Origin: Rickettsiales bacterium
GTDB lineage: Bacteria; Pseudomonadota; Alphaproteobacteria; Rs-D84
Reading direction: 5' to 3'
DNA: 64,000 nucleotides
NCBI GenBank assembly: GCA_031283185.1
Contig: JAITCH010000009.1
Span: forward strand, 1,190 to 65,189
In this document: positions 1 to 64,000 of the stretch, in pieces
Layout: the number at the start of each line of letters is the position of its first letter
Position numbering within the stretch: the stretch's first letter is position 1
The notes under the pieces: model-generated
Told to the model about the DNA's origin: nothing
Database searches by the model: none
Seen by the model: the letters and a program-made list of their open reading frames with translations, nothing else
Position numbers and translations under genes: made by a program

Positions 1-3000
1 TCCCATCGCCAGCGCAACGGAATCCGTCTTCGCATTGCACGCATTGCGTTCCGCCCGCCGATACATAGAATGGCGCGGGGCAAACCAGCCAAGTTGATTG
101 ACCCGGTGCGGATTGATAATTTGATCCGCTTGCCGCCGTGCAACCGGACGCGGTCGTTAAATTTGCGCCCGTTCCGATTGTTCCCGCCGGGCATTGTTTG
201 GGCGCAGTTAAATTCGCACCATCGCAATAATTACCCGCCCCGCAGTTGCGGCGTGTGCCGTCTCCGGGACAATAATATCCAACTCCGCAGTCCACAATCG
301 CGCCAGTTATGCCGTCAGTCCAATATCCGGGTGCGACTGCATTCGGCGCACACTGAGATTTCGCAGTTGAACCCGCCGCCGACCAAGTCCCCGCCGGACA
401 TACCGCACAATTCGCCGCCGAAGATGCCGTTGCAGATTCGCCATATCTTCCTGCCGGACATTGTTCGCGTGCCGTGCCGCCCGCGCAATAATACCCTGCC
501 CCGCAAGTTGTAATTTTGCCGTCCGCGCAGACATATCCTGCCGGGCAGTTGTCGGCGCAGTTCGCGCCCCATTTGCCCGCCGGACATTTGGCGCATTCAT
601 CCGCGCTCACCAAACCAATTGCGCCGTTATGATATGTTCCCACCGGGCAGGCGGTCGCAACGCTTGACCCTGCCGGGCAATATCCGCCCGAACACGGCAC
701 GCGATTCACACCCAAAGCGCACATATATCCTGCCGCGCAGACGGACTTTGTGCCATCAGTGCAGTGATTGCCGACTCCGCATTGTGTGGCATTACAGGCC
801 GCGGCATTTGCCGCACCTGCCAACGACCAAGTATTCGCCGGACAATAAGTTGATAATGCGGATCCGGCCGGACAATAATGACCTTCGGGACAATGGACGC
901 GCCGTCCGATGCCCGGGCAGTAATATCCGGCGGTGCAGGCATCCTTTGCAAAATTTTCGCACCAGTTGCCCGCTCCGCAAAGTTCCGCGGTGCAACTCGC
1001 CGCGCCGCTTGCGCCGGGCTCTGACCAAGTCCCCGCCGCGCAAGGTGTTGGCGCGCGCACATTTTCAGGGCAATACGCGCCAGCCGGACAAATTACAGAA
1101 AGTTCATCAACCGGGCAATACCGACCCGCGGCGCAAGGCGATTTTGATCCGCCAGCGCAAAGTTCCGTTTCGCCGCACAGCGCGACCTTGCAGTCGGATG
1201 CGGCGGAAGCATTTTTATAAGACCAGGTTCCGGCAGGACAGGTAGTCGCCGCATCGCTTCCCTCTGGGCAGTAATGACCTGCGGGGCAGTCGACGCGCGT
1301 GCCGTCCCCGGAACATACAAAGCCTGCGGGGCAAATTATTTTTGATCCGTCCGCGCACCAGTTGGCCTTGCCCGCCCATATTGGGTCGGCGTTGCATTCA
1401 AGGACGGAACAGGAACTTTCCCCTGCGATTGACCAGCGACCTTGGGGGCAGTTGCGCTGAACCGAAGACCCTGCCTCGCAGAATTTGCCTGCGGTGCAGT
1501 CGGCCAAAATTCCATTGCCAGCACAGAATTTTCCCGGCGAGCAAGTTTGGCGCACGCCGTTTCCGGGGCACCAGTTTCCGATTCCGCAGATTTCATTGGT
1601 GCACTCCGCCGCGCTTTTCGCGCCCTGTAATGACCAAGTGCCGACCGGGCAGTTTTCTTCGCCCTTACCGGTCTCGCAGAATTTACCCTCTGGACATTCG
1701 GTTTTTACGACCACATCATCCGCGCTTATAATGCAATAGAATCCTGCCGGGCATTCTTGTATTGCCGCATTTGTCCCCTCGCACCATTTGTTGTTCCCGC
1801 AAAGCGCACCAATGCAGTCGGCTTTTTTGACCGAGCCGATTGCCGACCAAGTTCCGTCTGGACAAGAAGTTTTCTTCGCTACGCCCGCCGCGCACCAACT
1901 GCCTGCTGGACAATCTATCTTTGTTCCATTGCCCGCGCAAAATGACCCGGCGGGGCATTCGGATTTAACGCCGTTTTCACACCAGTTGCCTGCGGCACAG
2001 ATTGCGGTTTTGCAGTCGGATGCGAGGGACGCGCCGGGCAAAGACCAAGTTCCGGCTTCGCAGACGGCGGGCGCGGATGATCCGGCCGGGCAGTAATATC
2101 CCGCCGGACATTCGGTAATTTTCCCATCTCCGGCGCAAATGCTGCCCGCGGGGCAAGGCCATTGCACTCCGTCCGCGCACCAGTTCCCTGCGGGACAAGC
2201 GGCGCAGTCTGATGCCTTGGTCGCGCCTGCGGCCTTTGCGGCGACCGCAAATCCGTCAAATGAAACGCTGCCAGCCGCAGACCAAGTTCCGACTGGGCAA
2301 GCGAATGAATCGCGCCCATCGCAATAATATCCTTCGGCGCATTCGCGGATGTTCGCGCCGCCATTCGGGCAAATAAAGCCGGGCGCACATTTGGTGCAGT
2401 CTTCGGATTTGCCGGGGCATTTGCCGGTTATGAAAACTTGATTGCGATATGTGTCGCCGTCTGCCAAGGCGGATACTTCACAGGTCGCGCCCGCCCAATG
2501 TCCAGCAGGACATACGACCTTGCCCACGCCATCCGGGCAGTAAAAGTTCCAACCTGCGTCCCCTTGGCGTTGTTCATTGCACGGACGGCAGACATTGTGG
2601 AAGGTTCGCGCGACAGAATTATCCGCAGGCTTTACATAATAGAATCCCGCGCCGCAGTTAATTATTTTCCCGTCTTCACAATAAGACTCTTCCGGGCAAA
2701 AATTCGGCGCGCAGTCGGATGCGGCGGACGCGCCATTCAAAGACCATTTTCCAACAGGGCAAAGGGTGGGCGCGGATGATCCAGCCGGACAATATGAACC
2801 TGCGGGGCATTCGGTCTTTTTTCCATCTCCGGCGCAAGTGAATCCGCTTGGGCATTGGGCGGCGCAAGCCATTCCCATAAATTCGCTGCGGCGCGGATTG
2901 TATCCCTTGGATTTCATAAACGCGTCCAGTGCGTCAATCAGTGTGTCTTTGGAAACCGACCAAGTCCCCGCCGGACAACTTTCAATACTGCCGGGATCGA

Positions 3001-3694
3001 AACAGAATGAACCTTCGGGACACATCATACATTCGGCGATGGATTGCGCTTTGTTGGTTTCGGTTAGCGTTCCCATCGGACAAGGCGCGCGGGCAGATCC
3101 GCCGATGCAGTAATAACCTTTGCCGCAAGGCGAGCAGGTGCCGTTGTCGAATCCGAATGAAACGCGATTGTATGTGCCGGGCTGACAGCACATTACAGGT
3201 GCGAAGTATAAATTCACATAGTCGTCCATTGATTTCACCGGGACTTTTTTGCCCCAGATTGTGGATGATATTTCGCGGGCGAGTTTCCACATCTCGTTCA
3301 AGTATTCCATATCTTGGGCGACGGTGTCGGTTTGGGGGATAGTGCTGTAAGAATCAAAGCGCGGCAGTTCGTCATTGAAATATGGCGAGCAAGATCCAAG
3401 CATAGCGATGTTGTGTGCATACCAAGAATCGGCGGGTGAAAGGCTGATTGGGATTCCCATATTTTGCGCGTGGCCGATTACGACATCGTAGAGTTTGTCC
3501 TTGGTGTCAGCGATTTTTTGGATTTCTGGTGCGATGTTTTGCGGGTCAAGCGCGGGGTATGACGAGACCGCGATACAGTTAGGTCCTTGGCAGAAAGGTC
3601 TACCTGAAATATCGACGGCTGCTGACGCGTTTAGGGTGCAAAAGCATAAGCCTATAAAGGCTTGAATTTTGATAAAATTCCAAGTCCGAAGCAA
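1..3694 (-). CDS. Very large secreted cysteine-rich repeat protein (GCC2_GCC3 / ephrin-receptor-like CPAGTWS / CPAGxYC repeats), 3' end beyond window
   Basis: Minus-strand frame is open from TTG at 3694 to position 1, which is why the ORF track (which needs a stop) does not list it. A GAGGAAGGA Shine-Dalgarno lies 7 nt upstream. The N-terminus reads LLRTWNFIKIQAFIGLCFCTLNASAAVD, a signal peptide with AXA cleavage. A unique domain of about 150 aa follows, then dozens of tandem CxxC...CPAG(T/S)WS / CPAGYYC units seen as the DNA repeat gaccaagtccccgccgg. All plus-strand ORFs here are shadows of this gene. Confidence 0.6.
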   Translation of the reverse strand, partial: MLRTWNFIKIQAFIGLCFCTLNASAAVDISGRPFCQGPNCIAVSSYPALDPQNIAPEIQKIADTKDKLYDVVIGHAQNMGIPISLSPADSWYAHNIAMLGSCSPYFNDELPRFDSYSTIPQTDTVAQDMEYLNEMWKLAREISSTIWGKKVPVKSMDDYVNLYFAPVMCCQPGTYNRVSFGFDNGTCSPCGKGYYCIGGSARAPCPMGTLTETNKAQSIAECMMCPEGSFCFDPGSIESCPAGTWSVSKDTLIDALDAFMKSKGYNPRRSEFMGMACAAQCPSGFTCAGDGKKTECPAGSYCPAGSSAPTLCPVGKWSLNGASAASDCAPNFCPEESYCEDGKIINCGAGFYYVKPADNSVARTFHNVCRPCNEQRQGDAGWNFYCPDGVGKVVCPAGHWAGATCEVSALADGDTYRNQVFITGKCPGKSEDCTKCAPGFICPNGGANIRECAEGYYCDGRDSFACPVGTWSAAGSVSFDGFAVAAKAAGATKASDCAACPAGNWCADGVQWPCPAGSICAGDGKITECPAGYYCPAGSSAPAVCEAGTWSLPGASLASDCKTAICAAGNWCENGVKSECPAGSFCAGNGTKIDCPAGSWCAAGVAKKTSCPDGTWSAIGSVKKADCIGALCGNNKWCEGTNAAIQECPAGFYCIISADDVVVKTECPEGKFCETGKGEENCPVGTWSLQGAKSAAECTNEICGIGNWCPGNGVRQTCSPGKFCAGNGILADCTAGKFCEAGSSVQRNCPQGRWSIAGESSCSVLECNADPIWAGKANWCADGSKIICPAGFVCSGDGTRVDCPAGHYCPEGSDAATTCPAGTWSYKNASAASDCKVALCGETELCAGGSKSPCAAGRYCPVDELSVICPAGAYCPENVRAPTPCAAGTWSEPGASGAASCTAELCGAGNWCENFAKDACTAGYYCPGIGRRVHCPEGHYCPAGSALSTYCPANTWSLAGAANAAACNATQCGVGNHCTDGTKSVCAAGYMCALGVNRVPCSGGYCPAGSSVATACPVGTYHNGAIGLVSADECAKCPAGKWGANCADNCPAGYVCADGKITTCGAGYYCAGGTAREQCPAGRYGESATASSAANCAVCPAGTWSAAGSTAKSQCAPNAVAPGYWTDGITGAIVDCGVGYYCPGDGTRRNCGAGNYCDGANLTAPKQCPAGTIGTGANLTTASGCTAASGSNYQSAPGQSTWLVCPAPFYVSAGGTQCVQCEDGFRCAGDG

Positions 3695-3875
3695 TTGATT
3701 TCCTTCCTCTGCCAACAAGTCTAGCAAATCAAACCAAGGTCAATCAAGTGAGTTTTATTGCCTAAATATTATTTTGAAACGTTATATGCAGAACTTAAAA
3801 ATTCAAATAATAAAATAATTTTGATTTGCTTTTACATACAGGACAATATAATATAAATATGGAGGAAAGCCAAAT

Positions 3876-4859
3876 ATGATGCGTTCCATAGAAATATGTG
3901 CAGGTGCTGGTGGTCAGGCTATTGGACTTGAACAAGCAGGTTTTTCACATACCGCACTTATAGAGATTGAAAAACTAGCATGCGATACCTTACGCACAAA
4001 TCGTCCAAATTGGAATATAATTGAAACAGATTTGCATAATTGGTCAGCCAAACAATATGAGGGTATTGACCTGTTCGCAGGTGGCATTCCATGTCCACCA
4101 TTTTCTGTCGCAGGAAAACAGTTAGGAAAAGATGACCCCCGGGATCTTTTTCCAACCGCATTACGGCTTATATCCGAATGCGATCCAAAGTCCATCTTGC
4201 TTGAAAATGTAAAAGGGCTTTTTAGTTCCAAATTTGACGAATATCGTGAACACATAAAATCACAACTAGAATCCATGGGGTATGTTTGCTTTTGGAATTT
4301 GATAAATTCCTGTAATTATGGTTTGCCTCAGTTGCGTCCGAGAACAATTCTAATCGCATTAAAAAAAGAATATGCTCAACATTTTAGATGGCCATTGGGC
4401 ATCATCGCCCCACCTCCAACCATAGGTGATTTATTAAAGGAAGAGCTCGCTTCCAATGGCTGGCTTGGCGCGGAAGAATGGGCAAAAAAGGCGGATTGGA
4501 TTGCCCCTACATTAGTCGGTGGAAGCAAAAAACATGGTGGTGCCGATCTAGGGCCAACTCGCGCCAAAGAAGCATGGGCAAAGCTTGGAATAGATGGTTG
4601 TGGGTTGGCGGATAAAGCGCCGGAAAAAAATTTTGTGGGAATACCACGGCTTACCATACAAATGGCGGCTTTGGTGCAAGGATTTCCGAAATGTTGGCAA
4701 TTTTCAGGCAAAAAAACACCTGCATACAGACAAATAGGCAACGCTTTTCCTCCACCCGTTGCAAAAGCAATGGGCAAAGCGATAATGAGGGCTTTGATAG
4801 CCGGAGAAGAAATAAAAGAAGGTGAAGAATATGGTAAAAAACTTAGGCTCGCGAGCTAA
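3876..4859 (+). CDS. DNA cytosine-5 methyltransferase (Dcm family)
   Basis: Motif I EICAGAGG, motif IV PCPPFS, motif VI ENVKGL, motif X QIGNAFPP. AT-rich context. Confidence 0.85.
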   Translation: MMRSIEICAGAGGQAIGLEQAGFSHTALIEIEKLACDTLRTNRPNWNIIETDLHNWSAKQYEGIDLFAGGIPCPPFSVAGKQLGKDDPRDLFPTALRLISECDPKSILLENVKGLFSSKFDEYREHIKSQLESMGYVCFWNLINSCNYGLPQLRPRTILIALKKEYAQHFRWPLGIIAPPPTIGDLLKEELASNGWLGAEEWAKKADWIAPTLVGGSKKHGGADLGPTRAKEAWAKLGIDGCGLADKAPEKNFVGIPRLTIQMAALVQGFPKCWQFSGKKTPAYRQIGNAFPPPVAKAMGKAIMRALIAGEEIKEGEEYGKKLRLAS

Positions 4860-5394
4860 ACTGCGTCAATATTTATTTGATAATATAGGAAAAGTGTTGT
4901 CTTCCAATGAACTGCGTGAAGTGGCTGGGACTTCAGAATGGGGGCAGCGTGTCCGTGAATTACGCGATGAAGAAGGTCTACAAATCTTAACACACAATGA
5001 CAGATCCACATTAAAACCCGGTCAATATATTTTGGAAACAGAGAAACCAAAACCTGCATTCGCTCGTGAAATCAGCAAAGAAACCCGCGCATATGTCTTG
5101 GATCGGAATGGCTTTACTTGTCAAATGTGCGGTGCTGTTGCCGGGGAGCCACACCCTTATGATACCACCAAGAAAACACGCCTTCATATTGGACACATAA
5201 TAGATAAAAGCATGGGTGGCACAGATGATTATTCTAATTTGCGCGCAATTTGTAGTATATGTAATGAAGGGGCATCAAATATCACACTTGAACGACCATC
5301 TTATGAAAAATTATTAATACAAATTCGTCGTGCCAATGGCGGAGATCAAAAGAAAATCTTAGAATGGCTAAAAAATAAGTTTCAAGATTTCTAA
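4822..5394 (+). CDS. HNH endonuclease (candidate restriction or nicking partner of the methyltransferase)
   Basis: CQMCG...HIGHIID...NLRAICSICN bba-Me/HNH signature. Overlaps the methyltransferase 3' end by 38 nt (translational coupling). Confidence 0.65.
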   Translation: MKNMVKNLGSRAKLRQYLFDNIGKVLSSNELREVAGTSEWGQRVRELRDEEGLQILTHNDRSTLKPGQYILETEKPKPAFAREISKETRAYVLDRNGFTCQMCGAVAGEPHPYDTTKKTRLHIGHIIDKSMGGTDDYSNLRAICSICNEGASNITLERPSYEKLLIQIRRANGGDQKKILEWLKNKFQDF

Positions 5395-5509
5395 GATTAA
5401 AAAGGATTTTCCATGGAAACTAAGGGCAATGCTTTTATAGCATTTATAAATCTTAAAAACTATGATTTTAAACCATATAGTTTTTAAGGAATAAAAAAGA
5501 TTTGAAATT

Positions 5510-5902
5510 ATGAGCACAAAATTTATCGAATATAAAAATTTTATAAAGATTTCAGCGCATCTTGTGAACCACGGATATATAACCCACTGGAATCGGGTTG
5601 ATGATAATGGGGCCGATTTTATTTGTATCCACAACAGGACTTGCGCCATATTCAAGATTCAGTTGAAGTCACGAATCACCGTGGATCCCAAAAAATATGC
5701 AGGCAAGAATATATTTATGGCATTTCCTAAAAGAGAAAAATTCCCCAATAAGGATTGGGTAATTGTCAAACATGATGCATTGTTAAAAATTTATCATAAT
5801 ATGATCACACCTAATAAAATCAGAAGTTCACCCAATGTTCCGAACAAAGATTGGAACGCCATAAAGAAAATATCTATTATTCCACCATTTGATTTTTCTT
5901 AA
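5510..5902 (+). CDS. Hypothetical protein, possible small PD-(D/E)xK-like nuclease
   Basis: 130 aa, AT-rich island. Weak D...QxK pattern (GADFICIH...AIFKIQLK). No confident homology from sequence alone. Confidence 0.35.
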   Translation: MSTKFIEYKNFIKISAHLVNHGYITHWNRVDDNGADFICIHNRTCAIFKIQLKSRITVDPKKYAGKNIFMAFPKREKFPNKDWVIVKHDALLKIYHNMITPNKIRSSPNVPNKDWNAIKKISIIPPFDFS

Positions 5903-5918
5903 AAAGTAATTCGATCGT

Positions 5919-6446
5919 CTAAATCTCTGAGTCTGGATTGATTTTAATGGCATAGCGGTTCAGAACATTGAAAAACTTCTGCTCGCTCTTTTCATCCCTA
6001 AATCCCATCAGCATATTTCCGTATTTTTCACGCGCCCGTTTAATGCGCCACTCCGCCAATCGCTTTATCCCGAATTTATAATCTTTGACCTTATAAACAT
6101 CCACGATTTTGGATAAGTCTTCCAAATGGAATGTAATTTTATTTATAACTTTCACAGGCGCGTTATTGCGATAATGGCATTCGTTATCTTCGCCGCAGAA
6201 ATACCAGTTGTCATTGTTTTCCAGTTCATAAACTTCGCCGTTGATTTCCGAAGAAAAAACATAAAGCGGCCTATGCCCAAAGGTATCTATTAGGGCGACT
6301 TTGGGCAAAGTCCTGGCCTTAATATACATTGGCTGTCGAATTTTAATCGAAGCATTAACATCTTCGTGCGTCTTAAATTGCGGGATGAGTTCATCGCCGA
6401 CTTCCAACTTTTCTTGCGTTCCGTGAAAAAATCTTAAATTTTCCAT
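5919..6446 (-). CDS. Hypothetical protein (island cargo)
   Basis: 175 aa ORF convergent with the island genes. AT-rich codon usage. R...SS...ExE-like residue order noted but unproven. Confidence 0.4.
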   Translation of the reverse strand: MENLRFFHGTQEKLEVGDELIPQFKTHEDVNASIKIRQPMYIKARTLPKVALIDTFGHRPLYVFSSEINGEVYELENNDNWYFCGEDNECHYRNNAPVKVINKITFHLEDLSKIVDVYKVKDYKFGIKRLAEWRIKRAREKYGNMLMGFRDEKSEQKFFNVLNRYAIKINPDSEI

Positions 6447-6488
6447 AAAATGATTATATCACAAACCCGGAAATTTTTCTATTTATAG

Positions 6489-7478
6489 TTATCTTGTTTT
6501 CGCCAAATACCATTTGATTGTTTTGACGATCCCGGTATCAAAATTTTCTTTTGCGCGCCAGCTCAATTCCTTTTCCAACTTGGTCGCATCAATCGCGTAT
6601 CTGCGGTCGTGTCCTAATCTATCCGCGACAAATGAAATCTGATTTTTATATGAAACGCCATCCGCTCGCGGCTGTTCCCTATCTAGAAGTCCGCATATAG
6701 TATTCACAATCTGCAAATTATTCCGCTCATTTCGTCCGCCGACATTATAAACCTCGCCAGCAACTCCGTTATGATAAATCAAGTCAATCGCCTTGCAGTG
6801 GTCGGCGACATAAAGCCAGTCGCGCACATTTTTCCCATCGCCATAAATCGGAATTGGTTCGCCCGCCAACGCCTTGCGGATTATGGTTGGGATTAGTTTC
6901 TCCGCGTGTTGTTTCGGTCCATAATTATTGGAACAATTTGAAGTCGTTATATTCATTCCATATGTATGGAATGCGGCGCGAACTATGTGGTCGCTTGCGG
7001 CCTTAGATGCGGAATAAGGGCTGTTCGGTGCGTATGGCGTGGCTTCGGTGAAAAGTCCAGTTTCCCCCAAAGATCCATAAACTTCATCAGTTGATATATG
7101 ATGGAATCGCGGCGTTTTATCTTCGCCCCAGTGCGCCCTCGCGGCCTCTATTAAATTCGCTGTTCCGATGACATTGGTTTCATAAAATCCCAGCGGCGTT
7201 TTAATGGATCTATCAACATGACTTTCTGCTGCGAAGTGAATCACCCCTTGAATATTATAATGTTCAAAGTGGGTTTGAAGCATCCCAAAATGGCAAATGT
7301 CGCCCAACACGAATTGATAATTTGGAACGCCGTCCATTTCGGCGAGATTGCTTTTATCGCTGCCCTGCACCATAGAATCCAAACAAATGATTTTGTATTT
7401 CGGATGTTTTTTTGCGAAGTAAGGAATGAAGTTAGAACCGATAAATCCCGCGCCGCCGGTTATAAGAATTGGTTTCAT
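6489..7478 (-). CDS. rmlB: dTDP-glucose 4,6-dehydratase
   Basis: ILITGGAGFIGSNF Rossmann motif and the YxxxK catalytic region. ATG at 7478 overlaps the rmlD stop (ATGA); the track ORF extends to 7499. Confidence 0.9.
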   Translation of the reverse strand: MKPILITGGAGFIGSNFIPYFAKKHPKYKIICLDSMVQGSDKSNLAEMDGVPNYQFVLGDICHFGMLQTHFEHYNIQGVIHFAAESHVDRSIKTPLGFYETNVIGTANLIEAARAHWGEDKTPRFHHISTDEVYGSLGETGLFTEATPYAPNSPYSASKAASDHIVRAAFHTYGMNITTSNCSNNYGPKQHAEKLIPTIIRKALAGEPIPIYGDGKNVRDWLYVADHCKAIDLIYHNGVAGEVYNVGGRNERNNLQIVNTICGLLDREQPRADGVSYKNQISFVADRLGHDRRYAIDATKLEKELSWRAKENFDTGIVKTIKWYLAKTR

Positions 7479-8305
7479 CGCACTAACTCCTTTATGCATT
7501 CTTTAAGGCTGACGCGCCATTCTGGAATTTCTATGCCTAGGGTCTTTATGATTTTGGATTTGTCCAGGACGGAGTATTCCGGGCGTTTTGCCTTGGTCGG
7601 ATATTGGGCGGTGGTTATGGGATTGACATTGCAGTTCAGTCCAGATAATTTCATAATGTTTTTTGCAAATTCATACCAACTTACATAGCCTTCGTTTGTG
7701 TAGTGAAAGATCTCCTTGAACCCGCCATTGACCATTGGCGCGATTTTAAGAATTACATCAGACAGGTCGCGTGCATTTGTCGGCGTTCCGTGCTGATCGT
7801 AGACAACATTTATTTCATCTTTTTGCGAACCGAGTTTCAGCATTGTCTTAACAAAGTTATTTCCATAAGGACTGTAAAGCCAAGCCGTCCGAATGATCGC
7901 GGCGGATTCGGCATTTTCCATCACGGCAAGTTCACCCGCAAGTTTTGTCGCGCCATATACGGATTGCGGATTGCAGTTTGATGTTTCCGAATATAGAGAA
8001 TTTGCAAGCCCGTCGAATACATAATCTGTGGAAAGGTGAATGATGTTCCGTCCGTATTTTGCAAGATTACCCGCGCCGATATGGTTGACGGCGTTGGCGA
8101 TTTCTGGTTCGTCTTCGGCCTTGTCGACTGCGGTGTAAGCGGCGCAGTTGACGACGCAGTCATATTTGTCGGACTTGAAAAAATCCGCGACTGCTTTTTC
8201 GTTTGTTATGTCCAGTTCGTCCATATCAACATAGCGGGCTGTGTCGCCCAAAATGTCTTCCAAACAAGTTCCAAGTTGTCCGCGTGCACCTGTGATTAAA
8301 AGCAT
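7475..8305 (-). CDS. rmlD: dTDP-4-dehydrorhamnose reductase
   Basis: MLLITGARGQLG..., typical RmlD length and motifs. Confidence 0.85.
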   Translation of the reverse strand: MLLITGARGQLGTCLEDILGDTARYVDMDELDITNEKAVADFFKSDKYDCVVNCAAYTAVDKAEDEPEIANAVNHIGAGNLAKYGRNIIHLSTDYVFDGLANSLYSETSNCNPQSVYGATKLAGELAVMENAESAAIIRTAWLYSPYGNNFVKTMLKLGSQKDEINVVYDQHGTPTNARDLSDVILKIAPMVNGGFKEIFHYTNEGYVSWYEFAKNIMKLSGLNCNVNPITTAQYPTKAKRPEYSVLDKSKIIKTLGIEIPEWRVSLKECIKELVR

Positions 8306-8844
8306 CTTCCTAACTCCTTTAATAATGGATGGCGTTTGTCTTTTTCAGATAGAATTTCTTCGCCGGCCGGGATTTGCCAGTCAATGCCCAAAGCGGGATC
8401 GTTGTAAATCAAGCCGCCGTCAGCGGAAGGATCGTAAAAGTTGTCGCACTTGTATGCGAAGACTGCGGACGCGGAAAGGACGGCGAATCCGTGCGCGAAC
8501 CCGCGCGGAATCATCAACATACAATTATTTTCACCAGTTAGTTTTGCGGATATGTGCCGTCCGTATGTTGGAGATCCGGGGCGGAGGTCAACCGCAACAT
8601 CCAGGACAGAGCCTTCCAAACAGCGCACAAGTTTTGCCTGGGCGGACGCGCCGCGTTGAAAATGCAAACCGCGGATTGTGCCGTAATAGGATTGCGATTG
8701 GTTGTCTTGGACAAAGTTGTATTTCAAGCCTGCGTTTTCAAATGTTTTTTGATTGTATGTTTCGACGAAGTATCCGCGGACATCTGCGAAGACGCGCGGC
8801 TTTATCAAGATTACACCATCTATTTTAGTTGGTTCAAATTGCAT
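8296..8844 (-). CDS. rmlC: dTDP-4-dehydrorhamnose 3,5-epimerase
   Basis: 182 aa cupin. FVQDNQS...RGLHFQ motif. Confidence 0.85.
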   Translation of the reverse strand: MQFEPTKIDGVILIKPRVFADVRGYFVETYNQKTFENAGLKYNFVQDNQSQSYYGTIRGLHFQRGASAQAKLVRCLEGSVLDVAVDLRPGSPTYGRHISAKLTGENNCMLMIPRGFAHGFAVLSASAVFAYKCDNFYDPSADGGLIYNDPALGIDWQIPAGEEILSEKDKRHPLLKELGRCF

Positions 8845-9718
8845 TTTGATGATCCTTTAATACTTTGCGGAGATAGTCGGCGTATCCGCCGCGCTTGAAC
8901 TTTGCGATTTGCAATTCCATTCCGCATTCGTTGATGAATCCTTTTTCAAGAGCGATTTCTTCGGGACAGGATATTTTTATTCCGCGGGTTTCTTCAATCG
9001 CGCCTATAAAATTTGATGCCAGCATCAGACTTTTTTCCGTGCCTGCGTCAAGCCAAGTCGCGCCATATCCCAAATCCATAGTTTTTAAGCGACCTTCGGC
9101 GAGATATAAATTTGACAGGTCGGTTATTTCATATTCTCCGCGTGCGGATTTTTTAACCTTTTTTGCATATTGTGCGACATCGCCTGGATAACAATAAAGT
9201 CCGATTGCGGCGAAATTTGATTTTGGTTTTGCGGGCTTTTCTTCAATAGAAATTACATTTTTTTGTTTATCAAATTCCACGATACCAAATCGTTGCGGGT
9301 CGCTGACCTTGTATGTAAAAATGGTTGCATGGTTTGGGGTTGCTGAGAGTTTTTTTCCAGTATCGCTAAGGTATCCTGTATGAATTATATTGTCGCCCAA
9401 AATCATTGCAGTCTGTTCGCCGTTTATAAAGTCTTCACCAATAACGAATGCTTGGGCGATACCTTCGGGTTCTGGTTGCTGTGCATATTCAATATGGATA
9501 CCCCATTGCGATCCATCGTGAAGAAGATCGCGGAACATTGGGATGTCGCGCGGAGTTGAAATCAGTAATATATCGCGGATACCGAACATCATTAATGTTG
9601 ATAAAGGGTAATAGATCATCGGCTTGTCATAGACCGGCAGCATCTGTTTAGAGATGGAAAATGTCATAGGGTGAAGACGCGTGTTTAGGCCACCGGCAAG
9701 AATTATGCCCTTATTCAT
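8834..9718 (-). CDS. rmlA: Glucose-1-phosphate thymidylyltransferase
   Basis: MNKGIILAGGLNTRLHPMT... G-x-G-T-R-L signature. Confidence 0.9.
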   Translation of the reverse strand: MNKGIILAGGLNTRLHPMTFSISKQMLPVYDKPMIYYPLSTLMMFGIRDILLISTPRDIPMFRDLLHDGSQWGIHIEYAQQPEPEGIAQAFVIGEDFINGEQTAMILGDNIIHTGYLSDTGKKLSATPNHATIFTYKVSDPQRFGIVEFDKQKNVISIEEKPAKPKSNFAAIGLYCYPGDVAQYAKKVKKSARGEYEITDLSNLYLAEGRLKTMDLGYGATWLDAGTEKSLMLASNFIGAIEETRGIKISCPEEIALEKGFINECGMELQIAKFKRGGYADYLRKVLKDHQNAI

Positions 9719-9796
9719 TTTTACCTCGTATTTGATTCTTATCAGGATTTTACAACAAAGAATTAATTTGTCAACAGGTAATTTCGCAAATTAATT

Positions 9797-10615
9797 CTAA
9801 AACATATCAATGTGTGGACGCGAGCCATCAATTAAATAAGCGGCGGGCTGATTTGCATCCCAATCAATGCCAGTCTTTTTTACTGACGCGGGATTGCCAG
9901 CAATAAGGCAATTTGGCTCTATAAATTTTTTCGTAACTACTGAACGCACTGGAACGATGCAATGATCCGGAATGCCTGCCTTGGCAGTAAGAATCACATC
10001 GTGCCCGATCCATACATGGTTTCCAACGGATACGGGTTCTGTCGGCACATTAATGCATTCCCTAGTTTTTGCATCCAATACTGCGTGTCCATCGCAAAGT
10101 ATAAATACTTGCGCCAACATTAAATCATTTCCGATTTTTATTTGATTTCCACAGGACAGGACATTAAGTTTCGAGCCTGCTCCATTTTCCCCTACGATAA
10201 AACGATTGTTATCATAGAAAAGATCCAAATGCGCGTATTTCATATGAAAGTTTCTGCCTAATTCCACATAGTTATTGCAACCGCCATAATTGAACTTAAC
10301 ATTTATATTTCCGTGGCAGGGAAGATGAATGACTATTTTATTGTTTTTGTAAATGCTTCTATCTTTGGTATAGACATTATCAAAACCTACATTCAAAGAA
10401 AAGTTTCGGACTAATTCGCGGTATTTTTTCGATAGAACCATCGCCGGCGACATTATAAATTCGTGCGAATTACCCGACTCGTCAATTATTATAACAACAT
10501 TATCATTGTTGTGGGGGGGGGCGGACAATTGACCTCTAAGACTTCTCCGCATGCGTTTTGATGGAATGAACAGACACACTAATTTAATAAAGGTTTTGCG
10601 TTTGATTCTAAACAT
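9797..10615 (-). CDS. Sugar O-acetyltransferase (left-handed beta-helix, hexapeptide repeats) with 5' poly-C tract
   Basis: C-terminal hexapeptide-repeat region (VWIGHDVILTAKAGIPDHCIV...). A C9 tract encodes APPH at codons 31-34. Confidence 0.7.
   Translation of the reverse strand: MFRIKRKTFIKLVCLFIPSKRMRRSLRGQLSAPPHNNDNVVIIIDESGNSHEFIMSPAMVLSKKYRELVRNFSLNVGFDNVYTKDRSIYKNNKIVIHLPCHGNINVKFNYGGCNNYVELGRNFHMKYAHLDLFYDNNRFIVGENGAGSKLNVLSCGNQIKIGNDLMLAQVFILCDGHAVLDAKTRECINVPTEPVSVGNHVWIGHDVILTAKAGIPDHCIVPVRSVVTKKFIEPNCLIAGNPASVKKTGIDWDANQPAAYLIDGSRPHIDMF
10513..10521. repeat. Homopolymeric G9 (C9 on coding strand) inside the acetyltransferase CDS
   Basis: gtgggggggggcgg read directly. In-frame at this length. 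Confidence 0.9.
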
Positions 10616-10623
10616 TTGCAGTC

Positions 10624-11760
10624 CTATTCGATTTCACAATTCAAAGTCAATTCATGGACTGGGAACCAACCATAATTTGAATCCGTAAGGCTAAATTTAT
10701 ACCCCAAACCAAGCGAATCAATCATTGGCAGAATGTGCATCAGGTCATCATAATTATGATAAATGCTTAAAATTAATGTCGGTTTTTGTTCGCGTATAGT
10801 TTGCAGCGCACCTTTAAGGAAAAGTTGTTCTGCCCCTTCAATATCGACCTTTATCAAACCAACCTTGATTTTGTTTTCTTTAACATAATTATCCAAAGTT
10901 TCCATCTTGCATTTCAATTGTCCCGGCGCATCGAACGCCGCGCAATCCATATAACCCGTGCTGTCCGAAAAACCGACATTAATTGGAACAATGTTTTTTG
11001 CATTATTAAGCGCAATGTTGCGTTTCATTTCTTCAAAATTTCCCGTCAATACTTCCGCTGCATAAATTGGATTATTAGAGAAATGTCTAGCGAATATAAG
11101 TGCAGAATCCCCAACATAAGCCCCCACATCAAAAATCGCAAGACCTTCTTTTATAATTCTATCTTTTGACTTTAATCCATCCAATCCGTATTCATCAACA
11201 AATATGGATGGCTCAAAAGTATTTTTATATAGCTTATATCCATTCAATTCAAAATATTTTCCATTCATATCAGTCGCTTTCATGGAATGCATTTTTTCAA
11301 ACTTCTTTATTTGTGTTTCATCATAAAAAATACACCACGGCGCGCAATTTGGTTTTTGATTTATCGGACGAGCTCCATTAACAAGCAAATTATTCGCCTT
11401 AACTAATCTGTAAAGATTGCAGTCAAAAATTTCTTTGCTTTGTTTATCCAATCCATTCAACATAGTTTTAGCGTCCGAATCAAATTGTTGTTGAGATATG
11501 CCAAGCAAACTTGGTAAAAATCCGAAACTAACAAAGTTGATCTTGCCTGCTGCATCATATAGTTCAGGCGATATGCTGGCATATTGTATTTTCACAACAA
11601 TAGAGAGAGGGGGGGGGGTGAATTTGCGCTTGATTATCCGTATACCGAACAAATATGTCCGCGAAACAGAATTGCTGCGTTTTTTGCTTAAAATTGGCAG
11701 ACCGAAAAAGAAGTATTTTTTATCGCCATTTGGGTATCTTTTTTTGCCTAAAACTTTCAT
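10624..11760 (-). CDS. FkbM-family methyltransferase (glycan modification) with internal poly-C tract
   Basis: C-terminal FkbM domain (FDVGAYVGDSA...IKVDIEGAE). The N-terminal part contains a C10 tract encoding TPPP. Confidence 0.65.
   Translation of the reverse strand: MKVLGKKRYPNGDKKYFFFGLPILSKKRSNSVSRTYLFGIRIIKRKFTPPPLSIVVKIQYASISPELYDAAGKINFVSFGFLPSLLGISQQQFDSDAKTMLNGLDKQSKEIFDCNLYRLVKANNLLVNGARPINQKPNCAPWCIFYDETQIKKFEKMHSMKATDMNGKYFELNGYKLYKNTFEPSIFVDEYGLDGLKSKDRIIKEGLAIFDVGAYVGDSALIFARHFSNNPIYAAEVLTGNFEEMKRNIALNNAKNIVPINVGFSDSTGYMDCAAFDAPGQLKCKMETLDNYVKENKIKVGLIKVDIEGAEQLFLKGALQTIREQKPTLILSIYHNYDDLMHILPMIDSLGLGYKFSLTDSNYGWFPVHELTLNCEIE
11609..11618. repeat. Homopolymeric G10 (C10 on coding strand) inside the FkbM methyltransferase CDS
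   Basis: gagagaggggggggggtg read directly. ORF is open at this length. Confidence 0.9.
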
Positions 11761-12792
11761 TTACAAAGTTCCCTTTTTCGCGCGGGCCAGGTCGGCATCC
11801 ATCATCATTTTCGCCAGTTCGGCGAATTTGACTTTTGGCGACCAGCCTAATATATCCTTGCCCTTGGCTGAATTGCCCAGCAGTTGTTCAACTTCGGCGG
11901 GACGATAAAATTTAGGATTGACCTTGACGACGACGCGCCCGGAATTTTTATCTGTTCCGATTTCGTTTTCGGCTTCGCCGCTGAATTCAATGTCCCACCC
12001 CAGTGCCTTGCCGGCTTCGGATATAAATTCGCGGATGGAATGCATTTCATTTGTAGAAATGACATAAGTATCGCCGTGTTCGTGTTGCAGCATCCGCCAC
12101 ATAAATTCAACATAGTCGCCTGCGAATCCCCAATCGCGTTTTGCGTTCAGGTTGCCCAATTCAACAGGTTTGTCCGTTTCGCCGACGGCGATGCGTGCGA
12201 AATGCTGGGTAATTTTGCGCGTAACGAATTCCTTGCCGCGGAAAGGGGATTCGTGATTGAATAGAATGCCTGAACAGGTGAAAACGCCAAAACTCTCGCG
12301 GTAATTGGTTGCCGCCCAGTGCGCCATAAGTTTTGCCACGCCATAGGGCGAACGCGGCCAAAATGGAGTTTTTTCAGTCTGCGGCACTTCTTGCACCTTG
12401 CCGAACATTTCGGATGTGGACGCTTGATAAAACCGGGTCTTCGGACTGAACTGGCGAATGGCTTCCAAGATATAAAGAACGCCCATACCATCGGCTTGGG
12501 CGGTATAAATTGGTTCTTCAAACGAAGCGGCGACAAATGATTGCGCGGCCAAGTTATAAAATTCATCCGGCTGATATTTTATAAGCAAACGGCAAATGTT
12601 GGTAAATTCAAGCAGGTCAAAATCCACCATTTCGATTTGGTCAAGTATTCCGTGTTCTTTAAGTTTTTCGAATGTATCGGTCGCGCCACGGCGGAATGCG
12701 CCGATGACCTTGTAGCCCTTGGACAGAAGAAGTTTTGCAAGGTATCCTCCATCTTGACCTGTTATCCCAGAAATGATTGCTGTTTTCGCCAT
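11761..12792 (-). CDS. gmd: GDP-mannose 4,6-dehydratase
   Basis: MAKTAIISGITGQDGGYLAKLLL... Start trimmed to the internal ATG (track ORF begins at 12858). Confidence 0.85.
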   Translation of the reverse strand: MAKTAIISGITGQDGGYLAKLLLSKGYKVIGAFRRGATDTFEKLKEHGILDQIEMVDFDLLEFTNICRLLIKYQPDEFYNLAAQSFVAASFEEPIYTAQADGMGVLYILEAIRQFSPKTRFYQASTSEMFGKVQEVPQTEKTPFWPRSPYGVAKLMAHWAATNYRESFGVFTCSGILFNHESPFRGKEFVTRKITQHFARIAVGETDKPVELGNLNAKRDWGFAGDYVEFMWRMLQHEHGDTYVISTNEMHSIREFISEAGKALGWDIEFSGEAENEIGTDKNSGRVVVKVNPKFYRPAEVEQLLGNSAKGKDILGWSPKVKFAELAKMMMDADLARAKKGTL

Positions 12793-12899
12793 ATTTATCC
12801 TCATATCTAAAAATGCTTTATTATTACATAATTTTAATTTAATAACGCACAAAGTCAATCACTTTATAGAGAAATCCGTGAATAGATCATTCATCACGC

Positions 12900-13739
12900 T
12901 TAAAACGCATATTGTTTTGACTTAAATCGTTCCAGCGCATCGTCTAAATTCTCTTGATCATCGTCCCAATATAATCCCCAATCGATCAGGGTTAACTTGC
13001 CATAGCCCGCATCCATCAACGGATCGGTAGGTAGATCCGAAGAAATCCAACGCCCCTGTCCAGAATTCGGCGTGCCGTATTTCTGTAAAACCATTTGCCA
13101 GAATGCGAGAACTTTTTTATCGCGCTGATTGGTGAATTTTTCAGCATCGCCTGGAATGTCGTCCACATCATTGGTGTAGATTATTTTCCAAACAAGATTA
13201 TCGGTTGCATTTGATGTAAAATGCACACTGATTTTTTCACCAGTTGACGGGCGTTCCAGCCGCATTTCCGAAGGGTATAAAAATCCCCGTTTGCGCGCGG
13301 CGGAATTGATGCACTTTTCCAATTGCGCGGGCGCATTGATTTTTTGTTGCCTGCATTCATAGTCCAGGTTGGACTTCCATTCTTTTGGTATGGTGTATGT
13401 TATAGCATTGCGGGTAGCGGGGCGATAAATGGCGGCCTCGCGGAAGAACAGAATACGAACGGATTCGAACGGCATACCCAGCATTATGCTGGAAATATCA
13501 AAGTCGTGAACATTGGCAAAGGATTCGCCGGCGTTAAGTGCGAGGGTTTCACCCAGCATTTCAAAGTCGATATTTTCGGATGATGAAGTAATATCTCCTT
13601 CAAGGTATTCGCCGCCTGCATCTGCGCCAATGTCGAAGCCGCTGTCGAAAAATTCATCTTCTGCCCGCGACAGAAATGGCACGATGCATAAGGCGAATAT
13701 GATTATAAAAATTTTCCTACTCTTCCACATAATTTTCAT
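12900..13739 (-). CDS. Secreted hypothetical protein
   Basis: Signal peptide MKIMWKSRKIFIIIFALCIVPFLSRA. The track ORF is extended upstream through a palindromic repeat array, so the start is trimmed to the signal-peptide Met. Confidence 0.5.
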   Translation of the reverse strand: MKIMWKSRKIFIIIFALCIVPFLSRAEDEFFDSGFDIGADAGGEYLEGDITSSSENIDFEMLGETLALNAGESFANVHDFDISSIMLGMPFESVRILFFREAAIYRPATRNAITYTIPKEWKSNLDYECRQQKINAPAQLEKCINSAARKRGFLYPSEMRLERPSTGEKISVHFTSNATDNLVWKIIYTNDVDDIPGDAEKFTNQRDKKVLAFWQMVLQKYGTPNSGQGRWISSDLPTDPLMDAGYGKLTLIDWGLYWDDDQENLDDALERFKSKQYAF

Positions 13740-13772
13740 TCTAGTAAATATCTTACCCCTTACGCAAACGAA

Positions 13773-14070
13773 AAATTCCCCCTCTGCTTGATGTGGTCGC
13801 ACAATAGTCCCCTTCGCTGGCGAAGGGGTGGATGCCGAAGGCAGACGGGGTAGTGGTAATAATTGCCTCGCCCGGCTTTGCCGGGAGAGGAACGAAGCCC
13901 GGCAACTTGTTGCCGTAGGCTGAGTGGTGAGGGCAAGCGCAAAAGCCCTCACCGGATTTTCTAAATTCGCCTTGCTCATTAATAAAATCCTCCTCTCCCA
14001 CCTTCGGCGGGCAAGGCTATTATTAACACCCACCCCCATACCCCACCTCATCCTCCACACCCCCACCCCA
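13773..14070. repeat. Array of nested palindromic (RPE/REP-like) elements
   Basis: Units such as gtccccttcgctggcgaaggggtg...cggggtagtggt and gcctcgcccggctttgccgggagagg, shared with more than 20 other loci in the window. Confidence 0.8.
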
Positions 14071-14117
14071 AACGCATTTTATCTTGACAAAATCAGTATT
14101 AGGGGTTAGAATGCAGT

Positions 14118-15008
14118 ATGATTATCCCGAAAACCGCCTTAAAACATATATATATTCAAGCCGCCTGGTGGCTCGCTTGGGCGATTTTCTGCACAATTTT
14201 CCTAGGAATTGCCTTCAAATTCAACATATTTTCCGCCCGCCATTGGGCAATCGTTAGCAAATATGGATTTCACGGATTTCGCGGCACGGCATTATTAATC
14301 AGCATTGCCGCCGCCCTGCCGGTTGGCGCGGCACTCGCCGTTTTGTTCTGGCGGCAAGGTGGTTTCAAAAAGCCTCCGAAAAAGCCCGAAACCCCTGCAA
14401 ACGCGCATTCGGACTTTGCAGAAATTGCTGAAATCATAGAGACAAAAAAGGATCTGCCGGAAGAACTTCGTAATGCTTATGTCCGAATGAGGCGCGATGC
14501 ACATCCTGCGAAAAACCAGATGCCCGCGCCGATGCAGCAGAAATCAAAACCGAAAGCCGATGATTTGTTTGCGATGGACGATTTTGACCCTGCGCCAAAT
14601 GCCGCGCCCAACAACGCGCCCGCGCCGAACACCCAGGCTCCGACCTTTGAGAGCCTAGATTTCAAGCCGCTTGAATTCGGCAAAAACAAAAAAGATAAAG
14701 ACGAAGGGGAATCCAAACTTTTCCTGCGCGAGACGAATGACACGATCCGCATTATTGCGAAACACGATGATGAAGGGTCTTGGTTTGCGGATGAAAAGGA
14801 GCAACCCGGGCAAACTCCGCAGTGGTTTTCCGAAGGCGGGCAAAAGACTTCGCCGGTGTATTTGGCATTGCAAAAGGCGGCGGATTTGCGCGCGACCAAC
14901 CCGGATAAGAAAGTAGTTGCTGTTCTAAAATTGTATAAAGATAATATAATTAATAAGGCAGCTATGCTGCCGATCTGGACCGAACTGGGCATTGTTGTAG
15001 AAGATTAA
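14118..15008 (+). CDS. Membrane protein with proline-rich disordered linker
   Basis: Two N-terminal TM helices, then a PKKPETPANA...APNNAPAPN low-complexity segment. Confidence 0.5.
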   Translation: MIIPKTALKHIYIQAAWWLAWAIFCTIFLGIAFKFNIFSARHWAIVSKYGFHGFRGTALLISIAAALPVGAALAVLFWRQGGFKKPPKKPETPANAHSDFAEIAEIIETKKDLPEELRNAYVRMRRDAHPAKNQMPAPMQQKSKPKADDLFAMDDFDPAPNAAPNNAPAPNTQAPTFESLDFKPLEFGKNKKDKDEGESKLFLRETNDTIRIIAKHDDEGSWFADEKEQPGQTPQWFSEGGQKTSPVYLALQKAADLRATNPDKKVVAVLKLYKDNIINKAAMLPIWTELGIVVED

Positions 15009-15041
15009 TCATAGCAAATGATAATACTCAGTCCGGCGACG

Positions 15042-15941
15042 CTATAAAACACTTGCCCATTTCTTTTTGAACACAATGCTATTTTTTTTGCATCGCTCAC
15101 TAAGATATTTAGTAATGGACAGATTTTCAAAATGAATGATTTCCGATTTCGGCTGCAATACAACCCTCAACCCCTTTTCTTCCCGAACCCGGAATGCCAA
15201 ATCCGTATCTTCAAAATATGATGGGGCAAATGTCTCGTCAAATCCGTCCAATTCGCGCCACAACTTTCTGGAAATCATAATTGATGCGCCACAAACATAC
15301 GCAACATCCTTGCCATCAGTGCAATCCGAATGTTGGCGTGCAAGTTTATCATTGACGCGTTTAAGCATTTTTCCTGATCTTCCAGATGATTTAATTATCT
15401 TACCATCAATATCAATGCATTCCGAGCCCACAAGACCAATAGTGGAATTCCCATCCAAAGTTTTAACCAAAGATTCCAACCAATTCTGGCAAACAATCGT
15501 ATCATTATTAAGAAGGGCTATATATTTGCCTTTTGCCTTTTTCGCCGCGTTATTACAATTTTTCAGAAAGCGCAGATTCTTCTTATTCCGAACATGAACG
15601 ATATTTTTTATGCGCTGTTTGACATTCTTAGTTTCGTCAGTGCTGCAATCGTCTGCTAGGATTACCTCGTAACTCGCGCCCTTTACATTTTTTAGAACTG
15701 AATGAATGCAAGCGTGCGTAAATTCATACTGATTATATGCCGGGATAATTATAGAAACCAGCGGATTGGCTGTTTTCGGAAGCGCGAAATTCTGCGGAAC
15801 ATTTTTTTGGAACTTTGCCATCCATTTCGCCTGGATGCCGACATCTCCATTATTGGACTCAAATCGTTTATGAACGCGAATGCCGAACACATAATAGCGC
15901 ACACATAGCCCCCTTCTCCGCTGGCTGAAAAATATGGACAT
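15042..15941 (-). CDS. Glycosyltransferase family 2
   Basis: VSIIIPAYNQYEFTHACIHSVL...VILADDCSTDET, a DxD-type GT-A fold. The true start may be an internal Met near 15821. Confidence 0.75.
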   Translation of the reverse strand: MSIFFSQRRRGLCVRYYVFGIRVHKRFESNNGDVGIQAKWMAKFQKNVPQNFALPKTANPLVSIIIPAYNQYEFTHACIHSVLKNVKGASYEVILADDCSTDETKNVKQRIKNIVHVRNKKNLRFLKNCNNAAKKAKGKYIALLNNDTIVCQNWLESLVKTLDGNSTIGLVGSECIDIDGKIIKSSGRSGKMLKRVNDKLARQHSDCTDGKDVAYVCGASIMISRKLWRELDGFDETFAPSYFEDTDLAFRVREEKGLRVVLQPKSEIIHFENLSITKYLSERCKKNSIVFKKKWASVL

Positions 15942-15942
15942 C

Positions 15943-16494
15943 TTAAACCTTTTTCCTAAACTTCGTTATATCAATTATATTATCTGGGGTGTGGGGCAAG
16001 GGCGTTTCGCTGCCGCCTTCTAATGGCAATGGCTGATCCGCAGCCGCTTCGTCATTCGCACTTTCATTCGGAACAAAGCCCAGAACAAAATTCACACTCG
16101 GATCTTTGAACTCTATCAATGAATCAAACGGCACAATTATATAAAACGGCTGGCCGTTAAACGCCAAACTTACCCCAAAGTCCGTATCCGAAACATTCAG
16201 ATTCGCAAACGAATGCTGCATAACAATCGTCATCGTATCAGGATAACGCGTCCGAAGAAAGTCCGGAATCTTGACGCCGCGGAAACCAGTCTTGAAAGTA
16301 ATATAAAAATGCGTATTATCCCCTAAGCCATTTTCGCGGACATAGTTTAATGCCTCGCGCACAACATAGATTTTGGAACGCTCGATTATTTCTTCATAAT
16401 TTACTTTATTTCCCATATGACGAGTATAGAAACTTTCGCCATACTTTTGCAAGAACAAAAACCCAGCGACAAAGCCGACAGATGGTTTTGCCAT
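15943..16494 (-). CDS. sspB: ClpXP adaptor SspB-like protein
   Basis: 183 aa. IPDFLRTRYPDTMTIVMQHSFANLNV...LAFNGQPFYIIVPFDSLIEFKDP resembles the SspB fold, with an acidic C-terminal tail. Confidence 0.5.
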   Translation of the reverse strand: MAKPSVGFVAGFLFLQKYGESFYTRHMGNKVNYEEIIERSKIYVVREALNYVRENGLGDNTHFYITFKTGFRGVKIPDFLRTRYPDTMTIVMQHSFANLNVSDTDFGVSLAFNGQPFYIIVPFDSLIEFKDPSVNFVLGFVPNESANDEAAADQPLPLEGGSETPLPHTPDNIIDITKFRKKV

Positions 16495-16566
16495 AAAGGG
16501 GACTTTTAGGGGTTGTTTGCAGGGTTGAAATATGATAAAATAAGGGAATAGGGAGAATTCTACTCA

Positions 16567-17469
16567 ATGTTCCGCAAGGTCGCATTCTTGGCAATCATTT
16601 TATCTGCATCAGTTTTTGCAAGCTCGTCTTTCGCCGCCTGCACTGACGCCACATCCTGTAAATCCGAGGCACAAACAGCATATAATGCCGCCGCAGAAAA
16701 ACTCGCCGAAGCAAAGAAAAAACTTGAATCCGCTCAACGCACGCAGCAAGCACTTGGCGTTGCCGCAATGGGTATCGGCGGTATGCAACTTGCACAGGGT
16801 CTTGCCCAAAACGCGGCGGAAGAAGAAGGCAAAAAACGGCTTGAAGATTACCAGAAAACCTGGATGTGCGGCGTTGGATCTGCATCTGCCACAGACGAAG
16901 GCCGCATCAACTGGTTCGGCGCAACCGTCGGCGCAGGTCAGGTCGGAACGGTGCCCGCGCCCAAAGGATTGCCGCGCTTAATAGCCGACTTTACCGCCAA
17001 ACAAAATCAGATAAAGGCCGCAAAGGGCGAAATGGATATGGTCTTGACCGAAGAAGAACAAATGACATTCGCCGCTAACAATTTATACGGCCGCGATGAC
17101 GGATTGGCAGAAGGCGAACTTGCCACACAATCCACAGGCGGCGGAAATACGCGTATCGCAATCGGCGCAGGCTTGGCGGGCGCGGGCGCAATGCTGTCAA
17201 TGGGCGATGGTTCGTCCGGTGTATATAAAAATGCGCTGGGGGCTGGCTTGATTACAGGCGGCGGCGCGGGCGCGCTGGTTGCCAAGGATACGAAAGGCCA
17301 GGTTATAGGCGGACTGACGGCAGTCGGCGGAGCAGGCGTTCTGACAAATGGATTTGGATTAATAGGGGCTGGAAAAAAAGATGAGGACGGCAATAAATTG
17401 GGTGTTCTCGGAAATATGGGTAGCGGTCTCAGCGATGTCGCAAAGAATTTAGGAATCGTCGGGAAGTAA
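16567..17469 (+). CDS. Secreted glycine-rich protein
   Basis: Signal peptide, then GAGLAGAGAMLSMGDG...GGGAGALVA Gly-rich repeats. Confidence 0.55.
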   Translation: MFRKVAFLAIILSASVFASSSFAACTDATSCKSEAQTAYNAAAEKLAEAKKKLESAQRTQQALGVAAMGIGGMQLAQGLAQNAAEEEGKKRLEDYQKTWMCGVGSASATDEGRINWFGATVGAGQVGTVPAPKGLPRLIADFTAKQNQIKAAKGEMDMVLTEEEQMTFAANNLYGRDDGLAEGELATQSTGGGNTRIAIGAGLAGAGAMLSMGDGSSGVYKNALGAGLITGGGAGALVAKDTKGQVIGGLTAVGGAGVLTNGFGLIGAGKKDEDGNKLGVLGNMGSGLSDVAKNLGIVGK

Positions 17470-19314
17470 TTAATCTTCTTCTGCGACTTTATCCTTCTTT
17501 GCCAGTTGCATTTGCTTTAATGCAAAGTATTCTCCGCCCAATGCCGTCAATTCGTCATCCGTTCCGCGCTCCGCAATTACTCCGTTTTTAATCACACAAA
17601 TTATATCAGAATTCACAATCGTCGACAACCTATGCGCTACAACAAATGTCGTCCGCCCAACCATCAACTGCGCCAATGCGTCTTGCACCAATCTTTCTGA
17701 CCGAGTATCCAATGCACTGGTCGCTTCGTCCAGCAACAACAACGGCGCATTCTTTAATACCGCCCGCGCAATCGCCACGCGCTGCCGTTGTCCGCCGGAC
17801 AACAACACTCCGCGTTCACCGATAATTGTATCAAATCCCTGCGGCATTTTATCCACGAATTCCGATACATTCGCTGCGTCCGAAGCCTTGCGGACTTCAT
17901 CCATTGTCGCATTGGGCTTGCCCATTTTGATATTGTCGGCAATTGTCCCGTCAAACAAGAACACATCTTGCGAAACCTCTGCAATGTTCGCACGCAAGGA
18001 CTCCAAGGTATAGTCGCGCATATCCAACCCGTTAACCAAAATCGCGCCCGCCGTGGTATCATAAAATCGCTCTAATAAATGCACGATGGTGGTCTTGCCG
18101 CCGCCGGACGCGCCGACCAAGGCGCACATCTGCCCGGGCTTTACAACTAGGTTGATATTGTCCAAAATTTTTCGTCCAGGCTCGTCATCATAATGAAATC
18201 CGGCATTCTTAAATTCAACTGTTATGCCGTTTGGCGCATCAAGTTTGACAGCGTCCGCTTTGTCCTTTATGCCGGAGTCGGAATCAAGAAATCCGAATAA
18301 CCCCTCGGCCGCAATCAGCCCCTGTTGAACACCGCCACCGATATTGGTCAATGATTTTGCGGGTTTGTATGCGGCGGTCAGCGCGAGTAAGAACGCCATA
18401 AAATCGCCGATGGTCATTATGCCGCGCGAGATTAAAGTTCCGCCGACCACGAGGGACGCGGCAAGCCCGACGCTGATCATCACTTCCATCAGCGGACTGC
18501 GAAGCCCGTCCAGTTGAATGTTTTTATATTGCACGCCGATAGCCTTGTCCTCAATCTCGCCCATCCGTTGGCGCGAAGGTGCTTCGGCGTTATAGCCCTG
18601 AATGGTCTTGATGCCTTGGATGCTTTGTAAAACCCACGAAGCAGAATTCGCCGCGATGCCGAAGTATTTGCGCGTGTTCTTTGCGCGCTTGCGAAGAATT
18701 AAAACCAAAGGAATGAACACGGCCGGCACGATGAATAATAGAACGATACATAATGGACCCGCATACCACATCATCAATGCGAACATCATCAGCATCGTGG
18801 CGGAGTTGCGGATCAGGTTGACAAGCGAACTGGTTACAAGATCCAAAACGGCATTGCTTTGAAGCGAGAAAAGATTCATCAGCAAGCCGGAATTGGTCTT
18901 CTTAAATCGCGTCATATCTTGTTCAATTATGTGCGCGTAAAGGCGGCGGCGCAGCCGTGTTGCGGCGTGCAGTCCGACATGACCCATTATCAAAGTATTG
19001 GAATATCCGAATGCGCCTTTCAGAAAGAACGCGGCGATTACTTGCGCGCCCAGCAGATATAGGACTTGGATGGATGAAGTCGTTATAAATCCTTCGTCGA
19101 TTATTTTGCGAACGATTGTTATTGTCCAGGCTTCGGCGGCGGCGGCGATCAGCATACAGGCGACACCGGCGATGATTCCGAAAAGTTGCGGACGACCGAT
19201 TTCGCGCCATACGCGTGCGTATAGCGAGAATTTTATTTTAGATTCCGCATCATCGTTGCGAATGAACGATTTGCATTTCTTTCCGACCTTGCAAAATGTT
19301 TTTATCATAAACAT
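17470..19314 (-). CDS. ABC transporter permease/ATPase (MsbA-like lipid exporter)
   Basis: Six-TM domain followed by Walker A GASGGGKTT, ABC signature LSGGQRQRVAIAR and Walker B LLLLDEATSALD. Confidence 0.85.
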   Translation of the reverse strand: MFMIKTFCKVGKKCKSFIRNDDAESKIKFSLYARVWREIGRPQLFGIIAGVACMLIAAAAEAWTITIVRKIIDEGFITTSSIQVLYLLGAQVIAAFFLKGAFGYSNTLIMGHVGLHAATRLRRRLYAHIIEQDMTRFKKTNSGLLMNLFSLQSNAVLDLVTSSLVNLIRNSATMLMMFALMMWYAGPLCIVLLFIVPAVFIPLVLILRKRAKNTRKYFGIAANSASWVLQSIQGIKTIQGYNAEAPSRQRMGEIEDKAIGVQYKNIQLDGLRSPLMEVMISVGLAASLVVGGTLISRGIMTIGDFMAFLLALTAAYKPAKSLTNIGGGVQQGLIAAEGLFGFLDSDSGIKDKADAVKLDAPNGITVEFKNAGFHYDDEPGRKILDNINLVVKPGQMCALVGASGGGKTTIVHLLERFYDTTAGAILVNGLDMRDYTLESLRANIAEVSQDVFLFDGTIADNIKMGKPNATMDEVRKASDAANVSEFVDKMPQGFDTIIGERGVLLSGGQRQRVAIARAVLKNAPLLLLDEATSALDTRSERLVQDALAQLMVGRTTFVVAHRLSTIVNSDIICVIKNGVIAERGTDDELTALGGEYFALKQMQLAKKDKVAEED

Positions 19315-19326
19315 CTTTGTTCCTAT

Positions 19327-19380
19327 AATTCCCCGCCAATGGTGGCGGGGTGGCGGCTATGCCGCCGGGGTGGTTAGATT
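19327..19380. repeat. Palindromic element (aattccccgccaatggtggcggggtg family)
   Basis: ccccgcca/tggcgggg stem, then the gcggctatgccgcc hairpin and the ggggtggtt tail. Confidence 0.8.
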
Positions 19381-19416
19381 ATCTTACATCTTCCATTTAA
19401 GAAAATCAAAATGATT

Positions 19417-20451
19417 TTATCTCGCTCTCTGAGCCGGGCGACAGACGCGGTATTGCATAAATTTCGGGGTATTTCGCATAGCCATCATATGTTGGACGCT
19501 GACATTTGATACGCGTTTGATTTCGTTGCCGTCTGCGAATTTTGGATCTACCACGCGGTTTTTAATATATACATTTATTGGTGCCCACGGACAACCCATC
19601 TGCATATTTGCTTCGGGCGGGCGGTTCAGCGCGTGAAGATATTTCCGAATTACTCCGTCTGTCCTAGCGGCACATTTAAGGTCTGTTATGATGGCGTCAT
19701 CGCCGTATTTCCAAAGGTCTTCGCGTTTTACATAACCCTTAGAGATGGCATAAGATAACATTTCGCCGTTCAGTCCGAACATTACGGCGTCCTCAAAATT
19801 TGCATATGCGATTTCATTCATCACTTGAAAGTTTTCGACAAATCGGCGCGCTGGTTCAACGCTATTAAAAATTATTTCATTGTCCCGAATGACCAGCGCG
19901 TCAATAATGGCGGAGAAATATGACGGGGCACCATCTTCTTGGCGAAGGCGCATTCCGCCGACCAGCGAATAATCAATTCGGTCGGCGCAAATGTCGGGCA
20001 GATTGTTTTCCAATAACGGGAAGTTCGCCGGGTTTAATATGTATTCGGTGTCCATTTTGTGATGCTCGAAAATTTCGGGCAGTTCGGATTTCAAGACGAA
20101 ATCGCGGTGAAACGGGTCGTGTCCGGGCTGGGCTTTTTGATTGTCAAGGGTGGAATCTATGTAATCAATCGTGTGGGATAATGCGGGGTGGGACACATCG
20201 TGGATTAAACCGGCGGCTTGTTCTTCCAGACGCGCGCCCAAGCGGCGCAGTAAAAGGAATACGCCGATCGAATGTTCCAGGCGATTGAACGGGAAGTCTT
20301 TTTGCGCGCCGGGGTAATAGCCACCCATCTGAATTTTGCCCAGACGACCAAGGGATGGCGATGCCATCAGGTCGATAAGGACTTGTTCGGTTATGTTAAA
20401 ATCGCCGTAAAGAGGATGGTTGATTTTGACCATAGTGTTGCATTCTGCCAT
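19417..20451 (-). CDS. HD-domain phosphohydrolase
   Basis: HSIGV...IHDVSH...DRID metal-binding motifs. Start trimmed to MAECNT; the track ORF is extended through the repeat array to 20637. Confidence 0.65.
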   Translation of the reverse strand: MAECNTMVKINHPLYGDFNITEQVLIDLMASPSLGRLGKIQMGGYYPGAQKDFPFNRLEHSIGVFLLLRRLGARLEEQAAGLIHDVSHPALSHTIDYIDSTLDNQKAQPGHDPFHRDFVLKSELPEIFEHHKMDTEYILNPANFPLLENNLPDICADRIDYSLVGGMRLRQEDGAPSYFSAIIDALVIRDNEIIFNSVEPARRFVENFQVMNEIAYANFEDAVMFGLNGEMLSYAISKGYVKREDLWKYGDDAIITDLKCAARTDGVIRKYLHALNRPPEANMQMGCPWAPINVYIKNRVVDPKFADGNEIKRVSNVSVQHMMAMRNTPKFMQYRVCRPAQRAR

Positions 20452-20474
20452 AAATTCCCATTTTGTCAAGCCCC

Positions 20475-20640
20475 AAATTCCCCCTCCAATTAATAAGTCA
20501 TCCCCCGGCTTGACCGGGGGATCTCGGCAAATAAATTCCCCTCCAAGGTGGAGGGGTGCCGCGCCGTAGCGAAGCGTAGGCGGACGGGGTGGTTGGTGTT
20601 TACCAACACACTTGCCCAAATCACCCTCCCCTTGCACAAG
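20475..20640. repeat. Composite palindromic element array
   Basis: gtcatcccccggcttgaccgggggatc, then aattcccctccaaggtggaggggtg...cgtagcgaagcgtaggcggacggggtggtt. Confidence 0.8.
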
Positions 20641-20666
20641 GACATTTTACCTTTTATAATCCGCCT

Positions 20667-21995
20667 ATGTTTCAGCCCCAAATCACTTTCATAATTCCAT
20701 TCTATAATGTTGAAAAATACTTTGATAAATGTATTGCTTCCGTTTGCGGGCAGACTCTGAATGACATAGAAATTCTGTTGATAGACGACTGCGGCACTGA
20801 CGGCTCTCGCGCGATTGCCGATAAATGGGCTGCGCGGGATTCGCGCATTCGCATAGTGGAAAATCCGAAAAACATCGGCATTGGCAAATCATATAATGCA
20901 GGGATTGCGAACGCGTCCGGCGAATATATTGCATTTGTTGACAGCGATGACTTCATAGCGAATAACTATGCCGATACTTTGCTTTACGCCGCATCGAAAA
21001 CCGGGGCGGAGATGGTCTTTGGCCGCGCCATTGCGGTGGACGAAGACGGCGGGAACCAGCAAAATTATTATCCGTTCGGACTTGCTCCGTGCCGTGGATT
21101 GTTTATGCATCCGAACGATTGCCGTCATTTGACTATTTGGGGAGTTTTGTTCAGCGCGGACTTGCTGCGCCGCCATTCTGGCATTCGGTTTGAATCGGAT
21201 GGCAGCGCGATATGGAACGAAGATACGGGTTTCGCGTTTATGTTCGCCGCGCTGAGCAATTATGTGGCGGAGATTCCGCAGGCGGTTTATTATTATCGGC
21301 AAAGGGCGCACAGCGTTCAGTCGCAGTTTTTTACGGACGGGGCGAATTACGCGCTTGCGGAATTTGTCCACGCGAATAAAGTGTTGGAATGGTTCAGGAA
21401 TGTTTATCTTGGCGCGTGCAAATCGGAATGGGTGTATCAGGCCGAGGCATTGTTTCTGACCGGGTGCTTCAAGCCGATGTTTTTTAATCAATGTTCGGAT
21501 CGGGAGCAAACATTTCAGTTGTTCAAGAAAGTTGTGAAGACAATCCACAAATCGTATAATCCGCGTCTTTATAAATTGGCGCAGCGAGTTCTGAGAATCA
21601 CACGAAGGGCGAAAACGCATCAGCAGTTTTTGCGATTGGTAGCGCGAAGGATTCGGCTTAGAACGAGTTTGCTGTCAGACATACTTTATAATGATGCGGC
21701 AATGCGGGTTCGTAGAGGACATCCGATTGATTGGTTGATTTATAAATTGAATATGTTGTGGCAGAATTGGTTTGATGACAAGGATATTTCGATACAGAAT
21801 TTTGAGACGCACGATGAATCGTCCGTGCAAAAGCATATGACATTTGAAGAATTTACGGCGGGCATAGAGCCTGATGCGGAAGAGGTTAATTTATATTATA
21901 CGGGTGATTTATTTGGGAATAAGGATTTAAGGAAGATGATGAAGTTTGCGAAACAGAATTCATTTATTCTAACGATCCGCGAGGCGCGGGCCTAA
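20667..21995 (+). CDS. Glycosyltransferase family 2
   Basis: ITFIIPFYNVEKYFDKCIASV...LLIDDCGTDGS. Start trimmed to the ATG at 20667. Confidence 0.75.
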   Translation: MFQPQITFIIPFYNVEKYFDKCIASVCGQTLNDIEILLIDDCGTDGSRAIADKWAARDSRIRIVENPKNIGIGKSYNAGIANASGEYIAFVDSDDFIANNYADTLLYAASKTGAEMVFGRAIAVDEDGGNQQNYYPFGLAPCRGLFMHPNDCRHLTIWGVLFSADLLRRHSGIRFESDGSAIWNEDTGFAFMFAALSNYVAEIPQAVYYYRQRAHSVQSQFFTDGANYALAEFVHANKVLEWFRNVYLGACKSEWVYQAEALFLTGCFKPMFFNQCSDREQTFQLFKKVVKTIHKSYNPRLYKLAQRVLRITRRAKTHQQFLRLVARRIRLRTSLLSDILYNDAAMRVRRGHPIDWLIYKLNMLWQNWFDDKDISIQNFETHDESSVQKHMTFEEFTAGIEPDAEEVNLYYTGDLFGNKDLRKMMKFAKQNSFILTIREARA

Positions 21996-22007
21996 ACTTC
22001 CCTCTTC

Positions 22008-22212
22008 TTTTTTCTTGTCAGCCCCGCGCAGGCGGGGCTAGGGCTAAAAATCGCGGGCACAGCCCGCCACCAAAACGGCACCAAAGGTGCCGTCATCCCC
22101 GTGAAGACGGGGATCTCAAATTGGATAGTGCCGAATTAATTGGATTTTTTTACAATCTGAGATTCCCGCCTTCGCGGGAATGACAAAAATGAAAGGGGGC
22201 ATTCGCCCCCGA
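22008..22212. repeat. Palindromic element cluster (dRS3-like ATTCCC-N8-GGGAAT hairpins)
   Basis: gtcagccccgcgcaggcggggct, ggcaccaaaggtgccgtcatccccgtgaagacggggatctc, gattcccgccttcgcgggaatgac. Confidence 0.8.
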
Positions 22213-22216
22213 TTGA

Positions 22217-24382
22217 TTAACTGGGTCTTTCATCTGATTGTTGGCCTATGGCATCAACCAATATCTCTGGCTTTGATGATGGCGGATTACCTGGAATAAA
22301 GGTTATATCAACGCGTCGAAATTGTTTTCGTAATTCTTCCAAATCCTTTCTAGATAATTTTCCGGCTTTCGCTACTGCGGCTTTTGCCGCGTTAGATCCC
22401 TTCCCCTCGTGTTTCATTCTTTTCTGCATTGTTTCACCAGCTCTTTGCAATTCAGACCCCGTAGCAAACAATTGTTGGCCCAGTTCTTCTTTTATCTTTC
22501 GTGCTCGGTCTTCTGATAATTTATCATTAGTTTTATCAGTTCCTGTGTCATCAGCATAACCTTCAACATTTATTTTCCAATCTTTATATCCAGCGGCTTC
22601 TGCTGCTTTAATTTTCGCACTCAATTTTCCTCTCTGGCAAGTTAAGAATTTAATTTCATACCCCATTACATTATTATTTTCGTCTTTACATTCGTTCATC
22701 CATCTTGCGTGTTCATTTATATCAGATTTGCCAACCTCAAAAAATCCACCTTCAAAATCTGAGTCAATAAGTTTATATGTAACGATTTCCGGTGCGGCAA
22801 CCGTTTGCTCTGTTAATGCAGGTGTCGGTAGTTCTGGTTGAGACGCGCTAACAAGTCTGACATATACACCGCAGTCATCAATTTTCTTTGAGGCTGATAC
22901 TGTCTCGCCGGTTGCACAAGTTGCACCTTCTTCTACCATTTCCTTTGCGTTTGTTATACACGCATTAAATCTCACAACTTTACCTTCACCCGGCAGTGCG
23001 TTTTTGGCTTTGCAATCGCAATCACATTCCTCACTCTCGGTGCTTGCTGGAGCCGGAGCGTCTTGTTTCTGCTCCTCCATTGCATCCTTTACACCTTCCA
23101 ACATCCCTGCTGCCTTATCCAACTTCTCTCCTGGCAATCCATTTTTAAGCATATCCAATCCTACACTTGCGCCGATACCGAGTCCTGCGCCCATAAGTGC
23201 TGCGACGGAAGATTTCTGCTGAATGGTAGAGTATATAGCATTTTGTAAGTATTGTGTAACATCCACCCCAAACCATTGATCCGTGCATTGATATTGCGAA
23301 CCGGGCATAACCATTTTGGATGCCGGTGTATATCTGCGCCCTTGCGCCTCTACTGACAAAAAGGCCGTAAATACGCAATTACCCGACCGCTCGTCAAAAC
23401 TCGCGCCGGAATCGCGGCACAACTGACGCATTTGCGGCAGCATTACATCCAGTTCTTTTTGTAATTCGGCGATGCGCTTTTCCTTTTCCACGCGAAGTGT
23501 CGCCATCATATTAGTGAACCGCGCTTGAATTCCGCTATCATAAGGGCGGCATCTGTCATAAACCGGCTTGCAGTAATTCAGTGCGGAATTAATTTTTGCT
23601 TGCGTTACGCATCCGTTAAAGCCGACTACTGCGCCGCCGCCGATCAAGCTCCGCGCGTCCGTGGTGGCGCATTGCGTTTGCAAGCAGTTGCTGTATTCGT
23701 TGTTGCAACTGATAATAAGGTTCATCAACGAAATTTTTGCATCCACGCGGATGTCTTCTTTTATAATGTCGCCATAGACGCCGATTTCCGCGCCTGTGCA
23801 ACTGGTTTTCGCGCGGCACTTTTGGAATCGGGCTGACCAGATGGCATCGGTATCATCGTTGCATTTTTGAAGGTCGGAACCGCAATCACCGATCACGCAG
23901 GTATTAAGTTCGGTTTCACATTTTGACCGCGAAGCATTGGCAACCCCGCGCAAGAATTCGGATTCGGACGCATCGGCCTTGTCGCGTTCAGCGATGCGAA
24001 GCCGCGCGGCGGTGCGGGCGTCGACATTGTTGTCGCCGCCAACCAAAGAATCCATACTTTCTACGAACGAGTTGTCTACTTCGGGCGATTCGGTTGCGCG
24101 TTCGGGCTCAACGAAGACGGCCTCGGGTTCTGCAACTGGTGCTTGAACGGCGGGGGTTAATGTGTTGCGGGCTGTGGAGGCGCGCGTTGGAGTAACGGGT
24201 GTTCCGCCCAAAACTGCTCGGGGCGAGCCGCCGGCGGCGGGCGCAGTTGCGGCGACTGTGTTTGCGGCGGCGGGACCACGCGCAGCCGAACGGGCGCGCG
24301 CTGGCGCATCTGCTGCGAATGCTCCGCCGATGACCATAACGGACATCAAATTCGCTAATAAAATTTTATCCAATATCTTCAC
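22217..24382 (-). CDS. OmpA-family protein with large cysteine-rich N-terminal domain
   Basis: Signal peptide. Cys-rich region of about 500 aa. C-terminal OmpA-like peptidoglycan-binding motif NVEGYADDTGTDKTNDKLSEDRARKIKEEL. Confidence 0.7.
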   Translation of the reverse strand: MKILDKILLANLMSVMVIGGAFAADAPARARSAARGPAAANTVAATAPAAGGSPRAVLGGTPVTPTRASTARNTLTPAVQAPVAEPEAVFVEPERATESPEVDNSFVESMDSLVGGDNNVDARTAARLRIAERDKADASESEFLRGVANASRSKCETELNTCVIGDCGSDLQKCNDDTDAIWSARFQKCRAKTSCTGAEIGVYGDIIKEDIRVDAKISLMNLIISCNNEYSNCLQTQCATTDARSLIGGGAVVGFNGCVTQAKINSALNYCKPVYDRCRPYDSGIQARFTNMMATLRVEKEKRIAELQKELDVMLPQMRQLCRDSGASFDERSGNCVFTAFLSVEAQGRRYTPASKMVMPGSQYQCTDQWFGVDVTQYLQNAIYSTIQQKSSVAALMGAGLGIGASVGLDMLKNGLPGEKLDKAAGMLEGVKDAMEEQKQDAPAPASTESEECDCDCKAKNALPGEGKVVRFNACITNAKEMVEEGATCATGETVSASKKIDDCGVYVRLVSASQPELPTPALTEQTVAAPEIVTYKLIDSDFEGGFFEVGKSDINEHARWMNECKDENNNVMGYEIKFLTCQRGKLSAKIKAAEAAGYKDWKINVEGYADDTGTDKTNDKLSEDRARKIKEELGQQLFATGSELQRAGETMQKRMKHEGKGSNAAKAAVAKAGKLSRKDLEELRKQFRRVDITFIPGNPPSSKPEILVDAIGQQSDERPS

Positions 24383-24394
24383 TTTTCTTCCTTC

Positions 24395-24470
24395 GTCATC
24401 CCGGCGCAGGCCGGGATATTTGCATAAGTCATTGCCCGGCTTGACCGGGCAATCCCGGCCGCTTAAAACT
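24395..24470. repeat. Palindromic elements
   Basis: gtcatcccggcgcaggccgggat and gtcattgcccggcttgaccgggcaatc. Confidence 0.8.
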
Positions 24471-25443
24471 TAAAATTCGCCGCCCTTTGTATTTTACACA
24501 CTTCGTCGTCGACATATCCGCAAAGGGTTTCCGCCATTGCGCGCGATGCCTGGAATTTGCAACTGGTGGTTCCCATTGTTTTTGCCGAAGTCGTTCCATT
24601 CACGCCGAGTGCCTCGTCAAACATCCAGCAGTAATTTTCCACGCATTTGCTGCGAGCCTCGTGGCTGTTGCTGCACGATTGCGCCCAAGTTTCCCAGCGT
24701 GCTTTGCGTGCATCGGCGGCATTTTGTTTCGCATCGGCCAACCGCTTGTCAATTATGTCATCGACGGATTTCGCCATAGTTTTAAGTTCGGCAAGTATTG
24801 CGCCGCCCTTGTCCGCGCACCCGGAATCCAACAAGCACGAAGAATAGAATTGATCAAACGCGGAATCCGGCATATTGGCTTTGCAGTTGACCCACCCTGC
24901 TCCGCAGCGCGCCTCATTGGTCATACAAGAACCGATAAGAGTCTTGCATTCGTCCTTGGATTTTTCCGCGGCGACTTTGCTGGTGGCGGCGTCATATTCT
25001 TCGGCAGTCATAAATGCGCGGCAAGATTCCTTAATAAGTTTATCGTATTCGTCTCGCGCATCATCGTTGGTGCAGTTTGGAACTTTGCCGATGCACATAC
25101 CGATTGACCAGGCGTATCGTTCGTCCGGCGCGTCCGGCGCATTTTTCATTTCACGATCGCTGATAAGAAGTTTTGGATTGCCCGCACCGATCGACAGAGA
25201 TTGGAAGGTCGGCGCAAAGCCCGCGCCTATATAAGTATCTTTTTTAGATTTTGCAATATTGGAAGCGCGTTCGGAACCGCATAGAGTGCAGCGCGAGCCT
25301 GGGTCGGTAGAGAGATCTTTGGCGCAGGCGGAGTCGATGCAGTTAGTAAGGTCGGGGATACGGCAAACGGCCTTAGGTGCGCCGAAAGCGGGTGCACTTA
25401 TAATGATAGCTGCCAATGAAAAGTATAATGATTTCATAAACAT
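24463..25443 (-). CDS. Secreted cysteine-rich protein, paralogous to the N-domain of the adjacent OmpA-family gene
   Basis: Signal peptide MFMKSLYFSLAAIIISAPAFG. Shared NCIDSACA / CxxC motifs. C-terminal NFKF. Confidence 0.6.
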   Translation of the reverse strand: MFMKSLYFSLAAIIISAPAFGAPKAVCRIPDLTNCIDSACAKDLSTDPGSRCTLCGSERASNIAKSKKDTYIGAGFAPTFQSLSIGAGNPKLLISDREMKNAPDAPDERYAWSIGMCIGKVPNCTNDDARDEYDKLIKESCRAFMTAEEYDAATSKVAAEKSKDECKTLIGSCMTNEARCGAGWVNCKANMPDSAFDQFYSSCLLDSGCADKGGAILAELKTMAKSVDDIIDKRLADAKQNAADARKARWETWAQSCSNSHEARSKCVENYCWMFDEALGVNGTTSAKTMGTTSCKFQASRAMAETLCGYVDDEVCKIQRAANFKF

Positions 25444-25539
25444 TCTCTGTTAATGATTTATTTTATCATATTTATATCCCTCCACCAAGCAAAAAAATGT
25501 CCCCTCAAAGGCGAAACCATCTGGACGGCGCAGCCGGAC

Positions 25540-25690
25540 GGGGTAGTGGACAATAAATTCCCCTCTCATGTGGAGGGGTGTCGCGCCGTAGCGAAGCGTA
25601 GGCGGACGGGGTGGTTGGCGCTTGTTAATCGCACAAATTTTAGCGGGGCGGGGTCTCCCGACCCCGCCCCGAACATTTTATCAACTTTCC
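25540..25690. repeat. Composite palindromic element plus terminator-like hairpin
   Basis: aattcccctctcatgtggaggggtg...ggggtggttggcgcttgttaatcgcacaaa, then gcggggcggggtctcccgaccccgccccgaacattttatc. Confidence 0.8.
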
Positions 25691-25754
25691 ATTTGGAACC
25701 ACTTCTTTTTTATGATATAATGACTACAAATTAAGACCAAAAAGGGAGTCTGAA

Positions 25755-27596
25755 ATGTATAAAATTGCTGGTGTTCTGTCGCTTTTTGCAATGATGCCGA
25801 TAAGTGCGGCGGTGGCTGCGACTGCGTTTGGCGGCGGTTCTGCGCCGACGACTGCGCCGATATATAATGCCGAGGCGGTAGTTCCGCTTGATGTGCCTGC
25901 GGCTCAGGTTGCGGCTCCTGCGGCGAATGTTTCAACGGCGCGTGCGGCGGCGAATGGTGCGGGCAATGCGCGTGCGGTATTTGCAAGTCCGCGTGCGATA
26001 ATCAGCGGCAGTTTTGGTGTCAGTCCTGCTGGCGTGAATGCGCCAGTGTATCAGACGAATACCAGTGGCGGCACGACCACAAGACCGACTACGCCGGTTG
26101 ATCCTACGACTCCGCCTGTTACGACAGAGCCGGAATGGGAACCAGATATGACGATTCCCCAGTGTATGAGCAGGATTGAAAGTTGCGTAAATTCGCAACT
26201 TCCAGGCGGCATAAGGAATATGTTTGATGAAAATATGCGGACATCTATATTGAACGGCGCGAATTATTGCCAGGAAGAATTGGATGCCTGTAAAAGGATG
26301 GTTACGGCGCGGGTTCCCAAATCTGATGGTTCAAATGATTTTGATATAGTTCAGTTATATCATAATAATGTTGAATTATGGGTAGACTTTAATTCGCGTG
26401 TAATTCAGCCGCAGTATTATACATGGACATTGCAGCGGACTGGCTTGACGCCAAGACAGGCGGAGGGTGTGTGTAAGTTGCTGGATCGGAATACATTCGG
26501 GTCTTCGTTTGCGGCGGTTGGCGAAACTAACAAGGTTACGACAGAATATAATCAGAATGTGAATGCATATAATGATCAAACTGGCGCGAGTGGTTATAAG
26601 CAAAGTTCTTCGGACCAGCCGATGGGCGCGGATCTGAACAAGAACAGGGTTGATGCCAATCGTGGATATTATGCGCGTTGGGATGCGGAACAAGCGGTTT
26701 GCGAAGTTCGCGTTGCGGCATATAATGGCGATAATTTGATACATAATAATTGGGGTGGCGCGCACCAGTGGGCTGGTGATAGTTCGGACACGGGTCTGAT
26801 AAATATCGGGACTAAGGAGCCCGCAGAGGTTTGGAAACTTGCAGGTGATAATTTCAAGTGTAATTCTGATTTGTTCCCATTCAATCTGTTTAATTCGACC
26901 AAAACGGCCGCATTGTGGGGCACAGTCGGTGGCGCAGGCGTAGGTGCCGGCATCGGCGCACTTGCCGCCAACGCCTCAAGTACCACCTATGTTAGCGGGA
27001 TAGATTGTAATGACAAGAGCAACTGGAAGGCGGTTGCGAAAGCAACTGGGAAAACTGTTGGTGATGTAAACGCTTGCAAAGCACTACAAGCAGACAACTC
27101 CTCAGACAAAAACACGCCTGTCTACAAAGAAACCAAGGTAGGCACAGGCGCATTGATTGGCACAGGTGTTGGCGCGGTTGGCGGTTTGGGTCTTGCTGCG
27201 GGAATTACTTATGCATTGGAATCGCAGGCAGTAAATTGCCGTGTTGGTGATAATCTTGAAAAGGTTGCATATAATAAAGACTTCACGATCCCAACGATCA
27301 AGGATTTCTATGTGAAATGGGCATTAAAGTTGCAGGACGAACGCGGCAGTATGCCATTGCCGATTATGAGCAAATCTGATTGGACAAAGGCTTGCACTGA
27401 TAATACTATGATTACGGACGAGGCAAGTTGCACAGGTCTGAAAGTCAATTATCGCCGCGAGGGCTTGATCCAAGGTATGGTAATTGAGAATGCGTGTTCT
27501 TGGACGGTCAAAGGCAGCAAAGAGACTTGCGGGATAAATATGGTTTCGTGCTTGTCGCAAGGCATCTGTTCTCTCAGCGATGTCCAACGCCCCTAA
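25755..27596 (+). CDS. Secreted protein with Cys-containing N-domain and Gly-rich segments
   Basis: Signal peptide MYKIAGVLSLFAMMPISAAVAA. GTVGGAGVGAGIGALAA and GTGVGAVGGLGLAAG Gly-rich blocks. Confidence 0.55.
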   Translation: MYKIAGVLSLFAMMPISAAVAATAFGGGSAPTTAPIYNAEAVVPLDVPAAQVAAPAANVSTARAAANGAGNARAVFASPRAIISGSFGVSPAGVNAPVYQTNTSGGTTTRPTTPVDPTTPPVTTEPEWEPDMTIPQCMSRIESCVNSQLPGGIRNMFDENMRTSILNGANYCQEELDACKRMVTARVPKSDGSNDFDIVQLYHNNVELWVDFNSRVIQPQYYTWTLQRTGLTPRQAEGVCKLLDRNTFGSSFAAVGETNKVTTEYNQNVNAYNDQTGASGYKQSSSDQPMGADLNKNRVDANRGYYARWDAEQAVCEVRVAAYNGDNLIHNNWGGAHQWAGDSSDTGLINIGTKEPAEVWKLAGDNFKCNSDLFPFNLFNSTKTAALWGTVGGAGVGAGIGALAANASSTTYVSGIDCNDKSNWKAVAKATGKTVGDVNACKALQADNSSDKNTPVYKETKVGTGALIGTGVGAVGGLGLAAGITYALESQAVNCRVGDNLEKVAYNKDFTIPTIKDFYVKWALKLQDERGSMPLPIMSKSDWTKACTDNTMITDEASCTGLKVNYRREGLIQGMVIENACSWTVKGSKETCGINMVSCLSQGICSLSDVQRP

Positions 27597-27639
27597 GGCG
27601 AGTGCTATCTCTAAATAAACCAATGGCGGCTTTCCCCCG

Positions 27640-28025
27640 CCATTTTTTATTCCATGCCCTCTTGAGGGGCGGGGTTAGGGGTGGGGGTAATTCCCCTCTG
27701 TTTTTCTTTTGTCATTCCCGCGAAGGCGGGAATAGGGCTAATAAATGGTCGCCTCCGGCGACTCAAAATAAATTCCCCTTCAAGGTGGAGGGGTGTCGCG
27801 CCGTAGCAAAGCGTAGGCGGACGGGGTGGTTGGTACTTGTTAATCGCACAAAAGTCCCCTTCGCTGGCGAAGGGGTGCCGCGGAGCGGCGGGGTAGTGGT
27901 AAAAAATTCCCCGCCAATGGTGGCGGGGTGGCGGCGCAGCCGCCAGGGTGGTTAGAAAGCCTCGCCCGGCTTTGCCGGGAGAGGAGGAAACCTCGGTGGC
28001 TCTGCCGCCAAAGGTTTCCGGCGAG
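27640..28025. repeat. Long array of palindromic element units
   Basis: At least five consecutive units (tgtcattcccgcgaaggcgggaat; aattccccttcaaggtggaggggtg; gtccccttcgctggcgaaggggtg; aattccccgccaatggtggcggggtg; gcctcgcccggctttgccgggagagg). Confidence 0.85.
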
Positions 28026-28037
28026 GGCACGCACCTC

Positions 28038-28403
28038 TTACCCTTTCTTCTTCTTAATCCTATGATGGACTTCGGCCTTCTTTATATCTCTGCAATGCTC
28101 GCACCGAAATTCGGGGTTCTTGTCATCTTTGCGATTATATCCCATCCATTCCGCAATGCGATAACCATCGCCTACCTTGCCGCAATCCGCGCATTTAACA
28201 TCATCCCGAATTTCCCACAGCGGATTATGCGACATACTGCGGAAAATAAATCTGTCGACCCAAAAGAATATCAATCCGCCAATAAGATTCGCAATAATCG
28301 TCGCCCAAATCGTGCTCATATTGCTCAGCACTATCAGCACCACCGCAAGAATCGGGGTACTCAGCTGCCACCTTATCAAATAAAGCGCGTATTTTTTAAT
28401 CAT
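28038..28403 (-). CDS. GtrA-like membrane protein with C-terminal zinc-ribbon
   Basis: TM helices (ILAVVLIVLSNMSTIWATIIANLIGGLIFFWV), then a CADCG...CEHC ribbon. Start trimmed to MIKKY so as not to overlap the upstream gene. Confidence 0.5.
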   Translation of the reverse strand: MIKKYALYLIRWQLSTPILAVVLIVLSNMSTIWATIIANLIGGLIFFWVDRFIFRSMSHNPLWEIRDDVKCADCGKVGDGYRIAEWMGYNRKDDKNPEFRCEHCRDIKKAEVHHRIKKKKG

Positions 28404-28404
28404 A

Positions 28405-30006
28405 TTATCTGGTTCTTGTGTTTTGCAAAGCAAAGGAAATTTTTTGCATCGCGTCATCCAAGTTCGAATACTCCGCCTTTTCCGCCCCGGAATTATCATA
28501 ATTCGCGCGAACAATTCCTGCGTATGTTTTTATCCAATTCCAGCTGTCAGCCTGTTTGAACTGCTCCATTTGTCCGCTTTCAATTATATAATCGGCAATC
28601 GCATTATGATTATCGGTCTGCGGATCATTCAATGCAACATTATATGCGCCGCTAACATTCCGCAGATTATAAGGCAGCGACATCACGGCCTTTAACTGCG
28701 CGACTTTTTCGTCTCCGCCAATCTCGCGCACCTTGGGCGCAAGCGCGTCCGCCAAACTAATCGCCTCGCCGCGATAGTCGGACGAAAATTTAGATTCCAT
28801 AGAATATTTTTGCACCAACGAATAAATTTCCTTGTTGTCCCCGCCGGAAAAATTGGTCGCAATAAAATCCTTGGCCGCGCCGGCATAAACAAAGTCGCCA
28901 TACTTATTGATATTCCGCAATGCTTGAATCGGGAACACGCCCATACCATTCACAACCGAAGTCATTTTCTTGGCCAGATGCTCCATAGTCTCGAAAAGTT
29001 CCGGGATGATGTGGCGCACGACTTGGAATGAATTGGAAATGTCCCGTTCGCGCAATGTCAGCGTCGCATCCATAAGTTCCGAATAAAGGCCCTTTATCTT
29101 TCGCGCCGCGCCAATAACATTTTCCAAATTAATCGGATTCTGTTTGAATGTCATAACCGAACTGCCGGTCTGACCCTTGGCAAAACCTTCCTTGACTTCG
29201 GCCAGGTCGCCGGACGAAAGGCACAGGCTGTAAGCCAGATTCTGCACCTTTGAAGCGATAACCGGGAACGGATGGAAAAAGTTCAGCATATCTTCAATCG
29301 GCAAAATCTGCGTGGCGGTTTTGGAAACGCTTTGTTCTAAAATCGCAGCGACCATCGTTTCAAACTGCGGAGATAGCGAGCCGGAATATATCCCGGTCGC
29401 GCCCTTGATCTTGCATTGATTGATTTGATCAATTTCATACGCAAATCTGCTACTTTGTTCGTCAATGCCAACCGCCGCATCCAAAAACCGCTTGCCAATC
29501 GTAATCGGTTCGGCAATTTGCGAATGCGTATATCCATTGCAAGGCGCGTATTTGAATGTTTTCGCCTTTTGCATCAGCGCGTCGCTAAGTTTCCAAAGGC
29601 TTTTTTGCATATCTTTGCCCGCCGCCGTTAGCAGCAGCGATTGCGCGGTGTCTTCGGTGTCGTATGAAGTAATGCCTTGGTGAATAAGGCGGCCATAATT
29701 TTTGCCGGGATTTTGCGCGTCAACTTGTTCGGACATCGCGCGGATGGCGGCGACCAAATCGTGCTTGGTTTCTTTTTCAATTTCTTCTTTGCGCGCGACA
29801 TTCACATCGCCGATAGCCGATAATGCGCGTGCGGCGGCCTCGAATTCCGAGTTGTCTGGTTCGGCACTGGCCTTTGCACGCAGGACGGCGACTTCGGCAT
29901 CGCGCCAAGCGTTCAGGATGTTTTGATCTGAGAATGCATTGGAAGCATTGTTTTTGTATCGTGGATTCAGGGACATAGTTAAGGCCTTTTGGTTATCTCT
30001 CTCCAA
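28405..30006 (-). CDS. Fumarate-lyase superfamily protein (adenylosuccinate lyase-like) with C-terminal extension
   Basis: GSSVMTFKQNPINLEN matches the GSSxMPxKxN lyase signature. ITSYDTEDTA motif. About 80 aa of C-terminal extension beyond typical PurB length. Confidence 0.65.
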   Translation of the reverse strand: MERDNQKALTMSLNPRYKNNASNAFSDQNILNAWRDAEVAVLRAKASAEPDNSEFEAAARALSAIGDVNVARKEEIEKETKHDLVAAIRAMSEQVDAQNPGKNYGRLIHQGITSYDTEDTAQSLLLTAAGKDMQKSLWKLSDALMQKAKTFKYAPCNGYTHSQIAEPITIGKRFLDAAVGIDEQSSRFAYEIDQINQCKIKGATGIYSGSLSPQFETMVAAILEQSVSKTATQILPIEDMLNFFHPFPVIASKVQNLAYSLCLSSGDLAEVKEGFAKGQTGSSVMTFKQNPINLENVIGAARKIKGLYSELMDATLTLRERDISNSFQVVRHIIPELFETMEHLAKKMTSVVNGMGVFPIQALRNINKYGDFVYAGAAKDFIATNFSGGDNKEIYSLVQKYSMESKFSSDYRGEAISLADALAPKVREIGGDEKVAQLKAVMSLPYNLRNVSGAYNVALNDPQTDNHNAIADYIIESGQMEQFKQADSWNWIKTYAGIVRANYDNSGAEKAEYSNLDDAMQKISFALQNTRTR

Positions 30007-30028
30007 ATAGGACGATCAGACGAATGAG

Positions 30029-30095
30029 TGGTGGGAGTGGATGGAGTCGAACCATCTAAGGCAAAAGCCAACAGATTTACAGTCTGCCCCGGCTC
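30029..30095 (-). tRNA. tRNA-Tyr (anticodon GTA), class II with long variable arm
   Basis: The reverse complement gives GGGCGTG...GCAGA-CTGTAAA-TCTGT anticodon stem-loop (anticodon GUA, U33, A37), T-arm GATGGTTCGACTCCATC, and the 3' end CACTCCC-A-CCA. Ends are approximate; one C-U mismatch in the acceptor stem. Confidence 0.75.
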
Positions 30096-30180
30096 TCCGA
30101 CTCCGGCGCACGCCCAATATGTTCGCTTATTCTAAGGGCAAGTCGGGCAAATGTCAATGAAAAGGTAGCGCAGGCGGAAT

Positions 30181-30648
30181 TTACCTTATTGTGCCGCGAA
30201 GCAATCGGCGGGTCATCATCAAAATTCGCCCCAAATTATTCTCGCCCCGCCCTTCGCATACGCCCCAATATGTATCGCCCCAAGTATTGCCCTCGACCAA
30301 TTCTTGCTCACCCGTCGCCAATAACATTTTCGCCAATTCAAGATTCCGACGGAACTTTTGCTGCACCAGATTAATCATAACCGCCATCCGAACATCGTGC
30401 CAATCCGATCGGATTTTAAGGCCTCCATCATCCACAAATTTCTTCGCCCAAAACGGAGTATTAAAAACAAATTGGCGCATATCGACCTCGTTCGCCGCCT
30501 TGGCCGCCTGATACGCATTTTCCACGCAATCAAAATCAAGGCCGTTATACGACACGACCACTTTATGCGGATATAATTCGCCGTTGTTTTTATGAGGATA
30601 AAAGTTCGACAAAAACCGGGTCTGCGGAGTTATAAAATTATCAATCAT
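30181..30648 (-). CDS. NADAR-domain protein (YbiA-like)
   Basis: 155 aa. LSNFYP...VENAYQAAKA...W motifs typical of DUF1768/NADAR. Confidence 0.65.
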   Translation of the reverse strand: MIDNFITPQTRFLSNFYPHKNNGELYPHKVVVSYNGLDFDCVENAYQAAKAANEVDMRQFVFNTPFWAKKFVDDGGLKIRSDWHDVRMAVMINLVQQKFRRNLELAKMLLATGEQELVEGNTWGDTYWGVCEGRGENNLGRILMMTRRLLRGTIR

Positions 30649-31978
30649 TTTTTCTTAAAATATCCTCTGTCTTTTTATATTCAGGCGAATTCGCATCTAA
30701 TTTTTTCTTTGCTCGTTCTGCAAATTTCTTTGCGTCTTTCTTTTTATCATTTGCCCAATAATATTCCGCCATCGCCCAATCTGACAAGCCGTTTTCCTGA
30801 ACCGCCGCATACGCGCGCGCCAGAACGAAATAAAGGAATGGATATTCGCCGCCGCCGGACACCAACGCCTTTTTCAGAATTTTAACTGCGTCCCGCGCAT
30901 CATTTTTCCCCGCGCGTTCCACCATTGCAAGTGCCATTGATCCGCTGATTTGCGGCGAATCCGCGCCAAGTGTCGCAAGCGATTTTTCATATGCCTTTAT
31001 TGCGTCCGAATAATTTCCGCGTTGCGATTCTATGTCGCCGATTAATTCATAAAAATATGGATTTTTTTTATTCGCATCGGAAAGTTCCTTTGCGAGTTTC
31101 AATGAGTCATTTAATTTGTTTCCGCGTAATGCTGATATTGCGAATGCGTATTTTGCAGGATCGCTTTTTCCAGAAGCATACATATCGCGCACCGCTCGTT
31201 CCGGCATTAAATATCCTGCCAGTTTCGCGCGCGCCATCAGATACCGCCGCGTCAAATCTGCATCCAATGCGCCATCTCGCCCGCCGTTTTTTGCGACCCA
31301 TTCTTTTGCGTGCATCAATCGTTCGGTAGTGGTAGGATGGCTGATGTCATTAGTATTTATGCGGCTTTCCAAGTATTGCGTCCGCCCCTGCATAATCTCC
31401 ATCATATCAATAAATCCGCCGAGCGGAAGTCCCGCATCCTTCATAAATTTCATACCCGTTGCATCGGCCAGCCGTTCTTCATCGCGCGAGAATGACATTA
31501 GGTTTTGTTTTGTAACGCCTGCCGCGCCCGCCATTACGCCCATACCCGCTTCGGGATTTGCAACCATAACCGCCGCGCCCAGGGTTTGCATTATGATTGC
31601 GCCGACAATTTCAGTTTTTATACGCGCCATCATTCCGGCATAATGCCCACCGACTATGTGCCCCATTTCGTGCGCGACTACGGCCTGAACGGCATTGGGA
31701 TTTTCAAGATTCATTATAAGTCCGGCATAGACATAAACATCTTCGCCACTGGTCACGAAGGCGTTGAAATCGCTGCCCGACAGGATATGGATGCGAAGCC
31801 GTCCGCGCGGCATTTTCGCAGCCTTTTCGATCGGACGAATAAGGTCGGACATAACGGATTCAATTTCGGTATCGCGTATTTCGCGTGTCGCGCCGAACGA
31901 AGAAAGTGGAGTTAAGAGAATTAAAAAAATGAATAATATCTTTTTCATTATTTCCACTCTTAACTCGGCACTCTCCAC
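30641..31978 (-). CDS. Periplasmic M48-family zinc metallopeptidase with TPR domain (BepA-like)
   Basis: Signal peptide, HEMGH zinc motif (VVAHEMGHIVGGH), C-terminal TPR repeats. Confidence 0.8.
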   Translation of the reverse strand: MESAELRVEIMKKILFIFLILLTPLSSFGATREIRDTEIESVMSDLIRPIEKAAKMPRGRLRIHILSGSDFNAFVTSGEDVYVYAGLIMNLENPNAVQAVVAHEMGHIVGGHYAGMMARIKTEIVGAIIMQTLGAAVMVANPEAGMGVMAGAAGVTKQNLMSFSRDEERLADATGMKFMKDAGLPLGGFIDMMEIMQGRTQYLESRINTNDISHPTTTERLMHAKEWVAKNGGRDGALDADLTRRYLMARAKLAGYLMPERAVRDMYASGKSDPAKYAFAISALRGNKLNDSLKLAKELSDANKKNPYFYELIGDIESQRGNYSDAIKAYEKSLATLGADSPQISGSMALAMVERAGKNDARDAVKILKKALVSGGGEYPFLYFVLARAYAAVQENGLSDWAMAEYYWANDKKKDAKKFAERAKKKLDANSPEYKKTEDILRKND

Positions 31979-31980
31979 TT

Positions 31981-33789
31981 TTAACCAAAGAGTTTTTTAA
32001 TCAAACTTTTCTTTTGTGGCTTGTTGCGGTTGTTGCGATTGCGGCGGCTTGAACGATGCACCGGCGTATCAACAACGACTTTGCGCGCCATCTGCTGTTC
32101 CGGGGATTTCTTACGCGGGGCTTCACGAACCGGCTCGAAACTATGTAGCGCATCATCAGACTTATAATCAAGCGGAACGCTCATAATCTGATATGACGCA
32201 AGCCCGGTCAAGGAATCATCGCCCAACACTACGACATCCACATCAAATTCCGCCTCCATTTTCGACAGGTCTTCGCGTTTTTGATTCAGCATATATATTG
32301 CGACATCGTTTGGAACACTGACGACAATTTTCTTCATCATCTTGGACATCATTTTTTCCTGCAAATGCCGGAAGATTATGACGGCCGCGGTTTGGATGGA
32401 CGGCACAACGCCCGTGCCAGTGCAGTGCGGACATTGCACATAGGAACTTTCGATAACGCTGCTCCTCAGCCGCTGGCGGGATAACATCAAAACGCCAAAG
32501 TTATTAATTTTCGCAACTTGCGTGCGGGCGCGATCGCGTTTCATTAATTCGCGCACACGGGCCTCGATCTTGCGGCGATTTTTTTCTTCTTCCATATCAA
32601 TGAAGTCGATCGCCACGATGCCCGCCATATCGCGCAGACGAAGTTGAATTGCAATTTCTTCGGCTGCTTCCAGGTTGGTGTTCAGCGCGGTTTCTTCAAT
32701 GTTCTTTTCTTTTATCGCGTGGGAAGAGTTCACATCAATCGTGACCATCGCCTCGGTTTGATTGACGACGATGGATCCGCCGGATGGCAAAGCGACTACG
32801 GGCTTATGCAAACCTTCCAATCGCTGTTCAATGTTGACCTTCATAAAGAGCGGCATTTTATCTTCGTATTTTATGATGCGTTCTTTGGGCGCGGTGCCGT
32901 GCATTAATTTGAAGTATTCGGTCGCCTGGTCAAACGCCTCGGAACCTTGGATGGTGAGGGTGTCGCCCTTGTCGGACATAAAGTCGCGGACAACGCGGCG
33001 CAGCAAAGAATCCTCGGTGTGAATAGTTGCTGGCGCGGTAGATTCCAGGGTTTGCTTGCGAATGTCGTTCCATAGACCAGTTAGATATTCGTAGTCTTTT
33101 TCAATCTCGCCTTTTTCTGCGCCCGATGCCGCCGTCCTAAGCACGACGGTCATCCCGCGCGGGATTCGCAAGCCGTGCAGAATGTCGCGGAGTCTTGCGC
33201 GTTCATCCTTGCCGCTGATTTTTTTGGAAATTCCGTAAAGGTTACGCTTGCGCGAATTTGGCATAAATACTGCGAACCGACCCGCCAATGACAGATAGGT
33301 GGTCATAGACGCGCCTTTTTGTCCGCGCTCTTCTTTGACGCCTTGGATCAGCATAATCTGTTTGGGTTTTATGACATCCTGAATTTTATATTCGCGCATC
33401 CGTTTCAGGATTTCTTTGTTGTCTTCGCCAGAGTTCGCATCGTCATATTCCACAAATTCGGAATTTTCCTCGTCCTGGTCGCCGTCATCGTCAATCATAT
33501 TGGCGTGTGCGGCTTCCATAAGGGCTTTCTTGTGATCGGCCTGGATTTGGTAGTAGTCGGGGTGGATTTCGGAAAATGGCAGGAATCCATTTTTCTCCGC
33601 GCCATATTCAACGAAGGCCGCTTGTAATGACGGCTCTACGCGGATGACTTTTGCGAGGTAGATATTGCCCTTTATTTGGGGCTTTGTGGTAGTTTCAACA
33701 TCAAAATCGATTACTTTGTTGTTGTTATCAACGGAGGCTACTCGGATTTCCTCCGGGTGGACAGCGTCCACATAGACTTGCTTTTGCAT
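31981..33789 (-). CDS. rne: Ribonuclease E/G
   Basis: N-terminal S1 domain (IYLAKVIRVEPSLQAAFVEYG), then DNase-I-like catalytic region and a CPHCTGTG zinc link. Short basic C-terminal tail. Confidence 0.85.
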   Translation of the reverse strand: MQKQVYVDAVHPEEIRVASVDNNNKVIDFDVETTTKPQIKGNIYLAKVIRVEPSLQAAFVEYGAEKNGFLPFSEIHPDYYQIQADHKKALMEAAHANMIDDDGDQDEENSEFVEYDDANSGEDNKEILKRMREYKIQDVIKPKQIMLIQGVKEERGQKGASMTTYLSLAGRFAVFMPNSRKRNLYGISKKISGKDERARLRDILHGLRIPRGMTVVLRTAASGAEKGEIEKDYEYLTGLWNDIRKQTLESTAPATIHTEDSLLRRVVRDFMSDKGDTLTIQGSEAFDQATEYFKLMHGTAPKERIIKYEDKMPLFMKVNIEQRLEGLHKPVVALPSGGSIVVNQTEAMVTIDVNSSHAIKEKNIEETALNTNLEAAEEIAIQLRLRDMAGIVAIDFIDMEEEKNRRKIEARVRELMKRDRARTQVAKINNFGVLMLSRQRLRSSVIESSYVQCPHCTGTGVVPSIQTAAVIIFRHLQEKMMSKMMKKIVVSVPNDVAIYMLNQKREDLSKMEAEFDVDVVVLGDDSLTGLASYQIMSVPLDYKSDDALHSFEPVREAPRKKSPEQQMARKVVVDTPVHRSSRRNRNNRNKPQKKSLIKKLFG

Positions 33790-33992
33790 TATTTAATCCT
33801 TTGTATTTAACTGGTTTTTCTTGTGAAGATGGGCTAATAACACGACCGCCTCGGACGATTGTCATTCCGGCGATAAGCGCGATAAATTGCGCCGATGCTA
33901 TATTACAACAGGTCATTTCTGACATTTTGTAGTCCCTTTTGTTCACGGGTTCACAATATCACGGCGAGTTGAAATTGGCAAGTGAAAAATTT

Positions 33993-34580
33993 TTATCTAT
34001 GTTGTCTTGGTTGTATAGACACCATTTGACGGATGAGGTGGTCTATTTCGGCGTTATAGCGTTTATTTCCAAGTTCGGTGTAGTTGTAGATAGTTTGGCG
34101 GGAAACGGCGCGGCGGATAAGTTCGGGCAAGGCTTCATAGAATGCGATTATTGAAGAGTAATGGTTTCCGGTCAGGGCATCGCAGCCGCATTGGACGGCA
34201 AGTTTTGTGTCCATTGTGTTGGCGACGCTCCGCAGGTTTTGGAAATATCCGTCTGGCAACAGCGGGCTAAGGATTTCAACGATGTATGGGTCGAAAAGGT
34301 TGCGACCTTTGTTGCCGGTTTTGACCTTGTCGTGGGTTTTCAGGAAAAGGGTGTTGTATTTGATAGAGGGGTTTATTTTTATGATTTCTTTGTGAATAGC
34401 CCAAAGATTCTTGAATTTTTTGTCTGGATTCAGGTGGATAAGTTCAGCGATAACGGCTTCAAATCGCATCGTCCAGGCGCGATAGCGGTCTTCGCGGTTC
34501 AGCGCGATGATTTTGCTGGTGTCATAGGCGGTAAAGTCCTTGATGTCGATGTCCATACTGGGATTATAGTATAATTCCAA
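33993..34580 (-). CDS. Hypothetical protein
   Basis: 195 aa ORF with no recognisable motif. Confidence 0.4.
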   Translation of the reverse strand: MELYYNPSMDIDIKDFTAYDTSKIIALNREDRYRAWTMRFEAVIAELIHLNPDKKFKNLWAIHKEIIKINPSIKYNTLFLKTHDKVKTGNKGRNLFDPYIVEILSPLLPDGYFQNLRSVANTMDTKLAVQCGCDALTGNHYSSIIAFYEALPELIRRAVSRQTIYNYTELGNKRYNAEIDHLIRQMVSIQPRQHR

Positions 34581-34594
34581 TAATTGTCAACCCA

Positions 34595-34760
34595 TATTAT
34601 CCCTGCCCCCTTGAGGGGCGGGGCGGTCGCCTGTTATGGCGACCGGGGTGGGGGTTAAAAAATGTCGCGGCTTTCGCCGCGACTACTTATTAATTCCCCG
34701 CCAATGGTGGCGGGGTGTCGCGCCGTAGCGAAGCGTAGGCGGACGGGGTGGTTAGACCTT
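34595..34760. repeat. Nested palindromic elements
   Basis: ccctgcccccttgaggggcggggcggtcgcctgttatggcgaccggggtgggggtt; gtcgcggctttcgccgcgac; aattccccgccaatggtggcggggtg...ggggtggtt. Confidence 0.8.
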
Positions 34761-34761
34761 A

Positions 34762-35136
34762 TTACTCCGCCACTGGCTGCGCCTCATCGGCTTCGGCCTC
34801 AACCGCGGCGACTTGTTCAGCAACTGCTGCCGACCCATCAATTTCGCTGTCGAATGCGGAAAGCATTTCTGTATCCGCGGCGACTTTTTCTTCGGTAAAT
34901 TCTTCTGCCGGTGCGGATGTCTTGTAAGACTGCACTAACTCGCGCCGTAATCCTTCAATATCCAACTTCCCGCTTGCGATTTCACGAAGGGCGCGCACGG
35001 TATTGCGATCGCCGCTTGCGGGCAAGACGCTTTCCATTCCGGCATTCAGGTCGCGGACGCGTTGCGCGGCGAGCAGGTTCAGTTCATATTTATTACCGAC
35101 ATATTTCAGGGTATCGCTATTTGTAGTGCGTGCCAT
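34762..35136 (-). CDS. rpoZ: DNA-directed RNA polymerase subunit omega
   Basis: KYELNLLAAQRVRDLNAG core motif. Acidic C-terminal tail. Confidence 0.8.
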   Translation of the reverse strand: MARTTNSDTLKYVGNKYELNLLAAQRVRDLNAGMESVLPASGDRNTVRALREIASGKLDIEGLRRELVQSYKTSAPAEEFTEEKVAADTEMLSAFDSEIDGSAAVAEQVAAVEAEADEAQPVAE

Positions 35137-35189
35137 AATTTTCTTTCCTTTTTGGTGATGTTCCTTATAATGGGATAAAGGTTTAGAAA

Positions 35190-36578
35190 ATGCAAGAAAA
35201 AATAATCGTCAAATCGTTTGGGTGCCGATTGAACACGGCCGAAGGGGAAAAACTGCGAATTGTGGCTGCCCGCGCGGGTCTGACGAGCGCGGTTATTTTT
35301 AATACTTGCGCCGTTACGGCCGAGGCAGAGCGGCAGGCAAAACAAGCGATTCGTAAGACAGCCCGCGAAATGCCGGATATGCCGATATATGTGGTAGGTT
35401 GCGCCGTAGATAATAATTCAGATGAATTCGCCACCCTACCCAATGTCGCCGCCACCATCAAAAACTCCAATAAATTTGATATAGACGCATTTAAGTCCCC
35501 TTCGCTTGTGTCGCGCACAAAAGTCCCCTTCGCTGGCGAAGGGGTGGCACGAAGTGCCGGGGTAGTGGTCAATCGGCCAAATAAAATCCCCCCCCAAAAT
35601 AATAAAGTCATCCCGGGGCTTGACCCCGGGATCTCGCCGAATCATTCTCTTTCCGAATCCATAATCATCCAGTCCTACCCAACTCTCACCAAAGGCTTTG
35701 TGCAAATACAGAACGGCTGCGATCACGCGTGCACATATTGTATAGTGCATAAGTTGCGCGGCAAGTCGCGTAGTTTCCCCTACTCTGCGATTTTGGAACA
35801 AACAAGGCGTTTGGTAGAAAATGGTTATTCTGAAATTGTCCTGACCGGCGTCGACATCGCCAGCTATCAAATAGCGGGTGGGGGTCTCCCGACCCCCACC
35901 CGAACATTTTCTGTGGTTGACCTCATTCGCCAACTCCTAACCGACATCCCCGAAATAAAACGCCTCCGCCTGTCCTCGCTAGACCCGGCAGTGGATTGGA
36001 CGCCCTTATTCCAATTAATGCAAGAAGACTCCCGCGTCCTGCCACATATCCATTTATCAATGCAATCCGGGAGCGATGAGATTTTGCGCCTTATGGCTCG
36101 CCGCCACCGCACCGCAAATTTAATTTCCCCCCAAAATAATAAAGTCATCCCGGTGCTTGACACCGGGATCTCGCCGAATATAACCACCTCCGTCGACATA
36201 ATCTGCGGCTTTCCAGGCGAAACAAAGGAACGATTCGCGGAAACGATTGAAACACTCAAAGCCTTGCGCCCAATAAAGATCCACGCATTTCCATTTTCGC
36301 CGCGCCCCGGAACACCGGCGGCGGACTTCCCCGGCCAAGTCCCACGCGCCACAGCGAAAGAGCGCGTGCGTATATTAAACGACCTCGGCGCGCAGTTTTT
36401 GCACGAATTTATGCAAAGCCGAATCGGTTCAACCGCCCAAGTTCTAATGGAAAATAACAACCTCGGCCGGGATGAACACGACATAGAATGCGCCGTCCCC
36501 GACCTCCCCCACAATACGATTGTTAATGTTGTCCTCACCGACATCCAAAACGGAATATTTATCTGTAAAAAACAATAA
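35190..36578 (+). CDS. Radical-SAM methylthiotransferase (MtaB/MiaB family) carrying three in-frame palindromic-element insertions
   Basis: FGCRLNTAEGE N-domain, radical SAM CDHACTYC, TRAM-like C-terminus. Three inserts read in-frame: KVPFAGEGVARSAGVVVNRPNKIPPQNNKVIPGLDPGISPN, AGGGLPTPTRTF and ISPQNNKVIPVLDTGISPN. Confidence 0.8.
   Translation: MQEKIIVKSFGCRLNTAEGEKLRIVAARAGLTSAVIFNTCAVTAEAERQAKQAIRKTAREMPDMPIYVVGCAVDNNSDEFATLPNVAATIKNSNKFDIDAFKSPSLVSRTKVPFAGEGVARSAGVVVNRPNKIPPQNNKVIPGLDPGISPNHSLSESIIIQSYPTLTKGFVQIQNGCDHACTYCIVHKLRGKSRSFPYSAILEQTRRLVENGYSEIVLTGVDIASYQIAGGGLPTPTRTFSVVDLIRQLLTDIPEIKRLRLSSLDPAVDWTPLFQLMQEDSRVLPHIHLSMQSGSDEILRLMARRHRTANLISPQNNKVIPVLDTGISPNITTSVDIICGFPGETKERFAETIETLKALRPIKIHAFPFSPRPGTPAADFPGQVPRATAKERVRILNDLGAQFLHEFMQSRIGSTAQVLMENNNLGRDEHDIECAVPDLPHNTIVNVVLTDIQNGIFICKKQ
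35500..35640. mobile_element. Palindromic elements inserted in-frame in the methylthiotransferase CDS (insert 1, includes a C8 tract)
   Basis: gtccccttcgctggcgaaggggtggcacgaagtgccggggtagtggtc...atccccccccaaaataataaagtcatcccggggcttgaccccgggatctcgccgaat. Identical units occur intergenically elsewhere. Confidence 0.8.
35872..35912. mobile_element. Terminator-like palindromic element inserted in-frame in the methylthiotransferase CDS (insert 2)
   Basis: gcgggtgggggtctcccgacccccacccgaacattttctg. The same hairpin follows clpB, Slam and other genes. Confidence 0.8.
36118..36182. mobile_element. Palindromic element inserted in-frame in the methylthiotransferase CDS (insert 3)
   Basis: ccccccaaaataataaagtcatcccggtgcttgacaccgggatctcgccgaat, a near-duplicate of the insert-1 tail. 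Confidence 0.8.
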
Positions 36579-36765
36579 ATCCCCCCACTTCCCCGTCATC
36601 CCGGCGAAGGCCGGGATATTTGTATAATGCAAAATAAATTCCCCGCCAATGGTGGCGGGGTGGCGGTGATGTCCCCGCACTTTCCCCTTTACAACTCATA
36701 TCAAAGTGCTATAATACGACAACTTTCCGGGATTTGCGCCCGGAATGACATATTAAAGGAACAAA

Positions 36766-37815
36766 ATGTCTGTCCAGGTCAAACGGCTATTCAAGAAATT
36801 GGTCTCCATTTCCGGCATCGTATTCTTCGCCATCGCAGCGGGAATGCTGTATTGGCAACTATCTAAGTTCTCGCTCTCCGACATATTCCACATTGTTTTC
36901 AACATACCGCTTGATCACTTGCTGATGGCGGGCGCGCTCTGCCTTGCGGGCTATGTGGTGCTGTCATTTTATGATTACCTCGCGCTGCGCTATCTGGGCA
37001 GGATGGTGTCGTGGTGGCGATGGATGCTCGGCGGAATGCTTGGGTTCGCAATCAGCAATAACGCAGGCACGGCCGTCATTTCCGGCGGGTCAATCCGATA
37101 TCGCCTTTATACCCGCTGGCGAATTAAGGCCTCTGAAATCGTCAAGATGATGACATTTATAGGCATTACATATTTCCTTGGCGCGTCCGCTGTGTTGGTG
37201 GGCGGCTATTTCTTTATCCCGCAGGGCTTGTTTGATAGTTCGTCAGTTATCGGACACGGAATTAATGTGCTGATGATATTTTGCGCGACCGCGCTGACGC
37301 TGTGCTATGGCTTTTCGATTTTTTATCGGCGCACAATCCGCGCATTCGGACTCAACTTCAAGATGCCGCATATCAAGATGGCATTGGCGCAGACAGCGAC
37401 CGGCGCGATGGATAGCATCTTGGCAGGACTGGTGCTTTATTCAATTATCTCGGCATTTATAGAAGTTCCATTCGGAACATTTATCGCAGTGTTTTTGGTG
37501 GCGCAGACAACTGGAATTTATAGCCAGGTTCCCGGGGGACTTGGAGTGTTCGAGAGTATTATGGTGGCGGCACTTCCAGCCGGGACAGGAAACGAAGCGA
37601 CAATTTTCGCCAGCCTTATCGCATTCCGCGTGATTTATTATGTTATGCCGTTGTTCTTGTTCGGCGGATTGTTCTTTATATATGAACACGGATTAAAATT
37701 GAGAATGAAGAGATGGGCGGACGAAGCGCGCGCCTTGGCGCATATGGTATCGCATCCGCATATCCATATGCCACATCCGCATATGCCCCACATCCGCAAG
37801 AAAAAACCCGCATAA
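36766..37815 (+). CDS. YbhN/UPF0104-family (MprF flippase-like) membrane protein with His-rich tail
   Basis: Multiple TM helices. C-terminal HMVSHPHIHMPHPHMPHIRKKKP. Confidence 0.55.
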   Translation: MSVQVKRLFKKLVSISGIVFFAIAAGMLYWQLSKFSLSDIFHIVFNIPLDHLLMAGALCLAGYVVLSFYDYLALRYLGRMVSWWRWMLGGMLGFAISNNAGTAVISGGSIRYRLYTRWRIKASEIVKMMTFIGITYFLGASAVLVGGYFFIPQGLFDSSSVIGHGINVLMIFCATALTLCYGFSIFYRRTIRAFGLNFKMPHIKMALAQTATGAMDSILAGLVLYSIISAFIEVPFGTFIAVFLVAQTTGIYSQVPGGLGVFESIMVAALPAGTGNEATIFASLIAFRVIYYVMPLFLFGGLFFIYEHGLKLRMKRWADEARALAHMVSHPHIHMPHPHMPHIRKKKPA

Positions 37816-37870
37816 AGTCCCCTTCGCTGGCAAAGGGGTGCCCGGCTCCGCCGGGCGGGGTAGTGGCAAT

Positions 37871-39256
37871 TCACAAAATCTCATTCAATGGCTGTGCCAA
37901 TTTTTTAATCGCATTAAATGCTTTTTTCGCACGGGCAATTTCGCGTTTGTTCATTGTCGCATAACCGCGCGATTCACCTTTCGCGCTCGGCGGAAGATCC
38001 ACCAGCAGAACATCATCGTTAATTCCAACCCATCCGTCTCCAAGCGCGCCGAATGCTTCCGGCTCGCGCTGCACCACTTCATCCAGGTCTGCCCACATTG
38101 CGTTAACTTGTTTGTTGGTCGCGTATGTTATGATATTCGGATTATTTTTCAATTTCCGCGCATCGCGTTTGCGGAATAGAAATACGCGCGACAATTTCAC
38201 GCCGCGCTGCACCGCGTCAAGGTTGTCTTGCTTGAATTGCCGTTCCATCGCATCGTCCGTCCATTCGTTGTTCATCATTGTGGAAGTCGCCCAAATGTGA
38301 TCGCCTTTTTTTGTTTCGGTGAAAAACTTGTGCAGCCAGACATAGAATTTTCCAGTGCCCAAATCTTCGGAACGCGATTGCTCGTCAAAGGCCAAGTATC
38401 CGCCGTCAGAAATCAGACTTGCGCCGGTGGTATATTTGTGGCGCGTCAGCATCAGGAAAATATCGTCTGCGATTTCGTCAGGCTGTCCCAGGCGTTTCAG
38501 CGCGGTTGATTGCCGCCCTTGGACGAACGAAGCATCGTCTTGCACGCCGCTTATCCAGCCCGCCATAACGGAGTTGATGCGAACGCCGTAAAGTTCGGAA
38601 AACACATTAGCAAAGGTCTTTATTAAATTTTCTTTGGCGGCTTGGGTGGCGGCATATGCGGACGCGCCGAATGAACCGCGCATTGCTTCAATGGAATTTT
38701 GGATAACGATGGATGATTGATAGTTCATTTTTTTGACCAGTTCGCGCACCAAGATGTTCATTGCGAAGACATTACCTGCGAATGATTTCTCGAATTCGTC
38801 ATAATCAAAGTTCAATACATTTTCCATATTGAAGAAAATTTCTAGGAATACAAAGCCATCCAAATGCCCGCCGATTTGATCGGTTGCGGACATTAAAGAT
38901 TCTCGGTTGAAATAGTCGACGGGCATCAAGGTTATTTCTGGACGCCGCAACTCGACGGGGATTTCGGATTTGTGATCGTAAAGTCCAATGATGGAGTATC
39001 CAGCATCTAGTAAGATTTTTGTCAGCGCGAGCCCGATTGATAAATTGATTCCTGCGACTACGATGCGCCGTTGTTGTTTTTCATAAACGGAATATCTGGC
39101 GCGCTTGTCGTATGGCTTTATTGCATCTATTGGAATTTGCCAGGCATTGCCATTGCGATTTGCGCCGACTATGCGACCTGCGCGAATTAATGAGATGATA
39201 CGGCGCGTTGTTATGCCCCATTTTTCCGCCGCTGATTTCACATTTATATATTGCAT
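37871..39256 (-). CDS. Fusion protein: N-terminal HTH (MerR/excisionase-like) plus SDR oxidoreductase plus C-terminal domain of unknown function
   Basis: AAEKWGITTRRIISLIRAGRI HTH. SDR glycine-rich VVAGINLSIGLALTK, catalytic YAATQAAK and PDEIADDIF. About 150 aa of unassigned C-terminus. Confidence 0.6.
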   Translation of the reverse strand: MQYINVKSAAEKWGITTRRIISLIRAGRIVGANRNGNAWQIPIDAIKPYDKRARYSVYEKQQRRIVVAGINLSIGLALTKILLDAGYSIIGLYDHKSEIPVELRRPEITLMPVDYFNRESLMSATDQIGGHLDGFVFLEIFFNMENVLNFDYDEFEKSFAGNVFAMNILVRELVKKMNYQSSIVIQNSIEAMRGSFGASAYAATQAAKENLIKTFANVFSELYGVRINSVMAGWISGVQDDASFVQGRQSTALKRLGQPDEIADDIFLMLTRHKYTTGASLISDGGYLAFDEQSRSEDLGTGKFYVWLHKFFTETKKGDHIWATSTMMNNEWTDDAMERQFKQDNLDAVQRGVKLSRVFLFRKRDARKLKNNPNIITYATNKQVNAMWADLDEVVQREPEAFGALGDGWVGINDDVLLVDLPPSAKGESRGYATMNKREIARAKKAFNAIKKLAQPLNEIL

Positions 39257-39380
39257 CTCTCACCTCGTCATCCCGGCGCAGGCCGGAATATTTGTAAGAA
39301 CCTGTCGGCGAAGCCGACACTTTTTAATTCCCCGCCAATGGTGGCGGGGTGTCCGGCTATGCCGGACGGGGTGGTTAGAC
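39257..39380. repeat. Palindromic elements
   Basis: gtcatcccggcgcaggccgga; aattccccgccaatggtggcggggtgtccggctatgccggacggggtggtt. Confidence 0.8.
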
Positions 39381-39540
39381 CCCTTTCAGAACAATTATAG
39401 GAACAATACACCAAAATTTCAAGCAATTTCTGCAAAATACCCCCAAATTTCCAACAGCATTATTCCGAACTCAGAATAATGCCTTGACAAATGCTTTTTC
39501 CGCGCTATTATTTGCGTGTAAATAACAAAGGAGGCCTACT

Positions 39541-40245
39541 ATGGCGATTTATTTATCAGGCGACAAGAAAATGACTGGCTTGGTGCGCCAGTATTTGGAT
39601 AACAACAAAAAACTACCCACATCCATTCCGGGTCTGAGGTGGATGTTAAAGCGCGGACTTATTAAGCAAGGCTTACCGACCCGCGAGGTTAATCCGAATA
39701 AAAATCTAGCGGTAATTTGCGATGCGGGGTTAGAACCATTTGACCGCTTCTTTTTTGTGCCGCCCATTCCGTTTATTGCGGACATTCATTTACCGGATGC
39801 GCTCGGACGCGGCCGATATGCGATTGACTGGGAGTTTTATAAAAAGGCAGCGATTATATCGACGGATTCGGACACATTAAGGAAGATTGGTATAGAGCCG
39901 GGATGTCTTATAGAGAAATACGAATTACGGAGTTTGCTTGTGCATAATAAATTGCACAGCATTTGGTTCACGGCGTTGGATGTTTTTTGTCGCAATGCTG
40001 TGCATATCAAGGACTTTAAGTATGAGGATGGCACGGAGAACGAGGCGAATTTCGAAACCAAGCGCGAGATAGTTGCGGGTCTTGCGGCAGAATTTGTTTT
40101 GAATGATTACACGATGTTGTATGAAGGTGTTGATACGGTATTCAGACAATACTGGTATCCACATTTAGAATCCAGCAAAAACATATCATACCTAGACGCA
40201 TTGAAATTTTTAGAATTGAAAGCGTGCAAATGCCCATGCAAATAA
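39541..40245 (+). CDS. Hypothetical protein
   Basis: 234 aa, divergent from the HTH-SDR gene. Ends CKCPCK. Confidence 0.4.
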   Translation: MAIYLSGDKKMTGLVRQYLDNNKKLPTSIPGLRWMLKRGLIKQGLPTREVNPNKNLAVICDAGLEPFDRFFFVPPIPFIADIHLPDALGRGRYAIDWEFYKKAAIISTDSDTLRKIGIEPGCLIEKYELRSLLVHNKLHSIWFTALDVFCRNAVHIKDFKYEDGTENEANFETKREIVAGLAAEFVLNDYTMLYEGVDTVFRQYWYPHLESSKNISYLDALKFLELKACKCPCK

Positions 40246-40249
40246 TTCC

Positions 40250-40870
40250 CCTCCGTGGCTATCGAGCTCAATAGTCCCCTTCGCTGGCGAAGGGGTGGAC
40301 GGCATAGCCGGACGGGGTAGTGGTAATAAGTCATTGCCCGACTTGATCGGGCAATCCCGGCCGAATAAAATTCCCCTCCAAGGCTTGTCTCGCCGTAGCG
40401 AAGCGCAGGCGGATGGCGGGGTGTCTGCGAAGCAGACGGGGTGGTTGGCACTTGTTAATCGCACAAAGTCCCCTTCGCTAGCGAAGGGGTGGACTGCGAA
40501 GCAGGACGGGGTGGTTAGAAAACCCTGCCCCCTAATTTTTTTGTCATCCCCGCGCAGGCGGGAATTGAGCCGTAGAACTAGTTAGATTTCAAGTGGCAAC
40601 GCAGAAATCTTACGAGTTCAAGGCGAACATCCCCCGAAAGGCAATCGCAAACATTTCGGCGCACGCTAACGAAGGGGAATCTCAAATTGTAAAATGCAAA
40701 ATAAAATTCCCCTCCAAGGCTTGTCGCGCCGTAGCGAAGCGTAGGCGGACGGGGTGGTTGGTGCTTGTTAATCGCACAAAGTCCCCTTCGCTGGCGAAGG
40801 GGTGTCCGGCATAGCCGGACGGGGTAGTGGTAATAAAAATAATTTTCCTGCCCCGTTGTCAGGGTGGGGG
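40250..40870. repeat. Array of composite units about 150 nt long
   Basis: The composite unit is: aattcccctccaaggcttgtcgcgccgtagcgaagcgtaggcggacggggtggttgg-cacttgttaatcgcacaaa-gtccccttcgctggcgaaggggtg...cggggtagtggt. It is repeated and interleaved with gtcattgcccgacttgatcgggcaatc and gtcatccccgcgcaggcgggaat. Confidence 0.8.
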
Positions 40871-40873
40871 TAA

Positions 40874-41242
40874 TTATTCCCCCGGAGTCAACGCGAACCT
40901 AGCCTCCAAGGGATCCGCCGATAAAATTTCTATGCGTAATACATCTTTGCCGCGCGAAAACTCTTGTAATTTGGATTCGTCCTTAACTTCTTTCCACCCG
41001 AGACCGCGCAGGGCATCCCGATAGAATCGTTGAAATTGGCGACGGGATACGGAATTGGAAACGACGAATGTTTCGACAATGCGACCCTCTGGCACTGAAA
41101 AGAGGAATCCTTCGTGGTCTGCGGCTTCAAGGCCGTCCTGCATTGGGACATCTTCAAAGTTGGGAAGGAATCCGTTTGCGCGCGCGACACTGGCGACACC
41201 GACCAAGATCAAAAATCCAAATCCAATTAATATCTGTTTCAT
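40874..41242 (-). CDS. Small secreted protein (downstream of the T4SS genes)
   Basis: 122 aa. Signal peptide MKQILIGFGFLILVGVASVARA. Confidence 0.45.
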   Translation of the reverse strand: MKQILIGFGFLILVGVASVARANGFLPNFEDVPMQDGLEAADHEGFLFSVPEGRIVETFVVSNSVSRRQFQRFYRDALRGLGWKEVKDESKLQEFSRGKDVLRIEILSADPLEARFALTPGE

Positions 41243-41254
41243 TTCATACTCCTT

Positions 41255-41420
41255 ATTAATTCCCCTCCAAGGCTTGTCGCGCCGTAGCGAAGCGCAGGCG
41301 GATGGAGGGGTGCCGCCTTAGGCGGCGGGGTGGTTGGTGCTTGTTAATCGCACAAAGTCCCCTTCGCTGGCGAAGGGGTGCGCCCGAAGGGCACGGGGTA
41401 GTGGTCATAGTCCCGCGTCA
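41255..41420. repeat. Composite palindromic unit (same 150-nt family)
   Basis: aattcccctccaaggcttgtcgcgccgtagcgaagcgcaggcggatggaggggtgccgccttaggcggcggggtggttggtgcttgttaatcgcacaaagtccccttcgctggcgaaggggtg... Confidence 0.8.
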
Positions 41421-41478
41421 GCGGGCAATAACCCTCAAATAGACCGCAAACGAAAAATTGGCCTTGCATTTTTTGTCC

Positions 41479-43953
41479 TTACTTCAACGGCGGGAAACAT
41501 GTTTCTTCGTCCCCTTTATTCAGATTGACGCAACATATCTCACTACCATCAGCTTCTTTAACATATTGTTCACCGACTGACGGGCAGCAACCGAAAGCGT
41601 CGGTTTGGCTGCCGTCATCACAGGTTAGTCCTGCGCCGAAAGCGGCGGCGGACTCGGGCTGATTGGGATTGGAAAAGATCTGTTGTTCCAGTGTTGGAAG
41701 TGCGGCGGCTGGTGCAGTGCCGGGCTTCATAATGTTTCCTGCGGCATCGTATTGCAGACCCAGGTATTTATTGTTTCCGTGGGCGTCAAGGTTATTTCCT
41801 GCGGCTTGGGCATTCTGTTGCTGCTGATATGCTTTTTGTTGCGCGACATATTGTGATTCATACATACTTGATTTATCCAAAAATTCTCTAAGAAATGGTG
41901 AGTTTGCATTATATTCAATTTTCCCTGTGGCAGGATTAACATTTGTTCCGCGCACCTGCCCAACCCAATCCGGATCACTGGCTTTGCCTTTAAGAGTCGT
42001 AGCCATTGCTGTTGCATCATCCAAATTAAAGTCTTTGCGCCCTCTATATGAAGTAGGCGTCAAACCTGCCGTTTGATCAATATTGCTCCAATTTACAATA
42101 ATATCTTTATTGGACAGAACTGTGATGCGGGTTCCTGCTGGTATGGTGAATGGAGGCGTCATATTATCCATCATATCAACAAATAATTTCTGCGTTACTT
42201 TGTCCCACGACTTTATAATTTCCTGTTTGGCCAATTCGGACGAACGAAGTTGCCCGCTCTGCGTAACAGTGTTATTGTTCAGGTCGATTTGATTAACAAA
42301 CTTATCAGATATTGGCGCGACAAGATTGACTGCGGCAGGGACAAGTGATGCCGCCATTGGCATAACGATTTGTTCCAAATAATCTGTGGAACCGCGCCCT
42401 GGAATACCCATTCGTCCCTGTGCATCCGCGGAATATACACTTTTATTAGGCAGATAAAATTCCACTCCATCTGGCCGTATCATTTGATACCATTCAACTT
42501 GTATTCTTCCTATGGTCTTATATGGTCCTGGATATTCTGACCCTGTAACAAATCCATAAATAACCGTTCCTGTCGGAATAATTATATTGCGTTCGCTGTC
42601 GGAGAATACATTTCTGTCGACAACCGCACGAACTGGCAGTTCATGTATTCTGGCATCAACACGAATATCACTGACTATTGTTGCTGGTATGGACTTGAAA
42701 GCGCGCATAACGAACTTACGATTAAAAGTTGTTGCCGTAGATATAATTGCATCATTGTTATCAGCAGACAAAGGCTTCAATACACTCTGCTCCTTAGGTT
42801 TTTCAAATGGTCGTCCTGCCGAACCGATTTGCAAACCACCCAAATCCGCTGTTTCAAGTTGTCTTGCCTTGTTGACTGCGCGTGGTACCGAACCAGAACC
42901 ACTCAGTTGCGGGATACCGCCTTTTGATCGGATTGCTCCACGGGTAGAATTGACATGTTCCGCGTCCGAGCCGATTTTTTTATTTTTATCGCGCAGGTCG
43001 TATATAAAGCCGGTTTCTATATTATATTCGCCAGTGGGTTTTTGGCAGTCGTTGTCGGCAAAAGGATGCGCCTTGAAAGTTCCGTTATCCGGGCGAATAA
43101 AGAATGCTTGTTGACCTGACAGGTTGTATCCGACGAAGGCATATTTATAACAATCCTCCACCGCCGAATCAAATGAATAGTCATCTTCTAAATTCCCCGC
43201 CAAGGGTGGCGGGGTGGCGGCATCGCCGCCGGGGTGGTTCGATGTTCCCCCTCCAAGTTGTATTGGCTCCGCAACCGCCGGACTGCTTACCACTTCCTCA
43301 GCATCTGTCATTCCCGCGAAGGCGGGAATCTCAGATTGTTCAGAAACTATCGGCGCAGCCGGCTCCGATGAATTCCCCGCCAAGGGTGGCGGGGTGGCGG
43401 CATTGCCGCCGGGGTGGTTCGACTCATCCGTCGCCTTCACCGACTCCACATTTTCACTTTTAACTTTTGATTCTTCACTCTTAACTCTCAGCGCAATCGG
43501 CACGACGAATTTCTTTGCGGCCTCCGCGGGCGCGCCGACATCGCTGTGTGCGATGATGATTTTTGCATTGCCGCTTTTCGCGCCTTTTGCGGGTTTCCAA
43601 ATCAGGTTAACATTGCAAGGAATTCCAGCGGCGATGCGTTGAAGTCCCGCGCAAGTATTGGTCATAGTCAAACTGGAATCTTTGGATTCCAAAGATACGC
43701 CGTGTATTGCGATTTCCTGTTCAGAAGAAATGACGATGGATTCTTTGACTTCCTGCCCGGATACCGATGCGATGGATATATCAGACGGAGTGGCTTTTAT
43801 GATGGAATTGCTTGCGCCCAGCCCGCCGCCTTTGCCACCTGCGCGTGGTAGGATTACGACTGCGAATATCAGGAGTAGCATTGCGGCGATACCAAGTAGA
43901 GTCCAGCGCAAGTATGCGGGACTAGACTTTTTGATATTCTGAATATATTGCAT
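41479..43953 (-). CDS. Type IV secretion system VirB10/TrbI-like protein (possibly DotG/IcmE-like), with in-frame palindromic-element inserts
   Basis: TM helix. C-terminal IPTGTVIYGFVTGSEYPGPYKTIGRIQVEWYQMIRPDGVEFYL...GIPGRGSTDYLEQ matches the VirB10 beta-barrel domain. Inserts encode EIPAFAGMT and NHPGGDAATPPPLAGN. Start trimmed to MQYIQNIKK at 43953. Confidence 0.65.
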   Translation of the reverse strand: MQYIQNIKKSSPAYLRWTLLGIAAMLLLIFAVVILPRAGGKGGGLGASNSIIKATPSDISIASVSGQEVKESIVISSEQEIAIHGVSLESKDSSLTMTNTCAGLQRIAAGIPCNVNLIWKPAKGAKSGNAKIIIAHSDVGAPAEAAKKFVVPIALRVKSEESKVKSENVESVKATDESNHPGGNAATPPPLAGNSSEPAAPIVSEQSEIPAFAGMTDAEEVVSSPAVAEPIQLGGGTSNHPGGDAATPPPLAGNLEDDYSFDSAVEDCYKYAFVGYNLSGQQAFFIRPDNGTFKAHPFADNDCQKPTGEYNIETGFIYDLRDKNKKIGSDAEHVNSTRGAIRSKGGIPQLSGSGSVPRAVNKARQLETADLGGLQIGSAGRPFEKPKEQSVLKPLSADNNDAIISTATTFNRKFVMRAFKSIPATIVSDIRVDARIHELPVRAVVDRNVFSDSERNIIIPTGTVIYGFVTGSEYPGPYKTIGRIQVEWYQMIRPDGVEFYLPNKSVYSADAQGRMGIPGRGSTDYLEQIVMPMAASLVPAAVNLVAPISDKFVNQIDLNNNTVTQSGQLRSSELAKQEIIKSWDKVTQKLFVDMMDNMTPPFTIPAGTRITVLSNKDIIVNWSNIDQTAGLTPTSYRGRKDFNLDDATAMATTLKGKASDPDWVGQVRGTNVNPATGKIEYNANSPFLREFLDKSSMYESQYVAQQKAYQQQQNAQAAGNNLDAHGNNKYLGLQYDAAGNIMKPGTAPAAALPTLEQQIFSNPNQPESAAAFGAGLTCDDGSQTDAFGCCPSVGEQYVKEADGSEICCVNLNKGDEETCFPPLK
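43190..43460. mobile_element. Palindromic elements inserted in-frame within the VirB10-like CDS
   Basis: aattccccgccaagggtggcggggtggcggcatcgccgccggggtggttcga (two copies) and gtcattcccgcgaaggcgggaatctc. Confidence 0.8.
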
Positions 43954-43974
43954 TACATCCGCCAATTCTATCTC

Positions 43975-44095
43975 TCTAAATTCCCCTTCGCTGGCGAAGG
44001 GGTGTCCGCCTTCGGCGGACGGGGTAGTGGAATTCCCCGCCAAGGGTGGCGGGGTGTCCGGCGTAGCCGGACGGGGTGGTTCGCTACAATTACTC
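43975..44095. repeat. Palindromic elements
   Basis: aattccccttcgctggcgaaggggtgtccgccttcggcggacggggtagtgg; aattccccgccaagggtggcggggtgtccggcgtagccggacggggtggttcg. Confidence 0.8.
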
Positions 44096-44112
44096 GCCAG
44101 GATTTTTTGTCA

Positions 44113-45624
44113 TTACTGAATCCTCACCACATTGCACGCAGTGTTCTGGAACTTGGAAAGTTTCTCACACAACTGCTGCGCTTCATCAATGGACGACAGC
44201 GGACCTACTCGCAACCGATATAACCGCCCTGCGGACGCGCTGGTTCCAAGCGGCCCCACGCCTTGTTCATCAACGGCGAAGAACACTTTGGACGCATATG
44301 GTCCCAAAATACCTTGTCCGCCACCAGCCGAGAAATTCGCCAATAATTTATTCCAGTATTCGCTGAGTGCCTTGACCGAGGTGTCGGATTGAAGTTCAAC
44401 GGCGACACCTTTTTGATTGCTGGCGATTATCGGGACATCTCGGTTTGGCAAGTATGCTCCGGCGGTCAGGCGCGGCGCGGCTCCACCACTGCCGATAAAG
44501 GCATCGTGATCGGTTCCACCACCGCCGCCACCCATCATCATCACGGGCGCGCCATACATAGACGAAGTATCAATAGTTCCATACATCATATTTTGATCCA
44601 TCATCATTCCGCCGCCCATATAGGCATTGTTCAACGAAGTGTTGGAATTCATGCGTTGCATAACATTTGCCTCGGCAAGTGCCATCACGGACGCGGAGTC
44701 GGATATAAGGAATGGCTTGGCGCGTTTCTTTATGCAAACTAACCGCTGACCAGAGCGCAAGACCATATCGCCAACTGCTTCAACTATCAGCAAGCGGCCA
44801 TCGGGGCCATCAGTGCGGAATCCGACCGGGGATTCGCCGCCCTCTATTAATACGCTAACGACTGGCCGTTGAGTCATTGCGATTACCTTGTCGCCGAAAT
44901 CAATGTAAGTGAAAATTCGGTCGCGCCATACGCGTTCCGGGGCGATGACATAGTCGTCTGGGTTGGGGACGAAGATGTCGAGGTCAAAGCGGAATTCGGA
45001 CGGGTCGATTTTCATACTTTTTATCCAACCATAGTCTTCGCCATCAAAGCTGACTGCCGGGGCGGAAGATTTGCCTTTGTTGATTAATGACTTGCTGCCG
45101 AATCCGTTTGAGCCATTAGAGCCGCCGGATATAAGACCCTGACGACCTTCAATGGTTATGTCGACTTGCGAGTATGTTATTTCGGACGCGTTTGCGGGTT
45201 CCGAGCGAAGATAGAAAACATACTTGTTTCCAGATTTTCCTTCAACGATCATATTGGTATCCGAACCTTGATTTTCTGCCTTTGGAGAAATAGATATGGT
45301 TCGTTTTCCAGTCAAATTATTTAGGAATTCGAATAGCGCATTGTTTCCGATAATGGCATCTGCGATTTCCTCACCTTCTGGAAGATTGATTATTGTTACC
45401 ATACCTTGGCGTAGGCGGATTGTCAAAATTGTTCCTGGCGACCAAGATAGTTGTGCATATCCGGGGCGGGACGAACCGGCGGCCATATTGGCTTCGGGAT
45501 TATCCCAAGCATTTTGGACACCGAATTCGTTGGCCATTGCGTTTGACGCGGCGAATAGCATAACCGCCACCATTAACATTGCCGTCAATTCCCCTCCGAA
45601 TAAAATCTTTTTAACTTTCATCAT
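44113..45624 (-). CDS. VirB9/TrbG-like (possibly DotH/IcmK-like) secretion protein with Gly/Met-rich linker and C-terminal SPOR-like domain
   Basis: Signal peptide. Central beta-rich domain. GGGMMMDQNMMYG...MMMGGGGGG low-complexity linker. C-terminal RLYRLRVGPLSSIDEAQQLCEKLSKF is SPOR-like. Confidence 0.5.
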   Translation of the reverse strand: MMKVKKILFGGELTAMLMVAVMLFAASNAMANEFGVQNAWDNPEANMAAGSSRPGYAQLSWSPGTILTIRLRQGMVTIINLPEGEEIADAIIGNNALFEFLNNLTGKRTISISPKAENQGSDTNMIVEGKSGNKYVFYLRSEPANASEITYSQVDITIEGRQGLISGGSNGSNGFGSKSLINKGKSSAPAVSFDGEDYGWIKSMKIDPSEFRFDLDIFVPNPDDYVIAPERVWRDRIFTYIDFGDKVIAMTQRPVVSVLIEGGESPVGFRTDGPDGRLLIVEAVGDMVLRSGQRLVCIKKRAKPFLISDSASVMALAEANVMQRMNSNTSLNNAYMGGGMMMDQNMMYGTIDTSSMYGAPVMMMGGGGGGTDHDAFIGSGGAAPRLTAGAYLPNRDVPIIASNQKGVAVELQSDTSVKALSEYWNKLLANFSAGGGQGILGPYASKVFFAVDEQGVGPLGTSASAGRLYRLRVGPLSSIDEAQQLCEKLSKFQNTACNVVRIQ

Positions 45625-46252
45625 TTGAACTATGCTCCTCGGTTGCCGTATCAAGGTTTTCGATTCTGTAATCTGCTACTTGCACTCCAAAGGGGTTATC
45701 CAGTCGGTCATTCCAACGAATGTTCCTGCTGTCTTCAAAGTGTAGTTTCAGTATTATTGTAGCCTCTTCTTGGGTGGTGTGTCCAGCGACAAGTTCCTTT
45801 ATTTTTCGGACACGGATTGCGTATCGGTCTTGCCCTCGGGGCGTTGGATTTTCAAGGAAAACTATACGCGTAGTCCAGAATGGTTCAGCGGCCAGGACTT
45901 CCTTTGTCAAGGGTTCTGCGGAGAATTCACGAAAAACTTCTGATGTTGACCAGGCGCGAACACGGCCTGTCATACCCCAGCGGCGGGACATAGTGCGCGA
46001 TGATGGGTAGACGCTGAGGCGTTCGACGACATATTGGCGGATGAAGTTTTGTTTGAATAGCTCTAGGTTTTTGGCGTCTGGGTAGTATGGGGCGACGGCT
46101 ATGTAGCGTTCAGATTCTGCGGCGAAGAAGACTTGTTTTTTAACGAGCGGGAATAGTCCGTCGAGTGTTGCCCACAGGACGAATATGACGACGAGTTGGG
46201 CTGCGAGTGCAAAGCCCATGATACGGGACATAATGAATCCCGGAGTAATCAT
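45611..46252 (-). CDS. Type IV secretion VirB8/DotI-like protein
   Basis: N-terminal TM helix, then NTF2-like domain ending in ...NPFGVQVADYRIE (compare the VirB8 C-terminal NPLGFQVTSYR). Confidence 0.65.
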   Translation of the reverse strand: MITPGFIMSRIMGFALAAQLVVIFVLWATLDGLFPLVKKQVFFAAESERYIAVAPYYPDAKNLELFKQNFIRQYVVERLSVYPSSRTMSRRWGMTGRVRAWSTSEVFREFSAEPLTKEVLAAEPFWTTRIVFLENPTPRGQDRYAIRVRKIKELVAGHTTQEEATIILKLHFEDSRNIRWNDRLDNPFGVQVADYRIENLDTATEEHSSNDES

Positions 46253-46324
46253 TTTGTATAGTTCTCCCTACTTTGAGCAAGGGTAGCAATTTTGGAACAC
46301 CTAACGCAAGCATAAAAATACGGC

Positions 46325-46510
46325 TAAAAATTCCCCACTTTTCTTTTGTCATTCCCGCGCAGGCCGGGATATTTGTAATAAGTCATTGCCCGACTTGATC
46401 GGGCAATCTCGGCAAAAAATTCCCCTCCAAGGCTTGTCGCGCCGTAGCGAAGCGCAGGCGGATGGAGGGGTGTCGCGCCGTAGCGAAGCGCAGGCGGACG
46501 GGGTGGTTAG
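46325..46510. repeat. Palindromic element array
   Basis: tgtcattcccgcgcaggccgggat; gtcattgcccgacttgatcgggcaatc; aattcccctccaaggcttgtcgcgccgtagcgaagcgcaggcgga (two copies)...ggggtggtt. Confidence 0.8.
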
Positions 46511-46524
46511 AAAATTTTCTCACC

Positions 46525-47310
46525 TTATTTAACTGTTATCCCAATTTTTTCCATAGAGGCCTTAAAGTTGGCAAGGTCCTGTTCCCATTTATCAATCAGT
46601 TCCTTTTTCTTTTCAGGCGGGAGTTTCATATTATCATCATCCGCCACCCATTTAGCTGATTGTTCTAAAAGCTCTTTCATCCTCTCATCAAAATAACTTT
46701 GATTCCATTCTGTATTTGACTTTTGAGCCTGCTCGGTTTGATTCTGATTGTCTGCTTGCTCTGTGCTTTCCGAAGCTTTCGCCTGACAATCCGACCATCC
46801 GCTCTTTTGGCAAACTTGGACTTTGTCGTCTTGGCAACTTCCACCATAAGTATTCTTATTTTTAGAGCCGTGCCCAAAAACATTTTTACCATCATCAAAC
46901 CTAACATCGCAGCAGTGATATACTTTTTTGCCATCCTCTGGAATACATTTTTTTGCACCCGCATCCTCGGCCTGTTTCAATATTTTTTCTATTTTTTTAC
47001 TATCTTTATCGTTCGCCCCACTTTCCGAGGAAACTTTTGCCTTTTTATTATTTTTACATCCTGCTTTTTTGTTTTCGAAGAAAACATCTTTTTGAGACTT
47101 GCATTCTAACACTTTATTGAATTCTGTCCTTAACTGTTCGGGACTAACATTGTCGCCAAGAAGAATGTCAAAAGATGTTGGACTCTTATCTCTCAATTCT
47201 TTTAACAAATCTTTGGTATCTCTCATGTCTTCTGCAGATGCCGGATATGCTATACCTAGGCATAATGACGAAATAATAATGGAGCGAAATAATGCGCGCA
47301 TTTTCAACAT
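46525..47310 (-). CDS. Secreted lysine-rich cysteine-motif protein (CC...WSDC family)
   Basis: Signal peptide MLKMRALFRSIIISSLCLGIAYPASA. YHCCDVRFDDG...SGWSDCQAK motif shared with the 811-aa neighbour. Confidence 0.6.
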   Translation of the reverse strand: MLKMRALFRSIIISSLCLGIAYPASAEDMRDTKDLLKELRDKSPTSFDILLGDNVSPEQLRTEFNKVLECKSQKDVFFENKKAGCKNNKKAKVSSESGANDKDSKKIEKILKQAEDAGAKKCIPEDGKKVYHCCDVRFDDGKNVFGHGSKNKNTYGGSCQDDKVQVCQKSGWSDCQAKASESTEQADNQNQTEQAQKSNTEWNQSYFDERMKELLEQSAKWVADDDNMKLPPEKKKELIDKWEQDLANFKASMEKIGITVK

Positions 47311-49739
47311 TTTCTCTCATCTCCGCTTTGAATGGCATTTATCTCACATTGTATTGATTTCAATATCTCTTTTATTTCTATCTGTGTCTGAACCAAAACT
47401 TCGCTATAACCTTCATCATCCGCATCTGTCGGGTCGTCCTTTTTATTCGGCTCATTGCTATCTTTTTGTGTCTTGCATTCCGACCAACCATCTTTAAGGC
47501 AATGGCTTTGCTGACCGGATTCGCATTTTCCATTTTTATCAACGGCCCTGCCATTTATACCAAGAATATCTCCAGTTTTGCGAGAATATAACCAAGCACC
47601 AATAACTGGTCCATCCGTAGTAATAATCGCCAAATCCCCTTCTTTTAATTTTGAATTGCAGCAATACATATCTCCGCTTTCATTTGGCATTGGATCGGCA
47701 AAACAGTGTTCTAAATCCTCATTAGCTTTTTTTCTAAGCTCTTCCGCAGCGGCTATTTTTTGTTTATCTTTTTCTTCCGCTTTCGGAGTTTTGGAAGAAC
47801 ATCCCGTCCAGCCGTCTTTTGCACAATAATTCTTACTTCCCTCGTTGCACTTATCTGCATTTATATCATAGTCAATAGTTGCATTATTTTTATATTCACT
47901 AAGCCATTTTGTGCAATTTTTACCATTTTGGTCACAAACCTTTTCTTCTTTAAGATCAGAGTTGCAACAATAATATTCTCCAACCTGCTGTCCTTTGTTA
48001 TTTTTCAGCTGAATACATTTTTTAGTCATTGCCTGTGCTTTGGATTCATTGGATTGTTCACAGTCTGACCAATGAGATTTGAAACCACCTCTGCCAGAAC
48101 CGACACATTTGCGCTCATATCCATTTTTTTCACAGATGTCTCGGGCTTCCCCGATTTTATTATAAGATATATATGCTTTAAGTTCGGCTCGAATTTCATC
48201 ATATTTTTTATCTTTTATTCCGCAACACTCATACACATAATATTCGTCCGGACGGTCATTTTGGTAGCCTGCCGCCAGACAAACTCCCCCATCTATATCC
48301 GCCTTAAATTCTTTTTCTAATTTTTCATCCTTTGCTATATTTTTTTGCAAATCTTTAATTTCTTTATCTAATTTTTTTTGTTTATCTTCACACTTTGACC
48401 ATTTGCCGCCGCTTTGACAAGTCCGTTCTTGATCTTCGCTCTTGCAATTCGTTTGGTCCACACCACCCGTCCGAATATCTTTAATTGGATATGCTCCGGC
48501 TATTAATGACACTCCTTCATCTTGACTTAAATCACAGCAGAAATGGTAAATATCGCTATCCTTTCCTTTTACGCATTTATTTTTAAGTATTTTTTCAAGA
48601 TCTGCTTCTTTTTGATTTTGTCCCTTGGTATTTTTGCAATCCGACCATTTCCATTCTCCACCATAAGATGAATTTCCAGTATCGGAGGTATCTGCGACGG
48701 CACTTCCTCCTTGATACATACAAGTTCTTTCTTGTCCTTCATAGTTGCAATCTATTTTATTGCTTTTGCCTTGTTTATATGTTTGCGCCAATCCTGCAAA
48801 TTTTTCACCGCAGCAATGGGTTTTCCCATCAAGACCTTTCTTGCACGATTGCGAGTTTGCGAATTGTTCTCTTTTGTTCGCATCGTTCTTTGCTTGATTT
48901 TCAACTGCTATTCTGTCTTTCTCTGCTTGTATTTTCGCAGCCTCGTCTGCCTTTCGTTTGTCCTCAGCTACTTTGGCCAGTCGCACAAGTTCTTTATCTT
49001 CCTTGCATACCCATGTTTGGGATTCGCAAGTTAATGCCGCTGTATTTTTGCAAAAAGTATCTTTTGGATCGGTCAGAATTCCGCCGTTTCCAATTTGCAT
49101 AACCACCCTTCCGAGACCTAATTCTAGCCTTGTCCAATGATGCCCCACGCCAATTCCACAACAAGTATAAGAGCCGGATGTTAATTCTTTGCATTTTTGG
49201 TCGGCTTTCATTTTCTTTATTTCGTTTTCGTTTTCCGCTTTTGTTCTGGCAGCTTGGCTTGCTTGCTGTGATGCTTGGTTTGCTGCTGCGGAATCGGCGG
49301 CGGAAAAATTGGAATTTGCGGCTGCGGCACCTTGATTATCATCTCTCGCACGATTGACCTGTTGTTCTGATTTTACTGGGCACGAACAAATTACGGATTT
49401 TCTGTCGGCCGATCCTGATCTAGACTCACAATATTTTTCTAAAATTTGTTTTCGCCAAGCATCCTCAGCCATTGAGAATTTAGTATATTCTTCTATTACT
49501 GCTCTTGATGGATATTTATCTGTTTCACTTTTTTCTAATGAAATTTGTTTTCCACATTCAGCAAATGCGATCGCCTGGGAAATTTGTAAATTCAGAGTTA
49601 AAAAAACAAAGGCAGAGCAAAATAACCTAATAGAGTTTATAGGTGTGTGTGTGTGTGTGTGTGTAGGTTTCTGCCATTTTTCATTGTCTCGCCTGTTTTT
49701 CTTATGTCTAATTATATCAGATTCCAATCCTATTTCCAA
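47304..49739 (-). CDS. Large secreted repetitive lysine-rich cysteine-motif protein (HxCC...WSxC repeats); 5' end runs through an (AC)11 tract
   Basis: Signal peptide LFCSAFVFLTLNLQISQAIAFA immediately 3' of the THTHTHT-encoding (AC)11 tract. Repeated HCCGEK/HFCCDL/YECCGI/YYCCNS/MYCCNS and WSDC/WSKC/WTGC/WSEC motifs. The track start is a TTG overlapping the -35 box, so the true start is uncertain (see findings). Confidence 0.6.
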   Translation of the reverse strand: MEIGLESDIIRHKKNRRDNEKWQKPTHTHTHTPINSIRLFCSAFVFLTLNLQISQAIAFAECGKQISLEKSETDKYPSRAVIEEYTKFSMAEDAWRKQILEKYCESRSGSADRKSVICSCPVKSEQQVNRARDDNQGAAAANSNFSAADSAAANQASQQASQAARTKAENENEIKKMKADQKCKELTSGSYTCCGIGVGHHWTRLELGLGRVVMQIGNGGILTDPKDTFCKNTAALTCESQTWVCKEDKELVRLAKVAEDKRKADEAAKIQAEKDRIAVENQAKNDANKREQFANSQSCKKGLDGKTHCCGEKFAGLAQTYKQGKSNKIDCNYEGQERTCMYQGGSAVADTSDTGNSSYGGEWKWSDCKNTKGQNQKEADLEKILKNKCVKGKDSDIYHFCCDLSQDEGVSLIAGAYPIKDIRTGGVDQTNCKSEDQERTCQSGGKWSKCEDKQKKLDKEIKDLQKNIAKDEKLEKEFKADIDGGVCLAAGYQNDRPDEYYVYECCGIKDKKYDEIRAELKAYISYNKIGEARDICEKNGYERKCVGSGRGGFKSHWSDCEQSNESKAQAMTKKCIQLKNNKGQQVGEYYCCNSDLKEEKVCDQNGKNCTKWLSEYKNNATIDYDINADKCNEGSKNYCAKDGWTGCSSKTPKAEEKDKQKIAAAEELRKKANEDLEHCFADPMPNESGDMYCCNSKLKEGDLAIITTDGPVIGAWLYSRKTGDILGINGRAVDKNGKCESGQQSHCLKDGWSECKTQKDSNEPNKKDDPTDADDEGYSEVLVQTQIEIKEILKSIQCEINAIQSGDERKC

Positions 49740-49760
49740 AGCATTTTTTCCTTACCCCCT
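49600..49760 (-). promoter_or_regulatory. Conserved promoter/leader module with (AC)n tract, copy 1
   Basis: On the coding strand: TTGGAA, 17-nt spacer, TATAAT, then ATGAAAAATGGCAGAAACCTAC(AC)11. The same module is found at 60764-60897 and 63785-63925. Confidence 0.6.
49643..49664. repeat. Dinucleotide repeat tract (GT)11 / (AC)11
   Basis: Read directly: aggtgtgtgtgtgtgtgtgtgtgtagg. Confidence 0.95.
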
Positions 49761-49769
49761 CTTGTCGCG

Positions 49770-49830
49770 CTCAAAAGTCCCCTTCGCTGGCGAAGGGGTG
49801 CGCCCGCAGGGCGCGGGGTAGTGGTTAAAA
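49770..49830. repeat. Palindromic element
   Basis: gtccccttcgctggcgaaggggtgcgcccgcagggcgcggggtagtggtt. Confidence 0.8.
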
Positions 49831-50015
49831 CCCGCAAAAAACATTAGGGGTATCGCAACGGCACGGCAGGCCGTCCAATACCAAGAAACGGCAGGGCGCG
49901 GTGGGCTGGATGCCCATAAGTTTCCCTGCCGTTCCGCCGCGTAGTGGGCGGAAATGACGCGGCGGGATGAAAAACACCCCTTATGTTTTTTGTCCTTTTA
50001 TGTTATAATACCTTT

Positions 50016-51278
50016 ATGAAACTCCAATTGGTGGCATTGTCCGCCCTGCTTTTAACAGCCTGTGATGTGCGGGAAAAGATTACCGGGCGCGCCACAGAAC
50101 CCGACCGCGCCACTGGCGACTTTTGGGAAATTCCCCTCCAAGGTGGAGGGGTGCCGCGTAGCGGCGGGGTGGTTGAGGATTACGGCACATTCCAACCCAC
50201 ATACCTTGCAACGGCTAACCCAAGCGAATACCACCAAACGGCGAATATGGCGGATTATATTCCACCAACCCCACCTGCGCCGGTCATAACGCAGGATGAA
50301 GAGCCCGAAGATACATTGCTAGTGCCGAAACGCGCCGCGCCGACACCTGCGCCTGCTGCGGTCGCGCCCAAACAAGATTTGATCAAGGTCGCACCGGGCG
50401 ACACGCTTTATTCCATTTCGCGGAAATATAATGTGCCACTCCGCGACCTTATTACATCGAACAAGTTGGAAGCACCTTACGCGTTGAAACCGGGGCAAAC
50501 GCTTTATATGCCATCTCAGTTTGTGCATACGGTTGCGAAGGGCGAAACGCTGTATAGCATTTCGCGGCTGTATCAAATGGATACGAATAGTTTGGCTACG
50601 ATGAATAGTTTGAAGGAGCCGTATTCGCTGAAAGTTGGTCAAAAACTCATCCTCCCCGCCCAGATTCAGTTAACAGATACTAAGTCCCCTTCGTCTGGCG
50701 AAGGAAATAATAAGTCATCCTCCGACTTGATCGGGGGATCTCGGCCGACTTCTCCTGCCCCCGTAGCCGGGGGCGGGATGTCCGGCCCTGCCGGACAGGG
50801 TGGGGGTAATGTCCCCGCGGCAGAACCCACCCGCACACCCGAACCAAAGGTCGTGAAGAAATCCACACCGGTTTCAAGCCTGGCCAAGGCACCCGCACGG
50901 AGCAGTAGTAAGTTTGCCTGGCCAATCCGCGGGACAATACTCTCGCCATTCGGGGCGAAACCGAATGGCCTTTATAATGACGGAATTAATATCAAAGGCA
51001 CCAAGGGCGCACCGGTTTCGGCGGCGGAAAACGGAGTTGTCGCATACGCCGGGAACGAGATAAAAGGTTTAGGCAACCTCGTCATAATTAAACACGCGGA
51101 TGGCTTTATGAGCGTGTATGCCCATCTTGACACGATATTGGTTGAACGCGGGAAACAAGTATCAGTTGGCGCGAAAATCGGCTCAGTCGGACAAACGGGC
51201 AAGGTCAATTCACCACAATTACACTTCGAAGTCCGTAAAGGCACGAAAGCCTTCAACCCCACCAGTTATCTCCGATAA
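50016..51278 (+). CDS. LysM-domain M23 murein endopeptidase lipoprotein (NlpD-like) with in-frame palindromic-element inserts
   Basis: Lipobox LLTAC. Two LysM motifs (DTLYSISRKYNV; ETLYSISRLYQM). C-terminal M23 domain (HADGFMSVYAHL...GQTGKVNSPQLHFE). Inserts encode IPLQGGGVPRSGGVV and KSPSSGEGNNKSSSDLIGGSRP...GGGNVP. Confidence 0.8.
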   Translation: MKLQLVALSALLLTACDVREKITGRATEPDRATGDFWEIPLQGGGVPRSGGVVEDYGTFQPTYLATANPSEYHQTANMADYIPPTPPAPVITQDEEPEDTLLVPKRAAPTPAPAAVAPKQDLIKVAPGDTLYSISRKYNVPLRDLITSNKLEAPYALKPGQTLYMPSQFVHTVAKGETLYSISRLYQMDTNSLATMNSLKEPYSLKVGQKLILPAQIQLTDTKSPSSGEGNNKSSSDLIGGSRPTSPAPVAGGGMSGPAGQGGGNVPAAEPTRTPEPKVVKKSTPVSSLAKAPARSSSKFAWPIRGTILSPFGAKPNGLYNDGINIKGTKGAPVSAAENGVVAYAGNEIKGLGNLVIIKHADGFMSVYAHLDTILVERGKQVSVGAKIGSVGQTGKVNSPQLHFEVRKGTKAFNPTSYLR

Positions 51279-51280
51279 AG

Positions 51281-51340
51281 TCCCCTTCGCTGGCGAAGGG
51301 GTGGATGCCGAAGGCAGACGGGGTAGTGGTAATAAAAAAT
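51281..51340. repeat. Palindromic element
   Basis: gtccccttcgctggcgaaggggtggatgccgaaggcagacggggtagtggtaat, identical to the unit at 13800. Confidence 0.85.
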
Positions 51341-51357
51341 AGCAGCCAACAATATAA

Positions 51358-51600
51358 TTAAAACAAATTTTTAACAAGTGCCAAAATTTCTTTCTGAGGA
51401 ATTCCTAGTGCTTTGCATACATCTATCAGTTCCACGACATCCAGTCGTCTATCCTTGACTTCAAATCTTGAAACATAAGATCGGGGCACTTTTAAGATCT
51501 CGGCCAATTGGCGTTGAGTTATACCTTTGGCTATGCGAAAACTTACCACTTGTTTAATCAAGTGTTTATATCTGTCATCAAAAATCGTTTTTGCCCTCAT
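51358..51600 (-). CDS. XRE-family helix-turn-helix transcriptional regulator
   Basis: 80 aa. ITQRQLAEILKVPRSYVSRFE HTH. Confidence 0.7.
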   Translation of the reverse strand: MRAKTIFDDRYKHLIKQVVSFRIAKGITQRQLAEILKVPRSYVSRFEVKDRRLDVVELIDVCKALGIPQKEILALVKNLF

Positions 51601-51747
51601 AATGAGGACATACTACTCGTCTTGACTTATGCACTCATATTGCGGGCGAATTGTATTGACCGCGTTGGAATAAAAACCTATAATTGCACTCAATATGCGG
51701 GCATACCGCCCCATATAAACTTAATAACAAAACCAAAGGATTGTAAA

Positions 51748-52779
51748 ATGAAAAAGTTAATTTTGTTATTACCATTTATGCTTGCCTCCTGTGGTGGAGG
51801 CTTGTTCAGCTATCCCAATGATCCCAACAAACTTCCGCAAATTTCAAGGGTAAGCACGGCAACGGCGGCCAACAATGCGAAAATAACAGGAATGGTGTCC
51901 GAGATAGGCGTTGATACCGAAGGCAATCATACCAATTTGGCGCGTTCTGCATCCGGCACGGCCAATATAAGTGGCAAGACATATAAATTATACAGATTAG
52001 ATGACGCCAATTTCAAGGCTGCAATGGGCAATGGAAAGCCCGACACAATGAAATTTGTTATTGATAAGAACGGAAAAATAACTGGCATTCATTTTGTTGA
52101 AGAAGCCGTTTTCAAAGGCGAATTGAAACGACAAAATGACACAGGCAATTTTATAGTTAACGCGGCGGCGAACGGAAATGCGACAGGTTCTTTTGCTTAT
52201 GACAGCATTGGGAAACAACTTGGACTTTCGTATTCAGATTTTGGAACGATGACTTTCAACGGATCTGTTGGCGGAGAAAATTTTACCAATGTCAAAGTTC
52301 CTTTTGCTGGCGGATATGAAATAAAAAAAATTAACAAAGGCGATATTGCCGGCGAAGCAAAATTTACAGGACGAGCCATAGGATATATTGAAGCACAAGG
52401 CCAGGGTCTGCACAACCTTATCCCTGCGAGCGCAAAAAATGCCACTCTTACATTTAACGCGGGCAAGGAAACCTTGGAAGCGAATTTCAGCAACTGGTAT
52501 GATGTGAAGATTAGCACATTTGCCTACAATGATATTTCCGTGCAGTTTATCGGCAACGGGAAAAACGCGCCACAGGCATATAAAGATGGTTTTACTACAA
52601 ATGAAGGCGATGTCAGATATTTTGACACAAACTATTATGGCGACAAAAAAATCCCAAGCGAAGCCACGGCATTATTTGAGTATAGCGTTCTAGCGACAGA
52701 ACAAAATGGCGCGCCTCGGAACGACCCGAATTATGATTGGAATTTGACGCTTGGTTTTGGCGGAACAAGAACTCAATAA
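51748..52779 (+). CDS. Surface lipoprotein (TbpB/fHbp-like beta-barrel lipoprotein; putative Slam substrate)
   Basis: Lipobox MLASCGGG. LSYSDFGTMTF and AKFTGRAIGY motifs typical of Slam-dependent surface lipoproteins. Stop codon abuts the next gene's ATG. Start trimmed from the track ORF. Confidence 0.55.
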   Translation: MKKLILLLPFMLASCGGGLFSYPNDPNKLPQISRVSTATAANNAKITGMVSEIGVDTEGNHTNLARSASGTANISGKTYKLYRLDDANFKAAMGNGKPDTMKFVIDKNGKITGIHFVEEAVFKGELKRQNDTGNFIVNAAANGNATGSFAYDSIGKQLGLSYSDFGTMTFNGSVGGENFTNVKVPFAGGYEIKKINKGDIAGEAKFTGRAIGYIEAQGQGLHNLIPASAKNATLTFNAGKETLEANFSNWYDVKISTFAYNDISVQFIGNGKNAPQAYKDGFTTNEGDVRYFDTNYYGDKKIPSEATALFEYSVLATEQNGAPRNDPNYDWNLTLGFGGTRTQ

Positions 52780-54120
52780 ATGAAAAGAATAATTGTTGTT
52801 TTAATATACTTGATTCTGCCGACCTTTGCGTCGGCAGAATCTTCTACTACAAGCGAAATAACAATGTCGGCGGTTGACGCGCTTAAACTGGCGGGGGCGT
52901 TTGTCGAGCGCGAAGATTTCAATAGCGCGGAACAAATTCTTACAAAAATGCCACCGCTTGATAATGGAGTGTTGGAAGTAGAGCGTTGGTTTTTGATGGG
53001 CAGGATTTCTGCATTTCGCGGGGATTTTGACACAGCGATAAAAATATATCGTCGGATTCTTGACGCGCAGCCGAATCTTGCAAGGGTTCGCTTTGAATTG
53101 GCCGTTTGTTATACAAAACTGGGACAATGGTGGCGCGCGGATTATCATTTACGGCTTGCTATGGCCGGGGATGATTTACCTGACGAAGTTAAAAATATAA
53201 TGAATTATTTCCGATATTTTGTGCGACAAAACAAGAATTGGAATGCTTGGTTCAGTTTCGGAGCCGCGCCTGATAACAACATAAACTCAGCGGCAGGCGG
53301 CGAAGAATGCGTAATGACGATATTCGGTTTGATGTGTCGACAATTGCCAGAACCGGAACGCGCGATAGGATATAACTTTGTCCTTGGCGGCAATTACGAA
53401 TTCAAGTTATCCGACCAATGGCGATGGAAGTCCGAGGGAAACATTTACACAAATGCATATGACAAATCCAAATACGATGATTTATATTTATCCGCCAGCA
53501 CAGGCCCGCGCTATGTTTGGAAATATGGCGATGTTTGGCTGGCTGGAATCGCTGCTCGTCGTTGGTATGGCTGGGAAGGTTATAATTGGTCAACAGGCGC
53601 AAAAATAGATATAAATTACGATTTCTCACGCAAGTTATTAGGAGGGCTGTCATTGCTCGCGTCAAAAAATATCTATGATAATTTCAGTGAATATATGGAT
53701 GGCGAAACATATGGCGCGAATGCGCGGCTGACATATTACATAGATGCGGATATGTATATTATTTTGCGTAGCGGACTTGATAGGGAAATCACAATTGACT
53801 TGATTTATTCCAATTGGCGACCAAGTGTTGGCGCGGGATTTGGGATTGAATTACCGGCACGATTCAGCGTATATTTTGACACTAATTTCTATTGGCAGGA
53901 TTATGATGGGCAAAGGTGGATTGTTAAGGACAATTCATTTTCACAGGTTGCAGAACATAACTTTACGCATAGATATGCGGTGTCGGTATCAAATAGCAAG
54001 TTCAGGGTTTGGGATTTTGCGCCGATGCTTACATTCAGTTATACCAGGCGCGATTCTAACATCTGGCAGCGGGAGTATGACAAATGGGCAATTGAATTTT
54101 CAATGCAACAGCGATTTTAA
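52780..54120 (+). CDS. Slam-like outer-membrane protein (N-terminal TPR plus DUF560 beta-barrel)
   Basis: Signal peptide. TPR-like helices (AEQILTKM...YRRILDAQPNLARVRFELAVCYTKLGQW). Tyr/Trp-rich beta-strands. C-terminal ...FSMQQRF aromatic terminus. Confidence 0.6.
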   Translation: MKRIIVVLIYLILPTFASAESSTTSEITMSAVDALKLAGAFVEREDFNSAEQILTKMPPLDNGVLEVERWFLMGRISAFRGDFDTAIKIYRRILDAQPNLARVRFELAVCYTKLGQWWRADYHLRLAMAGDDLPDEVKNIMNYFRYFVRQNKNWNAWFSFGAAPDNNINSAAGGEECVMTIFGLMCRQLPEPERAIGYNFVLGGNYEFKLSDQWRWKSEGNIYTNAYDKSKYDDLYLSASTGPRYVWKYGDVWLAGIAARRWYGWEGYNWSTGAKIDINYDFSRKLLGGLSLLASKNIYDNFSEYMDGETYGANARLTYYIDADMYIILRSGLDREITIDLIYSNWRPSVGAGFGIELPARFSVYFDTNFYWQDYDGQRWIVKDNSFSQVAEHNFTHRYAVSVSNSKFRVWDFAPMLTFSYTRRDSNIWQREYDKWAIEFSMQQRF

Positions 54121-54149
54121 TATCCCTGCCTCCTTGCTCGGCGAAAATA

Positions 54150-54252
54150 CCCTGCCCCCTTGAGGGGCGGGGCGGTCGCTTTTATGCGACCGGGGGTGGG
54201 GGTTAATAAAAGCGGGTGGGGGTCTCCTGACCCCCACCCGAACATTTTATCA
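54150..54252. repeat. Nested palindromic elements plus terminator-like hairpin
   Basis: ccctgcccccttgaggggcggggcggtcgcttttatgcgaccgggggtgggggtt; gcgggtgggggtctcctgacccccacccgaacattttatc. Confidence 0.8.
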
Positions 54253-54264
54253 ACTTAATTATAC

Positions 54265-54702
54265 TTACTCAGCAACTTCTTCGCTGGCTGCTTCTTCTGC
54301 GACATCCGCATCGGCGGCAGCGGCTTTATCGCCTTTCTTAGATTTCTTGCCTTTGTTGTCTTTTGATTTATCACCTTTGGACTTTTTGGCTTTGGCCTCG
54401 GGCGCAGCGGCGGTTTCAACTTCCACCACAGCAACTTCTTCTACCCCGGCTTCTTTGGTCTCGACTACGACCACGGCCTCTTCAACGACTTCGGCATTTT
54501 TGTTAAATTTGCCAGCGCGCTTGGCATCTTTATTTTTCTCAAACTTCGCGCCACGGGCATCTTTACCGGACTTATCGGCTCTTTCGGACTTTTCCGCACG
54601 CACTTTTTTAGAAGTCTGGGCGGTTCCATCATTTGCCGGAAGGTTAATAGTGCAGCCTGCTGCCAAGATTGCGGCGATAAGTAGTGCTAATGATTTTTTC
54701 AT
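54265..54702 (-). CDS. Lys/Ala/Glu-rich low-complexity lipoprotein
   Basis: Lipobox LAAGC. KKSKGDKSKDNKGKKSKKGDK histone-H1-like tail. Confidence 0.5.
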   Translation of the reverse strand: MKKSLALLIAAILAAGCTINLPANDGTAQTSKKVRAEKSERADKSGKDARGAKFEKNKDAKRAGKFNKNAEVVEEAVVVVETKEAGVEEVAVVEVETAAAPEAKAKKSKGDKSKDNKGKKSKKGDKAAAADADVAEEAASEEVAE

Positions 54703-54787
54703 AATATTTTCCTTTTTGTTTTGGGTTTGCGAATAAGATTTTAGATTATCTTCCTGCCCGGAATCAAGGATATTTTTTCCGGCGGCT

Positions 54788-54822
54788 CCACCCCTTGAAA
54801 AAGCGCGCGATTCCCACTATAT
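54788..54822 (+). promoter_or_regulatory. Putative sigma32 heat-shock promoter upstream of clpB
   Basis: ctccaccccTTGAAAaagcgcgcgattCCCACTATatg, compare consensus CNCCCTTGAA-N13-17-CCCCATNT. Spacer is slightly short. Confidence 0.4.
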
Positions 54823-54879
54823 GAATATTATCCAGGCGGGAACCCACCGCGCCTGTGGTAAAATATCTCAGTCATCACC

Positions 54880-54915
54880 CGGCTTGACCGGGTGATCTCG
54901 GCCGAATAAAAAAGG
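54880..54915. repeat. Palindromic element in the clpB 5' UTR
   Basis: gtcatcacccggcttgaccgggtgatctcggccgaat. Confidence 0.8.
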
Positions 54916-54923
54916 ACAACGCA

Positions 54924-57020
54924 ATGGAACCAGAACAGACATCTTCACCGACCGAAGCACTAAAAAAGTTCACGACGGATTTCACGGAACTTGCGGCGGC
55001 GGGCAAACTTGACCCAGTAATCGGGCGCGATGACGAAGTCCGCCGCGCTATCCAGGTCTTGACGCGCCGCACGAAAAATAATCCAGTGTTAATCGGACAG
55101 CCGGGCGTGGGTAAAACGGCTATTGCCGAAGGCCTCGCCCACCGCATCATCGCAGGCGATGTGCCGGAAAATTTATTGGGGCGCAAAATCCTGTCGTTGG
55201 ATCTTGGGGCATTAATTGCGGGCGCAAAGTATCAGGGTGAATTTGAAGAAAGGCTGAAAAATGTGCTCCGCGCGGTCAAGGAATCGGATGGGAAAATCAT
55301 CCTATTTATAGACGAACTTCATATGGTGGTGGGCGCGGGCAAAACAAGCGGCGCGATGGACGCGGGGAATCTGTTGAAACCAATGCTTGCCCGCGGCGAA
55401 TTGCATTGTATGGGCGCGACGACATTGGACGAATACCGCGAGTATATAGAAAAAGACCCTGCTCTCGCCCGCAGATTTCAGCCAGTTTTCGTGGACGAGC
55501 CAAGCGTGGAAGACACCATTTCGATTTTGCGCGGATTAAAAGAAAGATACGAAGGCCACCACGGCGTGCGTATTTCCGATGCCGCATTGGTAGCGGCGGC
55601 GAGGCTGAGCGACCGCTATATCCAGGATAGATTTCTGCCCGACAAAGCGATTGATTTAATTGACGAGGCGGCCGCGCGTGTCCGCATTACGATTGCTTCA
55701 AAGCCGGAAAAATTGGACGAGATTGATCGCAGATTGACGCAGATGAAAATAGAGCGCGAGGCATTAAAAAAAGAAAAGGACGCGGATTCCAAAAAGCGGC
55801 TTGCCGAAATTGAAACCGAATTGACCGACATAGAAAAGCAGTCCGCAACTATGAACGCGGAATGGAAAACAGAGCGCGAAAATATGAAATCATTAGCGCG
55901 TGCGATTGAAGAACTTGATGCGGCGAAAGCGGAAATGCAAAGTGCCGTGCGCCGCGGCGATTACGCGGCGGCAGGCAGTTTGCAAAACGGGCGCATTCCA
56001 GAACTCAACACACAAATTGCGGAACTTGAAAAGACTAATACCGAAGACTTAAAAACCGTATCCACCGCGCATATTGAACAGGTGGTGTCGAAATGGACGG
56101 GGATACCCGTGCAGAAATTGTCCGCGGATGAACAGACAAAATTGCTTGGGATTGAAACCGAACTTGGCAAGCGCGTAGTTGGCCAAGACGAGGCTCTCGG
56201 CGTTATCGCGCGTGCTATACGCCGTAGCCGCGCGGGATTATCCGACAGCCGCCGCCCGCAGGGATCGTTTATGTTCTTGGGTCCAACTGGGGTCGGAAAA
56301 ACGGAATTGGTAAAGGCGGTTGCGGAATTGTTGTTTGACGATGATGCCGCAATGACCAGGATTGATATGAGCGAATATATGGAGCCGCATTCGGTGTCGC
56401 GTTTGATCGGCAGCCCTCCGGGTTATGTTGGATATGAGCAAGGCGGGACTCTGACGGAATCGGTTCGCCGCCGCCCGTATCAAGTGGTGCTGTTTGATGA
56501 AATTGAAAAAGCGCACCGCGATGTTTTTAATGTCCTGCTCCAAGTTTTGGACGACGGGCGATTGACTGACGGACAGGGTCGCACTGTTAATTTTTCTAAT
56601 ACGATAATTATTATGACATCAAACCTCGGCTCGGATTTATTGTTGGAAGACGCGACAAATACGGACGGGGTTATGGCATTGTTGCGAAGCACGCTCCGCC
56701 CAGAATTCTTAAATCGTATTGATGAAATAATAATGTTCAAGCCGCTTGCGCGCGAAGTAATGGATAAGATAGTAGAGATACAACTTAGCGATCTCACCCG
56801 TCGACTTCAATCACGCGGCTTTGGTTTGCATACATCAAAAAAGGCAATCGATTGGCTCGCGGACAAGGGCTATGATCCGATGTTTGGCGCACGCCCATTG
56901 CGGCGTTTGATTATGTCAGAGGTTGAAGACAAAATCGCCGACTTGATATTGTCGGACAAATTAAAACCCGGCAGCACCATAGATATAGATACCAAATCCA
57001 ACAATTTAATTATAGCATAA
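54924..57020 (+). CDS. clpB: Chaperone ClpB lacking the N-terminal domain
   Basis: Begins directly at the NBD1 pre-Walker region ([16 protein letters not shown]...GQPGVGKT). M-domain coiled coil, NBD2 [14 protein letters not shown] sensor. No upstream coding sequence (promoter within 130 nt). Confidence 0.85.
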
Positions 57021-57060
57021 AGCGGGTGGGGGTCTCCCGACCCCCACCCGAACATTTTAT
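57021..57060. terminator. GC-rich hairpin element after clpB (terminator-like palindromic element)
   Basis: gcgggtgggggtctcccgacccccacccgaacattttatc. The same element occurs at 35872, 54212, 59030 and as a variant at 25648. Confidence 0.55.
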
Positions 57061-57064
57061 CACC

Positions 57065-64000: not shown

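Follow-up and report, generated by a model that had tools for sequence, protein, structure and literature searches.

An isolated VirB8-VirB9-VirB10 triad with a SPOR-bearing VirB9, the probable core of a scattered chromosomal type IV secretion system in an alphaproteobacterial lineage

Three genes lie side by side on the minus strand of a 64-kb stretch of DNA from an uncultured alphaproteobacterium of the termite gut (the whole stretch is referred to here as the window), and their products resemble VirB8, VirB9 and VirB10 of type IV secretion systems (T4SS). The locus raises the question of what such a minimal set would build in the cell envelope, and of where the ATPases that would energize it might be encoded.

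A reading made from the sequence alone (the sequence-only reading) had described three co-directional ORFs of 213, 513 and 854 aa flanked by repeat arrays, and both statements are borne out by the ORF listing of the window and by the palindromic elements located on either side of the genes. The locus is composed as follows:
46525..49739, minus strand: two adjacent secreted Cys-rich proteins of 261 and 811 aa, upstream of the triad
46348..46512, plus strand: palindromic elements upstream of virB8, from the repeat search
45611..46252, minus strand: virB8-like gene; longest ORF 213 aa, NCBI model 206 aa with start M8
44113..45654, minus strand: virB9-like gene; ORF 513 aa, probable start M11 at 45624
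43980..44088, plus strand: two palindromic elements filling the virB9-virB10 intergenic space
41479..44043, minus strand: virB10-like gene; 854 aa as annotated, probable true start ATG at 43953 (824 aa)
41252-41410: palindromic elements between virB10 and the 122-aa ORF, flanking the genes
40874..41242, minus strand: 122-aa ORF with a signal peptide, downstream of virB10, a lineage-restricted companion
40238..40870, plus strand: downstream palindromic array with families D1, D2, D3, D6, D7 and D9

The start of VirB9 is probably M11, since the Logan gene call is 503 aa long. The likely start of virB10 is the ATG at 43953, because the annotated TTG lies inside a repeat and the homologues begin at the equivalent of M31; the intergenic elements thus generate a spurious N-terminal extension of the annotated protein. 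Intact orthologous triads were identified in four other metagenomic contigs (L001, L002, L004 and L006), always amid housekeeping genes.

The VirB8-like protein consists of an N-terminal transmembrane helix followed by a periplasmic NTF2-like VirB8 domain, for which the Pfam match (PF04335) exceeds its cut-off by a small margin (25.4 versus 23.2 bits, E 1.4e-5). The C-terminal motif NPFGVQVADYR, already noticed from the letters of the sequence, was found at aa 186-196 and aligns with NPLGFNVTSYR of Brucella VirB8. A family profile searched against the PDB matched nine solved VirB8/TrwG sequences with E values from 3.5e-7 to 6e-3, including those of Bartonella, Brucella and R388 (3.5e-7 to 1.6e-3). 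Orthologues in the four contigs and in L014 are 29-63% identical, and a tblastn comparison of the triads in the four contigs gave 30-64%.

The VirB9-like protein is 58-70% identical by tblastn and 62-74% in the MAFFT alignment to its orthologues in the four contigs, with an almost invariant C-terminal VirB9 domain. Its order of parts is a signal peptide, an N-terminal domain (aa 45-170), a C-terminal domain (aa 215-312), a helix (aa 320-337), a disordered linker and a SPOR domain. The Pfam CagX/VirB9 family (PF03524) was matched at 76.3 bits against a cut-off of 34.2 (E 3.8e-21), the PDB profile search led to TrwF/VirB9, and both VirB9 domains were modeled by AF2 with pLDDT above 90. In Foldseek the best matches were Xanthomonas VirB9 (6gyb_B, E 4e-17), R388 TrwF (8rt6_B, 5.5e-16) and DotH (8e-12), with the C-terminal domain of pKM101 TraO also among them, and per-domain TM scores were 0.78-0.82 for the N-terminal and 0.6-0.8 for the C-terminal domain. 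The Met/Gly-rich linker and the C-terminal SPOR domain described earlier were both recovered:
44428..44625, minus strand: Met/Gly-rich low-complexity linker of VirB9, about aa 344-409, pLDDT below 50 and predicted to be disordered
44116..44421, minus strand: SPOR domain at the C-terminus of VirB9, aa 412-513, from Pfam, AF2 and Foldseek

Across orthologues the linker is always rich in M, G, Q and P and variable in length and sequence. The Pfam SPOR match (PF05036, 27.6 bits versus a cut-off of 21, E 3.6e-6, aa 472-510) spans just the second half of the profile; the AF2 model has the complete beta-alpha-beta-beta-alpha-beta fold (pLDDT 75-95), and it superposes on the SPOR domain of RlpA (6i09) with a TM score of 0.76 and an rmsd of 3.1 in Foldseek. 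The domain is retained in all VirB9 orthologues and in the VirB9 of a more distant operon (L105, see below), and it was found in 25 of the 150 best library representatives. Two cysteines in it, C496 and C507, are invariant and recall the pair in the SPOR domain of FtsN, which has a disulphide. The SPOR domain is an unusual addition to VirB9 that is predicted to bind the peptidoglycan of the cell wall, and the literature that could be searched contained no SPOR fusion to a secretion-system core protein.

The VirB10-like protein is more divergent (35-49% identity among the orthologous triads), and its modules, several of them additional, are these:
43474..43806, minus strand: Ig-like (ASH/PapD-type) beta-sandwich domain, aa 80-190, extra and periplasmic
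43153..43473, minus strand: variable acidic/Pro-rich linker, aa 191-297, pLDDT below 35
43371-43422, 43307-43340 and 43191-43242: three in-frame palindromic inserts within this linker, aa 208-225, 235-246 and 268-285
42949..43152, minus strand: second small beta domain, aa 298-365, AF2 pLDDT 70-82
42100..42693, minus strand: TrbI/VirB10 C-terminal beta-barrel, aa 451-648, from Pfam, PDB search, alignment, AF2 and Foldseek
41485..41628, minus strand: C-terminal six-cysteine motif, aa 806-853, C-x10-CC-x(14-20)-CC-x(8-10)-CFPP

The sequence-only reading had regarded this protein as over-long, with a recognizable barrel and palindromic inserts, and each of these features was confirmed. The barrel was matched by Pfam TrbI/VirB10 (PF03743) at 69.1 bits against a cut-off of 35 (E 5.9e-19, aa 451-648), and the inserts, which belong to repeat families D4 and D6, are missing from all six homologues. 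In NCBIfam, ComB10 (NF038092, 56.5 bits) and VirB10 (56.1 bits) were matched at scores far below their curated cut-offs (300 bits for NF038092), and since the scores against the canonical VirB9 and VirB10 equivalog models are both far below cut-off, the system must be considered very divergent. A single-sequence PDB search gave ComB10 as the only significant match (2.9e-5), the family profile gave CagY (1.9e-7), and Foldseek gave CagY, TrwE, TraF, Xanthomonas VirB10 and ComB10 with E values between 3e-8 and 1e-5 (3e-8 to 1e-6 for the first four). Two antenna helices are predicted in the barrel (aa 553-575 and 597-626), the loop that joins them (FVNQIDLNNNTVTQSG) is almost invariant, and the model confidence of the barrel is just 45-68 in pLDDT.

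Among the added modules, the Ig-like domain (pLDDT 80-88, conserved Cys pair C131 and C143) resembles in Foldseek the VesB/VesC Ig domain, MSP, the CEP192 SPD-2 domain and Hydin-type ASH domains, and it is kept in the family and in the distant VirB10 of L132. The small beta domain, with invariant C298 and C333, likewise recurs in the VirB10 of L132. A Gln-rich helix (aa 716-748) precedes the six-cysteine tail (pLDDT 59-76), in which C808, C819, C820, C837, C838, C849 and the FPP residues are invariant in all seven family members and for which no match was found in the PDB or Pfam.

The VirB8, VirB9 and VirB10 identities proposed earlier are thus upheld by Pfam scores above cut-off and PDB profile searches, and by fold matches for VirB9 and VirB10. 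The sequence-only reading had named failure of the VirB9 and VirB10 profile searches as grounds for giving it up; these searches were run and both succeeded. A Dot/Icm type IVB assignment was rejected: no DotI-, DotH- or DotG-type profile in Pfam or NCBIfam matched the three proteins at E values up to 1, and DotH was the third-best fold match, the best overall being Xanthomonas VirB9, R388 TrwF/TrwE, pKM101 TraF and CagY. The earlier suggestion that the protein sizes fall between type IVA and Dot/Icm type IVB carries no weight, since sequence and fold group the proteins with P-type/IVA systems.

It might be supposed that a conjugative or effector T4SS was lost here and that the triad is its decaying, now functionless residue, as its isolated position, the repeats inside virB10 and the low profile scores would allow. 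However, at least five genomes with sequence differences of 30-65% each have all three ORFs uninterrupted and complete in length, with long invariant blocks, and the virB10 inserts are in frame and confined to the disordered linker, which makes decay very improbable. A 60% identical counterpart of the 122-aa ORF, which belongs to no Pfam or NCBIfam family, occurs at the equivalent position only in L004 and L005; this ORF lies within the interval that the sequence-only reading covered and was not mentioned there. The Cys-rich pair (3.4% Cys in the 261-aa and 5.5% in the 811-aa protein, both with signal-peptide-like N-termini) are weak paralogues of each other (blastp E 5e-4), and they had been put forward as associated components or substrates. 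No homologues of them were found beside the triad in the four contigs, and an HMM of the VirB10 Cys tail does not match them; there is therefore no evidence for either role, and the pair was judged to be outside the conserved module.

No VirB4, VirB11 or VirD4 ATPase was detected in the 64-kb window, either by Pfam on most ORFs of at least 150 aa or by tblastn with Agrobacterium and lineage-specific VirB3, VirB4, VirB11 and VirD4 queries, in agreement with what had been read from the sequence. Within 10 kb of the triad in the four other contigs, VirB4, VirB11, VirD4, VirB6 and VirB2/3 were likewise not found, VirD4 was present in none of the loci examined, and the accessions of the three annotated triad-bearing MAGs (MDR2685505, MDR0449000 and MCL2017220) are far from all 15 of the named VirB11 accessions compared.

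In related genomes such ATPases are present as separate genes. Termite and gut MAGs (L049, L108 and L109) contain a solitary virB11, whose products share 76-89% identity across more than 120 clusters. L083 and L131 contain a pair of virB3 and virB4, and the VirB4 sequences share at least 80% identity, again across more than 120 clusters. In L131 the pair is located directly upstream of rmlACDB; the window has an rmlACDB cluster without virB3-virB4 upstream. The ClpB of the window is 68-69% identical to that of Ca. Enterousia and Hadza-gut MAGs, its RmlA, RmlD and RmlB are 55-66% identical to those of L131, and the hairpin repeats are shared. By these sequence comparisons, the window genome is related to the ATPase-bearing gut alphaproteobacterial lineages (Ca. 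Enterousia/Rs-D84-like).

The solitary ATPase bears the NCBI label 'Flp pilus assembly ATPase TadA', and the VirB9 and VirB10 of L132 are preceded by two proteins whose N-termini resemble those of type IV pilins. Both observations could be taken to favor membership in a Tad/Flp, type II or type IV pilus system, a reading of negligible probability given that the folds are those of VirB9 and VirB10 and that the solitary ATPase scores best in NCBIfam as VirB11 (TIGR02788, 145 bits) and not as Tad. For the three window genes themselves it is refuted, as no Tad, T2SS or T4P family was matched in Pfam or NCBIfam and the folds are of T4SS type.

A link between the triad and the separate ATPases is offered by the contiguous operon of L105/L106, which encodes VirB8, a second VirB8, VirB9-SPOR, a large protein (1.7-2.2 kaa), VirB10 and VirB11. 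Its VirB9 shares 45% identity with the VirB9 of the window, and between its VirB11 and the solitary VirB11 of the lineage the identity is 52%. Given this kinship to both sets, it is plausible on sequence grounds that the triad and the lineage ATPases derive from one ancestral operon.

The absence of ATPases could instead be taken at face value, the ATPases having been lost or never present and the complex acting as a trans-envelope scaffold tied to peptidoglycan, or as a passive conduit through the outer membrane, for instance where the cell attaches to a partner or engages in exchange with it. This agrees with the isolation of the triad in every contig examined, with 64 kb devoid of ATPases, with the distance of the compared VirB11 accessions from the triad-bearing MAGs and with the rml neighborhood of the window; the SPOR domain, the Ig-like domain and the Cys tail look like structural elaborations, and VirB9 is more conserved than a decaying relic would be expected to be. 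However, few proteins of the related gut lineages are as conserved as VirB4 and VirB11, the VirB9-SPOR relatives in L105/L106 keep an adjoining virB11, the ATPase match lists, taken to the best 120 entries, were filled by other species, and we know of no ATPase-free role for any VirB8/9/10 set, so that a core without ATPases appears unlikely.

We favor, at a probability of about 0.65, the reading in which the triad is the core of a chromosomal P-type T4SS powered by ATPases encoded elsewhere in the genome, and most likely a single islet within a dispersed T4SS resembling the Rickettsiales vir homolog (rvh) system. VirB8 would act as a bitopic inner-membrane assembly subunit, and VirB9 and VirB10 would jointly build the outer-membrane core complex. 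By homology to solved complexes, one helix of VirB10 would anchor in the inner membrane, the chain would span the periplasm, and the antenna helices would line the outer-membrane pore. The SPOR domain on its flexible Met/Gly tether most likely pins the complex to peptidoglycan and may take the place, as an anchor, of the VirB7 lipoprotein, for which the locus has no gene, and VirB10 carries two extra disulphide-containing periplasmic beta domains and the conserved six-cysteine tail. By itself the triad cannot drive transport; the ATPases it would need (VirB4 together with VirB3, plus VirB11) are most likely carried as separate solitary genes elsewhere in the genome. That they are present in the triad's own genome, like any statement on what is secreted, is something we infer.

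Another arrangement with dispersed genes is known from Helicobacter, in which the comB genes B8-B9-B10 are separate from B2-B3-B4. The triad might accordingly be ComB8-ComB9-ComB10 of a DNA-uptake T4SS with a separate virB3-virB4 ATPase and no need of a coupling protein. Taking up DNA would fit the life of a gut organism with a reduced genome, VirD4 is in none of the loci examined, and ComB10 is both the sole significant single-sequence PDB match and the nominal top NCBIfam match. However, its NCBIfam score is tied with that of VirB10, both being far below cut-off, and the family profile favors CagY. ComB systems are not known to have VirB11, whereas the lineage holds a highly conserved VirB11 and the sister operon in L105 includes virB11; neither ComB6 nor ComB7, nor any comB6/7-like ORF, was found at the locus. 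A competence function is thus unlikely.

A broader and tentative extension of the scattered T4SS, improbable on present evidence, is that it is a near-essential, universally retained contact organelle of the gut clade in which VirB9-SPOR, instead of VirB7, pins the outer-membrane core to peptidoglycan. If so, these reduced-genome and probably partner-dependent gut alphaproteobacteria (Rs-D84/Enterousia-like bacteria and termite relatives) would possess an organelle for contact-dependent interaction with other cells, on which VirB10 presents conserved modules rich in disulphides. Taken to its extreme, this reading would have the genomes that carry the triad lack ATPases altogether, with the core forming a passive junction across the envelope.

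Among known systems, the rvh T4SS is characterized by duplicated VirB8, VirB9 and VirB4, multicopy VirB6 and the absence of VirB5 (PMC11077975), and the first of these hallmarks, duplicated VirB8, is found in the sister operon of L105. Like rvh, the triad is chromosomal and non-mobile, has the order B8-B9-B10, belongs to parts scattered among housekeeping genes, resides in a reduced-genome alphaproteobacterium and is without VirB5 and VirB7 at the locus. The rvh islets comprise virB8-virB9-virB10-virB11-virD4 and a separate virB3-virB4-virB6; here, in contrast, virB11 and virD4 are not attached to virB10, with which the operon ends ahead of the 122-aa ORF and repeats, so that the layout would represent a further fragmented rvh, with virB11 split from virB10. 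Within the window there are one VirB8, one VirB9, no VirB5 and no VirB6. To our knowledge, no canonical rvh VirB9 or VirB10 has a SPOR domain, an Ig-like domain or a Cys tail.

The ComB system of H. pylori (2bhv) shares a B8-B9-B10 unit apart from B3-B4 and provides the best single-sequence PDB match, and it differs in that the lineage of the triad keeps VirB11 and has the extra domains, the likeness being no higher than that to VirB10 or CagY. The H. pylori Cag core (6x6k, 6odi and 8cb2) also has enlarged VirB9 and VirB10 proteins, with CagX about the size of the present VirB9 and CagY the best fold and profile match for the VirB10 barrel; however, no cag island, CagY repeat region or Cag3/CagT/CagM is present here, and the SPOR, ASH-like and Cys-tail additions differ from the Cag elaborations. 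The SPOR proteins FtsN, DamX, DedD and RlpA (6i09) share the fold and the Pfam family match with the VirB9 domain, but they are divisome or cell-wall factors, whereas here the domain is fused to a secretion-system core protein.

Of the full systems found, the L105/L106 operon comes closest; it is also chromosomal, by yidC/rnpA/dnaA, and its TrbI domain is 28-31% identical to that of the window. Unlike the window triad it has a giant extra gene and virB11 still attached, and in its VirB10 (about 1400 aa) beta-flower repeats stand where the window protein has the ASH-like domain and the Cys tail. The P-type cores of pKM101 (TraN/O/F, 3jqo), R388 (TrwH/F/E, 7o3j and 8rt6) and Xanthomonas (VirB7/9/10, 6gyb) differ from the triad in having a VirB7 lipoprotein, compact VirB9 and VirB10 proteins and contiguous operons that include the ATPases. 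They nevertheless provide the mechanistic template, with both VirB9 domains and the VirB10 barrel and antenna helices superposing on them.

The conserved module of this locus consists of exactly three minus-strand genes, encoding VirB8-, VirB9- and VirB10-like proteins, for which the ORF listing bears out all coordinates and sizes of the sequence-only reading.

46252..45611, minus strand: virB8-like gene
45654..44113, minus strand: virB9-like gene
44043..41479, minus strand: virB10-like gene
46525-49739, minus strand: two secreted Cys-rich proteins (261 and 811 aa), upstream of the three genes

The assignments made from sequence were also upheld, as each protein scored above the Pfam curated cut-off in searches with the VirB8, CagX/VirB9 and TrbI/VirB10 profiles, and the SPOR-like domain proposed for the C-terminal end of VirB9 was found by Pfam. 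The triad proteins are nevertheless very divergent, since their top NCBIfam matches (VirB9, VirB10 and ComB10) all fell far under the equivalog cut-offs. Profiles built from the orthologues matched solved VirB8 structures of Bartonella, Brucella and R388, TrwF and Xanthomonas VirB9, and CagY and ComB10, respectively. The alternative that these genes belong to a Tad or type II secretion system was ruled out. The VirB10-like protein (MDR2685505.1) is annotated as hypothetical by NCBI, and IMG uses the names VirB8 and VirB10-like. Scans for promoters and terminators found sites no more often than in shuffled sequence.

The triad was identified in the same order in four other metagenomic contigs (L001, L002, L004, L006), where no other type IV secretion (T4SS) genes lie within 10 kb and the neighbours are dnaX, PBP1a, M23/LysM peptidase, clpB and similar genes; a further VirB8 orthologue is located at the end of a rumen MAG tile. 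VirB9 is the best conserved component (58-70% identity between orthologues), followed by VirB8 (30-64%) and VirB10 (35-49%). The restriction of the module to three genes follows from its flanks, as a 122-aa downstream ORF is common only to the nearest relative and the upstream Cys-rich proteins are not conserved beside it. The latter are paralogues of each other that matched no known family, with about six repeats centred on an aromatic-x-CC motif in the 811-aa protein and one such unit in the 261-aa protein. Their suggested role as associated components found no support, as they do not stand beside the triad elsewhere and are unrelated to the VirB10 tail: CC dipeptides occur in both, and an HMM of the tail failed to match either neighbour. 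Large proteins encoded upstream in L001 and L002 were considered as homologues of the 811-aa protein and gave no blastp match to it.

The fusion of a SPOR domain to VirB9 extends beyond the genome of the window, being kept in every VirB9 orthologue and shared with the VirB9 encoded by a more distant operon. In an AlphaFold model built from 36 sequences (mean pLDDT 74), two confident beta-sandwich domains align structurally with the VirB9 proteins of Xanthomonas (E 4e-17), R388 (5.5e-16) and pKM101. They are followed by a disordered Met/Gly-rich segment (aa 344-409) and a terminal beta-alpha-beta-beta-alpha-beta domain that matches the SPOR domain of RlpA (TM 0.76). When 1.84 billion cluster representatives were searched exhaustively with HMMER, no more than 473 relatives emerged at E <=1e-3, of which 83 at E <=1e-30, with the SPOR domain in 25 of the 150 best representatives; these sequences make up a small, distinct VirB9 subfamily. 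Literature searches did not find a VirB9-SPOR fusion.

The AlphaFold model of VirB10 has low overall confidence (mean pLDDT 52), and even so its barrel matches CagY, TrwE, TraF, Xanthomonas VirB10 and ComB10. Residues 80-190 (pLDDT 80-88) make up an N-terminal periplasmic domain with an Ig-like fold, an ASH/PapD-type sandwich with matches to VesB, MSP, CEP192 and Hydin. In an alignment of seven family members, a transmembrane helix comes first, then the Ig-like domain, whose Cys pair is conserved, and an acidic linker that varies between members; a second, small beta domain, in which the Cys pair is invariant, leads on to the TrbI barrel, a Gln-rich helix and a Cys motif. Across these seven proteins the inter-helix loop of the barrel antenna, FVNQIDLNNNTVTQSG, is near-invariant, and the C-terminal end carries an invariant C-x10-CC-x(14-20)-CC-x(8-10)-CFPP. 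Palindromic repeats encode SNHPGG(N/D)AATPPPLAGN (twice) and IPAFAGMTD in the VirB10 of the window; among the seven aligned proteins such peptides are confined to this one, and within it to the disordered linker, so that the in-frame inserts mark which part of VirB10 tolerates added sequence. The annotated TTG start falls inside two further palindromic elements and the homologues start at the equivalent of M31; the true start is therefore likely to be the ATG at 43953.

At least six families of short palindromic repeats are spread across the window (1-64000), with the following examples.

13809, 20563, 25585, 27856, 34722, 35525: palindromic repeats (plus strand for 58/59 copies overall)
40273-40870, 46348-46512, 58338-59088, 63184-63700: further palindromic repeats

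All copies but one share the plus orientation regardless of the strand of neighbouring genes, and cumulative GC skew falls along this same strand; taken together, these two features suggest that repeat orientation depends on replication, as it does in elements that move in single-stranded form. A MiaB/RimO-like radical-SAM gene (35190-36578, plus strand) also contains in-frame repeat-encoded peptides (PFAGEGV..., IPPQNNKVIPGLDPGISPN and ISPQNNKVIPVLDTGISPN), its product being 462 aa long versus 397 aa for the orthologue in L002. The phenomenon matches that seen in virB10, and the inserts of both genes recall the palindromic elements of Rickettsia. Repeat families D2 and D6 are specific to the genome of the window, and the window-specific repeat GCCGTAGCGAAGCGYAGGCGGA gave 20 unrelated single matches in metagenome contigs. 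A 20-nt hairpin core, CCCCTTCGCTRGCGAAGGGG, is common to many gut alphaproteobacterial MAGs, and a scan of genome contigs for it gave 98 tiles, drawn from numerous other gut MAGs, and none from this contig. The hairpin was also observed in eight tiles (L007, L016, L017, L060, L068, L080, L093, L102) of the termite MAG 'Deferribacteraceae bacterium TD116_bin76', which may mean that this genome was mis-binned or mislabelled, or that the element spread independently.

The window lies within a 194,574-bp MAG contig labelled 'Rickettsiales bacterium' by NCBI (locus tags LBB23_018xx), and a copy of the VirB8 gene is present in run SRR14710906. Termite-gut metagenomes supplied the closest relatives; ClpB identity is 83-85% with two termite-gut contigs and 68-69% with Ca. 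Enterousia and human-gut alphaproteobacterial MAGs. On these grounds the host is probably a relative of the reduced-genome gut order Rs-D84 (GTDB). Gut alphaproteobacteria of this type have genomes of ~0.7-1.6 Mb with most biosynthesis missing, and dependence on partner cells has been proposed for them. A genomic survey (PMC12306168) does not mention secretion systems, and literature searches for T4SS in Rs-D84 turned up nothing relevant.

Several other genes of the window were noted. A G+C-rich region (58%) at 2-3739 on the minus strand, missing from the ORF listing, codes for a secreted protein of at least 1246 aa that continues past the left edge of the window, with Cys-rich repeats (CPAGxYC ... 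C.AGTWS) and no Pfam match. A C-5 cytosine DNA methyltransferase (230 bits) and an overlapping downstream 190-aa ORF (3876-5394, plus strand) are possibly a restriction-modification pair. At 51508-54120 (plus strand), a lipoprotein-like 423-aa ORF with a LASCGGG lipobox directly precedes a gene for a surface-lipoprotein translocon of the Slam type (SlipAM 97 bits, plus TPR); in this gut alphaproteobacterium the two may form a Slam/substrate pair. The window contains only one tRNA gene and no match to Rfam families.

As the sequence-only reading had stated, nothing in the window resembles VirB4, VirB11 or VirD4, by Pfam scans of most ORFs of 150 aa or more and by tblastn, nor was any likeness to VirB6 or VirB2/3 detected; at the locus and in the window there was no polytopic membrane protein representing VirB2 or VirB6, and no small minus-strand ORF with the lipobox of a VirB7-like lipoprotein. 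Tiles sharing the hairpin repeat included L049, from a 'Rickettsiales bacterium' MAG of termite origin, with a solitary virB11, and L083/L131, from a gut MAG of a farm animal, with a virB3-virB4 pair; each ATPase gene stands alone amid housekeeping genes. Among curated families, their products score best with VirB11 (TIGR02788) and VirB4 (TIGR00929) rather than Tad. Across the best 120 clusters of more than 1000 hits each, identity is 76-89% for VirB11 and at least 80% for VirB4; between species these ATPases (76-89%) are more conserved than ClpB (68-69%, window versus those lineages). Accession comparison of named VirB11 proteins gave no ATPase from the three annotated triad-bearing MAGs, the best-120 lists being saturated with other species. 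In MAG KA0040-166 (L131, 9708-16355), rmlA-rmlC-rmlD-rmlB is immediately preceded by virB3-virB4 and a gene for a secreted protein of 203 aa. The same rml cluster occurs at 6489-9718 of the window (55-66% identity for RmlA, RmlD and RmlB), preceded by glycosyl and methyl transferase genes instead of virB3-virB4. It is likely that VirB4 is encoded elsewhere in the triad-bearing genome.

The nearest contiguous system, found in L105/L106, encodes VirB8, VirB8, VirB9-SPOR, a giant protein, a beta-flower VirB10 and VirB11. As its VirB9 is 45% identical to that of the window and its VirB11 52% identical to the solitary lineage VirB11, it is plausible that the triad and the solitary virB11 derived from one operon. 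Its VirB10 is ~1400 aa long with beta-flower repeats, and the membrane-anchored protein of 1726-2195 aa encoded between VirB9 and VirB10 (L105 3412-9999, L106 804-5984) has no known domains. In another distant locus (L132, 6835-9535), two proteins (463 and 435 aa) whose N-termini resemble those of type IV pilins (e.g. GGTLIETIVAL) are encoded just upstream of a VirB9-SPOR/VirB10 pair that VirB8 does not adjoin.

By homology to solved core complexes, VirB8 would nucleate assembly at the inner membrane, VirB9 would form rings around VirB10, and VirB10 would be anchored in the inner membrane and cross the periplasm, its antenna helices lining an outer-membrane pore. Tethered flexibly by ~65 residues, the SPOR domain would bind peptidoglycan beneath the complex; it may replace the missing VirB7 lipoprotein or, alternatively, may steer the machine towards regions where denuded glycan is abundant. 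A location in the periplasm or at the cell surface would fit the extra domains with their disulphides, and transport would require VirB4 at minimum. VirB9-SPOR represents a natural experiment on the position of the outer-membrane core relative to peptidoglycan and on the replaceability of VirB7. A T4SS core surviving genome reduction would be a concrete candidate for touching, feeding on or killing other cells, as would VirB4 and VirB11 of the related genomes.

Compared with known systems, a type IVB identity of the triad was rejected. Its split operon resembles ComB and its enlarged core proteins resemble Cag, but the defining features of either are absent. The layout is also like that of the Rickettsiales vir homolog (rvh), whose hallmarks used for comparison include component duplications (PMC11077975), but the triad does not form the contiguous B8-B11-D4 islet of rvh. 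The triad components are themselves ordinary, and the points of interest are the SPOR fusion, the additions to VirB10 and the probable extreme scattering of the system in a gut lineage that has been little studied and may depend on partner cells.

Follow-up and report, generated by a model that had tools for sequence, protein, structure and literature searches.

Exported proteins with a six-cysteine module behind a portable (AC)n cassette in a termite-gut alphaproteobacterium

The window analyzed here (the whole 64,000-nucleotide stretch of DNA, from an uncultured termite-gut alphaproteobacterium) carries two adjacent genes, for proteins of 811 and 261 residues (p811 and p261), that share a six-cysteine module which, as judged from sequence, is previously undescribed; a third gene of this kind, encoding P0008, lies elsewhere in the genome. 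We think it rather likely that the family consists of Sec-exported, disulfide-rich, phase-variable surface or secreted proteins. The p811 and p261 genes would form a translationally coupled pair and, together with P0008, an exported family; slipped-strand changes in an (AC)n tract, located between the start codons and the signal-peptide core, would set p811 expression; and promoter, leader and (AC)n would constitute a portable cassette, reused before many secreted proteins in Rs-D84/Enterousia-type bacteria. The most likely role would be that of a variable cell-surface or secreted binding protein. As a mechanism type, simple sequence repeat (SSR) phase variation in the signal-peptide region is classical.

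Table 1. Coordinates of the features discussed, as positions in the window
Feature	Position	Strand	Remarks
VirB10/TrbI	41479-44043	-	
VirB9/CagX	44113-45654	-	with C-terminal SPOR domain
VirB8	45611-46252	-	downstream of 261-aa gene
Gap between 261-aa gene and virB8	46253-46524	-	272 nt
Two 36-nt REP-like palindromic repeats	46430-46501		inside the gap
261-aa protein gene	46525-47310	-	from ORF list
p261 single module	46947-46786	-	aa 122-175
811-aa ORF	47304-49739	-	from ORF list
Mature protein of 811-aa ORF	47304-49559	-	N-terminal 4-Cys region, six modules, linkers, 2-Cys C-terminal tail
p811 module 6	47705-47475	-	aa 679-755
p811 module 5	48017-47799	-	aa 575-647
p811 module 4	48281-48060	-	aa 487-560
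p811 module 3	48575-48390	-	aa 389-450
p811 module 2	48845-48636	-	aa 299-368
p811 module 1	49193-49005	-	aa 183-245; variant, end TWVC
Rest of p811 signal peptide	49560-49642	-	PINSIRLFCSAFVFLTLNLQISQAIAFA; predicted cleavage between AFA and E
(AC)11 tract	49643-49664	-	5' coding region; (His-Thr)n in signal-peptide n-region
Two start codons in different frames	49675-49684	-	ATGAAAAATG
ATG2	49677-49675	-	
ATG1	49684-49682	-	
Cassette promoter of 811-aa gene	49711-49739	-	TTGGAA, 17-nt spacer, TG-n-TATAAT
218-aa protein gene	60044-60700		
(AC)n tract, cassette copy B	60794-60810		copy B lies before 218-aa gene
Homologous cassette promoter	60847-60875		
Cassette copy C	63749-63905		
(AC)n tract, cassette copy C	63818-63840		
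Homologous cassette promoter	63877-63905		

A repeated six-cysteine module

The module can be written as C1-x(9-17)-aromatic-x(0-1)-C2C3 ... C4-x(7-8)-C5-x(3-27)-W-[STVN]-x(1-8)-C6, with a variable stretch before C4 and, in p811 and p261, a typical end of the form C-x(7-8)-C-x-G-W-S-x-C. A preliminary description of this DNA had proposed that both proteins are lysine-rich and share such modules, at least five of them in p811, separated by K/E-rich linkers, and each of these points holds. There are six copies in p811 and one in p261. A strict module regular expression matches p811 five times, whereas 5000 residue shuffles gave 0.025 matches on average and never more than 1. The motifs listed at the time (HCCGEK, HFCCDL, YECCGI, YYCCNS, MYCCNS and WSDC/WSKC/WTGC/WSEC) were all recovered, inter-module linkers are free of cysteine and 36-58% charged, and lysine makes up 12.3% of p811 and 14.9% of p261 (window median 6.8%). 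With the four copies of P0008 added to the six of p811 and the one of p261, 11 out of 11 modules keep the six cysteines and the tryptophan.

Six cysteines per module imply three disulfides, which would be formed in the periplasm, and the cysteine counts of the mature proteins are even (44 for the 811-aa ORF, eight for p261). The modules are small and probably all-beta, and the charged spacers between them are probably helical; the predicted structures are of low confidence (mean pLDDT 58 and 63), and every Foldseek match to them had E>3. Repeats between modules at the DNA level do not extend beyond ~28 nt of low complexity, so that recombinational variation in copy number is unlikely.

Searched for as a known domain family, the module gave no match in Pfam, NCBIfam or the PDB sequences. 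Its length (55-80 aa), predicted all-beta nature and C-terminal C-x7-8-C-x2-3-G-x-W-S motif recall Sushi/CCP, pacifastin-type inhibitors, VWC and the repeat of a protein termed P0007, whereas the C / CC / C / C / C spacing with its adjacent CC pair was matched by nothing that we found. With the uncharacterised 59-aa repeat of P0007, hhalign aligned 17 columns (C..Q.RTC..G.WS) at 53% identity, with a probability of only 32%.

A small family in one MAG

Against 1.84e9 representative proteins, a module profile yielded one independent match, P0008 (MDR2685943.1, LBB23_04190; E=7e-5), a 749-aa protein with four modules encoded on another contig of the same MAG ("Rickettsiales bacterium"). A colinear four-module BLASTP alignment within the family gave E=5e-5, and p261 was recovered by the profile, which contains the p261 sequence itself, at E=1.8e-12. 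Beyond the three members, the exhaustive profile search returned only the weak local match to P0007; full-length searches with p811 and P0008 each found only the query, and a module HMM run over 139 fetched related loci gave no further member. Family expansion is small (three proteins, 11 modules) and confined to one MAG, and on these searches the family formed by p811, p261 and the unlinked P0008 is lineage-restricted. No relative of the module was detectable among about 15 billion proteins, so that it is a candidate for a new extracellular fold.

The 218-aa protein, previously suggested as a third paralog, lacks the module: all that it shows is a C-x15-CC-V at the C-terminal end, its hhalign probability against the module profile is 0.08%, and we rejected it as a family member. 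Its gene does sit behind a cassette copy, as had been noted.

Start codons, (AC)n tract and reading frame

The promoter of the 811-aa gene is near-consensus (10/12 matches, with an extended -10), and the TTG that opens the ORF belongs to the -35 hexamer and is therefore probably not the real start codon. Further downstream, two ATGs in different frames precede the (AC)11 tract, which lies 11-18 nt past ATG2 and ATG1, ahead of the hydrophobic signal-peptide core. In an in-silico frame simulation, ATG1 is in frame at n=7, 10 and 13 and ATG2 at n=9 and 12, and at n=8, 11 and 14 both give only peptides of 13-18 aa. At n=11, the assembled length, neither ATG is in frame, which suggests that the 811-aa gene is OFF as assembled; removing one repeat unit puts ATG1 back in frame, and adding one does the same for ATG2. 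This frame logic supports, in silico, the control by a repeat tract that had been proposed. The presence of two ATGs would allow the ON state in two of the three frames, an atypical arrangement; ATG2 has no obvious Shine-Dalgarno sequence. In the paralog P0008 (locus L001) the tract, at about 10075-10088, has n=7 and is in frame, and the NCBI start call (MKTRRNLHTHT...) agrees with ATG1. At the other end of the 811-aa ORF, the stop codon and the start of the 261-aa gene fall within a 7-nt overlap (ATGTTGA), suggesting translational coupling.

A repeat that switches expression from the start of a gene usually marks variable surface proteins, and (AC)n appears to act in this way here. The opa genes of Neisseria have CTCTT repeats in the signal-peptide coding region and undergo translational phase variation. 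In Helicobacter pylori, a CT dinucleotide repeat in the signal-peptide coding region of the surface gene oipA/hopH sets the frame ON or OFF, a further example of SSR switching (PMC10564699). The p811 tract is like those of opa and of H. pylori oipA/hopH, sabA and babB (CT dinucleotide repeats in all three) in that a non-triplet repeat lies just past the start codon, in the leader-peptide region of an exported protein, that slippage would move the frame ON or OFF and that multigene sets have conserved 5' ends. It differs from them in its AC unit, encoding (His-Thr)n, in the two out-of-phase ATGs before the tract, in that a single cassette is common to unrelated downstream genes throughout an entire order of gut alphaproteobacteria, and in that the proteins are not beta-barrel outer-membrane proteins.

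Spread and variation of the cassette

Homology of the cassettes was assessed by aligning four copies. In copies B and C of the window, (AC)n stands in a short upstream ORF and is followed by a hairpin and T-run, which a scan recognised as a terminator in copy C only and not in copy B; Rfam gave no match to the cassette in the window. This arrangement resembles that of Streptococcus gallolyticus pil1, where GCAGA repeats act in leader-peptide/terminator phase variation (PMC3894217), and predicts that tract length sets how far ribosomes reach toward or through the hairpin. The likeness is limited to copies B and C, the tract of the 811-aa gene being inside the coding region.

Overall, the cassette was found in 64 genome loci, mostly from Enterousia or alphaproteobacterial gut MAGs, and it recurs within genomes of Rs-D84/"Candidatus Enterousia" and of termite-gut alphaproteobacterial MAGs (at least 14 loci in RUG11635 and at least nine in the Enterousia MAG JAZROY01), a genome of about 0.9 Mb carrying roughly 10-15 copies. 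The matches of the metagenome and GTDB-representative cassette scans come from contigs other than those of the source sample. Matches to the DNA pattern in Pontibacterium/Oceanospirillaceae, with a tract of n=4, were chance coding matches and were discarded. In four clusters of loci with at least 93% identical flanks, all from other genomes and metagenomes, tract length varies (17.5 vs. 19.5; 7.5, 11.5 and 14.5; 16.5 vs. 19.5; 5.5 vs. 4.5). Where a long ORF follows the cassette, 24 loci are in frame and 54 out of frame; an in-frame share of about one third is what unconstrained frame switching would give. Behind the cassettes in these relatives stand genes for secreted proteins, which are variously LRR-like, collagen-like, Flg_new/Cys-rich or small TM proteins. 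The p811 gene is divergent from a LysM-M23 peptidase gene, and at the equivalent site in the related termite MAG Emb289P3bin18, divergent from the peptidase ortholog, stands a different cassette-driven gene, which indicates rapid turnover. In the literature that we searched, (AC)n phase variation did not come up for the Rs-D84/Enterousia lineage.

Rs-D84/Enterousia are uncultured gut bacteria with reduced genomes (<1 Mb), thought to depend on partner cells (PMC12306168). Because the conserved cassette precedes the genes of many secreted proteins in each genome, it marks a stochastically varied gene set, which is likely to be the interface with partners, hosts or phages. By switching genes ON and OFF stochastically, these reduced-genome, partner-dependent bacteria would vary the way in which they appear to any of the three. 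The cassette also provides a simple sequence handle by which the varied genes can be listed in any MAG; the practical value of the finding is moderate, the mechanism type being classical and the protein family so far known from one MAG.

Export and cellular location

Both p811 (...AIAFA, then ECGK) and p261 (...YPASA, then EDM) begin with Sec-type signal peptides, read directly from the sequence, with the p811 cleavage site assigned by the -3/-1 rule; they support export of the proteins, which had been called "secreted". The accompanying view of a variable surface family rather than an enzyme stands in part: the proteins are exported, look non-enzymatic and match nothing in Pfam or NCBIfam, whereas their exposure at the surface is something that we infer. 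The signals found are of the Sec type only, with no outer-membrane anchoring, autotransporter, lipobox or Slam-type signal recognised in either protein, and P0008 ends in a hydrophobic segment followed by about 35 residues, an arrangement that would fit an inner-membrane-anchored periplasmic protein. Together with the peptidoglycan-binding SPOR domain of VirB9 in the same cluster, these features could point to unexposed periplasmic or envelope proteins, either tethered to the inner membrane, as for P0008, or free in the periplasm, which would act as spacers or scaffolds and in whose accessory genes (AC)n would be a tolerated mutational hotspot. We regard this as unlikely, as SSR-switched genes across bacteria overwhelmingly encode surface or secreted structures, and the other cassette genes of the relatives encode typical extracellular repeat proteins (LRR-like, collagen-like, Flg_new).

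Relation to the T4SS genes

The module genes had also been described as adjacent to a type IV secretion system (T4SS) core. Physically this is correct, as virB8, virB9 and virB10 follow directly downstream in the same orientation, as a block with orthologs in Enterousia loci. A functional link is unproven, since only two of the three family members lie upstream of virB8-10 and the gene for P0008 is elsewhere, between dksA and yajC-secDF, with no T4SS genes nearby. A precedent is Bordetella pertussis, in which a single operon has ptx immediately ahead of ptl (PMC8402538). As there, genes for Cys-containing proteins with signal peptides stand upstream of VirB-homolog genes in the same orientation; unlike there, the proteins do not resemble pertussis toxin subunits in sequence, virB8-10 are the only such genes that follow, and one member is unlinked. 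Secretion of the module proteins through the T4SS in ptx-ptl style would, by this analogy, be purely hypothetical.

More broadly, the module proteins might be substrates secreted in two steps (export by Sec with oxidative folding in the periplasm, then release by VirB8-10), as pertussis toxin is through Ptl, or accessory or adhesive parts of the T4SS; untranslated p811 mRNA in the OFF phase could also lower virB8-10 expression by polarity. Consistent with this, a scan detected no minus-strand promoter-like or terminator-like site in the gap before virB8, signal peptides and many cysteines are likewise seen in pertussis toxin subunits, VirB10 of the lineage (including Enterousia) has a conserved Cys-rich C-terminal tail, and in five Enterousia loci (L030, L036, L065, L075, L112) a cassette-driven gene for a Cys-rich secreted protein immediately adjoins virB8. 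This last neighbor, however, is divergent and comes from another family (Flg_new), and with cassettes as frequent as they are some adjacency is expected. The VirB10 tail, tried as a module, fails the module test; p811, p261 and P0008 have no VirB/VirD/Cag/Trb/Ptl or effector homology in Pfam, NCBIfam or the PDB sequences; the REP-like insertions in the gap speak against a tight operon; and the gene for P0008 is not near any T4SS gene. A T4SS-linked role therefore seems improbable to us.

An extended form of this idea is quite improbable; in it, (AC)n would act as a portable switch with three states (ATG1, ATG2 or off) and control the main partner-contact machinery of Rs-D84-type gut alphaproteobacteria. 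The CC...WSxC proteins, exported by Sec and knotted by disulfides, would work as adhesins or substrates with VirB8-10, of which VirB10 has its own conserved Cys-rich tail, and the T4SS core would itself be phase-variable, as an untranslated 3.2-kb mRNA upstream of virB8 would be polarity-prone.

Last, from the frame at n=11 and from the absence of the family from all other genomes searched, the 811-aa gene could be read as a pseudogene that is frameshifted and in decay, its modules being relics without current function. This is very improbable: a 2.4-kb frame is still open past the tract in a reduced lineage of high coding density (PMC12306168), its 36 module cysteines and the tryptophan are all intact, the downstream 261-aa gene retains its coupled start, the paralog P0008 is in frame, and a slip by a single unit brings back either start.

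A single-genome family of cysteine-rich modular proteins

The 811-aa and 261-aa proteins are best explained as members of a family, restricted to one lineage, of modular proteins that are Sec-exported and disulfide-rich; they are most probably variable surface or secreted binding proteins, and their synthesis would be switched by (AC)n slippage within the signal-peptide coding region. What the preliminary description observed is largely right, save for a wrongly named third paralog. Both ORFs lie on a 194,574-bp contig of a MAG labeled "Rickettsiales bacterium" at NCBI, with the ATG of the shorter overlapping the stop of the longer (ATGTTGA).

Features of the module-protein locus and the cassette copies (promoter, leader and AC tract) in the window
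Feature	Position	Strand	Remarks
811-aa ORF	47304..49739	minus	MDR2685510.1, LBB23_01905 (exact look-up)
261-aa ORF	46525..47310	minus	MDR2685509.1, LBB23_01900 (exact look-up)
Gap, 261-aa ORF to virB8			272 nt; two REP-like 36-nt repeats inside
virB8	45611..46252	minus	
virB9/CagX	44113..45654	minus	SPOR domain at C-terminus
virB10/TrbI	41479..44043	minus	
Cassette near 811-aa gene	49640-49740		
Cassette copy B	60698-60880 (cassette 60790-60880)		ahead of genes 60044-60700 and 59163-60056
Cassette copy C	63749-63905 (cassette 63818-63905)		promoter 11/12 matches; (AC)11.5
REP-like GC-rich palindromes	46430-46501; ~49770-49830, 51280-51340, 58860-59100, 63640-63720		intergenic; core ...GTCGCGCCGTAGCGAAGCGCAGGCGGA...

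All aromatic-CC and W-S-x-C motifs listed earlier were found in the two proteins, within a module of pattern C1-x(9-17)-aromatic-x(0-1)-C2C3-variable stretch-C4-x(7-8)-C5-x(3-27)-W-[STV]-x-C6, in which neither the six Cys nor the Trp ever varies. The 811-aa protein, previously credited with "five or more" of these genuine repeats, has exactly six and the 261-aa protein one; a strict regular expression matched the former five times, against a mean of 0.025 and at most 1 when its residues were shuffled 5000 times. The intervening linkers are devoid of Cys, with little Pro or Gly and 36-58% charged residues, a composition that suggests helical spacers. Lysine enrichment, as first reported, is evident (12.3% and 14.9%, respectively, vs. 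a window median of 6.8%). Both proteins carry Sec-type signal peptides (AFA|E and ASA|E) and even numbers of Cys in their mature forms (44 and 8), which would fit oxidative folding outside the cytoplasm. Modules are merely 21-38% identical, hence old duplications rather than a recombination-prone array, and no DNA-level repeats were found between them.

An exhaustive search of 1.84 billion representative proteins with a profile of the seven modules returned, apart from the two queries, P0007 as a weak local match and P0008, an independent protein of 749 aa (E=7e-5). Four clear modules in P0008 align colinearly with the 811-aa protein's modules 3-6 (BLASTP E=5e-5). P0008 (MDR2685943.1, LBB23_04190) is encoded on a different contig of the same MAG, between dksA and yajC-secDF, with no T4SS gene nearby. 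Full-length 811-aa protein and P0008 yielded self-matches only against 5.8 billion clusters, a local HMM found no additional module over 139 related-genome loci, and the 218-aa protein (the supposed third paralog) has no module. The family thus comprises three proteins and 11 modules in a single genome, a size to be taken with the limit that a lone divergent module on which the profile was not trained would score below detection.

Pfam, NCBIfam and PDB sequence searches gave no match for the module proteins. AlphaFold produced all-beta models from the 11-module alignment at low confidence (mean pLDDT 58 and 63), with only the C-terminal C4-C5-W-C6 portion reaching 72-83. The only hint of a relative is a 17-column motif, C..Q.RTC..G.WS, which the C-terminal half of the module has in common with the P0007 repeat (hhalign E=5e-4, probability only 32%). 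P0007 itself is an unrelated 1218-aa NHL-repeat protein with at least eight tandem 59-aa repeats (aa 36-510; C..HG...Y...C..ETQTRTC..GTWS.WSG....C), uncharacterised and assigned to no Pfam family.

Proposed frame switching by the (AC)n tract

The top promoter-like site on the minus strand is TTGGAA-17-TGnTATAAT (49739..49711), and the TTG opening the 811-aa ORF is therefore part of the -35 box and probably no start codon. Two ATGs in different frames lie 3' of this promoter (ATGAAAAATG, 49684-49675; ATG1 and ATG2), followed by GCAGAAACCT, (AC)11 (49664-49643) and the signal peptide's hydrophobic core. In frame simulations, ATG1 opens the frame at n=7, 10 or 13 (MKNGRNLHTHT...PINSIRLFCSAFVFL...) and ATG2 at n=9 or 12 (MAETYTHTHT...), while n=8, 11 or 14 yields nothing beyond 13-18-aa peptides. 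As assembled (n=11) the gene is thus OFF, and a single slip would reach either ON state. The same promoter and leader precede P0008, where n=7 puts its counterpart of ATG1 in frame; NCBI calls the start at that codon too.

Repeat-tract slippage within the signal-peptide coding region is how opa genes are switched. The same holds for oipA (PMC10564699). The 811-aa gene fits this mechanistic class in anatomy and frame logic, as judged in silico, and the tract polymorphism expected of the class is seen in relatives' cassettes. Three elements are new: the module, which is an orphan, the tract of AC dinucleotides whose two starts are out of phase, and the portable cassette common to an order of gut bacteria not yet in culture.

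The cassette across gut alphaproteobacteria

Scanning public contigs with the pattern GCRGAAACCT(AC)4 retrieved 73 metagenome and 64 genome loci (examples within L002-L138 are L112:3482-3590, L008:1189-1260, L134 and L125), most of them alike far beyond the pattern itself (Shine-Dalgarno, ATG, ...GAAACCCGCAGAAACCT or AAAATGGCAGAAACCT, tract, then signal-peptide core). The leader comes in two forms, ATG-GCR-GAA-ACC-T(AC)n or ATG...GAA-ACC-CGC-AGA-AAC-CT(AC)n. Nearly all of the genomes are MAGs, either "Candidatus Enterousia" or unclassified Alphaproteobacteria, that come from rumen, faeces or termite gut, with up to 14 or more copies per MAG. They represent Rs-D84, an order of gut bacteria that have reduced genomes and probably depend on partners (PMC12306168). 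Tracts range from n=4 to 25, and n differs between loci with near-identical flanks. Where a long ORF follows, 24 loci are ON and 54 OFF, and this ~1/3 in frame matches the prediction of free frame switching.

Secreted cargo behind the cassettes is diverse and includes LRR-like and collagen-like proteins, Flg_new proteins with a tail rich in Cys, further Cys-rich proteins and small coiled-coil/TM proteins. Of the relatives sampled, the closest is Emb289P3bin18, a termite MAG (ClpB 83% identical). In it a cassette-driven LRR-like gene sits where the 811-aa gene would be, in divergent orientation to the ortholog of the LysM-M23 peptidase, and cargo therefore turns over. Rfam gave no match for the cassette, and no description of it was found in the literature searched. 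Contigs end at or within ~130 nt of the pattern at eight loci (L030, L036, L065, L075, L080, L081, L118, L132); the repeated cassette probably breaks short-read assemblies, so that these MAGs likely under-represent or truncate the genes it drives. The P0008 C-terminus (L001:12000-12250; ...TNWKRLGFDAAGAVAVGALGG... then a short tail) is similar to a hydrophobic anchor, NW-x-AATVVGGVGV, found in small coiled-coil proteins behind Enterousia cassettes (L064, L069, L070, L120), and P0008 and these proteins may have a C-terminal membrane anchor in common.

The window holds three cassette copies. In copy B, (AC)8.5 lies within a 37-codon upstream ORF (MAETYTHTHTQRF...LLQK) that in its present frame crosses a weak hairpin and T-run and ends on the Shine-Dalgarno of the 218-aa gene; the remaining two frames stop ahead of the hairpin. 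This layout is similar to the leader-peptide/terminator switch known from pil1 in S. gallolyticus (PMC3894217). Overlapping the 218-aa gene is one for a 297-aa secreted protein, which has a HEMIH (HExxH-like) motif and no Pfam match. Copy C has a strong terminator-like hairpin after its tract (14-bp stem and T-run), no long ORF attached and, in one frame, a signal-peptide-like remnant (LNSNKPNFARNFLSAIASAIALSLF, then a stop); two readings fit this copy, an orphan cassette and an attenuator of the downstream 100-aa repeat protein (63226-63528).

REP-like elements yield spurious ORFs with motifs such as "PFAGEGV", and similar elements flank cassettes in Enterousia. At 51508-54120, a Slam gene (surface lipoprotein assembly modifier, PF04575) lies directly 3' of a 423-aa lipoprotein gene (lipobox LASC, no Pfam match), an arrangement that suggests a surface lipoprotein paired with the Slam it depends on, here in a gut alphaproteobacterium.

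Adjacency to the T4SS genes

The reported adjacency to T4SS core genes is real, virB8-virB9-virB10 lying downstream on the same strand, and the gap before virB8 showed no terminator-like or promoter-like site when scanned. The module proteins could be T4SS substrates, a reading kept alive by ptx-ptl, where Sec-exported toxin subunits are encoded directly upstream of their own T4SS genes (PMC8402538). It is less likely because the paralog P0008 is unlinked to T4SS genes, the proteins have no homology to T4SS parts, and cassettes are dense per genome. In Enterousia, virB8 likewise adjoins a Cys-rich gene behind a cassette at five loci, but that gene comes from another family and points the opposite way.

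VirB10 extends ~200 aa past its TrbI domain (C-terminus, 41479-41630) and ends in a six-Cys tail, LTCDDG..DA.GCC...(13-16)...CC...(6-10)...CFPP, conserved in this MAG and rumen Enterousia (L075, L030). Considered as a module copy, this tail was ruled out; it is a T4SS feature specific to the lineage. The SPOR (peptidoglycan-binding) domain of VirB9/CagX is also found in Enterousia orthologs (~60% identity, full length).

Follow-up and report, generated by a model that had tools for sequence, protein, structure and literature searches.

A Slam-type secretion locus of a Rickettsiales bacterium pairs a DUF560 translocon with a lipoprotein from an unannotated family

Slam proteins, the outer-membrane components of the type 11 secretion system (T11SS), carry as their cargo surface proteins that govern both how Gram-negative bacteria obtain food from a host and how they evade it, and several of these are vaccine antigens. 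Slam cargo include fHbp, NHBA and PmSLP-1 of Pasteurella multocida, which bind vertebrate complement regulators or heparin. Slam cargo share a C-terminal barrel, while their N-terminal parts vary (PMC12282271). Slams adjoin lipoproteins of the TbpB fold in about 52% of the clusters examined, and those tested were displayed in a Slam-dependent manner (PMC5449769). The bilobed cargo TbpB and LbpB consist of two handle-barrel pairs (PMC12282271) and work with a TonB-dependent partner. In Xenorhabdus nematophila, NilB and NilC are likewise encoded side by side, as a DUF560 outer-membrane protein and a small surface lipoprotein whose sequence is otherwise unannotated, and their role is host association (colonisation), not iron piracy (PMC5449769, PMC9100927).

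Described here is a gene pair from an uncultured Rickettsiales bacterium, an alphaproteobacterium of gut type, located in a stretch of DNA of 64,000 nucleotides that is referred to as the window (Table 1). With a probability of about 0.8, the pair is best explained as a self-contained operon for Slam (type 11) secretion, cargo first and translocon second, in which the cargo would follow the pathway set out below and serve in adhesion or capture. The pair is a known type of system and leaves the known mechanism unchanged; what is new is the sequence family of the cargo.

Table 1. Positions of the genes, protein domains and candidate expression signals within the window
Feature	Position	Strand	Description
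Candidate sigma-70-type promoter	51656..51684	+	TTGACC-17 nt-TATAAT, about 64 nt upstream of cargo start
Shine-Dalgarno-like AAGGA	51736..51740	+	7 nt before cargo ATG
Cargo gene	51748..52779	+	343-aa lipoprotein; public record MDR2685513.1, "hypothetical protein LBB23_01920"
Lipobox L-A-S-C	51781..51792	+	residues 12-15; the mature protein is predicted to start at an acylated Cys15
Cargo N-terminal beta-rich handle/pedestal	51856..52317	+	residues about 37-190; conserved motifs and insertion hot spots
Cargo C-terminal predicted eight-stranded beta-barrel	52354..52770	+	residues 203-341 (AlphaFold strand list)
TAA/ATG junction	52777..52782	+	cargo stop (TAA 52777-52779) abuts Slam ATG (52780)
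Slam/type 11 secretion outer-membrane protein gene	52780..54120	+	446 aa; MDR2685514.1, "surface lipoprotein assembly modifier" (NCBI)
Slam periplasmic TPR domain	52870..53232	+	residues 31-151, seven helices (AlphaFold)
Slam DUF560 membrane barrel	53239..54117	+	residues 154-446, 14 long predicted strands, terminal Phe446
GC-rich hairpin	54213..54240	.	12-bp stem, between Slam gene and convergent gene 54265-54702

The Slam protein and its linkage to the cargo

The 446-residue protein is, as judged from its sequence, a Slam/T11SS outer-membrane protein, in agreement with the original prediction and with its NCBI name. It matches the Pfam family PF04575 (SlipAM, DUF560) at 97 bits (cutoff 22, E 1.9e-27) over residues 154-446 and profile positions 1-288 of 288; with a match running end to end, an identity as an autotransporter or another outer-membrane protein was rejected. 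The features first cited for this assignment, namely an N-terminal TPR region, a barrel rich in Trp and Tyr and a terminal Phe, were all recovered. Behind a signal peptide (…PTFASA/ESS), the TPR region is matched by TPR_19 (35.1 bits, cutoff 25) and TPR_14 (27.1 bits, cutoff 23.5), and consensus-TPR structures align to residues 36-145 in a sequence search of the PDB with E values down to 1e-35. In the AlphaFold model (pLDDT 85.1) it is predicted to fold into helices at residues 31-43, 47-56, 63-79, 83-96, 101-113, 117-128 and 135-151. The Slam-specific TPR model PF24575 scores 26.1 bits, under its cutoff of 35.2. Residues 154-446 contain 5.1% Trp and 8.2% Tyr, and the long strands of the model lie between residues 154 and 445, with a short hairpin (175-188) after the first strand that carries a Cys177/Cys186 pair; both cysteines and Phe446 are invariant.

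A sequence search of the PDB gave no match to a solved Slam structure, and the Foldseek matches of the model were generic TPR-plus-barrel exporters and porin-type barrels only. The best TM scores for the barrel were to the porin OmpG (e.g. 2iwv_A, 0.63 on target), and FadL and CymA were among the other matches; all three are 14-stranded barrels. With Slam1 and Slam2 of Neisseria meningitidis and other DUF560 T11SS proteins, the 446-residue protein shares the signal peptide, the periplasmic TPR domain and the C-terminal Phe. As in Slam1 and Slam2, the DUF560 barrel is predicted to be 14-stranded and the gene sits beside that of an eight-stranded-barrel lipoprotein (PMC5449769, PMC7857515). It departs from Slam1 and Slam2 in its PF24575 score and in belonging to a tight gut-alphaproteobacterial clade, with 57-75% identity among its best 120 matches and with genome-scan members that are uncultured gut alphaproteobacterial MAGs (metagenome-assembled genomes). 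A candidate further difference is the conserved cysteine hairpin. Translocation of the cognate lipoprotein is the predicted function of the protein.

The layout of the two genes is as first claimed, in that the stop codon of the lipoprotein is followed immediately by the start codon of the Slam gene. The automatic list of open reading frames starts the cargo further upstream, at TTG 51508. The ATG at 51748 is preferred because of the Shine-Dalgarno-like sequence before it (in the scanned segment, AGGA at -8), because the signal peptide and lipobox then become N-terminal, and because the product then equals the 343-residue public record (100% identity, 100% coverage). The ATG of the Slam gene has no Shine-Dalgarno match of at least 4 nt within the preceding 20 nt. 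Since it also abuts the cargo stop codon, this arrangement suggests that translation of Slam is probably coupled to that of the cargo by re-initiation. The candidate promoter agrees with 11 of 12 consensus positions and is the best plus-strand site in the region, a consensus match only. The hairpin has 10 G-C pairs among its 12, with T-rich tails on both strands, and is terminator-like in both directions, again by consensus match only. The operon would likely run from the promoter-like site to this hairpin. An upstream XRE regulator, an NlpD-like gene and a downstream small lipoprotein were considered as further parts of the system and rejected, as none is conserved at related loci; the conserved unit is therefore the cargo/Slam pair.

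Related loci were sought with an 11-sequence alignment of the cargo, such that the 26 loci used to assess linkage were found through the lipoprotein alone and not via Slam. At 18 of these loci (16 of 23 genomes) there is a Slam orthologue no more than 7 kb away, compared with about 0.9 expected (binomial P about 5e-21, assuming a genome of 0.9 Mb with two Slam genes), and the pairing is therefore not a chance juxtaposition. At L005, L011, L015, L019 and L028 the cargo gene again precedes the Slam gene on the same strand, with gaps of 12-90 nt. The remaining eight of the 26 loci lack a Slam in the same 7-kb range. The known cargo TbpB and fHbp are not known to be linked to Slam1 in Neisseria either.

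The cargo lipoprotein and its family

The cargo begins MKKLILLLPFMLAS/CGGG..., where a signal peptide leads into the lipobox L12-A13-S14-C15 (LAS/C), bearing out its initial description as a lipoprotein; lipidation is predicted from this motif. Of 74 homologues, at least 90% retain L12 and C15. The Gly-rich tether after Cys15 is disordered in the AlphaFold model, in which residues 1-24 have a pLDDT below 50. The model as a whole (pLDDT 83.6, pTM 0.82) predicts a beta-handle followed by eight C-terminal strands. By DSSP, the modelled handle has about 12 strands across residues 52-190, and it carries the family motifs NAxITGMxS (43-51), GLSYSDFG (159-166) and PFAGGY (185-190). The predicted barrel strands span residues 203-216, 224-237, 240-246, 252-257, 263-268, 287-299, 302-314 and 331-341, with the motifs FTGRAxG, ATLxF, NWYDV, YYG…PxEAxG and a C-terminal FG, of which F337 and G338 are invariant. 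The two motifs from which a barrel like that of known surface lipoproteins was originally proposed, LSYSDFGTMTF and AKFTGRAIGY, are present at residues 160-170 and 203-212, and the modelled strands favour such a barrel.

Structural comparison with Foldseek also points to the Slam cargo. The best matches of the model among solved structures are TbpB, fHbp, the NHBA C-terminal domain and PmSLP-1, all of them Slam-dependent surface lipoproteins. These comprise TbpB 9clm_B (E 3.6e-5, probability 1.00, about 314 aligned columns), 9yz4_B (E 4.8e-4), fHbp 5nqy, PmSLP-1 9b3h_B and the NHBA domain 6cuj_B (TM 0.60 on target). Over the whole chain, TM scores against solved surface lipoproteins are modest (0.34-0.40 on the query). 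At the level of sequence, the cargo matches no Pfam or NCBIfam family at E values up to 1 and, by phmmer, no PDB sequence, and it fails the Pfam TbpB_B_D test. Searched one by one against Pfam, the 74 family members gave no known cargo-barrel model (e.g. TbpB_B_D or the fHbp C-terminal domain), and ten long relatives gave nothing. The family profile found no surface-lipoprotein chain among PDB sequences, and hhalign gave a probability of 1.1% against an approximate fHbp sequence. The original statement that the cargo is not obviously TbpB, LbpB, HpuA or fHbp is thus right at the sequence level. Its suggestion of a new class of Slam substrate stands as regards the sequence family and not as regards structure. 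Here the term was overstated, because lipobox, handle and eight-stranded barrel are the canonical architecture of Slam cargo (PMC5449769, PMC12282271). The cargo is, on the evidence of its predicted structure, a previously unannotated sequence family with the canonical handle-plus-barrel fold.

The family is large, with 633 clusters at 50% identity, and without annotation. Among species-representative genomes it was found only in uncultured gut Alphaproteobacteria, in MAGs labelled Ca. Enterousia, Rickettsiales or Alphaproteobacteria; the portions searched of the supplements to the T11SS cargo paper contained no Rickettsiales or Enterousia. Cargo identity is 25-38%, against 51-68% for Slam at the loci concerned, and 13 of the 26 genome-scan loci hold 2-4 cargo paralogues. 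Loops vary more than strands, and insertions are concentrated in the handle loops. The cargo is modelled as a single-lobe handle-plus-barrel protein, with a conserved scaffold and handle loops that appear variable and prone to insertion.

Like fHbp, NHBA (C-terminal domain) and PmSLP-1, the cargo has a lipobox, a flexible tether, an N-terminal beta-rich domain and a predicted eight-stranded barrel at the C-terminus, and no TonB-dependent receptor was seen next to it. It differs from them in the absence of detectable sequence similarity and in its larger handle, and nothing in it points to a complement regulator or heparin as ligand. One handle-plus-barrel lobe of TbpB or LbpB has the same topology, but those proteins are bilobed, with 529-600 residues in the matched chains, whereas the cargo has one lobe. 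The likeness to NilB/NilC lies in genetic organisation and proposed role only.

Proposed pathway and alternative explanations

In the favoured explanation, the cargo would be exported by Sec and recognised by the adjacent Slam through its C-terminal eight-stranded barrel. The periplasmic TPR domain and 14-stranded barrel of Slam would then move it to the cell surface, where it would stay tethered by its lipid and Gly-rich linker. Slam-dependent display of this kind is inferred in part from the modelled fold. Once exposed, the cargo may act as a ligand-binding surface protein for contact with host or partner cells, in adhesion or capture, by analogy with NilC, fHbp and PmSLP, rather than as the lipoprotein partner of a TonB-dependent receptor. 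This proposed role, and any ligand, is drawn purely from architecture and context.

The same translocation could instead serve nutrient capture, the cargo being a haemophore, a metallophore or a TbpB-like receptor lipoprotein that hands its ligand to an importer, TonB-dependent or other, encoded elsewhere. TbpB is the best structural match of the cargo, iron and haem proteins are numerous among the cluster-1 T11SS cargo (PMC8406197, PMC12282271), and the related Rs-D84 lineage is without many biosynthetic pathways and must scavenge (PMC12306168). This explanation is nonetheless unlikely. At 343 residues the cargo is single-lobed, unlike TbpB and LbpB, and no TonB-dependent receptor was found among the annotated neighbours in the window (41479 to 57739) or in the five related-locus neighbourhoods examined (L001-L003, L031, L032). 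A bipartite receptor of the TbpB/LbpB type was rejected on these two grounds. The Rs-D84 genomes are also without respiratory chains (PMC12306168), which weakens the case for a strong demand for haem or iron. A soluble haemophore of the haemophilin or HphA type, in which an N-terminal clamp domain binds haem, was rejected as well, given a lipobox that is present and conserved, and the top 50 Foldseek matches included no haemophilin or HphA structure. Release of the translocated cargo into the medium as a soluble effector, in the manner of haemophilin or of TbpB with its cysteine mutated, would nevertheless be compatible with T11SS, which also secretes soluble cargo and for which lipidation is unnecessary for translocation (PMC7857515, PMC8406197). 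The conservation of the lipobox Cys in the family implies that acylation matters, and a released rather than lipid-anchored product is improbable.

It might also be argued that the lipoprotein is not cargo at all, but an accessory or regulator of Slam facing the periplasm, or a merely co-transcribed protein, with the real substrates encoded elsewhere. Its surface exposure is predicted rather than drawn from experiment, it has no sequence similarity to verified cargo, and the eight family loci without a nearby Slam would fit such a role. Against this, the model shows the fold of known cargo, a handle plus an eight-stranded barrel, and that barrel domain is shared by every predicted Slam-dependent lipoprotein (PMC5449769, PMC12282271). 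In addition, the lipoprotein has diverged far more rapidly than Slam and has multiplied into tandem paralogues, as would be expected of an exposed protein rather than of a stoichiometric subunit of the machine. A role other than cargo is therefore considered highly improbable, and a tethered, Slam-displayed surface protein is the preferred reading.

Implications for surface biology in Rs-D84

Published surveys of T11SS cargo find their candidates by similarity to verified cargo (PMC12282271), and a family with the right fold but without detectable similarity would therefore be missed at that step. The pair described here extends the known cargo by a large unannotated family, canonical in structure as far as its models indicate and statistically linked to Slam. 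The two genes form a ready construct for asking how specific Slam is when the barrel is very divergent.

The order Rs-D84, the lineage of related genomes, has genomes under 1 Mbp and is probably dependent on partner cells (PMC12306168), and the cargo is a concrete candidate for how organisms of this type contact their partners. A broader proposal, tentative and on the unlikely side, is that bacteria with an obligately partner-dependent lifestyle may use the family as their main interface at the surface, in the form of Slam-displayed scaffolds with swappable handle inserts. This proposal draws on genomes that, at a size of about 1 Mbp or less, keep 2-4 fast-diverging cargo copies and have one or two Slam loci. 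If it is true, the handle inserts would attach to other cells or rob them of metabolites, and the use of T11SS would extend beyond its known roles in vertebrate iron piracy and complement evasion.

The gene pair and its surroundings

The original prediction placed a lipoprotein gene (here the cargo) directly against a gene for a surface lipoprotein assembly modifier (Slam), and its coordinates proved exact when both open reading frames and the TAA-ATG junction were re-read from the sequence. A mechanical list of reading frames takes the cargo frame further upstream, to TTG 51508, but ATG 51748 is the better start, because AAGGA lies 7 bases upstream of it, the signal peptide then falls at the N-terminus, and the product is 100% identical to the 343-aa public record MDR2685513.1. 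Neither gene has a second copy within the window, which according to public records sits in a metagenome-assembled genome labelled 'Rickettsiales bacterium'. A Shine-Dalgarno sequence is present before the cargo gene and none before the Slam gene, which together with the TAA-ATG junction suggests that Slam translation depends on re-initiation following that of the cargo. Such coupling would hold the amount of translocon at or below the cargo level.

Features of the window (window coordinates)
Feature	Position	Strand	Remarks
Cargo ORF	ATG 51748 to TAA 52777-52779	+	343 codons
Slam ORF	ATG 52780 to 54120	+	446 codons; start is the triplet right after the cargo TAA
Promoter-like site TTGACC-17-TATAAT	51656-51684	+	upstream bracket of the gene pair
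Strong GC-rich hairpin	54213-54240		downstream bracket of the gene pair; 3' of Slam gene
GC-rich hairpin	54154-54168		3' of Slam gene
Handle segment KPDTMKFVIDKNGKITGIHF	52036-52095		cargo residues 97-116
Barrel hairpin ATLTFNAGKETLEANF	52441-52488		cargo residues 232-247
Palindromic repeat AAAGTCCCCTTCGCTGGCGAAGGGGTG	49774-49800; 51277-51303		exact, 27 nt, GC-rich; flanks NlpD-like gene
Motif downstream of repeat	49814-49830; 51319-51335		common to both copies
TrbI/VirB10-like	within 41479-46252	-	854 aa
CagX/VirB9-like with C-terminal SPOR domain	within 41479-46252	-	513 aa
VirB8-like	within 41479-46252	-	213 aa
Unannotated ORF	46525-47310		261 aa
Cys-rich protein	47304-49739	-	811 aa
(CA)10 tract	49644-49663	-	5' end of Cys-rich ORF
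Lipoprotein, N-terminus MKKSLALLIAAILAAG followed by C	54265-54702	-	145 aa; convergent
ClpB homologue	54924-57020	+	698 aa

The palindromic repeats and the similar hairpins 3' of the Slam gene may form a family of intergenic hairpin or terminator elements. The convergent lipoprotein has a very high content of Lys, Ala and Glu, matches nothing in Pfam and is not conserved beside Slam at related loci. The ClpB homologue, at just 698 aa, starts approximately at the beginning of the first AAA module, and since stop codons occur upstream in all three frames, the gene seems to lack the N-terminal domain. Three consecutive genes matching type IV secretion components are followed by the unannotated ORF and then by the Cys-rich gene, whose product has no Pfam match. 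Two ATG codons (49684 and 49677) immediately precede the (CA)10 tract, and both, as assembled, lead to a stop after 15-16 codons. Removal of one repeat unit places ATG 49684 in frame (792 aa) and addition of one places ATG 49677 in frame (791 aa), both products having a signal-peptide-like segment near the N-terminus. Judged from sequence, the arrangement matches that of a slipped-strand phase-variable gene.

The Slam protein and the predicted fold of its probable cargo

The 446-aa protein is a Slam, in agreement with its original assignment. It scores 97 bits with PF04575 (SlipAM, formerly DUF560; cutoff 22), across model positions 1-288 of 288. General TPR models exceed threshold at residues 68-117, consensus-TPR crystal structures match residues 36-145 in a search of PDB sequences, and the Slam-specific TPR model PF24575 is sub-threshold (26 bits, cutoff 35). 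The signal peptide ends in PTFASA before ESS, the C-terminal part contains 5.1% Trp and 8.2% Tyr, and the last residue is Phe. An AlphaFold model built from an alignment of 46 homologues (pLDDT 85.1) contains seven helices (31-151) and then 14 long strands (154-445), with a short hairpin (175-188) that bears an invariant cysteine pair. Foldseek matched this model to the TPR-plus-barrel exporters BcsC, PelBC and the 4y25 polysaccharide secretin, as well as to OmpG, FadL and CymA (TM ≤0.63 on target), the last three being 14-stranded barrels. No better family than Slam emerged from Foldseek, and the search of PDB sequences yielded no Slam barrel. The protein bears the NCBI name 'surface lipoprotein assembly modifier', so for Slam the finding repeats an existing annotation.

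The cargo begins with a textbook lipobox (MKKLILLLPFMLAS followed by CGGG), and the two motifs originally quoted for it were located at residues 160-170 (LSYSDFGTMTF) and 203-212 (AKFTGRAIGY). Searches of Pfam, NCBIfam and PDB sequences returned no known family for the protein, for any of 74 homologues searched individually or for ten longer relatives; the family profile likewise found nothing among PDB sequences, and hhalign against a hand-entered fHbp sequence gave a probability of 1%. The AlphaFold model (74-sequence alignment) is confident, with pLDDT 83.6 and pTM 0.82, and comprises a disordered tether (residues 1-24), an N-terminal strand-rich handle with strands between 52 and 190, and eight C-terminal strands (203-216, 224-237, 240-246, 252-257, 263-268, 287-299, 302-314 and 331-341). 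Against 350,542 PDB chains, Foldseek ranked TbpB highest (9clm_B, E 3.6e-5; 9yz4_B, E 4.8e-4), with fHbp chimeras, the NHBA C-terminal barrel (TM 0.60 on target) and PmSLP-1 among the further best matches, all of which are Slam-dependent surface lipoproteins. On the query, TM scores over the whole chain are a modest 0.34-0.40, as we would expect of two domains with divergent loops. The predicted barrel thus agrees with the fold first proposed.

By the published definition, cargo proteins have a signal peptide or lipobox, then a handle or 'pedestal' that varies in the N-terminal part, and finally a barrel of eight strands at the C-terminus (PMC5449769, PMC12282271). As modelled, the cargo conforms structurally to this definition and fails only for sequence models. 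Within the cargo, handle segment KPDTMKFVIDKNGKITGIHF is similar to barrel hairpin ATLTFNAGKETLEANF. The former is also the only stretch that hhalign paired with the fHbp barrel hairpin, at insignificant probability and with the hand-entered fHbp query; the internal likeness may have arisen when a handle or barrel unit was duplicated.

The cargo family and its genomic association with Slam

A word-indexed search recovered 128 cargo relatives, 0 with a Pfam domain, and an exhaustive profile search 633 clusters (50% identity) at E ≤1e-3, 244 of them at E ≤1e-30. Conservation covers the lipobox, NAxITGMxS near the N-terminus, GLSYSDFG, PFAGGY, FTGRAxG, ATLxF, NWYDV, YYG…PxEAxG and a C-terminal FG[GA]xxK/Q tail. 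Mean column entropy is 1.89 in loops and 1.58 in strands, and insertions cluster in handle loops after residues ~55, 121-150 and 271-280. In most relatives (405-440 aa) the handle contains an additional domain after residue ~55, spanning columns ~100-260 of the family alignment (A1) and marked by conserved cysteines and a WR motif that is likewise conserved; the window cargo and its nearest relatives are without this domain.

Scanning one genome per species across 185,579 species yielded 26 loci, spread over 23 genomes; every one comes from an uncultured gut-type alphaproteobacterium that carries the label Ca. Enterousia, Rickettsiales or simply Alphaproteobacteria. With the window Slam as tblastn query, an orthologue lies ≤7 kb from the cargo at 18 of these loci (16 of the 23 genomes), where chance predicts ~0.9 loci (P ~5e-21, assuming a 0.9 Mb genome carrying two Slam genes). 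Among the related loci, whose handles begin with L, cargo precedes Slam on one strand at a distance of 12-90 nt in L005, L011, L015, L019 and L028, the order is reversed in L001 and L002, and a second, divergently transcribed cargo paralogue occurs in L003, L008-L010 and others. Two to four cargo paralogues are present at 13/26 loci, and some genomes have two separate Slam-plus-cargo loci (for example L008 with L020, and L006 with L028). At the same loci, identity to the window proteins is 51-68% for Slam and just 25-38% for cargo. The remaining window neighbours of the pair (XRE regulator, NlpD-like LysM-M23 protein and small Lys/Ala-rich lipoprotein) were not found at related loci, and cargo and Slam therefore form the conserved unit.

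The group L007 (7001-14388), L006, L008 with L020, and L028 shows arrays of 2-4 cargo paralogues beside a single Slam and, in some genomes, two separate Slam-plus-cargo loci. In L028 the Slam match falls into two pieces that lack residues 73-215, and may represent a pseudogene or an assembly break. In one distant relative (L031, 1-9233), the cluster adjoins a very large two-partner-secretion/filamentous-haemagglutinin-type gene (TPS, Fil_haemagg_2), with P2-like phage tail genes and several unannotated genes of 300-420 aa close by.

Proposed role and novelty

Gene structure, family and fold assignments, linkage and the divergence pattern were obtained here, and from established Slam systems (PMC5449769, PMC7857515, PMC9090332) we infer the steps of the pathway. 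The cargo would be exported by Sec, acylated at Cys15 and brought to the outer membrane by the Lol pathway and periplasmic chaperones, where the adjacent Slam would move it to the surface and its lipid and Gly-rich linker would keep it tethered. A stand-alone binding protein, i.e. an adhesin or capture protein of the NilC, fHbp, NHBA or PmSLP kind, is favoured over a TbpB-type receptor component or haemophore, because neither the window nor five related loci show a TonB-dependent receptor close to the pair, and because the cargo is single-lobed.

Slams are present in every proteobacterial class, approximately half of those examined adjoining TbpB-fold lipoproteins (PMC5449769), and roughly ten cargo architectures are catalogued (PMC12282271). 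Compared with these systems, the window pair is the same in organisation and predicted mechanism. Of the new substrate class originally suggested, the sequence family is new, whereas the predicted fold and the organisation are those of known Slam cargo; the novelty is the cargo sequence family, not the mechanism. This large family is confined, among the reference genomes scanned, to one uncultured lineage, is absent from Pfam and NCBIfam, shows no detectable similarity to verified cargo in any search run, and left no sign in the portions covered of the supplements of a cargo survey. Genomes of the relatives' order, Rs-D84, are described as <1 Mbp, without respiration and with few biosynthetic pathways (PMC12306168), and the presence of several rapidly diverging Slam cargo genes in genomes of this size is consistent with that description. 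A specialist would not be taken aback by the mechanism, but would value the lineage, the multiplication of paralogues in such tiny genomes and the divergence of the barrel.
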